Assembly: GCA_015680685.1 (NCBI GenBank)
Contig: MNCI01000268.1
Span: 28,424-92,423 of the forward strand
DNA from: Gnetum montanum
Lineage: Eukaryota > Plantae > Gnetophyta
Reading direction: 5' to 3'
DNA: 64,000 nucleotides
A program made the position numbers and the translations under genes. How positions within the stretch are numbered: the stretch's first letter is position 1; every line of letters begins with the position of its first letter. Below are positions 1 to 64,000 of the stretch, piece by piece. The notes under the pieces are model-generated. The model made no database searches and was not told the DNA's origin. It saw only the letters and a program-made list of their open reading frames with translations.

Positions 1-2329
1 CTAGATTTTTGAGGATTTTATGCTTGTTTTAGACTTTTTGCTGCAACAATTTTAATTAGTGAGTTGTCTTTACCTTTTTCCTATATTTTTGTGCTAGATT
101 AGTTTATATGATCATGCGATATGGGCATGTGGGACGAATAGTTAAAAGATTGAGTTTAAATATATTGTTTTGTAGATTTTCTAAAATTTTATGGTTTTGG
201 TTGTAGATTGTTTATTAATAAATATGCGATGTACAACATGATGTGGACTTGTAGAAAATTAGATGTGATGTTGATGAGACTAGCATAATCAGAATATTAT
301 ACTTTATGGATTCATTTCTGCACAAGAGATTTTAGGAGCTCTAATCATCACAAGCTGTAATTAACTGTTATTATTTATTATTTAATTAATTATACTTTGA
401 ATGTACATAACTTTTCTTCCACAAGTTCAATTTAGGTGAAATTAGTGTTGTTGGAAATTAGTGTTTGTTTGAATTTCTTATAAGTGCCCAACTTCTCCCA
501 ATTGATGANAAAACAAGCATAAAATCCTCAAAAATCTAGTAGAACTCCATTTCACTCCAAACAAGTTCTAGACCCATGTAAATATGACTGCAACAATTCC
601 AAATCTAGGTTCATAGCAAAGAAAAATCCATCCACAAAGCTCAAAATTCAAAAAAAAAATGGAATGGAAAATGAAAGTAAATGGAAGAACAAGGAAAAAT
701 AGGGTTTAACTTCATTTCTGCTTGTAAACAGAAAACAAAAATCCAAATTCCATGAGTAAAGATGTTGGAGGCAATGACAGTAACCAAAAGAAAGTTGGTG
801 GTTTCCTCTTTTTTTTAACTTATTGTATAATGCATCCGCATTATAATGTCAAAGTCCTTTTGTTTATTATGCATGTCTAATGCCACATAAAATTGATTCA
901 TTTATTTTTAAAAAATTATTTATTATTATTATTTTTAAAGAAAATATTTTCATAACTCTATTTTTTAAATTTTCTCCCTAACTAATGCCCTACACTTCAA
1001 ACATACATGATAAATACTCTAAGACTCCAAATCAAAATTTGTTTGAACCTATGCAATCCATATCAAATGCTCTACACATCCACATGCTAAAATCACATCC
1101 AAGCATCACACAACATAATGCTATAATTCAAATGCATAAATACCGAACTCATACATAAAGCATAAATACATACTAAATAGGTGCTCTTGTATTCCACTCC
1201 AACATCCTTGCTAATTTAACACATCACATGGGACTAGTGTACATAATCATATTAGTTAAGCATCTCAAGACATTATAATCACAACATACATGCTAAAGCA
1301 TCATAACATATAAATCGTAATGATAACAAACTAACTCGTCCTTAAATAACCTACCGAAACCAAACATGTAATGTATAAATTGTAATCATACTATCATACC
1401 AAAGGTCTCTGGAAGAGATGTAACATGTACCTCATTTTGAGAAGTTGTAATTATTCATGGTACCCCTCAAGAAAGGGTTTGACCTATGAGATTTAAGGTC
1501 GAGCTTAGACATTGTATCAGCATAGAGTTGCAGAGCTAGATTGGGAATTGACAAGAGCTAGGTGAAGTGGGACAAGAAGGCATTGATTACCCTTTGGTTT
1601 GATGGCCTAATCGTGGTGGCAATGTTGTATTACCTTTAAGGTCTTAAGTGTCACAAGAAGATAACCTAGGATCATTAATAATATACCCAACAAAAAATTT
1701 CTTTAATAAAGTTACATCATTTTAGTTTCCATTCATTTAAATCTTCTTTCATCATTATTGCATAAGAAAATAAGCAATCCAAAGTATCCCTACATAACAT
1801 GATGGTTTTGTGCTATGAATGATCATATTCATCAACATCTAGAAATAGGATGTCATACTCCTCCTCATCCCACCCCTTCCCCATCCTCCAAAATTAATAG
1901 TATGTAAAATATTCTAAGGAGATTTTAGATCCCAAAAAATGTAGAATGATTTAAAACAAGTAAGAGTATATCAAATCATGAACATAGAATAGAGAGACTA
2001 AAGAAAAAACCTAATTATTTAGGGGGTGTCTTTTCAAGTTTTTATCCTTATGACTAATTCTAAAAGACCTCTCCTTTAGGGTAGGAAAAGGATTTATTTA
2101 GAAGTGTCTTTATGGGTTTTGACCTTTTACTAAACGATTTCTTATAAATAGAAGGATAATACTCTTTCTAAAAATAAAAGAAAGCATCAATCAAAAGAAA
2201 AATAACAACAAAAGCTAGTAACTTTCTAACTTAAACCTCCAAATAAAAATAAATTAATAATATATTTAAAAAAATTAATTGTTCCCCCACATAAGTATTA
2301 ACATTAATTGCAAATTATGGACAAAATAA

Positions 2330-3900
2330 AAAAAAAAGCAATCACTGAATTTTAATTTATAGAGATATGCAATAATGAAATCTCATTGAATCTTGTTATT
2401 AGATTTAGCATAATCTAACTTAATAAAAGCAATGTTTTAGTTAGTATTAGAAGCCCAATGTATTCCCTCCTATATTGTAATAGCATCATTTAAGATATAT
2501 CTAACTATAACATAATTTTTCTACTAAGGTCTAATGATATCCTCTATAATCTTCTAAATCTAGCAAGTTATGTATTTAGCTAGAATAACCTTGTTAAGAA
2601 GAGTAATATGTGGAAGATTGTCATTCTTATAAAGAAGATGAATCACATCTTTACTAATATTTTCACAAAGAGAAAGTTGTTTAATAGCTTCCTAGAAATC
2701 ATGAAAGATATCATCTCCAACAATATCCTAATGTTTCTTAAATATTCAATTGAAAAACCATCAAATCTTGGAGCTTTATCATATGATAAACTAAAAGTCA
2801 TTGCTTTAATTTCTTCCACTATAATTTCTACTTCAAAAATGCTTTGATGCACTTATATTATAAGATGAGAAATATGTGTACTAGAGAACTCCAAGGTTTC
2901 TTTGCTAAAAGCTTAAAAAAATAGAAGAAAAATGACTTCCTAAAATTTTATTAATAATCTCAAGATCTATAATAATAGAATCATTTTAATTTTAATTTAG
3001 ATACTTGACCTTTTCCTTTGAGAAATTAAAAAAATTCCTTACAAGATCTTCAATTTTTAATTAGGACATGTGAATTTTAGTAAAAGCAGTTTTAGCTACA
3101 AAAGAATTCCAACATTATTGAGCATGACAAGCTTTAGCCAAGGAATTTTGAGTTTCAAAGTTAAAAGGATTCTAGTTTAAAAGAATTTTCATTTACTTGA
3201 TAGATTTTGCAAGCTCTTGTTTAACTAGATGTTTTTTAAACTATCTTGCATAATTTTTGACTCTACAAGCAATTCATTGCCACCAATCAGTCTAACCAAT
3301 AACACCAATAGTTTTTTTTCTTTTGCATTCCACAAAGACTTCAAAATATTTTTCCTATTGGATCTTACTATCATTCCTATGAAAAAGCTCTTACTTTTGA
3401 AAGAAGGAAGAACTAATCATAAGCACAAACTACTAATCAAAAAATGGTTTGACAAAGTAGCATCTAAATGTACTTTTTCTCTACTTGTAGGATTCCAAAA
3501 AGAAATATTAGAGATGTAAAATATATCTAAACAATAATAAATTTATTATTTCTTTGTTGATAATTACACCAAGTATAATTCTTCTCATTTGAATGATATG
3601 GAAATAAAAAGGTAATATTAAGAAGATTTATTTTTATTTAAAATTACACCAATCCTCTTTTTCTTGAGAAAATATATCAGAAGGAAAATCCCCAAGTTTA
3701 TCTAAATAACTTTTAGTCATACTAAAGTCATCTCTAATAATTCAAGGAACTTTAAGCAAAGATAAAAGATAAAATTTTTCCAAATATCTCATTGATCTTT
3801 TAATTTATTATAAGCATAAAAATTATATAGTCCAAAGTCACTTTTTTTTTCCTTTAAGAAGTAATCCAAATAACCTTTTCTAGGTTGTTAAAGCCAAAAA
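2330..3900 (-). mobile_element. Highly degenerate LINE (L1-like) ORF2 remnant: endonuclease traces and RT N-terminus
   Basis: ORF 2643-2852(-) reads EIIVEEIKAMTFSLSYDKAPRFDGFSIEY, matching the EEIKxAxFSLxxDKAPGPDGFxxEF motif that precedes LINE RT. Near 3880-3900(-), 'IFGFNNLEK' resembles the endonuclease start WNVRGLN. Boundaries are approximate. Confidence 0.6.
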
Positions 3901-4436
3901 TTCAAAACTTTTCTAGTTTGTAAATGATAGTACATTAATAGATATATATAGTCATCTAGTTTTTGTTCCAAAAACCCCTACCATGTGAGTTGAGTTTTGT
4001 TCTCCATAACCTCAATACAATAATAACATCACGCGTATCATATACACATAAAGAGTTTACATGAACATAGGTTTTCTTTGTATTACAAAATTAAAAATGA
4101 GATAAAATCATTGCAAAAATACCCATAACCATGAAAGCTCACCCCTGGGCTATGGCACAAGCTTTGAGTCATTACACACATGAGCTTTAAGTCATTGAAA
4201 TGTGAACTATCTCTACAAATTCATTTGGTGGGGCAATGAAATGATAATGATATGTGAGGGAAAGTGAGCATAAAGAATGGTATGGACTAAAAAATAGAAG
4301 TGAGCTAACCTGAAGGTATGTTCTAAGCAAAAATAACATAATCAAGAGTATTCCCTCAAAACAAGAATGGTATCAACTACTATGCACACAAGACTGATTT
4401 GTACCATTGTTTCTCCATTTTCTTCTCGGGTAAGTA

Positions 4437-4702
4437 ACCCACATACATACATGTTTGTGTGTCCATAAAAGTGACAGAATCCCATAAAGCCGTTACTGAA
4501 AACCCGCATACATACATGTTTGTGACAGAATCCTATAAAGCCGTTACTGAAAACCCGCATACATACATGTTTGTGTCACTTAACATGTCATAAAAGTGAC
4601 AGAATCCCATAAAGCCGTTACTAAAAATTCCCATCCTTCCACGTACATACACGTTTGTGTTCATAAAAGTGACAGAATCCCATAAAGCCGTTACTGAAAA
4701 CC
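4437..4702. repeat. Four imperfect tandem copies of a ~33-bp core upstream of the host gene
   Basis: The core GTGACAGAATCCCATAAAGCCGTTACTGAAAAC starts at 4471, 4522, 4596 and 4669. Each copy is preceded by a CATACATGTTTGTG-like linker of variable length. Confidence 0.9.
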
Positions 4703-5152
4703 TCATCCTCTACTCTCTTCTGACGTAACAATGCCGATCCAACTCCTTTTTTTTAATCTCTTTTCTCTCCGACTGCATGTTTCGTTGGTGTAGACCAAAT
4801 AATGTTTTTTTCTTTTTCCCGGGTCGAGTCTATTTATCGTGAGATTCGAGTCTTTGAAGTTTCTCACAGCATTTTGGTGCTTTCCTTGAGCACGTTCCAG
4901 CCGCAGAGCTAGATTAGCGGTTTTCTCAGTTGAGTCAAACCATACCATTAAAGCGATTTGATTTATGGCACGCCTAGACAGGAGTTCGCGCAAGCGCCAT
5001 TACTGCCAGAGGCACAGAGGGGTAATCACATCCATTCATTCATTTTTGCTTTTCTTGGTCGTTGCAAAAGAGTTTCAAGCACTGTAAAACAATCCCAATT
5101 TGTCCAGTAACACAGTGAAGAGCAATAAAGAATTGCACCCGAGAAGAGAAAG

Positions 5153-7042
5153 ATGTCTAATCAGCATTTGCGAACGCTTGCCAGAAAGCTGAATTTGGAG
5201 GAACCCCGCTATGAAACCACGCCTATAGCAAAAGTAGGATTCAAAGCTTGTGTTACTGTCAAAGGCAATTGCTACCGTAGTCATGAAATCTGCAGAAGAA
5301 AAAAATGGGCGGAAGCAGCTGCAGCAGAGATTGCACTTTGCCACCTCTCTGCGGTAGGTAGACCACCATGAATTTTGTTTGCAGAGGAAAAAAATGGATT
5401 ATTGATTGTTCCGATAGATAGATAAAGCAAATCATTTGTTCATTCCATAAAATCACATGACATGGGATTTTTTCGGTTGTTTTTACAGGACTTGGGAAGG
5501 ATTGCAAAAGATTTGGTTGAAAGTATCATGGCCAGGAGAAAGTTGGGAATGCCTAAATACGGTGTAAAGCAAGTTTCTTCTTCTTCTGGTATTGGAGGAT
5601 TTCAAGCATGGGTCCATGTTAGTGAATCTACTTATTCGGGCAGCATTGCCATTTCTGCAAACTTAGCAAAGACAAACGCTGCCATCAAAGCCTTCAATGC
5701 CCTCTGTGCAGAGTTTAACAGCGTTGGTAATATGCTTTTGTTTACTTCAATGCCCTCTGTGCAGAGCTTAACAGCGTTGGTAATATGCTTTTGTTTACTT
5801 CCTTTGTTTTAAAGAAATGAAGGGAAAAAATTGTTTAATTTTTCTTTGAAACTCTCTCTCACAAATTTTGTCGCTATTTGTTTCTGACGTGCCACCACTG
5901 TTATGAACTATGATTAATGTTTAGTTGAAAATGCTTTATAACTTGCTTGAAAAGAATTTTCATATGCTGATAGCAGTTGGGTTTTCCTTTTTTCTTGCTT
6001 TTCTTAACGTCTGATTTGTTAATTCATTCCTTCCTTCTCATACACAGTGGACAGCCCAACATAGCAAAATTTAGTGTTATATATGTAATCTGCTTTATGT
6101 TCGTTACCTGGAATTTTTATATATTTTCTTTCATTTTTGTTTTTCAAAACAGAAAGATCGCTTTTAAAATCGAAAAGAAGTATAGGGCCCTATTCCAGCA
6201 AGCATGATATATTGCTAGTTGGTGAAGGAGATTTTTCATTCTCTCTGTGTTTAGCCAGAGCCTTTGGCTCTGCACAGAGAATGGTTTGTACTTCACTGGA
6301 TAGTCGAGGTTTGAAGATTCTTTTTAAAAAGAAAATGCATCGTTATCGTATTTTTAATTTTCCAAGGCTTGTGCATCGTTATCGTATTTTTAATTTTCCA
6401 AGGCTTGTGCAATATGTGACTGATTATAATGGTACGCCATGACATTCAGAACAACTTCTGTGTAATTACTCCTCGTCGTGTGGGCAAATTTTATCGGCCT
6501 TGGAGGATTTGGGAGCTAAAATTTTGCATAATGTGGATGCCAAGAAGATGGAGGGTCATCCAGATTTGAAACAAATGAGATTCGATAGAATCGTTTGGAA
6601 TTTTCCGCATGCTGGATTTGGTCGAATCAGAGGCGAATGTAATCGCGACCAAATTAGGTAAGGCATATCAAATATTACTTAATTAATTTATATCCTAGAC
6701 TTGGCCCAACATCAAACATTCAAAGACATTCTCTCTGTGTTTTGTGTGCTGGAATTTTTCAGAAAACACAAGGAGCTTTTGGAAATGTTTTTGAGAAATG
6801 CAAAGACGTTAGTAAAGAAGCCTGTTGGTGAAATCCATATTACACATAAGACAGGGCAGCCATACGATCAATGGGAAATTACCAAACAAGCTGAAAAATG
6901 TGGCCTGCTCCTTAAAAATGCAGACCCTTTCTGCAGAGAAGATTACGAAGGATATATAAACAGGAAAAGCTACATGCCAAAGCCACGGAAAACCTTCAAG
7001 TGGCGCAGTAGCCAAACATTCAAGTTTACCACAACATGGTAA
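5153..7042 (+). CDS. Tandem dsRNA-binding-domain (DSRM x2) + BMT5/DUF2431-like SAM-dependent RNA methyltransferase fusion protein, ~360 aa; exons 5153-5353, 5489-5726, 6153-6308, 6450-6657, 6763-7042
   Basis: All four introns are GT-AG with matching phases (0,1,1,2). The joined length is 1083 nt with no internal stop. Exon 1 is a dsRBD (LARKLNLEEPRY..F..CVTVKG..Y.S..RRKKWAEAAAAEIAL) and exon 2 a second, degenerate dsRBD. Exons 3-5 carry DUF2431 motifs: ILLVGEGDFSFS, TSLDS, LGAKILHNVDA, FDRIVWNFPHAGF, GEIHITHKTGQPYDQW, YEGYINR. Confidence 0.85.
5692..5801 (+). repeat. 53-bp tandem duplication spanning the exon 2 splice donor
   Basis: CTTCAATGCCCTCTGTGCAGAG(T/C)TTAACAGCGTTGGTAATATGCTTTTGTTTA occurs at 5692 and 5745. 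Confidence 0.95.
6336..6411 (+). repeat. 36-bp tandem duplication in intron 3
   Basis: TGCATCGTTATCGTATTTTTAATTTTCCAAGGCTTG occurs at 6336 and 6372. Confidence 0.95.
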
Positions 7043-8444
7043 GTATAAATCATCCGTAATTGTTCTGATTTTGGAGAGCCAGAACTAGAATGTTATTTAA
7101 AACACTTTTATGATCTCTTTACATATCCTAAATCCATTTTTATTGGGCATTTGTTTGCCTTCTTTGACGTTTCTATTGAATTTTTTTAAAAAATTTATTT
7201 TGTTTAATTGTCCCCAGAGCAGAGTTAAAGGCCAGTCTGAAATTCAAGCATCAAGGTATTTTAATACGTACCTTCCTGAAGAACTATTTTTGATTTTAAG
7301 TGCTCAGAGAATTTGATGGACATAAATCTAGTCTCTTGGGTGGTATGTAAAACGGCTTTTAACTGCCCAAGAAGTATACATCAATGAGATGCTTCGTGAG
7401 AAGCTTACTCATGGCTTACATTTTACATGGCACGTGTTCAATCCATATATGGTACATGACATATGTAAAATTGCTCTCCATGTAGGTGATATTTTCTCAA
7501 TTTTTATTTTCATACTATTACTCTACCAACAACGTAGAAAAAAGAACGGTCTTTGCATTCTCTTCAAAAAATGTTCATTTTAATATCTATTACTCTTTGG
7601 TGTAAGTAATATTTTCTAGATTCTTAGAATAAAGCTAGATACACCTTAAGAATTATAGTCTAATTATAACTTTATAAGTAAGCATTGTCCACTAGACTTG
7701 AACCTTTGACTTAGAAATTTCAAATCAAGAGTCTTAGGCTAACACTTTAATGATAATAAAGCCTTATAAAATGATAAAACTAAAATATATTATGAATAAC
7801 AATCATATTATATTTCTATAATATTATAAAAATGGTATGAAAATATTTTTTAGGGGTGTTAGAATCTGAGAACATTGAAACATATGGGCACTCCAAAATT
7901 TATAGAAGTTTATAACTTTGTGTTACATAGTAGAATTGAACTTCTAATCTAGGGTTACTAGGCTAAGACTTGAACCACTAGGCTTAACACCTCATTGTTT
8001 GAAACTATTCTTTGAATAATTTATATTGGTTTGTAAAGGTAAATAAGATATAAATTCAAAATTACAAAAGAAAATCAGCAATATTAAAACCTCTTACATA
8101 TTTTGTAAGCATTTATTATTTGGTTAAGCTTAAAGAAGAAAGATAGTTATTAGAAACTATTTTTCAAAATGGTGTTGATGATGGCTTTTTTTAGTAGTCT
8201 TGTATTATTATTTCAATGGAACATTGATATTATAGGTTGATGAAATTATTTGTTCTTAATTTGGAGTATGTAACTATTTAGTAGTATTGGAAAGAATTAG
8301 GTCCTATTTTAAGGGATAGTGTCAATGATGGTCCTTGTTATAAAGGATAAGTCCATGTTTCGAGATTCATAATCTTTGATTATTATTATAAATAAACATA
8401 CATGTTAGAGCTTGAATGGTACTTTGATGAAATTGGTTTGTCAT

Positions 8445-9979
8445 TGTAACAATGGAAAATGTTGGTTGTTGGAAATATTGAATGGAGTTCCGTGTACACA
8501 GTTTCAACCTCAGATCCGTGCAAGGGCTGTGCTGGAGAAGACGAATCCGAGATGCCCTGAACGATCTTGTCGATCAAACAGGGATTTACTTAATCAGTAA
8601 AATTTTGTAATAACTAGATGGCAAAATGGCGATTTCAATAAGGAGATATAATATCGTTAATCTTGAAGGTAATTGAGAGCGATGTAAACGATTCAAAGCG
8701 ATTGCAAAATCTATATAGATAGGATGCAAGAAATCGGATTTAGAGAGTGTGCAATCCCAAGATTTGGGATTTAGTTTATAAACAAAATATGTTGGATACA
8801 ATGATTACAAGCGGACTTCGGTTCAGACGAAGCACGTGCCAACAACAGGAAAGTTATTTAAAGATAAAACAAGCAAAGGTCGATCTACCTTGTTCTAGCT
8901 AATTTGGGCGCAAGGGAGTCAGACCTGAAGCAGAATATTCGTTAACTGGTTGTTTCTGATCAAAGATTCTTGCCAATCACCTTCGATGTTCTTACGATCA
9001 TTGATCCTCTTTTGCTCTCTTGTCAATCTTTGCCAAAAGTTGTCAACAATTGCCAATGAAAGAAAATTGCTCACGGAGAAAATTTGCCAATCGAGAAAGA
9101 TTTTTGCCAACCCTTTGATCCTTGTCAATTGGAGTATTTATAATGTTAGGGTTAGGAGAAAAACGTAGTTTAGATGATGCATGTCCTGAACCTGCAAAAT
9201 GTCGTTGACTTGATGTGTTCGTGTTTGAAGCTTGCGGCGCTACGCTGCATTACACTCTGAAACGTAATGTGTCGTAATCTACTTTTACTGGAGCTTTAGC
9301 AACAAATTGTTCTGCGGTTACACTGTAATACGCTAGAGAGCGTATTGCGACGTATGAACTGCTGATGCCTGAATTGTATTATCTCTATTTTTGCTTGTAT
9401 TACGTTGCATCATGCTATATTACACTGCATAGAGTAATTCAGCGTAAGATAGCGAACCTGGAAAAATTTGAAGTGTTTTCGCCACGCTTCCCTTGTTTCT
9501 GTTCATTCTTTTTGGGGTTTATTACGCTATATTGCGTAATGTAGAATAATAGGCCCTTAACTGAAAAAAGGAAAACTTGCTGAGATGTGCAACTTGTTGC
9601 AGATCCTTGCTTGAGCCTTGAGGTTTTGCTGGACCATTGAGATCTCGAATTTTGCTATCTCCGTTGTTGCGACTAGATGGACTGTCTTCTGGCATTACGC
9701 TATGTTATGCTACATTACGCTGTGTTGCGTAACGTGGCGTAATATGCTAAAGGTTAAAAATTTCGAAACATAGTTAACTTGCAAAGTTGCAGACTTACCA
9801 TTGCACACCCCTTGTCTTTGTTTTGTCCTCTCGAGTCTATTACGCTGCGTTGCATAGTGTGGCGTAACAAATCCTTAGCCGAAAAGGGAACTTGCTGAGC
9901 TGCGACTTGTCATAAATCCTTGCCTGAGTCGCAAGATTTTGCTGAACCGTTGATGCCTCGAAATTTTTATGGTGTTTCA
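8445..9979 (-). repeat. Element A 3' LTR
   Basis: Direct repeat of 24790-26324. The minus strand begins TGAAACACC immediately after the PPT. Confidence 0.95.
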
Positions 9980-9980
9980 A

Positions 9981-9992
9981 TGGCCCCTCTTT
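9981..9992 (-). other. Element A polypurine tract
   Basis: Minus strand AAAGAGGGGCCA lies next to the LTR start. The same GTCAACAAAGAGGGGCCA precedes the element B 3' LTR. Confidence 0.85.
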
Positions 9993-11169
9993 GTTGACAT
10001 TTAGAGGGCTTGCCCAAAAGATGTCGACAAAGAATACGAAACACCAAATAGGTAAAGACACCAACAGCGTCTGTCGGCAACTGCTCAAATGTTGCTCTAT
10101 CAAACTTAGAAATGCGAAGGTGGGCAGAGGAGAATAGGAGGGATCTTAAAGAAGTGAGAGGAGGGAGGTTCGAGGAAGACTCAAGCATGTGAACAGGAAA
10201 CTTTCACAAACAATTTTTTAGGCATCCTTTTGTGGGTGTATTTGCAAGAGGTTACGCTGCTATACTGCACATGAAGGGCTTGCACGAACAAGTTGTGTTA
10301 CGCCCGTATGGCCTGGATGAGTTGTTTTACATTTATTTTTCTTAGCTTTGCCCTTTTTTTTAGAGTGCAACTTACATTCCATGAGGCGAGTTACGTTACA
10401 CCAGTTCATGGAGATAATGGTGCAAAAGAATTGACTATATGCTCACATCCTGTACAAACAAAAGAAGAGGGTAAAGACAGTTGTGAGGAGAAGGAAAGGA
10501 GAAAGTGAAGTAAGGTGTCTGATGGAGGGAAAGATAGGGTTTGCACTCCTAAGTAGTCAGGCTAGTCTGAGCAGCCACCTCAGAACGCAGTGACACCTCA
10601 CCTCCTGGTGAATGCATTCTCGATCAATGCCATTGTAGCAAATAACCTGCAAAACACAACAGAGAACAGAGAGCAAAACCAATCTTCCTAATTGCTAGGG
10701 AGGCTGTTGAAACAAGTGCTATTTGAAGCGAAAAGGAGAGCATAGGCCACGAAAAAGGGACCGTAGCAAGAAGCAAGGGTTTCTATGTTGATGTCGCGAT
10801 TCATGAAGTCACCGTCGATAGCCAGATTCATCTTGCTCAAACGATTGGGCAAAGAACCAGTTAGATGAATCTGCTAAGCCAGAGTTTGGTGGCAACGACG
10901 GGTGGAGGCCACTGAGGCTATGGATGACCATAGTTTCTTTGGGACCCCAAGCGGCGAAGTTGACTCCAAGAGTTGCAACTACAGAGTGGCTATCGTAGCA
11001 ACATCTCCGAGGGGTCAGTAGTATGCCTTTCGGCATATCCGAGGAATCAGTAAGATGCCAATGGGGTAGCGGCATTGCATCTGTTCCAATGCCTTACACG
11101 TTCTATCTGGTAGGGATGCAGTGCAAAAGTGATCACGCTCGCTTGCTTCATGGATTTTCTGTTGACAGA

Positions 11170-11530
11170 TTCCAGTTTTGGGTCCTGGTTGATTGTTGTT
11201 GCTGGTTTTAAGTCTCAGCAAACTGTGGTCCTGGTTTAAAGTCTGGGCAGACTGAAGCCTGCTAGTTTTACGTCATAGTGGAAGATGGAAGAGCTAGTTT
11301 ATGGTCTCAGTAGACCATGCTGTGGGTGTCAGTTTTATGTCGTGACCCAGGGACAATTCTATGCTAGTTTAGCATCTTAGCAGACGGATGCTTACATTAC
11401 CAGTTTCACGTCATGGCGGATGGTCGAAAATTTTGCCAGTTTAGCGTCGTGGCGGATGCATGCAAGAAATGCTAGTTTTACATCATAGCGGACATGTACA
11501 ACATTGCCAGTTTTACGTCATAGCGAACAT
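11170..11530 (-). repeat. Array of about ten hairpin motifs (stem-YGNNAN-stem-AAACT) just downstream of element A pol
   Basis: Minus-strand examples: ATGGTC-TACTGA-GACCAT-AAACT, ATGTC-CGCTAT-GATGT-A-AAACT, AGTC-TGCCCA-GACT-TT-AAACC. Confidence 0.8.
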
Positions 11531-11561
11531 TTTTTACCTTGCATTTGAGCCGAGTTGACAT

Positions 11562-14500
11562 TTAGATGTGATACCGCTTCAGATACATGTGGTTCACTGG
11601 GTTTGGGTGTTCGTTGTCATTGATGTCTGCTAGCCTGAATGCTCCGTTGCCATATGCGTTGACAACCAGGAAAGGGCCTTCCCAACTTGTAGAGAATTTT
11701 CCCACTGGTTTATGGACGGCTTTGAGAACCAAGTCTCCTTTCTTAATCGGTCGCTGATGCAAGTTGTGATGATGTTTCTGTTTCTTCCTATCTTGATACC
11801 TTTCAATGGTATCAAGCGTCTGGATGCATTTCTCCTCTACTGAGTCTAAATCCACAATTTTGGACTCATTGTGTTGAGTCTTATTTATAACTGTGGAGAG
11901 GACCATCCGCAATGAAGGAATCTGCAGTTCCAGGGGCAACACTGCTTCAGATCCGTAGACTAGGTTGTAGGGTGTCCTATCGGTAACTGTTCTGCATGTC
12001 ATACGATAGGCCTATAGCACATAAAAGATTTTTTCATGCCATCGTTTTTTGTTGCTGTTGAACATCTTCTTTAGTAGATTGATAACCACCTTGTTTGTTG
12101 CTTCTGCTTAACCATTTGCTTACGGGTAATAAGGTGAGGAAAAAGATTGCTTGATACCAAGGTTATTGCAAAAAGATTTGGTTTTGATGCTACTAAATTG
12201 TGGTCCGTTGTCGGTCACAATAGTCATGGGAAGCCCAAACCTAGTTACTATATTTTCCAAGATAAAATGGCAAACCTGTTGAGATGTAATCTTTTGTAGG
12301 GGAATAGTCTTGACCCACTTCGTGAAATACTCGGTGGCAGTGATGATGAAGCTATGTCCTGCGGAAGACTTAGGCGTGATGGAACCTATGATGTCTAGTC
12401 CCCATCGTTGAAATGGCCAAGTGATCTGTGTAGTATGCAATTCAATTGGTGACACGTGTATTAGATTTGCATAACATTGACATGTGTCACATGTCTTAAC
12501 CTTGTTGAGGCAGTTTCGTTCCATGTACGACCAGTAATACCCTAAGCGTTTGATTTTAGCGGCCATGGCTCATGGGGCTATATGTCCCCCACATAGTCCT
12601 TTATGGACTTCGCTAACTATTCGTTGCGCTTGGTCATTATTAATGCAAGTTAGCAATACTCCATCAAAAGAGCGTCTACAGAGAGTACTGTCTCCAATGA
12701 TGACATATTGCCGGGCACGCTTTTGGATTGCATCTTTCTGTGTAGGTGTTAGCTCATGTGGTGGTTCGCTATGCAGAAGGTAGGCTTTAATGTTATCATA
12801 CCATTTTGGCATTCCACCTGTGCTTAGAGAAGAAATTTGCGCCGCTTGAATGATAGTCTTTGTACATTCCATCATTAAAGCGGGCCAAGTGGCAAATAAA
12901 TGTGGTGGCACATTTAAGGCCAGTGTGGCTAGTGCGTCAGCTACAGCGTTTTCATTATGTGGCACATGTTGGACATCAGTTGTCATGAATTGTTTTAGAA
13001 GATCTTTAGCCATATTGCAATAGGGCTGTAAATGTACAGCTTTACAGGCGTAGACCCCTATGATTTGATTAATGACAAGCATCGAATCACCTCGGATTAC
13101 CAGGTGTTGAACGTTGAGTTCCCTGGCTGTTAACAATCCTCTGAGGAGTCCCTCATACTCTGCCATATTATTCGTACAAGGAAATGCCAGGCAGTAAGCC
13201 AATGGATGAACATCCTCAGGGGAGAATGTAATGACAACGGCAGCATTGCCACCTCTGGTAGTTGAAGCTCCATCGAAGTATAACGTCGCTTCGAGGCTTA
13301 TCGATACAGGGCTTAAACTACGTATCTGTTCATCAGAAAACTTGGGCTATATCGCGGCTTGATTGTTAACCGTTGATGTTGCAAGCTGGTCGGCTATCGC
13401 TTAGCCTTTCGTGGAATATTGGCTAACGTAGTGCAAGTCAAATTCTACTATGATGGCTTTCCAGCGGGCTATCCTACTACTTTCGTATAAATTATTTATG
13501 ATAGCCCGCAGAATGTTATTTTTACAGATTATATTAACCTGGCTATGGAAAAGATAGTGCCTACATTTCTTGAGTGAAAATACCAATGCTAAACAGTTAC
13601 GCTCTACTTCATTGTACTATGTTTCGTACGCAAATAGAGCGTGACTTAGGTAGTAGATAGAAACTTCTAACCCGTCGTCCCTTCTTTGGCACAACAACGT
13701 AGCTATAGACACCTCTGAGCTTGCCAGGTATATGTAGAAAGGCTGATCCCTTTGTGGCGGGAAAACTGTTGGCAAATGTAACAACTCTTTCTTCAGATTG
13801 TCAAATGCACGTTGGTAGTTCTCGGTCCATTCGAAGTTAACGCCCTTCTTGAGAAAATGTTGCATAGGGCGTAACTTGTCTATTAATCTTGAGATGAACT
13901 GCTTGATAAATTGTAGCCTACCCTGCAGCCCACGTAGTTCTTTGAGGTTTGTAGGTGGTGCTAGATTACGATTGCTTTAACCTTGTCGGGGTCGACTCGG
14001 ATGCTAGTCTTTGATACCACAAACCCCAACATGCGCCTGGTTTTGACTCTGAATACGCACTTTCTTGGGTTGAGCCGTAGGTCGTGTCTGAGACATCGTT
14101 TAAGGATTAACTCTAGATCTCCTGAGTGATCTTTTGACTTTTTAGATTTGACAGGTATGTCATCTACGTAGTCGTTCAATCTCTCTAAGAGGTAATCGCT
14201 AAAGATGTATGTCATAGCGTGTTGATAAGTTGCTTCGGCGTTTTTTAACCCGAAAGGCATCATGGTGTAACAGAAAGTTCCCCAAAGGGTCATGAAAGTC
14301 GTAGTCAGTTGATGTTCTGGGTTGATACGAATTTAATTATAACCCAAAAACCCATCCATAAAGGATAGTAACGCGTGGCTAGTTGTTGTATCGATAAGTT
14401 GGTCGATACTTGGTAATGGGAAGTTGTCTTTAATCGTGGCCTTGTTCAGATTGCGGAAGTCTATATAGATGCGTATTACTCCCGTTTTCTTAGAGACAAC

Positions 14501-15048
14501 TACGATGTTCAACACCCAGTCCAAATAATCGACTGTGCAAATGAAACCAGCCTGATATAGCTTAGTGATTTTATCACGCACTGCTAGTGCGATTTCAGGC
14601 TTAATCTTCCATGCTTTCTGTTTAACCGCTTTGATATGCGGGTCTAAAATTATGTTGTGTTGTATTAGCCTTGGATCTAAACCCGACATATTTTCGTATG
14701 ACCATGCGAACACTATAATGTTATTTTGAAGTACTCAAGATATATTGCTTTGCATTTGTTGGTCAAGGAGAGAACTAACTTTCAAAGTTTTGCTTTCTCC
14801 TTTGTGTGTAACCACAGGGACATCAGTGAGGGAATCCTCGGTCACATCCCCAGCTTTTAAGTCTAGGGTTTGGGCCAAATGTTCTGGCTAGTCTAGGGAT
14901 ACTTCTGATGTTACTATGGTTGTATCACAAAGGGAAGCGTCAGTTCCTATCAGTGCATGATTGAGCTATCTAATAATTTCCCTGTATGGGCCTGTTAAGG
15001 CTAGGGGTGTGAGTAAAGTTGCGTCCATTTGCGAATTGACCTGCAAAA
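11562..15048 (-). pseudogene. pol: Element A pol (RT, RNase H, additional archaeal-type RNase H, integrase), interrupted by stops
   Basis: RT: LSFMDGFLGYN, MPFGLKNA, YVDD. aRH: YFDGAS, CTNNMAEYEGL, GDSMLVINQ, NAVADALA. Integrase: HKGLCGGH, WGLDIIG, TDNGPQF, SWEGPF. Confidence 0.93.
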
Positions 15049-15619
15049 CTGCCAAAAAGGGAGGTTGTTACATTGTTTTTTGTCAACCTGTTGAAAAGAT
15101 AGAAGGCTTTCTTGTTTTAGTGGTACGTGTTAAAGAGCTGCCAGTTTAAGGTCCTAGCGGACCGTTACCATATGCGTGATTTGTGAGAAAGCAGTAAGCC
15201 TAATTTCCTAGATGTTAGCGTAAGGCTTCTGTGAACTATGGTGGGGAGTGTAACGTGGCACGTCTATGGTGTCGAGATAGCTAATTTAGAATTTTGTGCA
15301 GATCGTAGTTAATGCGACCAGATTACGAGACGATGAGCTGTGCGTTAGTTTAGGGTCTTTTCGGACTGTAATCTATACGATATCTATGAGATTAATGTTG
15401 CGATCTTCATGCTTCATGTCACATTGACATACCTGCATTTCGAGAAAATTTAGCATTGGTCGGGCACACAACAATTAGTTTCAACCAATTCATTTATAAG
15501 TCGATGATTCATCTTTAAAGTAGATTGGAGACATTGGAAATTTGAATTAGGCTATAGCAGAAGGAAAGTGGAAGTAAGGCGTAAGCAGACGATTTTGCGA
15601 AGGTTGTTCAGTCGTGACC

Positions 15620-18600
15620 ATGGCGCCGAAGATCAAAGGCAAACATGTCAAATTGGCGAAGATTGATGAAGTGTAGGAGAGTTTGCAGTGGGTTTCAAAG
15701 GCCAGGGTTGAAACGCGGGAGGCTAGTTCACTCGCTCGGTAAGTGGCTTTTTACCCTTCTAGATGATTATTATTTCCATTGTTATGGTATTGCAATTGTA
15801 CCTATTTCGAAGATGTGTATTATGGCGGGCGTTGATACTTGGTAACGCGGGCTAAGCTATCGTAGTTTGTGCTATTACCGCTATGGCTATTGTCGGAGAC
15901 AAACCTTGCGTAGTCGCAAGGGTTAGGGCGATCTTGGGCAATATTGTGCGAACAAAATGCATAACCGGAGAAGTCTAGGTACTATACCCTTATGTAGTAT
16001 GAATAGGATTCCTTCATCTCACCCATAAATATTGCATGTTACACTAGGGTAATACGTAGTATTACTTTTATCGTCGTTGTCAGGGACAGACTTTGTGCAA
16101 TCGTAAGGGTTTGGGTGATTTTCGTAATGCATTTCTAGCGTAACCTGTAATTTTCTGGGAGTCAAGGTAATGGAAACTCTAGTGCTGCGTAATGAAAATT
16201 TATTTTTTGTGTTGCTCTTACATCGTTAGTATGTCTATATTGATGTTTCTAATAGAAGTCTGTTTCATTGTAAAGGATTACGCTAAAGCCCATCCTGATC
16301 ATCTTGGACATTGTGGGCGTTCTGTGCTGTTTACATGTCCTCGTGGCCAATGTTCCTCCTTCTCATGCTCGTGTAAAGAAGGAGGTAGTTTGGTTTCGAA
16401 GAGGTGCATGAGAGTTTCTGCAGTTTTTGTTACATAATTATAGCGTAATTATTTGGTTGCATCTGTCGGCCGAGACAATCGCCGCCATTTTAGAGATGCT
16501 ACTGGTTGGATCGACACAGAGCATCTTGACGTTTCTGGTGGACGGCTCAATCGAAACCGTGCGGGTGCAAGACCGTGAACAGAGCACTAGGGGTTTGAGG
16601 CGTTTGTCCTGGATCTGGGATATGCCCAGGTTTAATTGTTATCATGCCTACAACACTTTGTTCGTAGCTCATCATCTTATGACCTACTTCCAGAATCCAC
16701 CTGGGATTGTGTATTATGCAGGCGGGTAAGTGTTTTCACGGTGTCATAATATGCTAACCATTTGTCTAAATTTGTGACCAGTGTAAACAATTGTCTACAT
16801 TCTGTGATGTAGGTTTTTCATTAATAAGGATGGTCTCTAGGGTGATACAGATACGTTGTCTATGGCCGAAATGGCCATACAGGAGTTCACCTCTATTGGC
16901 AAGGTACGTGTTGGTGTTATGGGACAAATAGAATTGGAAATCCCACATTACCCTAACTGCTATGTCGAATTTTTCACCAAGTGCAAAAGGCTTGGATGGC
17001 TGGATAAGGAGTGGACTTTGGATCGTCCTCTCACTGTCGCAGACGTGCAGGAGAAAATCCCACCATTTCCTTCACCTTTCAAACACGGTAAATTATGCTA
17101 CGGTGGTTCATTGTACAATCTTACGGGATGGAAACAATGTGAAAAATCATTTTATTTTACTATATTGTCTAAACCCTTGTTTTATGTTTACAGTTAAGGA
17201 ATCACGGGAGATCATGGTTATGGCTTCTGGGTGTGAAACAAGCAATCTTTTGTTTTGTTATGGCGACATAAAAGAAACACAGCATTGGCTCAACCATAGT
17301 GCGGCCCCAATTGTACTAACTAATAACCTCCGAGAAGCTGGACTAATGAAGCTATTTTTGCTTGTAACCCCCAACGTCACCGCAGGTGAAATGTTGATCC
17401 TAGTTAACTCTTTTAGCGAAGAAGTCGAGCATCTTTGCATACACATGCGTAACGTATGTGTAAGTTTTGATATTGACGCTCGACTGTTCGCTGACTTTTT
17501 TGGCATTCCCTCTGATGGCCTTCCGGTAAAAGAAAAGTCAAAAAGGAGTTCTAAGCACCAGAAGGAGATAGAGGAGTGGCTAGGGGTTAACAAGGAAGTG
17601 AAAGAAATCCCTGCTGATAAAATCAAGCTGGAGGTGGCTCATACCATTTATCCCCTCTTCCGAGCTTGCGCCTTCCCCAAGTTGCTCTCCCAGGGGAGAA
17701 TCCTTACCATAGAGTAGGCTCGGATCATGCTGGAGGTTAGGGAGGAGGGAACGTGGTATAATTGGGCTAGCTATTTCGTTGAAGGCCTGTAGGCTGAAAT
17801 GGTCAAGCTTCGCAAGAAGCTTGAGTCCCACTTCAACTTGGATTTCACCTTCTTTATAGCTTGCTTTTGACATTTTGCTGAATTCCTGGTGGTTTAGAGG
17901 GATGGAATCTGGGTGCAGCAGGATTGTAACCAGATTTCCAAACCTTGGATTTCTTAGGTTTTCAGCACTACCCGGTCGCAAGATCCCCCCGAAGGCATTG
18001 GGGATTCACTTTCACTTATGACTAAGAGATTGGTGATGCCTTGTACGCGGGGCCAAGACAGCGTGGGTGGAGCGCTCCCTTCTTACACCGGTAGTGTGTC
18101 GAGGGGGAAACTCCTTGCAGTAGGAATAGTGGATTCATCAATCTAACGGAAAAACCATCTTCCGGCCATGGAGTCCGCTGGTCCGACTGATGTAGAGAGA
18201 AAGAGGTTGCAAATTAAGTTTCACAGGAACGATCCCCCAACTAGTAAGTAAAGAGATGCGTAATTAGTTTATATATTTGTTACGTTGTGTATAGGCGTGG
18301 CGTCGCTTAGTGTTTGTAAGTGTCTCAATTAACTATTTTTTAGCAGACAAAGGGAAGAATGTAGAGGAGTTAACCCCCAAAATAGGGGTAATAGTTATAC
18401 GACGTGAAGGAGGGGCCCCAATTTTGGAAAAGGAGGCCCTTGTTAGTAATGCAAGTGGCACACAGGTTCCTATGCACGAAGAAGAGATGAAGGTAAGGGA
18501 CGTCGAAGTCCTTTCGAATGAGGTGGAAAAAGGGAAGCAGTTTGTCGTTGGTGAGTTTGACTTTTTCTTAGAGGGCAGCCTCATGTTACTACCATTCAGG

Positions 18601-20104
18601 GTTTTGTTGGGTTGATTTTTGCATTATCGTAATGTCTCAATTTTCCTTTGTGTCTATCACACTATGTCTAACCCGTTTTTGTTTGCGTAATAGGTACTTC
18701 TGATGCTGGCGTCGTGCCCTTGTCAGCGGCACCCACTCAGCATTGGGGTGGGGCCCCTGATAAATTTGCCTTTATGGAAGGCATTACGAAGGATATGATC
18801 AGCCGCCTAGAGCGAATCGATCCTAAGATTGGTACGTGAGTGATTGTTGGTATTACGAAGTTATATCATCTTTGTTGCATCTCACTATTATTTTTATGTT
18901 ATAGGATCTCGCCTCAGATGGGATCCCAAAGAGACCATTGACTTGGACACCGGCCCTGAACCCTCACCGGAGTTGATCGAAGTGCCATGTAGCCTTTACG
19001 ACAAAATGCGTAAATGTGCGTTACACTCGACTCGCTCTTTATGGGAGTGCCAGAACATCAACGAAGCTCTTTGGAAGAGGTTGCAGAAAGCAGAAAAGGA
19101 GAAGACATTCGTAACCGATAGGGTTGAGGACCTAGAGTCCTAAAATGAATTTTTGCTAGCTCGAGATACTAATGATGAGAATTGGCGAATAATTGTAATT
19201 GACTACACCCACTATTGGACGGTCTTCAGAAACAATGTCCAAGCCAGTCATGAACTTATTGAGCAACGGATGCAAATGAATCTCCTAGCCCAGAAGAACT
19301 AAGACTGGAAGGATTACAATGCAATGGTCCAAGAATGGGGGCAGACACAGAAAGATCATAAGCACGTGTATAAGTGAGAATGTGCTGCCTACTACCAACA
19401 TCACAGGAATTCTGCTATTGAAGCACGGTCCCTTTGACTATTTCTTGATGTCATCGGTGCTTCTGGAGTATACGAAAAGTTTCAGGAGCAAGTGATAGTA
19501 AGTGCCTCCCCAGAGAGGGAAATAACCCTCCCTGGCAGGGAGACCACTGTCCCTTCCTTCTTCCCTGAACCACCCAAATGGACTCCTGTGGAGAAGGGGA
19601 AGGTTAAAGCTGGAATTGATCTAGGAGATTACATTTGATCTGAGCTTACCGAGGACGAGATCATGCAACGCCTATGGGTTGGTTTGGAACAAATTCCTTT
19701 CGCGGCTGACGTGGGATCATCACAGGTAAGTTGTAGGACTATTGCATTTTTGTTATGCGTAGTCTCGATGGCAATGCTAACGTGTGCATCATGTTAAACC
19801 GTAGGATCGGAATGAGGAGGATCCTCATGAGGATGAGTGTAATGGAAATGATGGTTCGCGCGAAGAGGGTCTTAATGAGGAGTGTAATTTAGATGATGGT
19901 CCTCGCGAAGAAGGTCTTTACGAGGAGGAGCGTAATGAAGATGATCAAACTCGCGGCGAGTAGTCCCATGAGGAAGAGCCTTGCAGAGAGGATTGCCCTC
20001 ATGAAGAGACCCCACAAGAAGAAGGTCCCTACGAGGATGATTTTCTTGAGGCAGAGGTGGAGTTGGATGACATAGGTGGAAGTATTAGTAAAGGTGACGT
20101 GTAA
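15620..20104 (+). pseudogene. Element A antisense multi-exon accessory gene (NIF/FCP1-like + PMD-like + coiled coil + acidic tail); predicted exons 15620-15738, 16276-16725, 16813-17087, 17194-18243, 18347-18550, 18694-18831, 18905-19725, 19805-20104
   Basis: Starts MAPKIKGK and has GT-AG introns with compatible phases. Peptide homology to the element B copy runs throughout, e.g. YPLFRACAFPK/YPLFRARVFPK, YNWA/YNWA, AEFLVV/AEFLVV, LRWDPKET/LRWDPSET. Several in-frame stops are present. Confidence 0.8.
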
Positions 20105-20224
20105 CGTGGCTATATTGGTCAACATTTTATTATATTGGAATGGAGTAAAAGACAACGTGTTTTTGCCCATGTAGGCTAGAGTAAATATCTTATCTTTCAT
20201 GAAGTGGAACATATCGTTTTTTGG

Positions 20225-21056
20225 NNNNNNNNNNNNNNNNNNNNNNNNNNNNNNNNNNNNNNNNNNNNNNNNNNNNNNNNNNNNNNNNNNNNNNNNNNNN
20301 NNNNNNNNNNNNNNNNNNNNNNNNNNNNNNNNNNNNNNNNNNNNNNNNNNNNNNNNNNNNNNNNNNNNNNNNNNNNNNNNNNNNNNNNNNNNNNNNNNNN
20401 NNNNNNNNNNNNNNNNNNNNNNNNNNNNNNNNNNNNNNNNNNNNNNNNNNNNNNNNNNNNNNNNNNNNNNNNNNNNNNNNNNNNNNNNNNNNNNNNNNNN
20501 NNNNNNNNNNNNNNNNNNNNNNNNNNNNNNNNNNNNNNNNNNNNNNNNNNNNNNNNNNNNNNNNNNNNNNNNNNNNNNNNNNNNNNNNNNNNNNNNNNNN
20601 NNNNNNNNNNNNNNNNNNNNNNNNNNNNNNNNNNNNNNNNNNNNNNNNNNNNNNNNNNNNNNNNNNNNNNNNNNNNNNNNNNNNNNNNNNNNNNNNNNNN
20701 NNNNNNNNNNNNNNNNNNNNNNNNNNNNNNNNNNNNNNNNNNNNNNNNNNNNNNNNNNNNNNNNNNNNNNNNNNNNNNNNNNNNNNNNNNNNNNNNNNNN
20801 NNNNNNNNNNNNNNNNNNNNNNNNNNNNNNNNNNNNNNNNNNNNNNNNNNNNNNNNNNNNNNNNNNNNNNNNNNNNNNNNNNNNNNNNNNNNNNNNNNNN
20901 NNNNNNNNNNNNNNNNNNNNNNNNNNNNNNNNNNNNNNNNNNNNNNNNNNNNNNNNNNNNNNNNNNNNNNNNNNNNNNNNNNNNNNNNNNNNNNNNNNNN
21001 NNNNNNNNNNNNNNNNNNNNNNNNNNNNNNNNNNNNNNNNNNNNNNNNNNNNNNNN
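20225..21056. other. Assembly gap (N run) inside element A
   Basis: Run of N. ORFs crossing it are artefacts. Confidence 0.99.
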
Positions 21057-24000
21057 AGGGCAAATGTATTTCTTGGTGAATGGGTGATGAGACGGCCCTT
21101 AATTAAGCTAACCAAGACCTCCCTAAGATTAGGTTGAAGCCAGGCATCTCCTCGATGATGATGAACACTGCGTTTGTGGGGAATTGATCCCCTGCTACAA
21201 AGTTGATGTGTACCATTCCCTTAACTTGCACTCTTGCCCTGTTAAATGACTTCAAACACGACGTTGTCATGGGATTGATCTGGTCGAGCAAACCCAGTTT
21301 GTCCACTATAGGGAATGGAATGACATTAGAAGCGGCCCTGTCATCCACCTGTACTCTCCAGATTCTGTACTGGCTGACCCGGATAGTGATGAACATGGAC
21401 ATTGTTGTCACTTGACATTTTTCTGGGTCATCCTTAATGGATTCGTCATGAAATGTCAGTTGGGAGGATCGTATTTGTTTAGCAATGTGAGAAAGCATAA
21501 TCGAATGGATTGCTTCTTCATCTGCTGGCAAGTTTTCATCCACCAGTTCGGATGTTAGCATGCGAACCATGGCTTCGTGATGCTTTTGGGATGTCATCAA
21601 CAAGTCGTACAGGCTCATTATTATATTTTTCTATTTGAGAGCCTGCTTGACTTGTGTAAAAGCATCAAGGAGATCATGTCCACGATCTGGTTGCTTGTTA
21701 CCCTTCTCTTCTTCCATTCATCATAGGAGATGGATCTCTCGGGGCGAAATAGTTTCTGGTCGAGGATTGTATTTTCTTGGGTAGGGAGAAGGTGGCTATG
21801 TTTGCGTAATGTTGCCTTTTTTAGAAGAAGGTGGATCCAAGGACGCCTAGGTGAGGGGTGTAGGGCTAGAGAATCCTAGCGTAAGGCGGTCCTTGGCTGC
21901 GTCAGCTATCATGCGCCCTTCTCCTTTCCTATTAGGTTTTGATTGGGGCGTTGACTTAGATGGTTGCCCCTACGTAACAGGAACAACTGATGGCTTTGGC
22001 ACCCTGATGACAAAGGGTGCCTTAGGTGTGGACGTGGGCTGGGCCGTGGCTTTACCAATAGTAGGCTGTGGGACGACGGTAGGAGACGGGACTCGGAGGG
22101 CAAAAGGTTGTCGCTGAACCACACCTGTTGATGTTGATGGGCTTGTCGTTTGAGATGAGTGAGGAGGTACATGCAGGACAAAGGGCTACTTTAGCTATCC
22201 CTGACCATTGCCTTCCGTACCTACCACATTGATAGTGTACCCTACGTTATTAGCATTTAACTGGTCTTGGTACACATGCATGGACTGGTTTTCGGGACGG
22301 ACTGGACTATTGCTATCTAGGATCAATTTACCTTAATCGATCATGCGTTGAATGTCATCTTTCAACGCCTAGCAGTAATCCGTGTCGTGACCACACAGCT
22401 GGTGATAGTTATAGAAGCGGTCCAGCCTAAAGTTTTTGGGAACTGGTGGTTCGTTAGGCATGGCCAAGGAGGGGTTCTTAAGCAACTCACAGTGCCGTCT
22501 GTGGCATTTCAGACCCTCCTCAGATACCTTCTTATGTTGGATGTGCCCAGTTCCTAGTAGTTGCTTTAGAAATTTTGAAGGCTTTATAGGTAGAGCCGTG
22601 TATTTTGAATGGTCTTTATGCTCAAAATTAGGCTTTGGCTATGGAGGTGCTTCAGGGGCGGAAGGAGTTTGTTGGTCGACACTGTTTGAGCTAGTTGTGG
22701 GCTCAGCAGGCTCCGTGGATACTTTTTTGTTGTTGTTTTTCCTCTTGGCCCCCTTGGCAATCGCTGCTACTATCGTTGGCGTAGCTTTGCCTTTGTCCTT
22801 ACCCTTGCTGTGGGAATTTTTGTAGACCACATACGCTGGATCTTTGCTAGCCTCAGTTGCATCTTGGATGCTCTTAGTCTACGCGAAGGCTTGGTTGAGG
22901 GAGTGGGGAGCGAGGTAATATAACTTAGACTTGATAAAGTCGTTAACTACCTCCTTGAAAATTGCCAACAGATGGGCCTCCGCGATGGGTTCACGGATTT
23001 TGTTCAAGGTGGCGCTCCACCACTGTATAAACTTTTGAATCGACTTGAGTGGGTCTTGCTTAACTCCCATGAGCTGGTCCAGCGTGACTTCTGGTTTTAG
23101 GTTGTACTTGAAACGAGTCACGAACTGAGTTAACAGCTCCTCCAAAGTTGAGATGAAAGCACGTGGGAGTGCTCGATACCAGTCTAAAGCTTTACTCGTC
23201 AGGGACATAGCAAAGACACGGATGATAGTATGTGGCCATTGTTTCAATAAGAACGACTTTGACTTGAAAGTAACTAAATGGGCATTGGGATCGCCTTCCT
23301 CATTGGATTTTGTAAAATGGGGGAGTGGCATCCTATGAGGTAACGATAAGACAGGCACTATTGGACTAATAGGATCATCATAGTAAAAATTCATGACTTG
23401 TATTGTGTTAGAACCAGTAGCCTTAAGGCGCTTAACTTCCTCTGTAAGGGTCTGAATAAGCTGGAAGGCTTGATCCAGACCCGTAGACGAAAAGGTCATT
23501 TGTGGAATGGCAGGAGGAGCCACGCTGGGTGGCGGAATAGGGGCAACAACTTGGCCGATGGGCGATGCTATCAGAATTGTCCCTACAGGCAGTGCCACTT
23601 GTGGCATCCACCACCCAGTAGGTGACGCGGATGGAGCGATTGCCGTTGGGTGTGCCATTGGACACATTGTTTGCGTGGCTGGGGGCATAGGCAATGATCC
23701 TGTAGCAGGGTTTAGTGCCTGTGGAACCTGGTTTTGATGATGGGGGAGATGGGACATCTACGTAGGATGCGTAATGAGGGACATGTTTGGAACCCACCAT
23801 GCTATAGTGGCAGGTCCTATCGTGTGAGTCAGGATGAATGTAGGCGCTGTATGTAATTGCGAAGTAGGTATCACATGTACATACGGTGACATGGGCGTAG
23901 GTGCATGATGAGATGGATTAGCTAACTGCACCTGTTAAGGAATGATTTGTGATGGGACACCACCCGGGAGGGTAGTCGAAGAGAGAAAATGTAACTGGGG

Positions 24001-24339
24001 CGAGTGCGGGACTCGGTTAGTATGAGATAATGTCAAGGGCGTGGTGACCATGAAAAATGGATTTACGCGAGATGTCATGGAGGGAGGGGCCATAGCAAAA
24101 TCAGCATGATTGCCTCCCTCAGAATGGGAATCTAGATCGTCCTGCCCATCGTGAAGCGTTTCATCATGGAACAACTCCTCTCGTTGTTCTATCGATGTCC
24201 TAGCCATCAGCATTTGATCTAGGATCCATTGTTGTTGATTTGTGAGGGGTACAGTGGCATTTGGCGAAGGAATAAATTCCTTCCCATTGTAGTATAAGAA
24301 CTCATATTCTCGTTTCTTTTCGAGTTCTTGTGGATACAT
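21057..24339 (-). pseudogene. gag: Element A gag-protease, degenerate
   Basis: Gag: GDPNAHL..F, ALDWYRALP, QFVTRFKYN and a YH..GH..DYC knuckle-like motif. Protease: RVQVDDRAASNV and FNLILGRSWL. Confidence 0.9.
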
Positions 24340-24765
24340 AGGCAGATTTACCGCAAGTTTAGCATAGAGGAAATTGTAATGTTCCCTGCACTGAGCATGT
24401 CTCTTAGGCTCCTTGTTTTGGAGCCTGAGGGATCAACGTGGTTGCACCGGACTGTCGACCACAGGAGGTGTAACTTGCAGAGTCCAAGGATTCTCGAAGT
24501 TACCAGTGTCAACAACAGTGGTTGATGTAGCTATTCTCTATGTGGTTCGAGAGTAATGACGAAAAGGATAAAGATCACAAGGGCAAAGGCAAAGTAAGGT
24601 GAAAATTAGGCTTTCTACCCTGTAGGATTCCAAAGGAATCCTCAAAGCAACCGATCTACACCACACAATTTTGTAAACAACCATGGAGGTATTACGTTTA
24701 CGTTGATCGATAATGGGTACAGATAGCTTACAGGACTACCAGTAAAATGTGGATCAGAGGTTCAG

Positions 24766-24783
24766 GCCCTCCTTCTAGCGACA
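24766..24783 (-). other. Element A primer binding site (tRNA-Asn-like)
   Basis: Minus strand TGTCGCTAGAAGGAGGGC lies just inside the 5' LTR. It is complementary to the plant tRNA-Asn(GUU) 3' end CCCUCCUUCUAGCGCCA (tRNA sequence recalled, not searched). Confidence 0.75.
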
Positions 24784-24789
24784 GAAAAC

Positions 24790-26324
24790 TGTAACAACGG
24801 AGAACATCAATCGTTGGAAATACTGAACGGAGTTCTGTGTACACAGTTCCAACCCTGGATCCGTGCGAGGGCCGTGCTGGAGAAGACAAATCTGAGGTGC
24901 CTTGAACGGTCTTGTCGATCAGACAGGGACTTACTTAATCAGTAAAATTTTGTAATAACTAGATGGAAAAATGATGATTTCAATAAGGAGATATAATATT
25001 GTTAATCTCGAAGGTAATTGAGAGTGATGTAAACGATTCAAAGCGATTGCAAAATCTATATAGATAGGATGCAAGAAACCAGATTTAAAGAGTGTGCAAT
25101 CCCGAGATCTGGGATTTAGTTTATAAACAAAATATGTTGGATACAATGATTACAGGTGGACTTCGGTTTAGATGAAGCACGTGCTAATAACAGGAAAGTT
25201 ATTTAAAGATAAAACAAGCAAAGGTCGATCTACCTTGTTCTAGCCAATCTGGGCATAAGGGAGTCAAACCTGAAGCAGAATATCCGTTAACTGGCTATTT
25301 CTGATCAAAGATTCTTGCCAATCACCTTCGATGTTCTTACAATCGTTGATCCTCTTTTGCTCTCTTGTCAATCTTTGCCAAAAGTTGTCAACAATTGCCA
25401 ATGAAAGAAAATTGCTCACGGAGAAAATTTGCTAATCGAGAAAGATTTTTGCCAACCCTTTGATCCTTGTCAACTAGAGTATTTAAAATTTTAGGGTCAG
25501 GAGAAAAATGTGGTTTAGATGACGCGTGTTCTGAACCTGCAAAATGCCGTTGACTTGATGTGTTCATGTTTGAAGCTTGCGGTGCTATGTTGCATTACGC
25601 TTTGAAGCGTAATGTGTCATAATCTACTTTTGCTGGAGCTTTAGCAACAAACTGTTCTGCAGTTATGCTGTAATATACTAGAGAGCGTATTGTGACGTAT
25701 GAGCTGCTGATGCCTGAATTGTATTATCTCTGTTGTTGCTTGTATTATGCTGCATCATGCTACATTACGGTGCATAGCGTAATTCAGCGTAAGATAGTGA
25801 ACCTGCAAAATGTTGAAGTGTTGTTGCTGTGCTTCCCTTGTTTTTGTTCTATCTTTCTGGGATTTATTACACTACACTGTGTAATGTAGCGTAATAGGCC
25901 CTTAGCCAAAAAAAGGAAAACTTGCTGAGATGTGCGACTTGTTGTAGATCCTTGCTTGAGCCTTGAGGTTTTGCTAGATCATTGAGGTCTCAAATTTTGC
26001 TATCTCCGTTGTTGTGACTAGATGGATTGTCTTATGGCATTACGCTGCGTTACACTACATTATGCTGTGTTGCATAATGCGGTGTAATATGCTAAAAGTT
26101 AAAATTTTCGAAACATAGTTAACTTGCATAGTTGGAGACTTACCATTGTGCACCCCTTGTCTTTGTTCTGTCCTCTAGAGTCTATTACACTGCACTGCAT
26201 AGTGTGGTGTAACAGACCCTTAGCTGAAAAGGGAACTTGCTGAATCACGACTTGTTGTAAATCCTTGCATGAGTCGCAAGATTTTGCTAAACCGTTGAGG
26301 CCTCAAAATTTTCATAGTGTTTCA
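24790..26324 (-). repeat. Element A 5' LTR
   Basis: Direct repeat of 8445-9979, with the PBS on the inner side and the TSD on the outer side. Confidence 0.95.
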
Positions 26325-26627
26325 GTCATAATTTTTAGTGCAAAGCTATTTAGTCTTTTTAGAATGAACATATCAAGTTTAGCTATTCATCTAAGCTATG
26401 ATAGAAAAATATAATGATACCTGAAGTGTAATTTCAATTAGCAACCTCATATCTAATAAGACAATGAGCTAACCACTTAAGCCACCTACCTTCTATTATG
26501 AACTAAGATATTGAGGGGGAACCTAAAAAAAGAATAATAATTTTAAAAACATTTCAGATCAACAACATAGAAGATAGTTTTTTTAAAAAAAGCCCAACAA
26601 TTTTGGAGATACTTTTTTGAGCATTTA

Positions 26628-26963
26628 AGTGTGATCATTTGGTAACCCAATAGTGGTTTCACTTGATCCACTTAATAGTGAACTCACTTGGTAATCCCAA
26701 TAATGATTACACGAGCCCAAGGCGTGAACTACAAGCTAGGAATAGATACTTATTGCTCTAGGCTAGATTAGATTCATTTACCATTTTTCTTAAACTTAGA
26801 ACCATTTTCACACTTTACTGTCATAGCTAGGAGTTATGGTCTACCAAAATCAACCTATCATACACCTCACTAAGAGCTAAACCAAACACATTGATTATAC
26901 TAGCTCCACGTGGGAAGACAATGACTCTGAACTTTAATCAATTACTAGCATAATCACATTGCC
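26628..26963 (+). repeat. Left part of an Athila-like LTR copy interrupted by the caulimovirid insertion
   Basis: Collinear 336-bp similarity to 51523-51858. Confidence 0.85.
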
Positions 26964-29900
26964 ATACCATCCCTTGCTTGGATCTGACATTGGCAAGAGT
27001 TGGTATAGCAATGTGATATCTTTTTACCATCTATGTATTTAGTACTGAAATCAAAATTTTCTAGAAAAAGTGCTCATCTAATGAGCCTAGTACAGGAAAC
27101 TTTATTAAGAGCTCTAGAACATAGGTATTTATCAAAGTGTTTGAGATCAATTTTGATAATAAAATGAACATTTTGTAAAAATAATCTAAATTTCTCAATA
27201 CCCTTAACAATAGCTAGTAATTCTCTATGGGTACTGTGATAATTTCGTTGTGCAGCAGAAAATTTACCTGAAGCATACCTGCAAATTCTGATTACATTAT
27301 TCTTTTGTTCTTTCAAGGCAGCACCCTAGAATTCTGATGAAGTGTCTATTTCTAGAATTAATGCGCCATTTGTAGGTAGCTGTAATCTTGGGAGGTTTTT
27401 GCATTGATGCTTAGTTTGAACTCTGGTTTCTATATGTTATTTTATCCGAGGAGGATTCTGACTAAGTTGTTCATTTAGTAGTTTTCTATCCTTGGCAAGG
27501 TTTTTGTAAAACCTTGATACATAACTTATGCATCCTAAAAATTATTGTAATTGGGTTTTATCCTTTATTTCATCAGGAAATTTTCTTAAGGATTCAAGGA
27601 TGTTGTCTTGCAATGTTATAGTCCCTTGGGTAATCTGTAAGTCTAAGAATTCTATTGAGTTTTTTGCAAGTTGCATCTTTGTGGGAGAAAGTACTAGTCC
27701 ATTTTCATCTACTATTTTTCTGAATATTTCTAAATGTTCTAGCTATTGCTTTGGATTTTTACTCATAACTAACATATCATCAATGTAAATCATAATAAAG
27801 GAAAATCTAGTAAAGACTTGATCCATATAGTTTTGAAAGATAAAAGGTGCAGTTTTTATGTTGAAAGGTAAGATTGTTCATTCATATAGTTCTTCGGATA
27901 TGGTGAAGGTAGTTTTCTAATGATCTTGAGGTTCTACTTGTATCTACCAGAAACCAAATTTTAAATCAAATTTGAATAAATATTTGTATGGAGGAATCTT
28001 TGGAACAAATCATCTTTATTGCGTATAGGATGCTGGACAGGTTTTACAAGGTCATTTAAGGGTTTATAATTGACCACTAATCTTTTTTTTTTACCTTAGA
28101 CCTGTTCTAATCTCTTATTAACATAAAAGGTTACATAAGCAAACATGCTGGTACTTGATTGTATTAGCTTTTTATCTAAGAGAGTCTCAATCTCTTCATC
28201 ACATTCTTTCTTTAAGCTTGGTGGCATGCATATATGGTGAGCTTTTGCTTTTATCTTAATGTTGTCTTTGAACTCAATTCTACACTAGTGTCCCTTTTTA
28301 TGCCTAAAAGCAGTGGGATCATCATTGGCTAATTTTAAGAGATCTTCCTATATTTTGGTAAACTTATTTTCTATTTTCTTAATGTTATTCACTATCCATG
28401 GGGTTTTAATGGGTTTCCTTTGTTCTCATGCTTGGAACCTACTTTTGTAGAGGTTTTTCCTAGAGAATCTTTCTCTTGATAGTAATAAGTAAGATCTCCC
28501 TATCGTATATAGTTCTAGGCCTTGGAGATTATTAGTTCCTATGAAAAGATCATAAGATCTTATCTCATAGTGACAAACCTTTAATTGTAAGGTTTTACCT
28601 TGGGATGTTCTAACAGGGATTATGAATTTATATTTCAAGGCTACCTTTTAGGTATTGAGCATTACATATGTTTTTTCTTTTTTCTTCCAAAAGTAAAAAG
28701 GTATTATATTCCGTTGAGCAAGTGAAACTTCAGCATTGCTATCTATAAGGGCATCTATGGGGTATGGCTTATAACCTTCAAATTTCATAAAGAATGTGCA
28801 AATAGGAAGATTAATTATTCTATTGTTATTATTTACTATATTAATAGGCATAGCCTGTGTCTCTTCTTGATAGTATTTTCTCTGGTAGCTTTCTTCTATT
28901 TTCTAAAGCTCGTAGAGTTCTTGAGAAGTTTGTTGTATGTATTTCTTTAATTGTGTTATCTGTTGGGTTCACATAAGAGACTCATCTAATGAAGGTATTC
29001 TTTGGGTCTATTTCTCACTTTCAGATGATTCTTCTATATTATGTTCTAAGGTTGTTTCTGATTCTTTCTGCATCTCAAGATACTTGAACCAACTTTCTTC
29101 TATCAAGAATTGATGTTCTTCTAGTTCCTGCTTCTTTTTAGTTATTTTACGCTTTAAAGACATTATTTTAGAGACTTGATCTTATTGTTTTTATAATCTT
29201 ACTACTTCTTGTTTTATTATTTTGTAGGTTAGGTCTCTTTTTATAGGATCTACATCAATTGTATCTAGAGGTCTCTTAGATAGATCTGGTTTCTCTTCTC
29301 TACTATATCTAGACGAAGTTTTGCATGTCTAGATCTAGGGGTTTCTAGGTGTCTTAAAGGTTGATGTATGTTCATGTTGTAGTACAAGACATTATCATCA
29401 AAATCATCAAAATTTCCTACATCTTCCCCCATTTTCAAAAGAGGTAGCCATTGGATTAGAGTCACTGACATAATAATTTGAATATTCATTGGATTCAATG
29501 TAAATGTCACCAAGAGAAAAAGGTGTAGAGGGATCAAGAGTAAAATCATAGTATTACTCAAAAAGATTATAATGTTCTATGAAATTCACTTACCTAGAAT
29601 GCTTGTCTTTATGTGGACATTCATGTGCAAAGTGATTTCCTTTACAAACAAAACATTTAACATCTTTCTTTGGGAGTTTATGTTATCAACATTTAAACAT
29701 TCCTCAAAAGATTTAGTTGGAGAGGACTTTTGTTGCCATCATTTCTTTGAATAATTACTACATTTATGCTTGTGAGAATAACACTAAGATTTTGATGTGT
29801 TTTCAAATTGATTTTTAGGACATATGTCATTCCAGAAAGACTTTCCAAGTTTATGACCTATTCGTTTCATGAGAGATTGAGCTCTCATATCATGACATAG

Positions 29901-30751
29901 ATCTCTATTTATGTATATTATTAATTTTCTAATTGCACTAAAACTCATATAATCTATACCTCTATCTAGCATTTTTATTTCTGCTTGATACATCTCACAG
30001 AAAGGTTGTGGCATCGATCTTGAAAGATGTTCTTTAGCAGATTGATCATGAGTTAATTTACCACAATAATACCATTCTTCCATCGTATCTAAATATGTAG
30101 AGACATTTTGTATTTTATGTAATCGAGCTTTAAAGAACATATCTCTATATGGATCAATATGTTCATTTTTACTACCTATAAATTCTTTAGTTATTGCATT
30201 TATAAATAAAATTGTAGGGCTAGTTAGCAACTTCTTTTTGATGTATGGATCAATATAGTTCCACCATCTTTTCAAATTGCTAACAAAATTGAATACACAA
30301 TTTTGGATAGCATGCTTAGAAATTTTTTTGTCAAGAATAACTTGACAGTCAATGAAACCATTTATCCAATCTAAGACAACTTGTCATTATGGTATAGATA
30401 ATTTATCCATACTAAATTTACAATCTTTTTCACTAATCATTCTAGAAGAGACTTGTGGATATACCTCAGGTGCTTGGGTGTATAGTTAAGGATTTCTTAG
30501 AAGTTCTTCCTCATTTGAATCAAGCTTGGTTTTCTGGTCATCAAAATTTATAGCCATTGCTTGAGAAGATCCTTCATTAGCATTGATTTTGGATTTTCCT
30601 TTATCCCTTATTGTGGATTTGTTTCTACATTTTGGTAAAGGAGAATCAACATTTGTGCCATATTTAGGAATTCTTGGATCAAGGAGTTGTACTGTTGTTT
30701 TAGGGACCCATTGTTTTTAGAGATTTTTAACTCATTCTTTAGTTTTTAGAG
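26964..30751 (-). mobile_element. Endogenous caulimovirid (pararetrovirus), 3' part: capsid, aspartic protease, RT, RNase H; degenerate
   Basis: CP-like 29784-30275 with zinc knuckle KCFVCKGNHFAHECP (~29614-29658). Protease ALIDSNAEVSL (28648-28851) and YDLFIGTNNL. RT IYIDDML (~27770-27790). RNase H ICRYASGKFSAAQRNYHSTHRELLAIVKGIEKF (27074-27316). No integrase. Confidence 0.9.
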
Positions 30752-32260
30752 TGAAACACCACAAAATTTCGAGCTTAGTACTTCTCCAACAAGAATCGAG
30801 CTAAGTCATGATGTTCCCCAGCATGGCTAAAGCTTGAAGGCTCCACAGACAGCTTCAAGCGAAGTCGAACTCAACAAGGAGCAGTTCCCTGGGACCCACT
30901 GATAACCACGACAACATCTGCTATCAAACATTGCAACTTCGGAGCTTAAGGTACTTAGTTTTCACTAAGTATGCATTCTCGGCGTATACGCCCAGCGTAT
31001 ATGCCCAACATCTACAGCGTATATGCCCAGCGTATACGCCTCACATATACGTCCACCATATACACTCGGCATGCAATCCCCAAAGACGACATGGAAACAG
31101 CATTTCAGAGCAAGGTTTGATACAAGGCATCAATTCACACAAACAGAGTATTCATCAGATGTTGACATCATGCATCCTGAAGTCTATACGCTGAGCATGT
31201 ACATCCTGCACGTCCAGCGTATACGCCTAGCAGACACAGCGTATACGCCCAGCAAGCCCAGCATATATGCCCAGCATATACGCTCAGCAGACACAACGTA
31301 TACGCCCAGCGTATATGCTTAGTAGACACAGCGAATACGCTTAGCGTATACGCTCAGCAGGTACAAAGTGTCAAATCAAGGTCAACCGAGCTAAACACCT
31401 ACAAGCAACATTTTCATGGCATCTGAATTCAAATCTAAAGACCGAAAGACTTCTTTTGCTTTAATCAAGTCTATACGCCCAGCGTATATGTTGAGCGTAT
31501 ATGTCGAGGTCATACGTCCAACCTGTATACGCTGGCGTACAGCAATATACGCTAGCGTATAACTGTATACGCTGGTGTACAGCATGCTGAACACTTGTAA
31601 ATTTCATTCTTTTGCACTTGGTCAACACGCCACGTGTCACCCAACCTGAGTCTAGCGTCTAAACCTGTATAAAAATCCCAATTTTGCATTAGAACGAGGT
31701 TGGCAATTTTGAACAAACCAGAGAGAGAGAAAAATAGAGACGCTAAGAACCAGAGCAGAGAACCTTGTACGCTAGACCTCAACCTTGTACGCTGAGCATA
31801 GAGCCTCTACACTGTGCCTACAGTTTGAACCAGCACACAGTCATCCCTGCATCCACCAGGGCTATTCGTCCGCCTTGTGTGAAAGCCACAACTACGTTAG
31901 ACCGGTGCATTGTAATTCTCACTTTGCAATAATATTACTGCATTTGCTTCCTAAAGTCTATTATAGTTTTTCATTAATTGTTGCATGTTTACTGTTTATG
32001 CCATCATACGTTTATGCTCTGTTTACGCTATTTACGTTTCGTTTTACATCTGTTACGCCGTTCACATATAACCCAGCGTATAGCACCTCGGTGTACGTTT
32101 GGGGAAATCCTTGCCTGATCCGCGTGCGAACCACTCAAGGTACTCTACCTTTGTCAATTCCAGCTTGTCCTCAAGTGAAGGTAGGGTCTTCTGTGCGTGT
32201 CCGGAGATCTCCCGGTATCTGTTTCCTTCCAGCCAGAGACCGACGATTTCGGACAGTACA
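30752..32260 (+). repeat. Element B 5' LTR, rich in GCGTATACGC repeats
   Basis: Direct repeat of 47936-49438. Contains a G-box (GCCACGTGTC, ~31629) and TATAAAA (~31668). Confidence 0.95.
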
Positions 32261-32265
32261 GAAAT

Positions 32266-32283
32266 TGGCACTAGAAGGAGGGC
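32266..32283 (+). other. Element B primer binding site (tRNA-Asn-like)
   Basis: TGGCACTAGAAGGAGGGC begins 5 nt after the LTR end and is the same type as in element A. Confidence 0.8.
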
Positions 32284-32961
32284 TAACTGCTTAAAACTTA
32301 CTGTAATTCAGAAACTCTCAACGTCTACACTGTTGAGTATACGAGATCCCTGTCCATAGAACTCCCAGCATCTACGCTACTGAATACAAGCTGACCCTGT
32401 CTACAAAATCCCCAGCGTCTACGCTATTGAGTTTAGGAGCTCCCGACGTCTACACTACTGACTATACGTTGACTCTGTCTGCAAAATCCTCAGCATCTAT
32501 GCTGCTGAGTTTATGCCGACTGTCTGAAAACTTCCTAGCTTCTACACTGTCGAGCATCTACACTGCTGAGTTTACACCTGTCTGCAAAATTCCCAGCGTC
32601 TACACCATTCCATTTACGCCACACGCTCTATGCCGTAGATGCGTCTATGCTGTTCAGCATACGCTGCACACTATACGCTCTAGACTTTGTCTATGCCATT
32701 TCGTTTACGCTACATGCCGTACACTGTAGACTTTGCTTATGCTGCTGCATTTACGCTGCATTCTCTACGCCTTAGACTTCGCCTACGTTGCTGCGTTTAC
32801 ACTGCACTCTCTACGTTGTAGACTTTGTCTACGCTGCACTCTCTACGCTATAGACTTTGTCTACGCTGTGCACTCTACACTGTAGACCTTGTCTACGCTG
32901 CTGACGTACTAGTATACCAGTTTCATACCCTTTTATTGTATTATATTCTCAATTGTTCATC

Positions 32962-35900
32962 ATGAACACCGCAAACTCCAACATTGTAACCAAGCCAGTC
33001 ACAGACATCGTAGGCACCATGGCTGTTCAACAACCAGTGGTACAACCCCCTGTGGGGCCTCACCAGTCTCTTAGACTATAAGGAAAAAATCCATCATTTA
33101 ACCTCATACCCTAGGACCAATACAATTTCATATGCGTGAAAATACAAGCAGGCCTAACCATGGACCAAACTGAGATGGAGACCAAAAGACAATACGAATT
33201 ATTTTACAGAGGAGGACATGAGTTCATCCCTTCACCATACGATATCATTCCTCTCCTTGAGCATTACTCTGAGCTCTTACTATTAAAAAATCAACCCCTA
33301 GACCACTCCGTGGCAAATCCTCAATTGGAAAAGGAGGACGACTTTGTAGCTCAATCCGAGCACGAAGATTCGTACCACACCCTTAGCCCACAAACTTATA
33401 CAAACCCGTCGTTTCACCCATTCACGGGAGAAACTACGTCCCTCCAGCCATTCAAAATCATGCAAGCACATGTGCCTCAACAAGAGGCACCCACTCTCAT
33501 CCTGATTCCTCCAGTGACCGATGTTGAAGTCAACACGCTTCCCCTCGCAATTCCCACTGCGGCCATAGTACCCCCGTTCTTACAAATGCAGCCTCCTCAA
33601 AATAATGTAGGAGTGACCCTCCCGCCCCGAGTGATCGGGATGCTGCACGTAATACCGGCCTCTACATCCACTAATTACATACTGCGGATCCCAACCCAAG
33701 GAACATCCTTCACAACAGTAACCCAACAAGTTCAGGGGATTCCAACACAAAACATGATCGGGCAATGTACAGCGATTGGTGCCTAATCACATCAACCCCC
33801 TCATTATAACATACCACCTCACACAATCTTACAAGCTAATATTCCTCAAGGACAACCACAACAATAGCAACCCCCTGCCTACAATATGCCGCCCCAGATA
33901 TTGCCTGCTATAAATATTCCGCAAGTGCAGCCCCCAACTACACAGCTTTCAGCCTTCCAACCCACTATTCAACAATCTAATCTGTATACTACACAATATC
34001 CCCAACCTGCCATCTCACCTAGCACTCAAGACTAGGCTGATGCTAAAAAACTAATGCAGGAACTAACTGACGAGGTCAAACGCCTCAAGACAGCCATCGA
34101 CTGAGAGTTGAAGGTAGTGGACTTTTATCACGATGATCCCATCAGCTCTTCCGTTCCGCCCCTAACTTTACCCAGGGGTGTATCTTTGCTGATGCTAACT
34201 AAGTATAATGGGGAGACAGACCCCAACGCTCACCTCGTAATGTTTAGATTAGAATGCACACTACTCCAGGCATGGCCACATGCCATTTTACAAGTGTTTC
34301 CTATGTCCCTTGCAGGGAGAGCACTTGATTGGTATCGGGCCTTGCCATGGAATTCAATATCTTCTCTGGAAGATTTATTGCATCAATTCGTCACCAGGTT
34401 CAAGTATAACTTGAAGCCTGAGGCAACACTAGACAACCTCATACAGGTCAAATAAGCACCCCTTGACCCTGTTCAGAAATTCATCCAGTGGTGGAGTGCT
34501 GCTCTCAACGAACTTCACGAGCTAATCCCAGAGACATACCTCCTCACAATTCTAAAAGGGGTTGTCAAGGACTTCGTCAAATCCAAACTGTATTATCTTA
34601 GTGCACGTAATCTGAGTCAAGCGTTTGTACAAATCAAGAGCATAGAGGAGGCAGCGCAAAATAGTCATGATCCTGCATATTTAGCCTTTAAGAACTAACA
34701 CAATAAAAAAGATAAAGAAAAGGTTAAAACAACTATAGCAGCGTTAGCAGAAACACAACAAGCAAACATGGGACAACAAAGCAAACCGCTTGTTGCCCTT
34801 GCTAATTACACTAAACCTACTCCCGCGACTGCACCAGAATCATCCTCGTCACAGAACCCAACACCGAATCATACGAGAAACTTTGAGAGGAAGGACCCCT
34901 CTCAATACACACCACTACCCATGAAACCATCGCAGCTGTTCGACTAACTCCTGAAGGCTAGATTACTGAAACATAAACAGTTGTCCCTTACAGCGATCTA
35001 GAGGCACGATCGGTTCTGTCAACTGGTTCAGAACCCAAGCCTAGTAACGCCAGATGAGTCCCCAGTGCCAAAAGGCTTTAGAATGGACCGTTTCTACGAT
35101 TATCATCAACGTAATGAGCATGGCATGGATTACTGTTTCACCCTAAAATAAGACATCCAATGAATGATCGATGGTGGTCAGATCACCTTTGATGAAGCCA
35201 ACCCGGTCCAACCACAAAACCAAGCCATGGGTGTGTATAAAGATCCTCTAAATACCAAAGAGGCACCGTACATGATCAACACAATCTACCTTGATAACGA
35301 ACCTGAAACACCTAGCATTAACACTGTCTATTCTGATTGTAAGCAGCAAACACCTAATAAACCATTCGTAGTGCGTATTCCTCCCACTGTACAAACATCC
35401 GTGCCTCAACCTTCATGCCCCCCACAGTAACCTTATGTCATATGAATTTCCCCTGCCGTAGCAACTCCTAACACCTCTACACGTGAAAAACCATATGTGG
35501 TGCGCATACCTCCCGCCGTTACTGCCAACAACTCACCAACCCCTCCTATTCGGCCTGCCCCCTACATAGTCCGAGTACCACCCGCGGTCGCAACAACGGA
35601 GGTACAACCTCTAGCTAGGCCGACTCCATACGTCGTTAGGACACCCCAGCATCCTAGTGATAACCAATCCACCACTTCGTAAACAAACAATAAACCTAGC
35701 CCTTATGTCATCAAGGTGCCCAGCCAACCTGACACTCAACTGCATGTAACCGTCCAATCGCAATCCCACCCGAGTCCATACGTAGTACGAATCCCAAAAC
35801 AGCGTGAGGCTCTGAAATCAATTGCACCCCCACGCCACACATGAGAAGCTTAGTGGATAAGCTTACACCCGAACGCTTGGAGAAGGAGCGTCAATGGCTA

Positions 35901-37145
35901 GCCTTAGGACCTCCTAAACCTATCCCATTAAATGCAATGCCCATGACACCACCTAACGATAAACCAAACACAGGCCATGAGGGTGAATCATCCAGAAAAC
36001 ATGATACGTCTAAATCAATGATTTCGGGCAAAAACGACAAACCAACAATGCATGAAATAAAACTGTTGGGCCCAATGGACCAAATCACTACCGACAAACA
36101 TACGCCCAACAGTAGAGACCTAGCAACAGCCCTAACACAAGTCATGCAAGCACTCAAACAAAAGAATACTTCGCTGAGCTTATATGACCTAATTTTAACA
36201 TCGCAAACCCATCGCGAAGCTTTAGTGCGCATGTTAACAACTATCCCAGTGAGTGAGGACTTGCCTCCAAATGAACCTTCAATTCATGCAGTAATGTACT
36301 GGCCTCAAGGGTCAACTTCCAAGCCACTAAGTTTCCACAATGACAATATCAAGTTGGATGAGAAAACGGGAGAGGTAACAACAGCCCCTATGTTCATAAC
36401 AATACGAGTAAACCAATTCAAGATACATAGGGTTCATGTAGATGATGGAGCTGCCACAAATGTAGTGCCATATCCCATTGTTGAATAACTAGGACTTACA
36501 GAGCTAATCAAACCAACTGCCACCACATGTTTGAAGTCATTCAGCGGATTGCGTGTGATAGTCAAAGGCACCGTGACTTTAGACTTCATAGCAGGGGATC
36601 AGTTCCCCATATTCGCCGACTTTGTCGTAATCCATGAAATGCCAGGGTTCAACCTAATATTGGGAAGGCCTTGGCTAGCCCAACTAAAAGCAGTCTCTTC
36701 CCCTATACACTAAGAGATTCACCTGCCTTATGAAGGTGGCAAAATCGTTATACACGGGGAGGCTGCTACACCCATCATCTCATCGTACATAGACATAGAC
36801 CAAGGCTCAGAGGTTAAGCTCGAAGATCTTGGACAACACGACATAAATGAACAACAACTGGTAGGCGATAATCCTTTAAACACAAAAGAAAATCCACCCA
36901 AAATAGAAATACCCGGGCCTAACATCATACATACGCAGCCTCACTTAGAAACTGCAACTGACACAGAAACCACAATACCTGCAGAAGCGCAAGAAAACAC
37001 TAACGCAGGAACAATTCCATCAGACATCCCTTGGGCTGAATTACCATTCAACGTGATCAACGAAGGGGACGCTAAATATAGAATCATACCCGCTAACGCA
37101 TCTCCTAATGTTAAAATGAGAAAAATAAAAAAATTATTAAACTAA
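32962..37145 (+). pseudogene. gag: Element B gag-protease ORF, degenerate; frame ends at TAA 37143-37145
   Basis: Gag: KYNGETDPNAHL, ALDWYRALP, QFVTRFKYN. Protease: VHVDDGAATNV and FNLILGRPWL. Collinear with element A gag-PR. Confidence 0.9.
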
Positions 37146-37156
37146 TAAACAACAAG

Positions 37157-37412
37157 CTGTCCGAGATGACGTTAAACTACAACAAGTCCGAAAAGACATT
37201 AAACTATATTCCAAGTCCGGAATGACGTGAAACTATCATGTCTGCAATGACATAAACTAGCCACGATCAGAAATGGTCGGTCAACCGAGAAACCCACCTG
37301 TGTCATTTGAAACATCCCTTGCTTACGCTGGGGTTTGAAATGGCCTTAAACTACGCATGTGGCTTGAAATGGCCTTAAACTAGTGCGACTGTCCCGAAAT
37401 GGCCTTAAACTA
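37157..37412 (+). repeat. Hairpin-AAACT motif array right after the element B gag-PR stop
   Basis: TGTC-CGAGAT-GACG-TT-AAACT, GTC-CGAAAA-GAC-ATT-AAACT, GTC-CGGAAT-GAC-GTG-AAACT, GGCT-TGAAAT-GGCC-TT-AAACT. Confidence 0.8.
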
Positions 37413-37789
37413 GATCATCCATTGATACTTCCTTTTTCTCCCAAATTCTAGTTCACTGTTTGAATTCACGCTTGCATCAACAATTTTCGCAATTATCTTT
37501 CACTTATGATTACAGTCCTACTTATAATTACATTCGTGCACTACACTTAAGCTACCAAAACAAACCAAAACATTTTATATTGTCGTGTCATGTTTACATT
37601 TAAACCCAAAATCCATAACAAATAATAATAATAATAATAATAAAATATAAGTAAAAATTATGTATAGATACATGTAATGATGTACAATTACAAGAGTCAA
37701 TTGATTTCATTCATCCGTCCAATACAACTCAAATCATTCAATTTACAATTGACGTAAGAATGTGAGCTAGAATAATTTCAAAGCAAAGA

Positions 37790-40700
37790 TTAAACATCAG
37801 GGGCAAGAGGATTGTCCCCTTTAGACCCGCTAGCACCATGAGCCCCCACTGCACTAGGGCTAGCTTCCTGAACATCATCGTCGTCTTGATCCTATAAAAT
37901 GCAAAAGAAACAATCAACATAAGGATAAAAGAGAAAACCTTCAAACATTATTCAGCGAACGAATTTCATGATAACAAAACGCTTACTGTAGGGGATCCCC
38001 CTAAACCAAATTCCAGTCGACGGAGGATTTCCTCTTCTGAGACGCTCGCCCAATCGGTGTCATCAAGGCCTAGGTCGAAATCTGCCAAGGCCTTCCCCTT
38101 GTCAACCACCGACCATGTAGGATGCTTTAAAGGGAATTCACCCACAAACACCTCCCTAGAAGCTGTCGTAATTACCCTTATAGGCGATTCCATCTCAAAA
38201 GTTGTGTTCTGAGAAAAGGTATCAAACGCAGAGCGTAGACCTAGACCCTCCACAAACATCTCAAGCTGACGCTTTTCAATGGATACTTCCTTCAACGATT
38301 TCTTATAATGATGTTTGTGGTTCTTTTCATCCTGACCCCATTTGTGTACCTTAGAAGCGAAAGCTTTCCAATCCTGGCACTTGAGGTTTAGTAGATCTAC
38401 TTGGGCCTTACACTCTGCTAGTTTCCGGGTCAGTGATGCGTGGCGATTGAGTAGGTTCCAGTATCTAGTATATGTGACCTTGAAAGTTCGCCAAGAACGA
38501 TCACCACTTAGTTTAGCAAAGGCGAACTCATACCGAGCCTTCACATCATCACGCTCAACTGACAACTCGAAAACTTCTTTCTCGTTTGCTTGAACTTGCA
38601 ACCACAACTGTTCGATGGAACACCTACAAGTCCAAAGCGATTTGGCGTTGTGTACAAGACCCTCCGCCACCTCGTCATAAACTGGCCTTAGTATTTGCTC
38701 GACTTCTGGGGGTAGTGTGGGCAAACTCTCGATGCTAACAGTCTCAGAAGGATCCCACCTCAGTTTGGCACCTATGCACATGAAAAGAACAAACGCTAAA
38801 ATGACAAAACCGGGTGTAAAACTATAAAGCTGTAAAAAAACTCGAAACATCTGTACCTATCTCAGGGTGGGCTTCCTGAATACATTCAACAACCTCCTCA
38901 GCAATACCAGCCACAAAATCCATCTTACTTGGCATTTCAGTCCAAGTAAATGGTCCACGAGTACGAGACAGACTAACCTCCACGGTCCTTTTAGGGGGAG
39001 CCGTTTTCATATGCACGTCCAGTCGCATCGTTCTGGTTTCACTACCTTCGTCTGGGAGGGATGAAAACACAAAAGTCAAAAACCATGGAAACAATGACTC
39101 ACAAGGAAACACAATAAAGAGAAATATACCATGTTATCAGTCCCCTTCTGGGTTTGGAGGTTCGCCTAAGTCCAGTCTCCCCTTAAGGAAGCTGCTAAAC
39201 ATTTCATCGACACCACTTTGGTCATCCACTAGTTTAGTCTCTGTGGTGTCTTCCCGTAGCTCCTCCGTCTCTCCTGCCTGATCCTTGCTGATCCCTTCCT
39301 CCTCAGTCATTAACTCTGTCGTAGCTTCCTCCTCTTCAATGATAGTCTCTAATTCCTGCCTCCTCACTTCTCGAGTTAAGTTTGAAGGCATCAGTGGGAT
39401 GTGAGTGGTCAAAATAAAAATTATGAATAAGACGAAAAGGACAATGCAATAAGTGCGCTAAGTTTACTTACCTCAGACAGGCATCTTGAACCGTATGCGC
39501 TTCACCTGTGGCTCGTCCACATTTGAGGCCTCCTCGATTGAACGTTCACACTTCGTCAACTTTGACTTGGCCTTACCGATGGTCTCTTTGATGACCAATT
39601 CTGCTCTCTTTGCAGTGTAGGGCACATCATCTGGTTCCAACCCTACATTGTCACGTGTATGGATGGAGGTACCAGATGACCCCCTTGTCATGATGGATAC
39701 GGATTCATCAATCCCCTCAGGCGCGTCTTGGGACTCAGCTGTTTCAAACAAATGGTTGATCCACGGGCGAGATAATAGACCACGATCCAGTAAAACATAC
39801 TTATTGTCTGCACGAACCACTAGAAACTCGGCCAAACGGCGAAGATAGCCGGCAAAGAATGCAAATGTAAAGTGGGACTATGCCTCTACATTTGAGCGCA
39901 ATCGCACTATCTCCTTATGAAGGCCCAACAACAAAAATTGGGCCCAGTTATAACGCATTCTGGTTTCTAAGACGGTTTGCATAATATGCACAGCTTCAAC
40001 ACCAAGGCTCCGCACCTAGGAAAGGGATTTAGGGAATACCCGTGCCCTAAACAGGGGATATAGTTCATTAACTTCCTCAACCTTTGACTTCCCCTGCATA
40101 GGGAATCCCTTAGCACCCTTGGTAACGCCCAACTAGTCCTCTAGCTCACGTATCATATGAAGCTCTTTCTGAGCCCTATCCAAAACTACATCTACGCCAT
40201 CCGCCGGTACACCAAACAGGTTCGAAAATAATTCGGCCGACAGATGGAAGACTATTTTAACACCCTTAATCCGGGTGCTGTAGTAAGAGACGGATTTGTC
40301 GAATGAATCAACAATTTCTGTCATTTCGGCTATCGACACATTAGGGCTCGGGGTTGTAAAGAGCTCCATAAGGTTGGCATCATCTAAACAACAAACAATG
40401 GACGGTGGGGCATGGGTGCCCAACCATTTCTATGCCTTACCAATCTCCTCGAACTTCATCGAGAGGGTACTCTCAGTTCGTCCTGTTGCAACAGGGTCTC
40501 CGCCAGGAGGGACATCAACTGCAGATACAATTTGAAACCATCACATCAGTATAACCCCCAGCAGTCAAATAAACAAACTAAGGTATGTAGAAAATGTTGT
40601 CACTTACCTTCAATAGTGGACTTAGAGGTGCTACCCAAGTCAGAGTCATGAGGAAAAATTGATCCCTTATGCGACCAATCTCCATGCAACCACCCACGAG

Positions 40701-42361
40701 CTATGCATTGTGCGAATGCTCTAGAAAATCGTTTATGAAAATGGACAATATCACCCTTGGTTTGAGCTAACACAACTCCGCGAAGGGTGGGACCTACCAT
40801 AAAGGTTTCTAGAGCAGTATGAGCGAGGGCAAGCCCATCATCATTAACGCATGTGCCATCTTGGGTAACTTGGGGCCTGCAAAAGAATGGTCATCAAAAC
40901 AGGGGAAAACGCTAAACAACAATAAAAAGAGAGAGAGAAATGACAAACCAAACGATCTTACCTCTCTACCTGGTATACTGTGCCAAGAGGGTTCTGAAAT
41001 AACATGTGTTCACGTGCAGCCAGAAATAGGGTGTTATTGAGATAATCACGCCCTCGTGGCAACAGTTCCCACACACGTGCTAATGGGCGAGTAGACTTGG
41101 GCCCGCCAGAGGGACTGTCCTTGATCACAAGCAGCCCCTCATCAATGTCTTTCATGAAGACCGCGACACCCTCCGAAGCTCCTGGCAACATAGCCTCAAG
41201 TACGCTTCGTGCCACTGTTCGCTCAGATGCGACTAGAGAACCACCTTAAATCTGTCCAAGATAAAGGTGAGGAATTCACACGCCCCTTCCCTGAACCAGA
41301 CCCCATTGTTATCAACGGTTAGATTAGGGGTAGGTTCATTGGCCTCAAGGGGCCCAAACCATGCCAGTACCCCAACTAGCTCAACTACCAGGAGAAAAGG
41401 TTCAGTATCCCTGCAAGCAACCAAAATGCCACGATAAATCAGCCATACATGAAAAGGAGATGAAACAACAAAATTGCATGTTGTAGGCCAACACTTAGAG
41501 AAATTACAAACTGTTTTTGATCAGCGTATACGCTATTCAACAAACTGTTCACGCTCAGCGTATACACTGTAAAAATTGTCAGCGTATACGCTATGAAAAC
41601 CGTATACGCTGTGTAAAAAATTTACGCTATACGCTATGCAAACAGTCAGCATATACGCTGTGTAAACCATCAGCGTATACCATGTGCAAACAGTTTATGC
41701 TATACGCTATGCAAAAAGTCAGCGTATACGCTATGCAAATAGCTTACGCTGAACACTGTGCAAATAGTTTACACTGTGTGAAAACAGTTTAATCGTTTAC
41801 GCTATGAAAATAGGTCTACGCTATACCCCGCCTAAAAAAATAAACTTTTTACGCTCAGCGTATACGCTGTGAAAATCATTGGTGTATACGCCATGGAAAC
41901 CATCAGTGTATACGCTATGAAAATTGTCTACGCTTCATACTGATAAAATCATTTACGCTATGTACTGGTTAAATTGTTTACGCCATGCACTAACAAAACA
42001 GTTTACACTATATGCAGTCAAAACCATCTACGTTGTACGCTATAGAGACCCTCTACGCTGCGAACTTACGCTCAGCATACAAGCCCTCTACGCTAACTAT
42101 TTACGTTGGGCGTATACGCCGAAACCCTCTACGCTAACGAGACTATCTACGCTACGAAAATTGTATACGCCAAATAACATGTACAGGTGAAAATAACTAA
42201 CAGAGGTAGGATTAGAGCCTACCTGTGTGACGATCTAGGCCACGATGGAACCCTCGGCCTGGGTAGACACTGCAGCATGGCCTCGCTCTCCTCTGCGAAA
42301 GTCAGATCAGGCCCCTTCCTCCCTTGGCTTTCTACCTCCTTACCCTTGCCTATTTCGGCAT
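37790..42361 (-). pseudogene. Element B antisense multi-exon accessory gene, homologous to the element A copy; exons include 42361-42223, 41410-40962, 40876-40608, 40518-~39472 and last exon 37891-37790
   Basis: Splice sites fall at the same peptide positions and phases as in A. ORF-track fragments 42219-42413, 41233-41424, 40958-41215, 40600-40800, 40133-40423, 39473-39835 and 37966-38850 tile it. A few stops and frameshifts are present. Confidence 0.8.
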
Positions 42362-42590
42362 CCTCTACGTTGCAATTGATAGGGTTTACGCGGAGGTTTG
42401 AACCGCACACCAAATTGAAACCTGTAAGCTGAGTAGGAGCCTATACGCTCACGCTGAAGTCTTAAGCCTCTACGCTCCTACGCTTATGTTGGGGTTTGAG
42501 GTTTACGCTTATGCTTACGCTCAGTGTTTACGCTTACGCTAAGGGTTTACGCTTACGCTCGATGTTTACGCTTACGCTGACGCTTCGGAT
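41500..42590. repeat. Dense TACGC(T)/GCGTATACGC low-complexity repeats in intron 1 and the upstream region of the B antisense gene
   Basis: Dozens of TACGCT, CAGCGTATACGCT and TTACGCTTACGCT units. Confidence 0.85.
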
Positions 42591-42626
42591 CACTTCAAAT
42601 GCACAATGCTCACAAATGACACCCTT

Positions 42627-42642
42627 GCGCTATATATAGCGC
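42627..42642. promoter_or_regulatory. Palindromic TATA-like element (candidate promoter of the antisense gene)
   Basis: Perfect palindrome GCGCTATATATAGCGC, about 270 bp upstream of the antisense ATG and about 500 bp upstream of pol. Confidence 0.4.
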
Positions 42643-42871
42643 TGAGCCACACCGTCGCCGCTGCCACCGCCGCCTTGCATTTTTGTTTCTTTTTTATTTA
42701 TTTATTACTCATTTTCATTAAATTTGTTCAAAAATACAAGAAAAATATATATATATAAAACCAAACAAATACTACCACATGCTGATTCCTTCGTAAACCA
42801 ATTTCAGAAGTCCACACTGTACATTTTGGTGCAAACTCTCCTGTGCAAATTTTATGGTGAACATTCGACCC

Positions 42872-43030
42872 AGCATGGCCTTAAACTACCATGGCGGCCT
42901 GGTAAGGCATTAAAATGCCACATACAAACCCCCTTCGGCCCGGTAAGGCCTTAAACTGCCACCTGCAGATCACATTCAACCTGGTATGGCCTTAAACTAC
43001 CATGGCGGCCCGGTAAGGCCTTAAACTGCC
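42872..43030 (+). repeat. Hairpin-AAACT motif array upstream of element B pol
   Basis: GGCC-CGGTAA-GGCC-TT-AAACT occurs twice, plus three variants. Confidence 0.8.
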
Positions 43031-43141
43031 ATGCGTCCCAGTGTGACGATAAACCACCATCATACATGTACACACGATTTAAGTTGCCAGAGAACATCGA
43101 ACAATACCTATTAGCTCATTCTGCTCTTTGTTTATTGGCAG

Positions 43142-46100
43142 GAGCAAGCTCGATGGATTGTCAGCGTTTATCTGCACCGTTAATCATCGATGGACCATAT
43201 GGAAAAATCATAAGAGAAATCGACATAAACTCCATCAGCTTAGATACATCAACAGAAAACACACTCATAGCCTCGATGCAACAAATGCTAGATAATTACA
43301 AAGGTATGACAAAACCCCTTGACATAGAAGCTGAAAACATCACTGAAGACCCGTTGACTGAAACCCCCATCGTTATGCCTGATGGTGAAACCAAAATATT
43401 AAAATTAAGTACACTATTGTAGCCTCCATTGGCCAAATACATAGAAGGTGTGCTTCAAAACAACATGAATGCATTCGCTTGGTCTTACATCGACATGCTC
43501 GGGCTAGATCCTCGAATCATCCAGCACAACATTATCCTCGATCCAAAATTGAGACCAGTAAAAAAAAAGGCACGAAAGGTTAAACCTGAGGTAGCATTTG
43601 CAGTTCGCAATGAAATCACCAAACTTTATCAGGCTGTTGATTACGCCAATTGGGTTTCCAACATGGTAATTGTCCCGAAAAAGAATGAAAGTATTCGCTT
43701 ATGCATTGACTTCCGGGATCTCAACGTTGCGACCATAAAAGATGATTTTTCCCTACCCAGCATCGATCAACTTGTTGACTCAACTACTGGGCACGCCTTG
43801 TTATCTTTTATGGATGGCTTCTCAGGATACAACCAGATACGCATTAACCCAGAGCATTAGCTTCGGACTACCTTTATGAGACCATGGGGAACCTTTTGTT
43901 ACACAATGATGCCCTTCGGTCTCAAGAACGTTGTGGCCACATATCAAAGGGCCATGACATTCATTTTTAACGATTACATGCTGCACTCACTCAATGACTA
44001 TGTCGATGATATCATGGTTAAATCGAAGACATCACAACAACACGTACAAGACCTTGACTTAGTGCTAAAACGTTGTTTAAAATATGAGTTGAGACTTAAC
44101 CCAAAGAAATGTGTCTTCGGAGTCAAAACAGGAAAAATTCTTGGATTCATAGCCTCAGAAGCAGGGATACGAGTAGACCCCGATAAAGTTAAGGCCATAA
44201 CAAACTTAAAACCACCTAGCAACCTTACTGAACTCTGAGGTCTACAAAGTAGATTACAGTTTATCAGACGTTTCATAGAGAAACTAACAGACAAATTAAA
44301 ACCTATGAACCACTTGCTACGCAAAAACGTCCATTTTGAATGGACTCCACAGTGCCAAGAAGCATTTGACAATATTAAAGCAGCACTCGTCCAACTACCC
44401 ACGGTTTATCCACCTCAAAATGATAAGCCATTTTGCATCTACCTTGCCACTTCGGACTCGTCAATCACGTCTATGCTTTGCTAGAAACAAGATGATGGGA
44501 TCGAAGTCCCTGTATATTACTTAAGCCATGCATTAATAGCCCATGAGAAGAAGTATAACGAGGTGGAGAGGTCATGTATAGCTCTTACCTTTTCTTTGAA
44601 AAAATGGCGACATTACCTCTTCCATAACCAAGTTAACATAATCTGCAAGGATAATGTGCTCAAAGCCATCACGGGAAACATTTATGAGACAAGTCAAATA
44701 GCCCATTGGAAAGCCATGATAGCTGAGTTTGACTTATACTACATAGCACAATCATTAGTTAAGGGTCAAGCCATAGCAAATCAAATGACCGCGTCACCAA
44801 CACACGATCAAGCAATGATAGAGCTAGAATTCAGCAACGAAAATGTAAGTGCAATAGCCATAGTGCCCGATGACTACGAAGCCATTTTGAACTTTGATGG
44901 TGCATCCACCTCTCGAGGGGGAAGTGCTGCCATTGTCATCACCTATCCCTCCGAGGAGATCTGACCCTTTTCTTATCGTTTCAACTTTCACTGTACCAAC
45001 AATATAGCAGAGTACGAAGGTCTCCTTAGAGGTCTTACGGCAGCACTAGCTTTAGACATCACATGACTTGTGGTCAGGGGAGACTCACAACTAGTTTTAA
45101 ACCAAGTCACAGACATTTATGCATGCAAAGCGCCACATTTACAACCATACTATGACTTAGCCAAACATCTAATGAAACGATTCGAAAACATGGATGTGCA
45201 ACATGTCTCTAGAAATGATAATACCATCGCAGATGCACTAGCCACTCTAGTGTTAAAAATATCGCCTAACATGTTCCATACATTGCCAAGCTCTATAATC
45301 AGTTGTGCCAAACCAATAATCGATACTTTTGATACATTGCCAATTGCGTTCGTTAGTACAACACATGCGATAGAATGGTATGACGACATAAAAGAGTACC
45401 TTCTACGTGGTGAAACACCGCAACACTTAATGAATGCACAAAAGGACGCGGTACGAAAGCGTTCTAAGAAATACGCACTGGTAGGGGACACCTTGTGTCA
45501 TCGATCCTACGAAGGCATATTGCTAACATGCGTTAGTAGCGTTGATGCCCAAACCATTGTTAAGCAAGTACATGACGGACTATGCGGAGGACACATAACA
45601 CCTAAGGCAATGGCCACAAAGATAAGATGCTTAGGCTATTATTGGCCACACATGGAGTATGATTATCTTTCCAAGGCTAAAACATGCAATACCTATCAAA
45701 GACATAGTAATCTAATCCATGTCCCACCAAATGAGTTGCATACAGCGCAAATCACATGGTCCTTTCAAAAGTGGGGGTTGGACCTTATCGGACCAATAAT
45801 ACCCTCATCTTCTGCAGGGCATAGTTTCATCATAACCGCGACAAAGTATTTCACGAAGTGGGTAGAAGCTGTTCCCCTTCGAAAAACCACATCTAAACAC
45901 ATATTTAACTTCATCCTTGAAAACATCATGACCCGTTTTGGCATCCCCATGACCATCGTCAATGACAACGGGCCACAACTCAGCAGTGCCGAAACCAAAA
46001 CCTTTTGTGAAAGTCTGGGGATCAAAAACTCATTTTCATCCCCTTACTACCCTCAGAGCAATGGGCAAGTAGAGGCCACAAAAAAAACCATCATTACAAT

Positions 46101-46614
46101 ACTTAAAAGGATGCTTACCCAAAGCAAGAAAAAATGGCATGAGCAGTTGGTATACGCACTGTGGGCATATCGCACGACATGTTGGACTTCAACAGGTAAA
46201 ATGTCATATAGTCTTGTTTATGGTTCAGAAGCTGTTTTACCCTTGGAATTACAGGCACCATCTTTAAGGATCACACTCTCTGGACTCCTCGACGAAGGGC
46301 AAAACAATGACCTGCGCATCATTGACCTGGACTTGGTAAAGAAGGAATGCATGCGTGCACTCGATCAGATTGAATGGTACCAAAAGCGACAACGACAACG
46401 CCATCGGCACGACATTCATAAGCGTCCCATCAAGGAAGGCGACCTTGTACTTAAGGTCGTTCAGGAACACCCAGACAAATTCTCAGCCAATTGGGAAGGG
46501 CCCTACCTGGTCACCAAAGCATACGACAACGAAGCATTCAAGTTAGCTGATATGGAAGGGTGTGAGCTTACAAATCCTACCAATCACTTGTTCTTGAAAC
46601 CGTTCCATATTTGA
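43142..46614 (+). pseudogene. pol: Element B pol (RT, RNase H, additional archaeal-type RNase H, integrase), few stops
   Basis: RT: LSFMDGFSGYNQI, MPFGLKN, YVDD. aRH: LNFDGAS, CTNNIAEYEGL, VRGDSQLV, NTIADALA. Integrase: HDGLCGGH, WGLDLIGP, DNGPQL, YYPQSNGQVE, NWEGPY. Confidence 0.95.
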
Positions 46615-46635
46615 GTACAAGCTCAGGTACGTTTC

Positions 46636-46895
46636 AGTCCTGGCATCATGACTATAAACTGATACCACACAGTGTCCACAATGACAATAAACTAGCACCT
46701 GTCCGATACGACAGTAAACTGCCACAGTCCCACTCGCCAGAGTCCGCTAAGACTATAAACTGGTTTGCCTCTTCACGGTCCGCCAAGACTAGAGACTAGC
46801 AACGTACCATCCACCATGATGCTAAACGGGCAATGTCCAATGGGTTATGACATAAAACTAACCCATGATAGTCTGCTAAGACTATAAACTAGCAA
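46636..46895 (+). repeat. Hairpin-AAACT motif array downstream of element B pol
   Basis: CTGTC-CGATAC-GACAG-T-AAACT, ATAGTC-TGCTAA-GACTAT-AAACT, TGTC-CACAAT-GACA-AT-AAACT, CATC-CACCAT-GATG-CT-AAACG. Confidence 0.8.
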
Positions 46896-47922
46896 TTTCA
46901 TCTCTGGTTCCTTAATCAGTGGCTGTATTCAAACTTCATCAGAATCGCTGCATCACTTGCCAATCGGCTGATCCTAATGCCATTGCTGCTATTCATATAC
47001 GATGTCTGACATCTCATCCAGTGCCTTTGTTTCATCAGTAACAGTTTAAGTCTAAGCTTGCTTACTCACTCATGGTTTTCTCGTCTCCTTGGAGTTGTGT
47101 TTGCAGGATGACACTAAGAGGTATTCGCAGAAAAATGTACTTCGTCATAAGTAGCAAAGTGAGACGTTGTTTACAGCGCATGTGACAAGACTAAATCAAA
47201 CCATTCACTAGTACATCACCCATTTCATATCCTGCCTATTCCTCAACACCTTATACTTGGTTACATCCCGAACACATCCAGTACAGCCCGAAACATCAAA
47301 CATACCGTTACATATCGCACCACTCTTAAGCGGTTGCAACCCACAACATGGCATTATTTGAGCATGAGCAAAAAAAAAAGCGTTGTCCCTTCCCGCATAA
47401 AACACAAGACGGGATGACAGTTGTTTTGAAAGCAAATGTTCATATCTAAAACAATCAAGTGACATCCCGTTGCATGGCTTTGGCTCTCCGCCAACAGGCT
47501 CCCACTAAAACATTAAATAAGGGCCCTGTTCCTCCAAAGAATGCAATGCATCATCACGTGGCTTTGGTCTTGCCAACAAGTCCTCTCGGACACTAACCAA
47601 GAGTCTTGTTCCGCCAAAGGATGCACATCGCATGTCTTGATTCCGAGTCTGCTAAACAATGGCTATTAACAAGGATCAGCATGACCCGTACACACACCAG
47701 AGCATCCCCTTTACCATGCACTATCCCTTGGTCAGTTCCCAATCCCCACAATCTCCATTTCCCTATCCAGTTACAAATTTCACTTCCCCAATCCTAGGTA
47801 CTATTGAACATGGTGCGATGATGTCTAGCCAGGTGCCAACAGACAACATTTCTACCAAGTTATTTGTGGTGTTTTTCACTTCTTTGTCAATGCTTCTCGG
47901 GTCGATTCCTCCAAGAGTCAAC

Positions 47923-47935
47923 AAAGAGGGGCCAA
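47923..47935 (+). other. Element B polypurine tract
   Basis: AAAGAGGGGCCAA lies immediately before the 3' LTR. Confidence 0.85.
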
Positions 47936-49438
47936 TGAAACACCACAAAATTTCGATTAATACTTCTCCAACAAGAATCAAGCTAAGTCATGATGTTCCC
48001 CAGCATGGCTAAAGCTTGAAGGCCCCATAGATAGCTTCAAGAGAAGTCGAACTCAACAAGGAGCAGTTCCCTGGGACCGACTGATGACCACGACAACATC
48101 TGATATCAAACATTGCAACTTTGGAGCTCAAGGTACTTAGTTTTCACTAAGTATGCATTCTCGGCGTATACGCCCAGCGTATACGCCCAAAATCTACAGC
48201 GTATATGCCCAGCATAGACGCCCAACATATACGCCTCACATATACGCCCACCGTATACGCCCGACATGCAATCCCCAAAGACGACATAGAAACAGCATTT
48301 CAGAGCAAGGTTTGATACAAGGCATCAATTCACACAAACAGAGCATTCATCAAACGTTAACATCATGCATCCTAGAGTCTATATGCTAAGCATGTACATC
48401 CTGCACATCCAGCGTATACGTCTAGCAGACACAGCGTATACGCCCAGCATATACGCTCAGTAGACATAGCGTATACGCCTAACGTGTACGCTCAGCAGAC
48501 ACAGCGTATACACCCAGCAGACACAGCGTATATGCCCAGTAGGTACAAAGTGTCAAATCAAGGTCAACCAAGCTGAACACCTACAGGCAACATCTTCATG
48601 GCATCTGAATTCAAATCTGAAGGCCCAAAGACTTCTTTTGCTTTAATCAAGTCTATACACTGAGCATATACACCGAGGTCATACGTCCAACCTATATATG
48701 CTGGCGTACAGCAATATACGCTAGCGTATAGCCGTATACGCTGGCATACAGCACACTGAAAATTTGTAAATTTCATTCTTTTGCACCTGGTCAACACGCC
48801 ACGTGTCACCCAACCCGAGTCTAACATCTAAACCTGTATAAAAACCCCAATTTTGCATTAGAACGAGGTTGGAAATTTTGAACAAACCAGAGAGAGAGAA
48901 AAATAGAGACGCTAAGAACCAGAGCAGAGAACCTTGTACGCTGGACCTCAACCCTGTACGCTAAGCATACAGCCTCTATGTTGTGCCTACAGTTTGAACC
49001 AGCACACAGTCATCCCTGCATCCACCGAGGCTATTCGTCCGCCTTGTGTGAAAGCCACAACTACGTTAGACCGGTGCATTGTAATTCTCACTTTGCAATA
49101 ATATTGCTGCATTTGCTTCCTAAAGTCTATTATAGTTTTTCATTAATTGTTGTATGTTTACTATTTACGCCATCATACGTTTACGCTCTGTTTACACCAA
49201 TTACGCTATTTACGTTTCGTTTTACATCTGTTACGCCGTTCACATATAACCCAGCATATAGCACCTCGGTGTACGTTTGGGGAAATCCTTGCCTGATCTG
49301 CATGCGGACCACTCAAGGTACTCTGCCTTCGTCAATTCCAGCTTGCCCTCAAGTGAAGGTAGGGTCTTCTGTGCATGTCTGGAGATCTCCCGGTATCTGT
49401 TTCCTTCTAGCCGGAGACCGACGATTTCGGACAGTACA
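47936..49438 (+). repeat. Element B 3' LTR
   Basis: Direct repeat of 30752-32260, followed by TSD TAGAG. Confidence 0.95.
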
Positions 49439-49443
49439 TAGAG

Positions 49444-50963
49444 TATCTTGATAAGTCCTATAATTTTGACCTATCATTATACCTATTTGCTTATTTGTCT
49501 AGTTTTGCATTTTTATAGTATTCATAGGTGGATCTATAGTTAACTTCTAAAATAACTGGTGAACTATTTCTCTTTATGGTCAAGGTATCTCAACACTATT
49601 GACTTTAGCATGATCTAAATCTATTTGAGTGTTCATGCTAATTTTCAATAATGCATCACATTTTGCACAATGATATTAATGATTGTATTTCACTGTAGAA
49701 GGATGTGGGCATGCTATTGTAATTTTAGGCTGAGTTCCTATCCTTGAGTTTGAGTTGGAGTCTAATTTTAAAACTATATGTTTTTCTTTTGGATCTATTT
49801 GCTCTTGGTTTAGCTTCTTAAATTGTTTTGTTTTAGAAGATGATCCAAGTATTCTGCTAATGTCCATGGTGATTTCTAAATCTTTGAAGAATCTTTTTAT
49901 TGTTGATTCTAGGTCTTTTTCTTCAAAAGTTATTTTGGACTAAGATTTAGAGATCTAGAAAGATCTCTTGGTTGGTAATAGGTTAGCAAGATTTTTAACA
50001 AGAGGTAGGATCCTATTATGGCTAGTTTTGCCTTCTTCTAATAAATAGAAAGGGTCTTGTTCTAAAAACTTTGGGGTTTTCAGATAGACTTTGTAATACT
50101 TTTTTCCAAGATTGGATTTACACCTTTTTAGGAGAACATGATCATAGAATTCATCTATTGTATCATCTAATTAAGAATATAGTGTATGGATTGGTAGAAC
50201 TTTGGTATTAATCATAGATCCATATTCTATGTTCATTGTTCCGAGTGAAACAAACTGGTCACCAAAAAGCAAGAACATTTTTATGCTAACACTTTAAAAT
50301 AATTTAAAAACTAATCTAGTACATATTGTTGCATACACGCTACCTTGCTTCATATCTAATGGAATATAAGTAATAATCATTAAACTATAAAACAAATTTC
50401 TATCTCTTAGGGAAAGAGTAAAGTTGGGAAGGGTTATGACTAAGGCATCAAATTCAAGATGTCCTTTTGCTTGGGTGATGATAGCATCTTTGAATTTCTT
50501 AAATCTTAGATCTACCAAGGCGATCTTGTAAGGATTCTTGAGCCTATAGTTAAAGTGTGGATGGATATGTACATCTAGTTCAACAATATGAATATAATTA
50601 TACCCATCAGCGATCCATTTCCTAACTTCCCTCATAGAAAAAAGAGAGAGAGCTATCAATCATAGTTCTGAGCCACTAATCTCTAATTTGCATTTAGAAA
50701 AATACATTAAAGAGATTGTTTTTAATGAAGTTAGCTTACGCATCAGATATATCTCACGTTGTCAAGGTATTAGAGGTAATTTTAAACATGAAAAAGTACT
50801 ACAAAATTTAGATAAATGATGTGTAAAAGAGATAGAAGAACTTGGAAGAGGTCTGTGATCATGTGCCATTTTTGTTGCTTTGCTAAAATGATATACCGCA
50901 ACTAATTATGCAACTTACTCTCGCCTATTCGTCAACCTTCATTGTGCACCGTACGTTCTTCTG
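49444..50963 (-). mobile_element. Endogenous caulimovirid, 5' part: 30K movement protein and following linker
   Basis: ORF 50294-50659(-) reads GYNYIHIVELDVHI...IALVDLRF..FKDAII...PNFTLSLRD, the 30K MP core with the D motif. Candidate ATG at 50869. It joins 26964-30751 once element B and one TSD copy are removed. Confidence 0.88.
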
Positions 50964-51183
50964 ATCCATGGATTACGATTGGGCTATTCATGAACACTCA
51001 TATCTCATATGGTTGGATGTTGGATTACTCCACCACTCATCATTAATGCCATTATTGGGACAAGTCAATGTATGCTTAGCAATTGATTTCACGTAGTTCG
51101 TTGTACTTGAAACACAAAGTCAAACTTTATAACTCTTAGAAAATCACACTAAAATAAATGTCTAAAAAATATATAACATGGCT
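50964..51183 (+). repeat. Right part of the interrupted Athila-like LTR copy (LTR end, decayed PBS, start of leader)
   Basis: Collinear with 51861-52083. The LTR end ...CTCATCA is at 51042. Confidence 0.85.
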
Positions 51184-51189
51184 CTTATA

Positions 51190-54100
51190 GTAAATATGAC
51201 ACTTATGTGCATGGTCCAAATAAAAATTCATTCCAACGTTATCGAAACTCTTACAGTTTATTTTTGTAGCCTAGCGATATGCTGAATGCTCGTAGTGTGG
51301 TGTTGAGTAGTTGTTTAGAATCTTTATTTGAGTGAAGTGTACTTGGGCATAATTCATGACAGAAATAAAGATTGAGATTGCTTTTCATCATTGCAACATC
51401 CACTTAGCTTTACTATTTTAATTAGCATAATTCTTGCTATTTTCTTAGTTTAATTAGTTACATTTCTAAATACTTTACTTTCCTTGTTCATTAGTAAGAC
51501 GAAATGAGTACAATTGGTTTCGAGTGTGATCATTTGGTAACTCAGTAGTGGTTTTGCTTGATTTTCTTACTAGTGAATTCACTTGGTAATCCTAGTAATG
51601 GTTACACGAGCTCAAGGCATGAACAACAAGCCAGGAATAGATACTTATTGCTCTAAGGTAGATTAGATTTATTTACCATTTTCCTTAAACTCAAAATCAT
51701 TTTCATACTTTATCATCATAGCTAGGAGTTATGGCCTACCAACGTGAACCTATCATATACCTTACTAAGAGCTAAATCATACACATTAATTATACTAGCT
51801 CCATGTGGGAAGACAACAATTTTAAACTTTAACTAGTTACTAGTATAATCACATTGCCTCATCCACGAATTATGATTGGACTATGCGTGAACACTCATAT
51901 GTTATATGGTTGGGTGTTGGATTACTCCACTACTCATCACTAGCACTGTTGCCAGGGATAAGTCAATGTATGATTATTAATTTATTTCACAAAGTTCATT
52001 GTACTTGAAACAAAAAGTTAAATTTTATTATTCTAAGAAAAGCACACCTAAAATAAACATCTAAAAAAATATATAACATGGCTTCAAATAAGAACACTAC
52101 ATAACCTACTAAGGAACCATAGAGAAGCAATGATAGAATCGAAGAAGAAGAAGACCAAAGTATGTTGATGTAGACAAGGATATCATATGCTCATTGTGAG
52201 CCTTACTATTTTGACTTCACATTCATATTTCATCAGGATAGGCAACTCTGGTGGAGGGATCTACAAGGGAACATTGTTCTACCATTGAAATTTTTAGCAC
52301 CCCTTATGCTCCAAACTACTCTCAAGGGGATGAAACTAAGTGAAGCAATTGAAGGGTATGATGAAATCAAATACATGACATGACCATATGAACCAACTGA
52401 TGAGTAGTTAAGGAAGGACCATGCCATGGAGGTAAGACATGAACAAGACAAAGGAAAGATAGTTAATTCTACTATTATCTTGGAGGAGCTTGATGGAGAT
52501 GCATTCATTGTTGAACAACTCCACCATAATCCTGAGTTCTAGTCATAGACACCTATCATTTGACTAGATGAACCTTTCAAGAATAAATCACACTCTAAAC
52601 TAGCAAAGATGCTATGGCAGGAGGCAAAATATTCAAGGCACAAGTAGGACTCAAGGTCAAGGGTTCCTAGTAGGTCTCATAGAGAAGAACATAAGAGTCA
52701 TCATAGGAGGACAAGCCAACATCATTATCCTACTACCTCATCTATGTCCTCATAATCATCCGAAGACTTTGATAGAAGTCAACAGTAAAAGGACCATGAT
52801 AGGGAAGAGGAGAACTCATGATTGCCTTGATAATCATGATTGTTACTTGGGACATTTTGATTTAGAAGATGAATAATATGTGTAGTGTAGATGAAGGGAT
52901 CATAGAAATCAGGAAATGAATGAGCACAAAAGGGGGGGTACTACTACAACAAAGTGCACTAACCTGATCAAGATGATGAACCCCTAATGGCAACTCCTAG
53001 CATGATCAACATACAAGAAGCTGTTCACATCCTAACCAGGCATGTGAGAATTAGTCGAATCAAGCGGCTCAACATGAACAACATGTTAAGATTTGAAGGT
53101 GGCTATAATGCTGATCCATAACACCACCTTCAAGCTTTCCATGATGCTTGCATTCTACAAAACATCAAAAGTGATTGGAAAAATTTAAACCTATTTCCTA
53201 GAACACTTGTGAAGAAGGCAGAGAGCTGGTATAGTTCACTAGAACTTGAATTAATTAAACACTAGATTACCATGCTCGAACTCTTCAACAATAAAATATC
53301 AAACTTATTCATGAGTGTCCAACATAAGCAAACAAATCTAGGGATGGAAGCATGGAACTCATGAGATTGTTGATGTAGCAATGGGAAGATACTATTCATT
53401 GTTGCAAAGATGCCCAAGCCATAGATTTTCACCAAGGAAACAACTTGGGCATATTGTAGATGGGTTGCAGAGTAAAAGCATAGAGACTCTTTGGGTTTAT
53501 GCTCAAGGCAGATTATTAGAAATGACTACCCATTGCATCCAAAGGCTAATTAACTAAGTGAAAAGAGAGGAAGATGAGCTAAGAAAGAGGGAATCAACTA
53601 AGGAGTATAATAGAGATTTGTCAATTAAAAAGAGAGATGCACAAGTCTATGATACATAAGAAAAGAAAACCTTGGATTAGGTCATCCAAAAGACTCTATG
53701 GATCTAGAAATCTATAAATGACATTGCAACTAAAGTAGAGAAAATGTGAGGTTCTGTTGATGAAAAATTTGCAACTACATTAAAGATTATGGAGGAAAGA
53801 ACCAAGCAAACCTTTGAAAAAGGCAAAGACTAGAGTAAGAAGAAAGAATCTAGATGAAAAGGCAAAGTTTCTTTAGTGGCCATGTGCTCAAACACTAGCT
53901 CCATAGATGAGGAAGGTTGCATTGTGTGTCAGTACAAAAATCCCAAGGGATGGTGTCCAATCATGACACATCTAAAAGAGACAGAGGCATTTACACTTAA
54001 CCCTAGATTTGTTAAAAAATAGATGCCAAAAAAGCTACCTCATCATCAAGGTAACTATCGAAAGAACCTCCAACTAATGTACTATCCTAGTGGAGGTTTT

Positions 54101-57100
54101 CTATAGTCACAAGAGCACTATTATTAGTAGTGGCAATAACCTCAATCATGGGATATGCCACCACCTCATCAACAATATTCATACAGATAGCCAAATCTGT
54201 ATGGATATTTCATCCAACATCTAGTATTACTTGGTAATGTAGCTATTTAGACCCCACAATACTACCTAGAAAAATACCACAAATCAATGCTACTAAGGAC
54301 TGATCGAAACTTATATGTGCATCCACCAATAGCTGATCAATCTAATCAACACCTAAATTCTCTACCACTAGTACCACCTCCTATTATGCAAGGGGAATTT
54401 TTGTCACAACCATAGCAAAAGAATGCTACTAGGGCAGTTAATATGCATGAGGAGATCATTACTTATGAGTCTCAACCTAGGAAACGATCGTTCTTTAGAA
54501 CAAATCCAGAAAAGACTCAACAGATGGGGAACATGTCTACTTCCATCTCATCTACATTGAATCCTTCTTAATACAATAAGATTTCAACTTCATTAAGTTC
54601 AAATATCATAATTATGATGCTTACTTAGACAATAACTCATTGGATTAAGGTAGGGACTCTTCCATAGAAGAGAATTGATCCAAGAAGTCCCTTATTTTAT
54701 CTTCAAATACTAGGACAAGAACCATGCAAAGCTCTATTGGATTCTAGGTCAGGTGTGAACCTAATATCTTAAGACATGTATAAGGCCTAAAATCTTCCAC
54801 CAGTAAAGAAAAGTAACATTCGATTAGAGCTCATGGACTAGTCAATCATAATTCCACTTGGACTAGTGGATGATGTGATTACTACCATTAGTGGTTAGTC
54901 TTACCCTATTGATTTCTTTAGTTATTCATGTGGGGGAAAATAAGGGAGAATTTCCAGTTATCATGGGAAGAGCTTGGCTTAGCACTATGGATGCTAAACT
55001 TGGAATTTGTAATTTTTCCTTGGAATTTTCCAAGGAAGATGAAGCCAAAATCATATAGAGATGAAGAGTTCCATGTATTGCATACGGTAATAGCAAGTGC
55101 AATTGTGTGCAAAGAATCTAAGCTATCAAACAAGAGGATACCAAGGCATGTAATAGATGTGTAGAAACAAGTTGTGTGCAAAATTATCTATATGCAGTAG
55201 CCACCCAACAAGAAGGCACCCAATGGCTGATTGCAAGTGAAGAAACTTAATCTAACAAGTACATGGAGTTGGAAGAATAAATCATTACTACCTGCATTGT
55301 AGAAACTGATAAGTTAGAATAGCTAAGGAAAGGACACTCCTACCCTCAAATCAATTAGGAAGAAGAAACAGACTAGGGCACCTAGAGATTCAAGACACAA
55401 TGGAACTAGAGCTACTTGAATTGAAGGTCCTACTGACAACATTAGAATATGGATATTTCAATAACAACAAGCCAGTAATTATCAACATCAACCTAGGAAA
55501 AGAATAAGAAAGAAAATTATTGGAACTGCTTAATAGATGGCCCACAACATTCGTGTGGTCTTATGATGAGATCATGGGAGTTGATCAATGAATTTCTGAA
55601 CATTGGATCTATATTGATCCTTTAGTCAAACCATGATGCCAACCTCAATGAGGGATCAATCCTAAAATAAAGGAGATAGTTAAGTAAGAATTGGAGAAAT
55701 TACTAAAGGCAAGATTCATCTATCATATTACAAATAGTAAATGGATCAATCATTTAGTGATTGTTCTAAAGAAGGAAGGTAAATGGCACATCTGCATTGG
55801 CTTTTGGATGTTGAACTCTATTACATTGAAGGATCACTTTCCTTTGCCATTTTTTAATCAAGCCTTGAACACTATTTCAAGACATGAGTATTATAGTTTT
55901 TTAGATGGATATAGTGGATACAATTAGATCCACATTACACCTGAAGACTAGGAGAAAACAACGTTTGCCAATCCATGGGAAACATTTGCTTATAGATAGA
56001 TGCCCTTTGGTCTTTGCATTGCACCAACAACCTTCTAGAGACCAATATTAAGTATCTTATAGAAGTAGATAGGCTTTGGCATTAAAATATTTATCGATGA
56101 TTTTTCAACGTATGGGCTAGATTTCAAACAGGCACCTGACTGGTTGGAGCAGGTACTTAAGAGATGTGTTGAAACCAATCTGAAGCTCAACTGGTAGAAG
56201 AGCCATCTTATGGGCTAGGAAGGAATGTTTTTGGAACATAAAGTCTCCTAGAAGGATATTGAGGTATATTCCAAAAATATTAGAGTCATTCAAAATATCA
56301 TTCAATGACCACAGACAATGAAAGATGTAAGATCTTTTTAGGTCATACGGCATACTATAGGAGATTTATCAAAAAAATTTCAAAGATAGCCAAATTTCTT
56401 GTAAAAATAATGAAGAAGGATTTACCCTTCGAGTAGACTAAGTTATGTGAAAGGGCATTTGAAGATTTGAAGTAGAAATTAGTAGACACACCAATCCTCT
56501 AAGCTCCAGATTGATCAAGACATTTTCATATCATGACTGATGCTTCTAACTATGCACTTGGTGTAGTATTGACACAACTTGATGATCAAAAAACACCATA
56601 CTACATACACTATGCCATTAGGAGCATCACTAGAGCACAATTAAATTACATCACAATTGAAAATGTGTTGATGGCTATGGTGTATGTGCTTGAAAAGTTT
56701 AGGCATTATGTGCTCAGTTACCAAATCTATGTCCACATTAACTATATTGGCATCCGATTTCTGATGAATAAGCTATCGGTTAGTCCTAGAGTGATAAGAT
56801 GGCTTGTGATTCTTTAAGAGTTTGACATCATGATGATTGATTAAAAAGGAATAGAAAATGTAGTAGCTAATCATCTATTAAGGTTGAAATGGGATTTAGA
56901 CAATCGAATGAAACCTTTATTAGACCAATTTCCCGATGAGGATCTATTTACTAAAATAGTAAAGGGTGTAGATTTAACATGGAAGCCATGGACTGCAAAG
57001 TACTTAACTTAATTAACCACACAAGAGCTTCTTGTTGAATGGAGTAGAAAAAAATGTGAGCAATTCCTTCACAAAGCAAAATGATACGTGGAAATCAACG

Positions 57101-59263
57101 GAAATATGTACAAGATTTGCATAGATGGGCTCATTAGATGGTGTGTGTCAGAATGTGAGCAATAAAGACTTTTATAGGACATTCATGAAGGTCCATGTGG
57201 TGGCCAATATGTAGGGCATAATATGGCACTCAAATTATTGATGGCAGGCTACTTTTGGCCTGCTTTATTCAGAGATGCCCACATTTTCACACAAGCTTGT
57301 GAATGCTACCAAAGAGATGGAGAAATTATAACTAGATATGAAGGGCCACAACACTAGATACAACCACTAGAACCTTTTGATATCTAGTGAATTGATTTTA
57401 TGGGACCCATTCAATCAATGTTAAATAGAAAAGTGTATATTATTGTGATTGTGGATTACTGCACAAAGTGGGCTAAGGCAGTAGCAGTAAAAGACTACAT
57501 AGCAAAGACAACTACTAAACTTTTTCAACAATACATAGTGAAAAAAATTGGAGTAGCAAGAATCCTAATATTAGATAATAGAACTCAATTGACTAGTTCC
57601 ACATTTAATAAGCTCATGCAACAACTTGGGGTGAACCATAAACTAACAACACCATATCATCCCAAAGCAAATGTTCAAGCTGAAGTCACTAACCATGAAA
57701 TTATTAGAATACTTACTAGGATGATTAGTAGTTTTAGAAGGGATTGGAGTACTAAATTAAATGATGTTGCATGGACCCTTAGGACATCTTAGAAACTACC
57801 TATAGGATACACAACATACAAGTTAGTCTATGGTGCCCATGCTTCCAATCTAGGCAAAGCCTCATACTTTAGCTACTACTAGTGAACTTGACCTTAATAT
57901 GAGCTGAGCCCAAAAGGAATGTTTAATGAACCTAAATCTTTTAGATGAGAATCAGTTGGTAGCACTTATGAGTAGTGAAGTTCATAAGCATTACTCCAAA
58001 CTTAGGCACGATACATGGATCAGGAATGTAACCATATAATCAAGTGACAATGTCCTTTATTATAATCCTAGTCATTTACCCGAAAAAGCTAAATTTTAGA
58101 TACTTTGGAAGGGACCATGCATTATGCAAGCCACTTATCCATCTAGTGCCTTACCTATCCACCACCCATCCTTTCCACATAAGCTTATCCTTGTCAATAT
58201 TCAAGAAGTTAAACCATATTACAAATATTCCAAGGAGTTTACCCAACCTACCCACTAGTCTTTTACTTGTTCTATTTTCTATTTACCTGATCTTAATAAT
58301 AGTAATGGGGGTGTCAATTTAAAGTCATTGGTACCTTATTGAATTTTTTATTTTCTTTTCATTTTTCACATTCTTTAATACTTTTCATTTCTTAAATTTT
58401 TAACATTCTTTGATGTATTTTTGAATCTTTGACATTTTCCGTTCTTTTAACATTTTTCATTCTTTACACCTTTTCACAATTCTTACTATCTTTTTCATCT
58501 TTTCATACTTTGTTTTCAAATCCTTTGTAAATAATTTTAATTACTAATAAGATGCATTATGAATAAAGGCAAGATGTAGTCCAATAAGGTGAAGATTTCT
58601 CCATGTTATCACTTCATAAGAGATTGATTATTTGAATAGTGAGCCCATGCCATCCATTCACCCATTCCATTAATAAGAAGTTCTTACCATAATCATAATG
58701 ATATTCTTTTAAACCATACAACTAAGAATAAAATTGTGATCATTATGCTTGGATAGAAGAGTGAAAAACCAAGAGGGAATGTAAAGGGTATGACATCAAG
58801 GGGTTTTCTAGATTCTTTTGGGTTACTTTTGTGAGTTCTATCATGTTGCAAAGGTTGCATTATATCCTTTTAGATCTAATGAAAAATGGAAGTAAGAGTA
58901 AAAGAAGTGTTACCTTAAAAGGTTGACATAGATAAAAGTAAAAGAGCATAGAATAAATTTCTGGGGGCTCCATTGGAAGGACATGTTGCCCATGTCTGAA
59001 GGTAGGAAACTTCTTAAAAATCTAAAAATAAAACAAAGTTCCATGGATAAACTCCTTCCTTGGACAATATGCCAAGTTAAAATACTCCTTGCACATTGAT
59101 AGTCTTACAATTGTAATTCCAAGAGATGAAACGATGTGATGTCATTGAAATTTCGTCTGGACTTGGTTTGAATCTTGGACCAAAAGACTAGCGATTACTC
59201 TAACCACTAATAAAATACAAGAATCCATTATGCCTATGGTAAGATACCTCATGTCCCAATTTC
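51190..59263 (+). mobile_element. Element C: old, heavily mutated Athila-like Ty3/Gypsy element (5' boundary uncertain, 3' end runs into the gap)
   Basis: LTR end CTCATCA (51939) followed by PBS TAGCACTGTTGCCAGGGA (51941-51958, like Athila TGGCGCCGTTGCCGGGGA). Gag LNLFPRTLVKKAESWY (~53190), PR ALLDSRSGVNLI (~54730), RT FLDGYSGYN/FIDDF, RH MTDASNYALGVVL, INT TTPYHPKANVQAE. No aRH. Confidence 0.85.
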
Positions 59264-60197
59264 NNNNNNNNNNNNNNNNNNNNNNNNNNNNNNNNNNNNN
59301 NNNNNNNNNNNNNNNNNNNNNNNNNNNNNNNNNNNNNNNNNNNNNNNNNNNNNNNNNNNNNNNNNNNNNNNNNNNNNNNNNNNNNNNNNNNNNNNNNNNN
59401 NNNNNNNNNNNNNNNNNNNNNNNNNNNNNNNNNNNNNNNNNNNNNNNNNNNNNNNNNNNNNNNNNNNNNNNNNNNNNNNNNNNNNNNNNNNNNNNNNNNN
59501 NNNNNNNNNNNNNNNNNNNNNNNNNNNNNNNNNNNNNNNNNNNNNNNNNNNNNNNNNNNNNNNNNNNNNNNNNNNNNNNNNNNNNNNNNNNNNNNNNNNN
59601 NNNNNNNNNNNNNNNNNNNNNNNNNNNNNNNNNNNNNNNNNNNNNNNNNNNNNNNNNNNNNNNNNNNNNNNNNNNNNNNNNNNNNNNNNNNNNNNNNNNN
59701 NNNNNNNNNNNNNNNNNNNNNNNNNNNNNNNNNNNNNNNNNNNNNNNNNNNNNNNNNNNNNNNNNNNNNNNNNNNNNNNNNNNNNNNNNNNNNNNNNNNN
59801 NNNNNNNNNNNNNNNNNNNNNNNNNNNNNNNNNNNNNNNNNNNNNNNNNNNNNNNNNNNNNNNNNNNNNNNNNNNNNNNNNNNNNNNNNNNNNNNNNNNN
59901 NNNNNNNNNNNNNNNNNNNNNNNNNNNNNNNNNNNNNNNNNNNNNNNNNNNNNNNNNNNNNNNNNNNNNNNNNNNNNNNNNNNNNNNNNNNNNNNNNNNN
60001 NNNNNNNNNNNNNNNNNNNNNNNNNNNNNNNNNNNNNNNNNNNNNNNNNNNNNNNNNNNNNNNNNNNNNNNNNNNNNNNNNNNNNNNNNNNNNNNNNNNN
60101 NNNNNNNNNNNNNNNNNNNNNNNNNNNNNNNNNNNNNNNNNNNNNNNNNNNNNNNNNNNNNNNNNNNNNNNNNNNNNNNNNNNNNNNNNNNNNNNNN
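59264..60197. other. Assembly gap (N run)
   Basis: Run of N. Confidence 0.99.
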
Positions 60198-63100
60198 TAG
60201 CGCTTGGTAACCCAGCAATGGATACATGGGTTTAGGACATGTATGGAAAGTGGGACTAGATACTTATGTTAGGATTAGCTAGAGGCCAGTAGGTTAGTTA
60301 CATTGAATTAGCCATTAAATTACCTTGTCTTTATCTCTATTCAAGCACCAAGACTATAAAACATAAAACTATAAAAATCATATGTCTCAATTACACTTAA
60401 CCAAAAAATGTGCTTCACAAGTGTAATTGGAAAGACAATGAAGAACCTTAGGGCAAGGTTCACTGTCTAGAAGAGCAGCGCACTAGAAACTATAAAGTCT
60501 ATAGAATTTGACCAAATCGTGTATGAATGCTCTGTGATTTGTATGGTTGGATGTAGGGGTACCTTATCGCTCATCATTGGCACTGTTGCTGGGGACTTTG
60601 TTTGTTGAAATGTGCACTATTTAGGTTTAGTGAATACCATTAATATCATTGTATGAACCTCAAGGTCAATATCATTCCCGTTATACATAGAATTATAAAA
60701 GCACACTCACATTTTATTTCATATTGCAAAATGTCTTCTTCTTCTCACAAGCATGAAGATGTCAAAGCATTGGTTTCATAGGAGTGAAAAGTGGTATATA
60801 CTCATCCAGATGTGTATGTATAAGATTTTGCCTTCATCCTACATTAGGAATATGTTGTGAATGGTTATGAAACTCGAGACTACCGTCCCACTGAAACACA
60901 ATGTAATCAAGATCGACATCAGGAGAAGCACCATGAGGCTACAAAGGGAAAACATTTCACTAATCCCTGGTTCCTACTAGATCAAGATGATAATGAGGAT
61001 CCTTCCTTTGAAGGTTCTCAACATGAAGATTCTCCACCCCCTATTATTGGTAATGAGGATGTGACCCTAAACCTACAATCCACTATTCATAAACCAAGTT
61101 TAGGAAAGAGTGATAGTTAAGGTAAGGACTTGGGCAAACATCACAATAGCAATGGATTTAAGGAGGATGGTCGTAATGAGCAGAATCATGGTGGTGGACA
61201 CCACGGTGGTGGTGGTGGTCCATCTTCTTCTTGATCCTCTTCATTTGATTATGAACATTCCTCTTCATTTGTAGGTTCTCATAGAAGCCACCTTAAAAAT
61301 AATTATGATGATGGTGATCAATGAGACAAAAATGACTATCAAGGCCATTAAGAATGCAAAGGTGGCAGGAACCATCATTGACACAATCATGATGAGGAAC
61401 CTCTGTTGGGGACTAGAAGTATGCTTAACATCGCAAAGGTAAGAATTCCAACTAGGCATATGAAAGATAGTCAGATCAAGTGCTTAGATATGAATAATAT
61501 CCAAAAATTTTAGGGGGGAGATAACTCTTATCCACATACATATCTATAAGCTTTCAATGATGTTTGTGCTTTACAAAACATTGAAAATGAATGGTAGAAA
61601 CTCAAGCTCTTCCCTTGGACACTCATCAAGGAGGCTAAAAGCTAGTACTGGTCCTTAGAGCTAGAATCTATTCTCAAATGGAGTACCATGTTGGAGTTAT
61701 TCAACGATAAATATCAAATATACTCTAGAGTGTCTAATCTAAGGAGGTAAATCCAAGGATGGAAACAAGGAATACATGAACCCTTGGATGCCACTATGGG
61801 TAGATATTATTCACTCTTACACTGATGCCTTGGCCATGGTTATTCTTAGAGGGAACAACTTCACCACATGATAGATTGGCTTAGAGCATAAACTAGAAGA
61901 ACTCATGGGGTGTATGCCCAAGGGAGATTATCTGAACTAAGAGCTCATCAGATCCAAAGGCTAATAGAGTAGGTAGAAAAAGAAGAAGATGAGTTGTGAA
62001 AAAGGAAAAGTGTGAAAGAGTATAATAAGGATCCTTCCATTAGGAAATGAGAGGTCCAATTTTGTGATGAGGAGTCACCACTTGATGAAGTGGTGAACAA
62101 AAAGACCTTGCCCATCGAAAAATATATTTATGATATTTTGACAAAGGTTGATAAATTATGGGACTCTTTGAATGAAAAATTTCAAACTACTATGAATATT
62201 ACTAAAGAATCCAAAGAGAAAAATAGTGATTGTAATCGTAGGAGATGAAAAAAAGTTGAACGTGTCTATCAAAGAGGCAAGGGCAAAGCTGCCACTATAG
62301 AGAAAGTTATGAAGATAGACTTTGAAGATGATTCTAGTTTTGTCAATATGAACATCCAAAGGGATGTTGCCCTATGGTATCACACTTACAAGACTTTGGC
62401 GTGTATGCATTGAATCCTTAACTAGCACGTAGGCAAGCATCTAGATGATTACCTTATCCTCAAGGAAATCCAAGACAGTTCCATCAACAACAACAAGCTT
62501 ACTACCCAAGTGGAGCTCCACCACAATCATATGGATAATACCCGTAGTGGCACCAACCACAATTGCTAGACATGAGCCATGTAGAGCTCTTCTTGATTCT
62601 GGTTTTGGTGTCAACCTCATTTCCCATGAAATGTACAAAGCCTGGAACTTACTAGCTCTCAAGAGAAGCAACATTTGTTTAGAATTGATAGAATAGTCAA
62701 TTACCATCCCTCTAGGGTTAGTAGAAGACATTATGACCATGGTTTATGGGTGGTCATATCCTACCAATTTTCTGGTGATCAAGGTTGAGAATTGCAAAGG
62801 TGAATTTCCCATCATTATGGGAAGAGCTTGGTTAAGCACAGTTGATGCACAAATGGGTATAAGGAACCTCTCCTTGAAAATATCCAAGGAAAATGAATTT
62901 GGATGGTTGGAGAACAAGTGTATTCCATGCATTACGTACAATGATAATGGGTGCAATTATGTGCAAAAGATTTGATCCATCAAAACTACATACATTAAAG
63001 CATGCAATTAGTGTGCATAAGAAATAGATATTCAATGGTATTTGTATGTAGCAACGACAAAATAGGAAGGCACCCAGTGGCTAACAGCTGATTTAGAAAG

Positions 63101-63799
63101 TAGCACATTATGCATGGAACCAACTGAAAGCCTAACATATGCTTATGTTGAAAGCATGGATGAACTTGAACAAGTTCATCACCAACTCTCTGATGATGAA
63201 AATGATGATACACATTGGGGAGAGTTGGAAATCCTTGATAACTTCAAGTAGGAGCCCCTAGAATTGAAAACTCTACTAATTGGCATCGAGTATGCATTCT
63301 AAAACAATGGTAAGTCAATCATAATCAATGCCAAACTTACTCTTGAACCAAAAGAAAGGCTGTTAGAGGTGATTAACAAATAGCCAACAACCTTTGCTTG
63401 GTCATATCCCAAGCTAACTGCAATTGATTTATGGATATGCCAGCATCACATCTACACCAACCTGACCATGAAGCCAAGAAGGTAGCTACAGAGACAACTA
63501 AACCTCAAATTGAAGTACATCATCAATGAAATAGAGCAACTCCTCAAGGTAGGGTTTATCTATCCTATCATAGATAGTAAGTGGGTTAGCCCACTCTTAA
63601 TCATGCCAAAGAAAGATGGTAAGTCGTGGGTCTATGTCAACTTTAGGCTATTGAACATGGAAAAATTTAAAAATCATTTTTCATTTCCATTTGTAAACTA
63701 AGTGTTAGAAACTATCTCTAGGAATTGCTATTATAGCTTCTTGGATGGTTACAATGGCTATGACCAAATTCAAAATGCTCCAAAAGATTAGGCCAAGAC
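60198..63799 (+). mobile_element. Element D: second Athila-like element related to C (LTR end, PBS, gag, PR, RT start), truncated by a Tat LTR insertion
   Basis: LTR end CTCATCA (60576) followed by PBS TGGCACTGTTGCTGGGGA (60578-60595). Gag LKLFPWTLIKEAK, PR ALLDSGFGVNLI and IIMGRAWL, RT SKWVSPL and FLDGYNGY. Confidence 0.85.
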
Positions 63800-64000
63800 T
63801 GAAACACCATGAAATTTCAAGACCCTCATGCTTCAGCAGGGTCTTGGAATTTGGGCAAGGATATCCACAAGTGTAGCATCATGATGGGCTAATAAAATGG
63901 TATAGGAACTAAGGATAGACTGTGTAGTCAAACAAGTTTTCTATCTCCAGGGCTGACAGGCCTACTGGACTCTCCAGCCTGCCCAACTGGATAATTGACC
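63800..64000 (+). mobile_element. Start of a third Tat-type LTR inserted into the RT of element D
   Basis: The RT sequence breaks off and TGAAACACCATGAAATTTCAAG... begins, resembling the LTR starts of A (TGAAACACCATAAAAATTTCGAG) and B. Confidence 0.75.

Follow-up and report, generated by a model that had tools for sequence, protein, structure and literature searches.

Gene structure

The window, the 64-kb stretch of DNA analysed here, encodes on its forward strand a five-exon gene (5153-7042) that joins a domain for binding double-stranded RNA (dsRBD), and a likely second one, to a BMT5-like (DUF2431) methyltransferase domain (Table 1). A test of splice-site combinations yielded an open frame of 360 aa without an internal stop. 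Eight of 384 combinations were open and carried three test motifs, and the chosen model is the one with the best-looking sites. The start codon at 5153 has an in-frame stop upstream at 5126, and the stretch 5019-5152 is free of ATG. Introns 1 to 4 contain two, nine, one and two in-frame stops, respectively, so splicing is required for the gene's protein. The lengths of these introns (135, 426, 141 and 105 nt) are all multiples of three, which places the five exons in one genomic frame; the chance of this is about 1 in 81.

Thirteen runs were considered, six of which contain part of the window, and four (X1, X2, X4 and X10) were aligned at 85% likeness. These four carry four organism codes, come from four studies and may not be from the window's species. 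X1, X2 and X4 are contig sets presumed to be RNA; X10 is on record as oligo-dT RNA, about 26% of which was read.

Table 1. Features of the dsRBD-BMT5 gene, with supporting evidence
Feature	Positions	Strand	Evidence and remarks
5' UTR, at least from 5019	5019..5152	+	X1 contig 1 begins at 5019 and continues into exon 1; stretch free of ATG
Exon 1, aa 1-67, dsRBD1	5153..5353	+	Pfam dsrm, 24.5 bits
Intron 1, 135 nt, phase 0, GT-AG	5354..5488	+	Joint in one contig each of X1, X2 and X4 and in one X10 read
Exon 2, aa 68-146, likely degenerate dsRBD2	5489..5726	+	Pfam dsrm below cut-off, low-confidence model, paralogue changes
Intron 2 (fusion junction), 426 nt, phase 1, GT-AG	5727..6152	+	Seen in contigs of X1 and X2, with in-frame joints of paralogues
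Exon 3, aa 147-198, short linker and BMT5-like start, GEGDFSFS	6153..6308	+	Pfam E 6.5e-9
Intron 3, 141 nt, family-shared position	6309..6449	+	Each of the four runs has net-141-nt joints; among those listed, none is at the exact window sites
Exon 4, aa 199-267, BMT5-like core, FDRIVWNFPH	6450..6657	+	Pfam E 1.4e-14
Intron 4, 105 nt, GT-AG, family-shared position	6658..6762	+	Joint in X1 (short side 208 letters), in X4 and in a single X10 read
Exon 5, aa 268-359/360, BMT5-like remainder, remodelled loop aa 329-350	6763..7042	+	Pfam E 2.6e-15; unspliced stop TAA at 7040-7042
Probable fifth intron, donor GTAAGT at 7039, acceptor predicted from the sequence alone	7039..7217	+	X1 contig 6; depth zero at 7078-7150
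53-nt tandem duplication spanning the donor of exon 2	5692..5801	+	Creates an identical donor at 5780, whose use would stop the frame at aa 169

The last exon probably ends at 7038 and a fifth intron is likely, since X1 contig 6 matches 6952-7038 without difference and then departs at the GTAAGT donor, continuing for 320 letters off the window. There are 47 candidate acceptors up to position 9000, two of which (7217, the best-looking one, and 7307) have a pyrimidine-rich tract; both would make the split codon TGA and give a protein of 359 aa. The C-terminus may extend beyond aa 359, and several gymnosperm-group relatives have long C-terminal tails. The five-exon, stop-free GT-AG model of the preliminary description is thus borne out, except that it missed the probable fifth intron at 7039.

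Near-perfect tandem duplications of 2.1 copies occur at 4471-4575, 5692-5801 and 6336-6411 (units of 51, 53 and 36 nt; 98-100% match). They lie only around the dsRBD-BMT5 gene; of the 41 tandem rows in the window, the remaining 38 have matches of 92% or below. The 36-nt duplication sits inside intron 3. These duplications may be recent events or assembly artefacts. Among the joints listed for the four runs, none starts from the second donor at 5780.

Transcripts and paralogues

Read and contig depth falls on the exons, and in all four runs it is zero in bins wholly within introns 2-4. The GT-AG joint 5726/6153, which links the dsRBD exons to the methyltransferase exons, is present in one 635-nt X1 contig (71 letters on the short side) and one 629-nt X2 contig (51 letters). 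Both contigs begin in the 5' UTR, cover exons 1 and 2 and continue past the fusion joint. Commoner copies, most of which are 85-95% alike, splice exon 2's end onto exon 3, with letters of their own in between, at 5723-6174 (X1, X2, X4 and 11 X10 reads), 5726-6165 (X1, X4 and one X10 read) and 5726-6174 (14 X10 reads). Each of these paralogous joints removes a net 423 nt and so preserves the reading frame, as do all nine listed joint types tested. The fused family has at least three junction types.

The contigs nearest to the window differ from it. X1 contig 1 differs at 14 letters in about 334, with a further 36 gap letters in exon 2. The exact junction 5726/6153 has no X10 reads and no X4 contigs, and none of the 24 pieces listed out of 129 spans the whole coding region. 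X1 contigs that are 99-100% alike in exons 4-5 are spliced. Since the closest contigs differ from the window, expression is established for close copies of the locus. Contigs resembling the window have a depth of 3-9 versus 40-145 for other paralogues, although the depth of contigs reflects expression poorly. One X1 contig carries a different sequence upstream of 6174, at the methyltransferase exon, and some copies may therefore be unfused or differently headed. The 64-kb window contains no second copy of the gene.

In-frame fusion joints in the transcripts of all four runs indicate an expressed multi-copy family and not a chance pair of neighbours. We conclude that the gene belongs, in intact form, to a small plant gene family that is expressed and has one dsRBD exon and one likely dsRBD exon spliced in frame to a BMT5-like domain. 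The spliced joints rule out two separate neighbouring genes and corroborate the earlier proposal that both halves share one transcript. The preliminary description overlooked that the gene is one of several paralogues. It had also raised the prospect of an unexpressed locus; close copies are expressed, a result that bears on close copies alone.

The predicted RNA-binding half

Exon 1 matches the Pfam dsrm model at 24.5 bits (cut-off 23, E 4e-5), and its best PDB matches are Arabidopsis-type DRB4, DRB3 and DRB2 (E 0.001-0.009). Exon 2 scores 14.9 bits, below the cut-off, with an E of 0.041 over 24,736 families and a match spanning model positions 2-66 of 66. It has two Pfam matches in all, both to dsRBD-type models. 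Exon 2 has no significant PDB match and no NCBIfam match, and it does not align with exon 1. Single-sequence structure models are of low confidence for both exons (pLDDT 57 for exon 2, predicted as helix, two strands, helix, where a dsRBD has the order alpha-beta-beta-beta-alpha; pLDDT 44 for exon 1). With the exon 2 model, Foldseek returned no match at E 0.001, and the best hit in VIA was a designed protein (Z 6.1, rmsd 3.3, 69 aligned), with no dsRBD among the 50 rows listed. The ESM Atlas has no entry for exon 2 or for the protein P0151, and a word-based search found no longer protein containing exon 2 among 92 candidates, which is weak evidence. Exon 2 is likely a second, degenerate dsRBD, since it has a strong Pfam E for a single named family, the right length and the right place, and an AK pair at the start of the last predicted helix. 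The tandem DRB-like dsRBDs described earlier hence stand for exon 1, whereas exon 2 matches weakly.

The canonical RNA contacts of a dsRBD are a helix-1 glutamate, a GPxH loop and a KKxAK motif, according to the available part of PMC11309768. In dsRBD1 the lysine pair of helix 2 is retained (KKWAE, aa 50-54), and the helix-1 glutamate and the GPxH loop are missing. The dsRBD2 of the window copy keeps the helix-1 glutamate, lacks GPxH and reads ANLAK at the KKxAK position. It is without both lysines and without three residues that are present in the closest X1 and X2 contigs. In abundant paralogues, A124E and N125K place E and K at the first two KKxAK positions. The canonical set is complete in neither domain, and RNA binding may therefore be weak.

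The tandem N-terminal dsRBDs resemble those of the plant DRB proteins (DRB2/3/5, DRB4 and HYL1), which form these groups in the part of PMC7994812 available to us. The likeness of exon 1 is weak (E 0.001 at best), and exon 1 differs from these proteins in the absence of GPxH. DRB proteins are not known to carry a methyltransferase.

The dsRBDs could serve mainly as protein-contact modules that recruit the methyltransferase to a Dicer-like or DRB complex, a use to which some DRB domains are put. The dsRBDs of HYL1 and HEN1 mediate protein contacts, according to the accessible text of PMC4357707. The partial loss of canonical RNA-contact motifs in both domains would fit this, as would the DRB4, DRB3 and DRB2 matches of exon 1. 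We nevertheless consider it rather unlikely, since dsRBD1 is basic and keeps its lysine pair and paralogues have a lysine at dsRBD2 position 125.

The methyltransferase half

Exons 3, 4 and 5 match Pfam BMT5-like (PF10354/DUF2431) at 36.7, 55.2 and 57.5 bits (cut-off 24.7) and tile model positions 1-34, 38-92 and 101-167 of 168. The GEGDFSFS SAM-binding motif and the FDRIVWNFPH motif are both present, in agreement with the earlier reading of an intact domain, and the model is tiled nearly whole. Among columns at least 85% conserved in 129 relatives, 57 of 60 are kept, and in a smaller set of 76 relatives 43 of 44 are kept. At 70%-conserved columns the gene departs in 11 of 86, which is within the range of the family (median 8, quartiles 6-12). 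The dsRBD1, dsRBD2 and BMT5-like parts are all basic (pI about 9.5).

The C-terminal loop (aa 329-350) deviates from the family consensus YPGYxNKRGxG, with six of 11 conserved columns changed. Six of the 11 departures cluster in this loop (p 3e-4, for a region picked after seeing the data), and a departure as large occurs in three of 124 relatives. The only relatives with an equal loop departure are the Cuscuta proteins P0001, P0002 and P0166, which have up to seven tandem BMT5-like domains. At the 85% likeness limit, paralogue depth falls at the remodelled loop. In class I methyltransferases, the loop before the last strand often helps choose the substrate. We found no solved structure of the BMT5-like family. 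The remodelling could equally mean a loss of activity.

If the methyltransferase domain were inactive, the protein could act as an RNA-binding cofactor of DRB type whose SAM-binding fold is a relic. Such a reading would draw on the remodelled loop and the drop in paralogue depth there, but the SAM motif and NFPH remain, as do 57 of 60 near-invariant residues, and it appears very improbable.

Domain architecture and related systems

The dsRBD-DUF2431 architecture was not found in the related proteins examined. A HMMER search with exon 5 (1.84 billion representatives, E 0.001) gave 600 matches, and dsrm is absent from the 150 examined. Likewise, PF00035 is absent from the precomputed domains of the 120 examined among 853 matches to exon 3. 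The dsRBD half compared with 277 relatives gave nothing under E 0.3. For a Taxus homologue in the ESM Atlas, 30 of 30 clusters carry PF10354 alone, and a word-based search found no longer protein containing exon 5 among seven candidates, which is weak evidence. A metagenome scan with exon 2 returned a single locus (L001, 1-4025), rejected as a chance match on a bacterial contig of 71% GC with integrase-like frames. The fused gene has no close relative in the searched libraries (best identity 56%), an absence that holds for the sampled lineages and not for all plants. The mostly non-subscription literature, covered by titles and the starts of abstracts, yielded no description of a dsRBD-DUF2431 fusion, and the mostly non-subscription literature yielded no characterised plant BMT5-like member. 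The earlier statement that no such fusion is known thus agrees with the 150 of 600 and 120 of 853 relatives examined. We conclude that the gene is a spliced, multi-copy domain fusion not found in the sequences or literature checked, and a variant within a known enzyme family.

The closest known proteins are plant BMT5-like/DUF2431 proteins (At4g26485-like, some named HIPP41-like), which share the catalytic domain, its motifs and two intron positions. Identity is highest (56% over 203 columns) with proteins that fall together with sequences of Ginkgo, Cryptomeria and Taxus. The window gene differs from the plant relatives examined in its dsRBDs, which they lack (the median N-terminal extension is 13 aa in 101 full single-domain members), and in the loop at aa 329-350. 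Other additions among BMT5-like relatives are domain repeats, coiled-coil-like tails and one HMA fusion (P0099). Another RNA-binding addition occurs in animal FDXACB1, in which a DUF2431 domain is fused to an anticodon-binding domain. That protein differs from the window gene in its partner domain and in domain order.

Yeast Bmt5 belongs to the same Pfam family of Rossmann-type SAM enzymes, a likeness by family and published description and not by alignment. It makes m3U2634 in helix 81 of 25S rRNA and requires the glycine of its SAM motif, as reported in the available text of PMC3950682. No dsRBD is described there, and the matching rRNA site is not listed for tobacco in the tables available.

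The preliminary description had proposed convergence on the layout of HEN1. This stands insofar as two N-terminal dsRBDs precede a SAM-dependent RNA methyltransferase in HEN1; the likeness is confined to this order of parts. According to the accessible part of PMC4357707, HEN1 has five domains, including a La-motif and an FKBP-like domain, has long dsRBD inserts and 2'-O-methylates small-RNA ends. No exon of the window gene has a HEN1-type Pfam match. A HEN1 homologue is ruled out, as two dsRBD-sized exons and PF10354 take up the whole 360 aa.

As an analogy, human Dus2 is closer to the window gene than HEN1, being an RNA-modifying enzyme with a lineage-added dsRBD. Its plant and fungal orthologues lack a dsRBD, and the animal form acquired one, which serves as its chief module for binding tRNA, as stated in the part of PMC6451096 available. 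It differs in that it is a flavin reductase with one C-terminal dsRBD and a tRNA substrate, and the likeness to exon 1 is weak (E 0.27-0.37).

Selection, origin and genomic surroundings

Differences from the paralogues fall mainly at third codon positions (25 of 40, p 1.5e-4); of 36 changed codons, 20 are synonymous, set against 22% synonymous sites. The 40 differences are a chosen subset, the best supported of 209 and mostly common to abundant paralogues. The listed coding insertions and deletions sum to whole codons. These codon-position counts, which are not a dN/dS estimate, give a rough sign of purifying selection on the family.

A tree of 40 of 130 rows places the domain outside a flowering-plant clade (99/96), a fern clade (98/95) and a gymnosperm-containing clade (95/86). 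Support for its place beside the flowering plants is weak (93/76), and the tree is one of genes only. The terminal branch is long (0.79 versus a median of 0.37). A first FastTree had set the domain beside long-branch rows, one of them fungal, with a support of 0.35; four rows were removed and the tree was rebuilt.

Fragments of the plant family break at introns 3 and 4: 19 of 30 C-truncated ones stop at intron 3, and 47 of 83 N-truncated ones start at intron 4. We thus infer that the catalytic half is a DNA-level copy. The retained family introns rule out a retrocopy. The simplest origin would be exon joining at the phase-1 intron 2, by which DRB-like exons would have been joined at the DNA level to a copy of an intron-bearing At4g26485/BMT5-like gene. 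The gene is not a transposon protein, as it has no transposon-type Pfam match.

As described earlier, the intact gene lies amid decayed transposable elements, and the remaining window contains Ty3/Gypsy-type remnants and a caulimovirid-like fragment. Decayed Ty3/Gypsy-type frames for reverse transcriptase, RNase H and integrase lie in opposite orientations at 11562-14734 (-) and 42955-46614 (+). Within the retroelement regions, frames of 261 and 296 aa at 16932-17717 (+) and 37966-38856 (-) have no Pfam match; they may be extra ORFs of Tat/Ogre-type elements. A fragment at 50294-50659 (-) resembles a caulimovirid movement protein (Pfam MP, E 2.8e-12) and is likely an endogenous pararetrovirus remnant. 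A 199-aa open frame at 29784-30383 (-) has no Pfam match and, by eye, is perhaps another pararetrovirus or retroelement remnant.

The family could be functional while the window copy is a weak or decaying paralogue. Its location among decayed retroelements points this way, together with the low depth of contigs resembling the window (a poor measure of expression), the missing lysines and three residues of dsRBD2, and the second donor at 5780 with its stop. However, the frame, splice sites and core residues are intact, contigs 99-100% alike in exons 4-5 are spliced in X1, and the differences from paralogues are mostly synonymous. We therefore regard decay of this copy as quite unlikely.

Predicted function

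On balance, and judging from the domain content, we lean towards a SAM-dependent enzyme that is docked by its dsRBDs on structured RNA and methylates an unpaired base beside a helix. The dsRBDs, chiefly the first, would grip an A-form helix without reading its sequence. The catalytic domain would then methylate a nearby unpaired or flipped base, most likely at uridine N3 as in yeast Bmt5. Uridine N3 lies in the Watson-Crick face, which is used for base pairing. A duplex-paired uridine would thus be a poor substrate, and an unpaired one by a helix is more plausible. The target base would sit in a nearby loop, bulge or overhang. The best precedent for such docking by an added dsRBD is human Dus2. 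The remodelled C-terminal loop may mark a substrate unlike that of unfused family members. Candidate RNA classes are rRNA, tRNA or snRNA, hairpin or small-RNA precursors, and viral or transposon RNA.

The role of the yeast enzyme is not simply transferable to plants. A term search of the available tobacco tables turned up a single m3U, 25S 2956, which matches human m3U4500 and has no yeast counterpart (PMC10281867), and the animal m3U of the PTC is made by SPOUT1, according to the accessible text of PMC11641110. In the available main text of tomato and wheat ribosome papers, m3U gave no term match. The protein might be a housekeeping rRNA methyltransferase like yeast Bmt5, with the dsRBDs as an added grip on pre-rRNA. 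Its full PF10354 match and conserved core are consistent with such a role, and m3U is reported in plant 25S rRNA in the part of PMC12150641 available. However, the tobacco and animal assignments speak against it, and several paralogues, a long branch and a changed loop fit it poorly; the likelihood of a housekeeping role seems small.

A silencing or antiviral role, as the preliminary description suggested, is possible but unlikely, the DRB likeness being the feature that points to it. It would mean that, independently of HEN1, a vascular-plant lineage has a second dsRBD-guided RNA methylation, which arose when DRB-derived exons were joined to a BMT5-like enzyme and the fusion multiplied. The base mark, for instance m3U, would be placed on RNA of viruses or transposons, on hairpins or on small-RNA precursors in silencing or defence.

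In plants, BMT5-like genes occur widely and often in multiple copies, and the available data for the tobacco ribosome list no m3U at the site that the yeast enzyme targets. For the enzyme docked on structured RNA that we favour, the natural dsRBD fusion points to a structured-RNA substrate and offers a small enzyme with a deletable targeting arm. If the target is something other than rRNA, the modification would constitute a new RNA mark in plants, and the dsRBD-plus-methyltransferase design would have arisen independently. Should the silencing or defence role hold true, it would give a first handle on what plant BMT5-like enzymes modify.

Follow-up and report, generated by a model that had tools for sequence, protein, structure and literature searches.

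Two complete Tat-type Ty3/gypsy retrotransposons, elements A and B, lie in the 64,000-nucleotide stretch of Gnetum montanum DNA that we analysed (hereafter the window), and both carry an antisense accessory gene in the gap between gag-protease and RT. The explanation we favour, with modest confidence, is that this is a Tat accessory gene in which a captured and likely dead NIF domain would serve as the protein-binding part of a protein that regulates the element's own expression.

Element A lies on the minus strand, with its 5′ LTR at 24790..26324 and its 3′ LTR (TG..CA) at 8445..9979. The LTR comparison gave 89.8% identity between the two and a Kimura distance of 0.112, and a 5-bp TSD, GTCAT, is found outside both. 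A primer-binding-site-like sequence, common to A and B, follows the 5′ LTR of element A. Its gag-protease region (21059..24432, minus strand) matched Pfam Retrotrans_gag at E=1e-4 and shares 57% amino acid identity with the protease region of B, though its 3′ end is cut by an assembly gap at 20225-21056. The pol of element A (11565..15040, minus strand) is interrupted by stops and holds RT, RNase H, an archaeal-type RNase H and integrase (Pfam RVT_1, RT_RNaseH_2, RVT_3 and rve). Element B lies on the plus strand, with LTRs at 30752..32260 (5′, TG..CA) and 47936..49438 (3′, with a polypurine tract just before it) that are 89.2% identical (LTR distance 0.074) and bounded outside by the 5-bp TSD TAGAG. 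Its gag-protease region (33115..37145, plus strand) ends in a stop at 37143-37145 and its pol starts at 43142 (43142..46614, plus strand, with Pfam domains for RT, RNase H, archaeal-type RNase H and integrase), making gag-protease and RT-RH-aRH-INT separate ORFs in B. Read from the sequence, the 5′ end of pol is a candidate splice acceptor in both elements, with an in-frame ATG 12 nt further in A and 11 nt further in B. In both A (E=1e-17) and B (E=1.6e-11) RVT_3 is flanked by RNase H and integrase, and with TG..CA LTRs, a TSD and RT-RH-INT order both elements have the features of the Tat clade, for which the additional archaeal-type RNase H is described as a criterion (PMC6317226).

The spacer between gag-protease and RT is about 6 kb in both elements and has the accessory gene inside it, in antisense. 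While RT is 72% identical between A and B, the accessory region gives no match at the DNA level. The place of the gene is nonetheless identical in the two elements, and together with the perfect TSDs this indicates that the gene is integral to the element, in agreement with the retrotransposon-borne nature proposed in the earlier note. The alignment of 32,244 and 36,532 contigs over 5.8 kb, with 30 of 30 bins covered, points the same way, though these figures count contigs and not copy numbers. We rejected the idea that the gap arose from a second, nested transposon, as no terminal repeats were found and the same gene is present in both elements. Neither this location nor the fusion to two more conserved regions appears in the earlier note.

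In element A the accessory gene is predicted to begin with an ATG in exon 1 (15620..15738, plus strand, one stop), which ends in a phase 2 GT donor in frame with exon 2 (16276..16725, plus strand). Exon 3 (16813..17087, plus strand, one stop; 27% amino acid identity to B) is followed by exon 4 (17194..18243, plus strand), a conserved domain of about 280 aa that is 38% identical to B, and by a late exon (18905..19725, plus strand; 35% to B by tblastx of A against B) with a helical, coiled-coil-like region and acidic low-complexity sequence after it. The copy in B runs on the minus strand, with a predicted exon 1 at 42223..42365 (start not fixed, phase 2 GT donor as in A), exon 2 at 40962..41410, exon 3 at 40608..40876, exon 4 with the same conserved domain at 39472..40518 (these last two from the A/B comparison) and the coiled-coil-like late exon at 37987..38771 (tblastx). 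A and B have three introns at the same positions, each bounded by GT-AG, in phases 2, 2 and 1, and the spans 16276-17087 (A) and 41410-40608 (B) each comprise exactly two GT-AG-bounded exons with matching phases. These features make it likely that the accessory gene is spliced as predicted from sequence. Among the 15 joints listed of 93, none was supported by RNA. From two runs of raw RNA, of 12.6 million and 12.9 million reads, 110 and 250 aligned respectively, with one per run at 95% identity or above.

All of the peptides quoted in the earlier note were located where it had put them. Exon 2 of A reads PILIILDIVGVL..VWFRRGA(stop)EFLQFLLHNYSVIIW..LRRLSWIW..YHAYNTLFV..FQNPPG, with the in-frame stop at 16409-16411, and exon 2 of B (41410-40962) reads PFLLVVELVGVL..VWFREGACEFLTFILDRFKVVL(stop)S, with the stop at 41235-41233 and a frameshift immediately after it, and continues past the frameshift as RPLARVW..YLNNTLFL..FQNPLG. 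The earlier note had taken both exons of this span as NIF-like. This held for the first, where the NIF match covers 16283-16711; for the second (16813-17087), there is conservation between the two copies without NIF homology, and against cellular NIF C-termini exon 3 gave an hhalign probability of 0.2%, with exon 4 as a control at 0.1%. Exon 4 itself had no Pfam or PDB match, and its predicted model had a pLDDT of 30.6 from inputs that are decayed copies; this domain may resemble the PMD (PF10536) or Transposase_28 (PF04195) class of eORF domains. The coiled-coil-like region of the late exon had only weak coiled-coil-type Pfam matches below the cut-off. Heptad scoring of this region was also weak.

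Several comparisons indicate that exon 2 encodes a NIF/FCP-SCP-type HAD domain (PF03031), as the earlier note had proposed. NIF was the sole match of the A exon among 24,736 Pfam families (E=7.8e-4), with a score of 19.6 bits that is below the Pfam gathering cut-off of 21.8 bits for a query of one exon with an X at the stop. Among 177,635 PDB sequences the sole match at E≤10 was UBLCP1 (E=0.11). Against a profile of seven cellular NIF proteins, A scored 53.1 bits and the first half of B 18.9 bits, while none of 1,000 shuffles exceeded 1.2 bits, though this profile is not fully independent as the search alignment it came from included element rows. Five of six matches among 1.84 billion representatives were NIF proteins, the best being a Sphagnum protein; the top match (P0003), a repetitive bacterial adhesin-like protein, aligned over 14 short stretches and was set aside as an artefact of repeats. 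An alignment-based search gave 11 proteins, none of them of retrotransposon origin judging by names and Pfam. Word-seeded protein searches with the A exon yielded 587 and 19 candidates and no matches. Metagenome scans confirmed no locus, either with the A exon (126 pattern matches) or with the Sphagnum relative, which was chosen so that intron positions could be compared with those of a host gene (594 pattern matches).

The predicted model of the A domain (pLDDT 75.4) has a HAD Rossmann core with an FCP/SCP-type beta insertion after motif I. Foldseek placed it with CTDNEP1, SCP1 and SCP2 (best E=2.5e-4), the top rows all being FCP/SCP members, and VIA-align gave SCP1 a Z of 10.5 (rmsd 3.7, 125 aligned) and UBLCP1 a Z of 9.8. 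Since the model was built from an alignment of NIF proteins, it is not independent evidence. UBLCP1, SCP1-3/CTDSP, CTDNEP1, Fcp1 and Tim50 have the same HAD/FCP-SCP fold as the element domain, which differs from them in having no DxDx(T/V) and none of the mapped CTD pocket residues, with structural identities of 11-20%.

The sequence comparisons place the nearest relatives in an uncharacterised DxN-type NIF subfamily rather than among the Pol II CTD phosphatases. Four of the five NIF matches have DxN and one has DxS, and the DxN-type proteins (the Sphagnum CAK9217852.1 cluster, Ceratodon M758_8G145700 and fungal DXNXT) are 25-35% identical to the element domain, with which they share LxLD-x-x-G-x-L, R-x-x-x-x-EF, L-x-x-x-W, NTL and NP. 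One Sphagnum cluster member has a 'TIM50' UniRef label, which is an automatic name. A mitochondrial Tim50 origin, suggested by ELVG in B, was discarded, as Tim50 ranks far below UBLCP1 and SCP1 and the matches are DxN-type. The Asn, WSS, Lys and DD of the cellular DxN-type proteins are replaced by Val, W-x-H, Arg and AH/AA in the element domain, such that DxNG, WSS, LKEL and DD are not intact; this domain also lies in a retrotransposon, is fused to other domains and has a C-terminal part without detectable homology. The element domain thus looks like a derivative of the DxN-type subfamily and not a regular member. Fungal 'DXNXT' NIF proteins have already been described as pseudophosphatases (PMC13216928), and part of the catalytic loss is older than the capture. 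Two full elements were compared, and the donor and the direction of transfer are inferred.

These relationships bear on the link to the Pol II CTD that the earlier note had drawn. In such a reading, a dead domain would bind phospho-CTD and either shield it or compete with host CTD phosphatases, boosting transcription of the element. The top Foldseek and VIA rows do include SCP1, SCP2, SCP3 and Fcp1, and with a basic residue at the Lys position and a motif II Ser in B some phosphate affinity may remain. However, these are just the family members with solved structures, and by sequence the DxN-type proteins and UBLCP1, a proteasome phosphatase (PMC5451543) and the nearest solved structure by sequence (3SHQ), are closer. 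The proline-binding pocket of SCP1 is described as Phe106, Val118, Leu155, Tyr158 and Arg178 (PMC7281111). Counting from motif anchors, Phe106, Leu155 and Tyr158, the three of five residues that are mappable, correspond to Val, Ser and Thr in A, and no position could be mapped for Val118 and Arg178. A CTD decoy therefore seems improbable to us.

The earlier note's account of motif I (DIVG in A, ELVG in B) and of a replaced DD motif in both copies agrees with our alignment. In A, motif I is at 16307-16318, the motif II region (WLH) at 16454-16462, the Lys position at 16598-16600 and the motif IV region (VAHH) at 16664-16675. We take the Lys to be motif III and the Asp-Asp pair to be motif IV, which binds the metal. 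The DxDx(T/V) of motif I is absent, with DIVGV in A and ELVGV in B; at the nucleophile position Asp is kept in A and is Glu in B. The Ser/Thr position of motif II is Ser in B and Leu in A, and place 16458 varies among contigs. In 14 cellular alignment rows the Lys is present in 14, the first motif IV Asp in 14 and the second in 12, while A and B have none of the three, with Arg at the Lys position and AH/AA at the Asp-Asp. The second motif I residue, the Lys and both motif IV Asp are therefore replaced in both copies, and the domain is likely catalytically dead judging by these residues.

Degenerate motifs are not proof of inactivity, as human TIMM50 has been reported active (PMC8346121, PMC13216928), and activity is known for some phosphatases whose motifs are non-canonical (PMC13216928). 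With the nucleophile Asp kept in A, the domain could be an enzyme with altered chemistry or substrate, for example a metal-free or small-molecule phosphatase. The Glu in B, the loss from both copies of the second motif I Asp/Asn, the Lys and both motif IV Asp, and the agreement of most related contigs with A at motif I, Lys and motif IV make this very unlikely. That agreement comes from 3,326, 2,608 and 2,667 contigs of three organisms aligned on the exon, where 31 places differ at half depth or more in at least one run; motif I, motif IV and the Lys position contain none of these. The comparison detects only differences at half depth or more in contigs of at least 80% likeness, and a minority subfamily with Asp would escape it. 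The earlier note had named intact catalytic Asp in the family as evidence against a pseudophosphatase, and no majority difference from A was seen at motif I or IV. The loss of catalytic residues thus appears to be a trait of the lineage and not decay of these two copies, and post-insertion decay as the cause of the Asp loss was ruled out, the loss being common to A, B and most contigs. The motifs described as 'decayed' in the earlier note have indeed lost their residues, but part of that loss precedes capture.

With stops in both copies and no spliced RNA among the joints listed, the gene could also be a neutral relic, either a host gene fragment or nested insertion that is decaying or a sequence relevant only as antisense RNA. 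Over 486 accessory codons, the identity between A and B at the three codon positions is 0.52/0.63/0.29, and such a difference between second and third positions argues against a relic. These identities show that the accessory gene has been under purifying selection, with its protein conserved at saturated third positions. The first half of the NIF exon gave 0.61/0.75/0.27, and RT 0.77/0.86/0.38. In addition, 8 of 12 majority differences unlike decay of the A copy fall on third positions (p=0.019), the intron phases are conserved, the gene holds the same place in elements with only 72% RT identity, and pol has stops too, so the stops date from after insertion. The relic reading is already largely refuted, and we leave it little more than a slight chance.

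The NIF fold might instead be a structural passenger, which only helps the accessory protein to fold, be spaced or oligomerise and has no host partner of its own, while the downstream domains do the work (for example in assembling particles, entering the nucleus or targeting integration). Every catalytic feature is eroded, and the NIF domain (34-41% amino acid identity between A and B) is conserved no better than the downstream domain (38%) and less well than pol (54-72%). Against this, W-F-R, NTLF and FQNP near the former active-site face are kept between A and B despite saturated third positions, and accessory proteins of related Tat elements function without a domain of this kind (PMC4408406), which implies that the addition is kept by selection. 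We regard a passenger as unlikely.

Returning to the protein-binding module that we favour, the NIF domain was likely captured from a host DxN-type gene. The accessory gene would be transcribed from a separate antisense promoter located at the pol end of the gap, like the one reported for Grande gene23 (PMC7264820). As the genomic RNA is of the opposite strand, reverse transcription would leave the introns of the gene in place. Without the motif IV carboxylates the domain would bind no Mg2+ and carry out no phospho-Asp chemistry, and it may have been kept as a docking surface at the N-terminus of the accessory protein, fused to the conserved helical domain and the coiled-coil-like region in a layout like the PMD-CC and Tr28-CC of Tat. 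It could then recruit or sequester a host factor and so maintain transcription of the element, this factor most probably being one that interacts with the host DxN-type protein, and not the Pol II CTD. There is a precedent in Tim50, a motif-less FCP/SCP member serving as a receptor (PMC8346121), and a transcriptional or anti-silencing role of the domain, as the earlier note envisaged, is plausible.

A and B bear on where the extra genes in plant Tat elements come from and what they do; according to one review, most such genes have no recognisable cellular relative. The gene in A and B has an identifiable donor family, has lost its catalytic residues under continued selection and sits in a position not described in the surveys consulted, and this combination makes its function testable, since the fold whose partner is to be sought is defined. 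The gene also draws attention to the DxN-type NIF proteins, an unstudied host subfamily that a very abundant element found worth copying. Intron-containing antisense genes in the gag-pol gap escape ORF-based surveys, one of which counted only ORFs of at least 250 codons up- or downstream of the polyprotein (PMC6317226). The literature searched described neither a NIF-like domain nor a protease/RT position for such elements.

Ogre elements of the Tat clade, like A and B, have the aRH between RH and INT and a non-coding stretch that separates gag-protease from RT-RH-INT, which in the Ogre of pea and Medicago is an intron (PMC6317226). At 274 bp on average, the spacer of Ogre is far shorter than that of A and B, which spans about 6 kb and contains an antisense multi-exon gene; candidate acceptors are present there, and no spliced read was found. 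In Ogre, eORFs occupy a 5′ position when in sense and a 3′ position when in antisense (PMC4408406). The aORF-3R of Retand, Grande and RIRE2 (PMD-CC or Tr28-CC) resembles the A/B gene in being antisense, present in most copies and coiled-coil-like in its C-terminal part, and antisense accessory genes with their own promoter and a nuclear product are known (PMC7264820, PMC4408406). The place of these ORFs is between pol and the 3′ LTR, and according to those papers they have no identifiable cellular enzyme fold, whereas the A/B gene is between protease and RT, has introns and begins with a NIF-like domain.

In the regulation of genes and TEs, PMD proteins of the host are paired with or fused to PP7-type phosphatases, and the Arabidopsis MAIN/MAIL1-PP7L complex and the MAIL3 PMD-PP7 fusion, which join a transposon-linked domain to a phosphatase-fold domain, are possible functional analogues (PMC7156037), although these are host-encoded with a PPP fold while the A/B domain is element-encoded and HAD. 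A bolder reading is that an Ogre-type gag-pol intron in an undescribed Tat lineage became a 6-kb cargo bay, now occupied by an antisense gene rich in introns that mimics the host PMD-phosphatase anti-silencing module, in which a PMD-like DNA or chromatin domain fused to a captured HAD pseudophosphatase that takes over DxN-type NIF partners would keep the element transcribed. We hold this to be possible but doubtful, and the analogy is tentative since the second domain of the A/B gene has no assigned family. If true, no earlier pseudophosphatase effector would be known from a plant retroelement, and the gene would offer a way into DxN-type NIF function. A further comparison is an orchid Ty3/gypsy element with a captured AlkB/2-ODD RNA demethylase; the frequent domains named in one section on that screen do not include NIF (PMC9289625). 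The orchid element is likewise Tat-related with a host enzyme domain fixed as an extra ORF, but unlike the NIF domain of A and B, its AlkB/2-ODD domain has kept the cofactor residues and is active (PMC9289625).

The plant-like nuclear DNA of the window contains two complete LTR retrotransposons, element A (8445-26324, minus strand; LTRs 89.8% alike, perfect GTCAT target-site duplication) and element B (30752-49438, plus strand; LTRs 89.2% alike, TAGAG target-site duplication), and the antisense accessory gene found in each, which bears a domain of the NIF family of FCP/SCP-type HAD phosphatases (PF03031), is real. The predicted gene has at least five exons, with the NIF domain as exon 2 (A 16276-16725, plus; B 41410-40962, minus), and introns 1 to 3 are bounded by GT-AG in A and B alike, with phases 2, 2 and 1. 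Exon 4 (A 17194-18243) encodes about 280 conserved residues (38% identity, A vs B), a helical, coiled-coil-like region (35%) comes from a later exon, and the protein also has acidic linkers.

The earlier note had read two exons as an FCP1/NIF-like fold with decayed catalytic motifs, and the peptides it quoted are found in the window. Searched with X in place of its single stop, exon 2 of A matched NIF as the sole Pfam family (E=7.8e-4; 19.6 bits, cut-off 21.8) and UBLCP1 as the one PDB sequence (E=0.11). Six proteins among 1.84 billion representatives matched at E<=0.001, five of them NIF proteins; the sixth was set aside as a repeat artefact. A 14-row profile of cellular NIF domains, six rows of which are from proteins chosen by similarity to A, gave 74.9 bits for A and 17.7 for the first half of B in the six-frame window (642 pieces), with all other pieces, including the second half of B (1.1 bits), at 2.1 bits or less; a profile of seven second-round proteins gave 53.1 and 18.9 bits, with 1,000 shuffles at 1.2 or less. 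The structure model of the exon (pLDDT 75.4) was built from the 17-row NIF alignment and is not independent of it; Foldseek ranked CTDNEP1, SCP1-3, Tim50, Fcp1 and UBLCP1 first (two matches at E<=0.001), and VIA-align placed SCP1 (Z 10.5), a phosphoglucomutase-like HAD (10.0), UBLCP1 (9.8) and CTDNEP1 (9.6) in a tie within 1. NIF homology stands for exon 2; in exon 3 (16813-17087), A and B have conserved 27% identity (score 85 vs a shuffled maximum of 41), and no homology to cellular NIF C-termini was detected.

At the HAD motif positions, both elements have Val at motif I+2 and Arg replacing Lys, the motif-IV DD is AH in A and AA in B, and the nucleophile position in B is Glu; the cellular rows have the Lys in 14/14, the first Asp in 14/14 and the second in 12/14. 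The nearest relatives are DxN-type NIF proteins (LDxNG, WSS, LKEL, NTLLxDD, NP), including a two-domain Sphagnum protein, a Ceratodon protein and others without a name, and by its sequence the element domain is degenerated beyond them. Since the relatives are DxN-type and fungal DXNXT members are classed as pseudophosphatases of unknown role in the accessible part of a 2026 survey (PMC13216928), the acid/base Asp was probably lost before capture. Two unnamed NIF proteins (P0005, P0029) have DxS/DxT for DxN and DH for DD, and are degenerate members outside the element. Contigs on the NIF exon from three organisms (3,326, 2,608 and 2,667) differ from A in at least half the depth of at least one run at 31 places, in a comparison blind to minor subfamilies and copies less than 80% alike. 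None of the 31 falls within motif I, motif IV or the Lys position, in line with the motif loss being a trait of the lineage; one is at the motif-II position and two are inside A's stop codon, so this stop is not general. An active enzyme is very unlikely, with human TIMM50 as a caution (PMC8346121, as excerpted).

The conserved entity is the protein and not the DNA, as identity between A and B is 0.52/0.63/0.29 by codon position (486 aligned codons) and blastn found no DNA match across the accessory gene. Deamination-like changes in this copy account for 19 of the 31 majority differences (9/5/5 over codon positions), and the remaining 12 fall 1/3/8 (p=0.019); beside these figures, we give the slimmest chance to the domain being a neutral relic. 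A's 5.8 kb was matched by 32,244 and 36,532 contigs in two DNA runs (30/30 bins covered), and the region, whole or in small share, occurs in 9 of 21 listed runs (three studies, five organism labels); the accessory gene is a trait of an abundant family. RNA reads on the region (110 and 250) are diverged, and the 15 joints listed include no RNA joint to support splicing. In one RNA run (X11), 21 molecules, which may be copies of one, start at 19299 inside the coiled-coil-like exon.

By Pfam, A and B share the order gag, protease region, RT, RNase H, archaeal-type RNase H and integrase, and an additional RNase H placed between RH and INT is the defining feature of Ogre/Retand-like Tat elements (PMC6317226, in part). 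With amino-acid identities of 72% (RT), 70% (integrase) and 57% (protease region), and third codon positions at 0.36-0.44, the two are, judged by sequence, distant relatives that could belong to Tatius, a lineage named in REXdb (PMC13233458, in part). Conserved stretches at the start of gag (A 23935-24432, minus; B 33115-33786, plus), with Y-E-x-x-Y-x-x-G-x-E-F-I-P-S-P, had no match in Pfam and precede a long Pro/Gln-rich region in both. Degenerate TACGCT-rich arrays lie in B's accessory intron 1 (41539-41963), 5′ leader (32300-32900) and LTRs (30980-31570). Element B seems inserted into an endogenous pararetrovirus-like region; caulimovirid-like remnants are on both sides of it (29787-30383 and 50297-50659, minus; coat-like E=0.029, movement protein E=2.8e-12), with a repeat pair at 26628-26963 and 51523-51858. 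An older, third Ty3/gypsy-like remnant (52967-63082; RT, RNase H and integrase pieces, repeats ~66% alike) is distant from A and B, and a BMT5-like (rRNA uridine-N3 methyltransferase, PF10354) host gene or pseudogene with introns (6089-7042, plus) lies 1.4 kb from element A.

We lean slightly towards a multi-domain accessory protein in which the NIF module would be a catalytically dead docking domain favouring the element's expression. Exon 4 may resemble PMD/Tr28-class domains, a link that is a lead only, as Pfam and PDB searches and folding of this exon gave no result. In the accessible parts of the sources, known antisense eORFs yield nuclear products proposed as regulators (PMC7264820), Tat eORF proteins are PMD-CC or Tr28-CC (PMC4408406), and host PMD proteins take part in gene and TE control together with PP7-type phosphatases, either as partners or as fusions (PMC7156037). 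That the Tat lineage uses the gap gene to mimic this host anti-silencing module is a tentative idea that we rather doubt, and a purely structural role for the domain is fairly improbable. The Pol II CTD binder or decoy suggested in the earlier note lost ground and is now improbable: the DxN-type subfamily, the probable donor, does not belong to the CTD phosphatases, UBLCP1 targets the proteasome (PMC5451543, in part), and all three mappable SCP1 pocket residues (from the available text of PMC7281111) are absent.

The accessory gene of this putative docking protein occupies a gap of ~6 kb between gag-protease (B stop 37143-37145) and pol, and its introns would outlast reverse transcription owing to its antisense orientation. 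At the pol start (A 15040, minus; B 43142, plus), both elements have a pyrimidine-rich AG that is a candidate acceptor for splicing and is followed after 11-12 nt by an in-frame ATG (Met-Asp), and by comparison with Ogre this suggests that pol may be translated from its own spliced RNA, not as a gag-pol fusion. The motif GGCCTTAAACT has three copies right after B's gag-protease stop (37342-37411) and four ahead of B's pol (42877-43027), and a variant before A's pol (15145) is the best A/B DNA match in that non-coding stretch (E=0.011); the repeats are a possible cis-signal at both gap ends.

No report of a NIF/FCP1-like domain carried by a retrotransposon was found in the open-access literature searched. 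Of the 15 non-canonical domains singled out as frequent in a screen of 121 angiosperm genomes, those given in its available text do not include NIF (PMC9289625), and no NIF, FCP1 or phosphatase term occurs in the supplement text of PMC6317226 (five files, 17,418 characters, perhaps without the large eORF domain table). As far as the accessible text of PMC6317226, PMC4408406 and PMC7264820 goes, the eORFs described are located upstream of gag or downstream of pol, whereas this gene lies between gag-protease and pol. The likeness to Ogre is in the probable expression of pol through spliced RNA, but the Ogre gag-pol spacer is an intron averaging 274 bp (PMC6317226, in part), far shorter than the gap in A and B. 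A comparable Tat accessory gene carrying a captured host domain is the orchid AlkB case.
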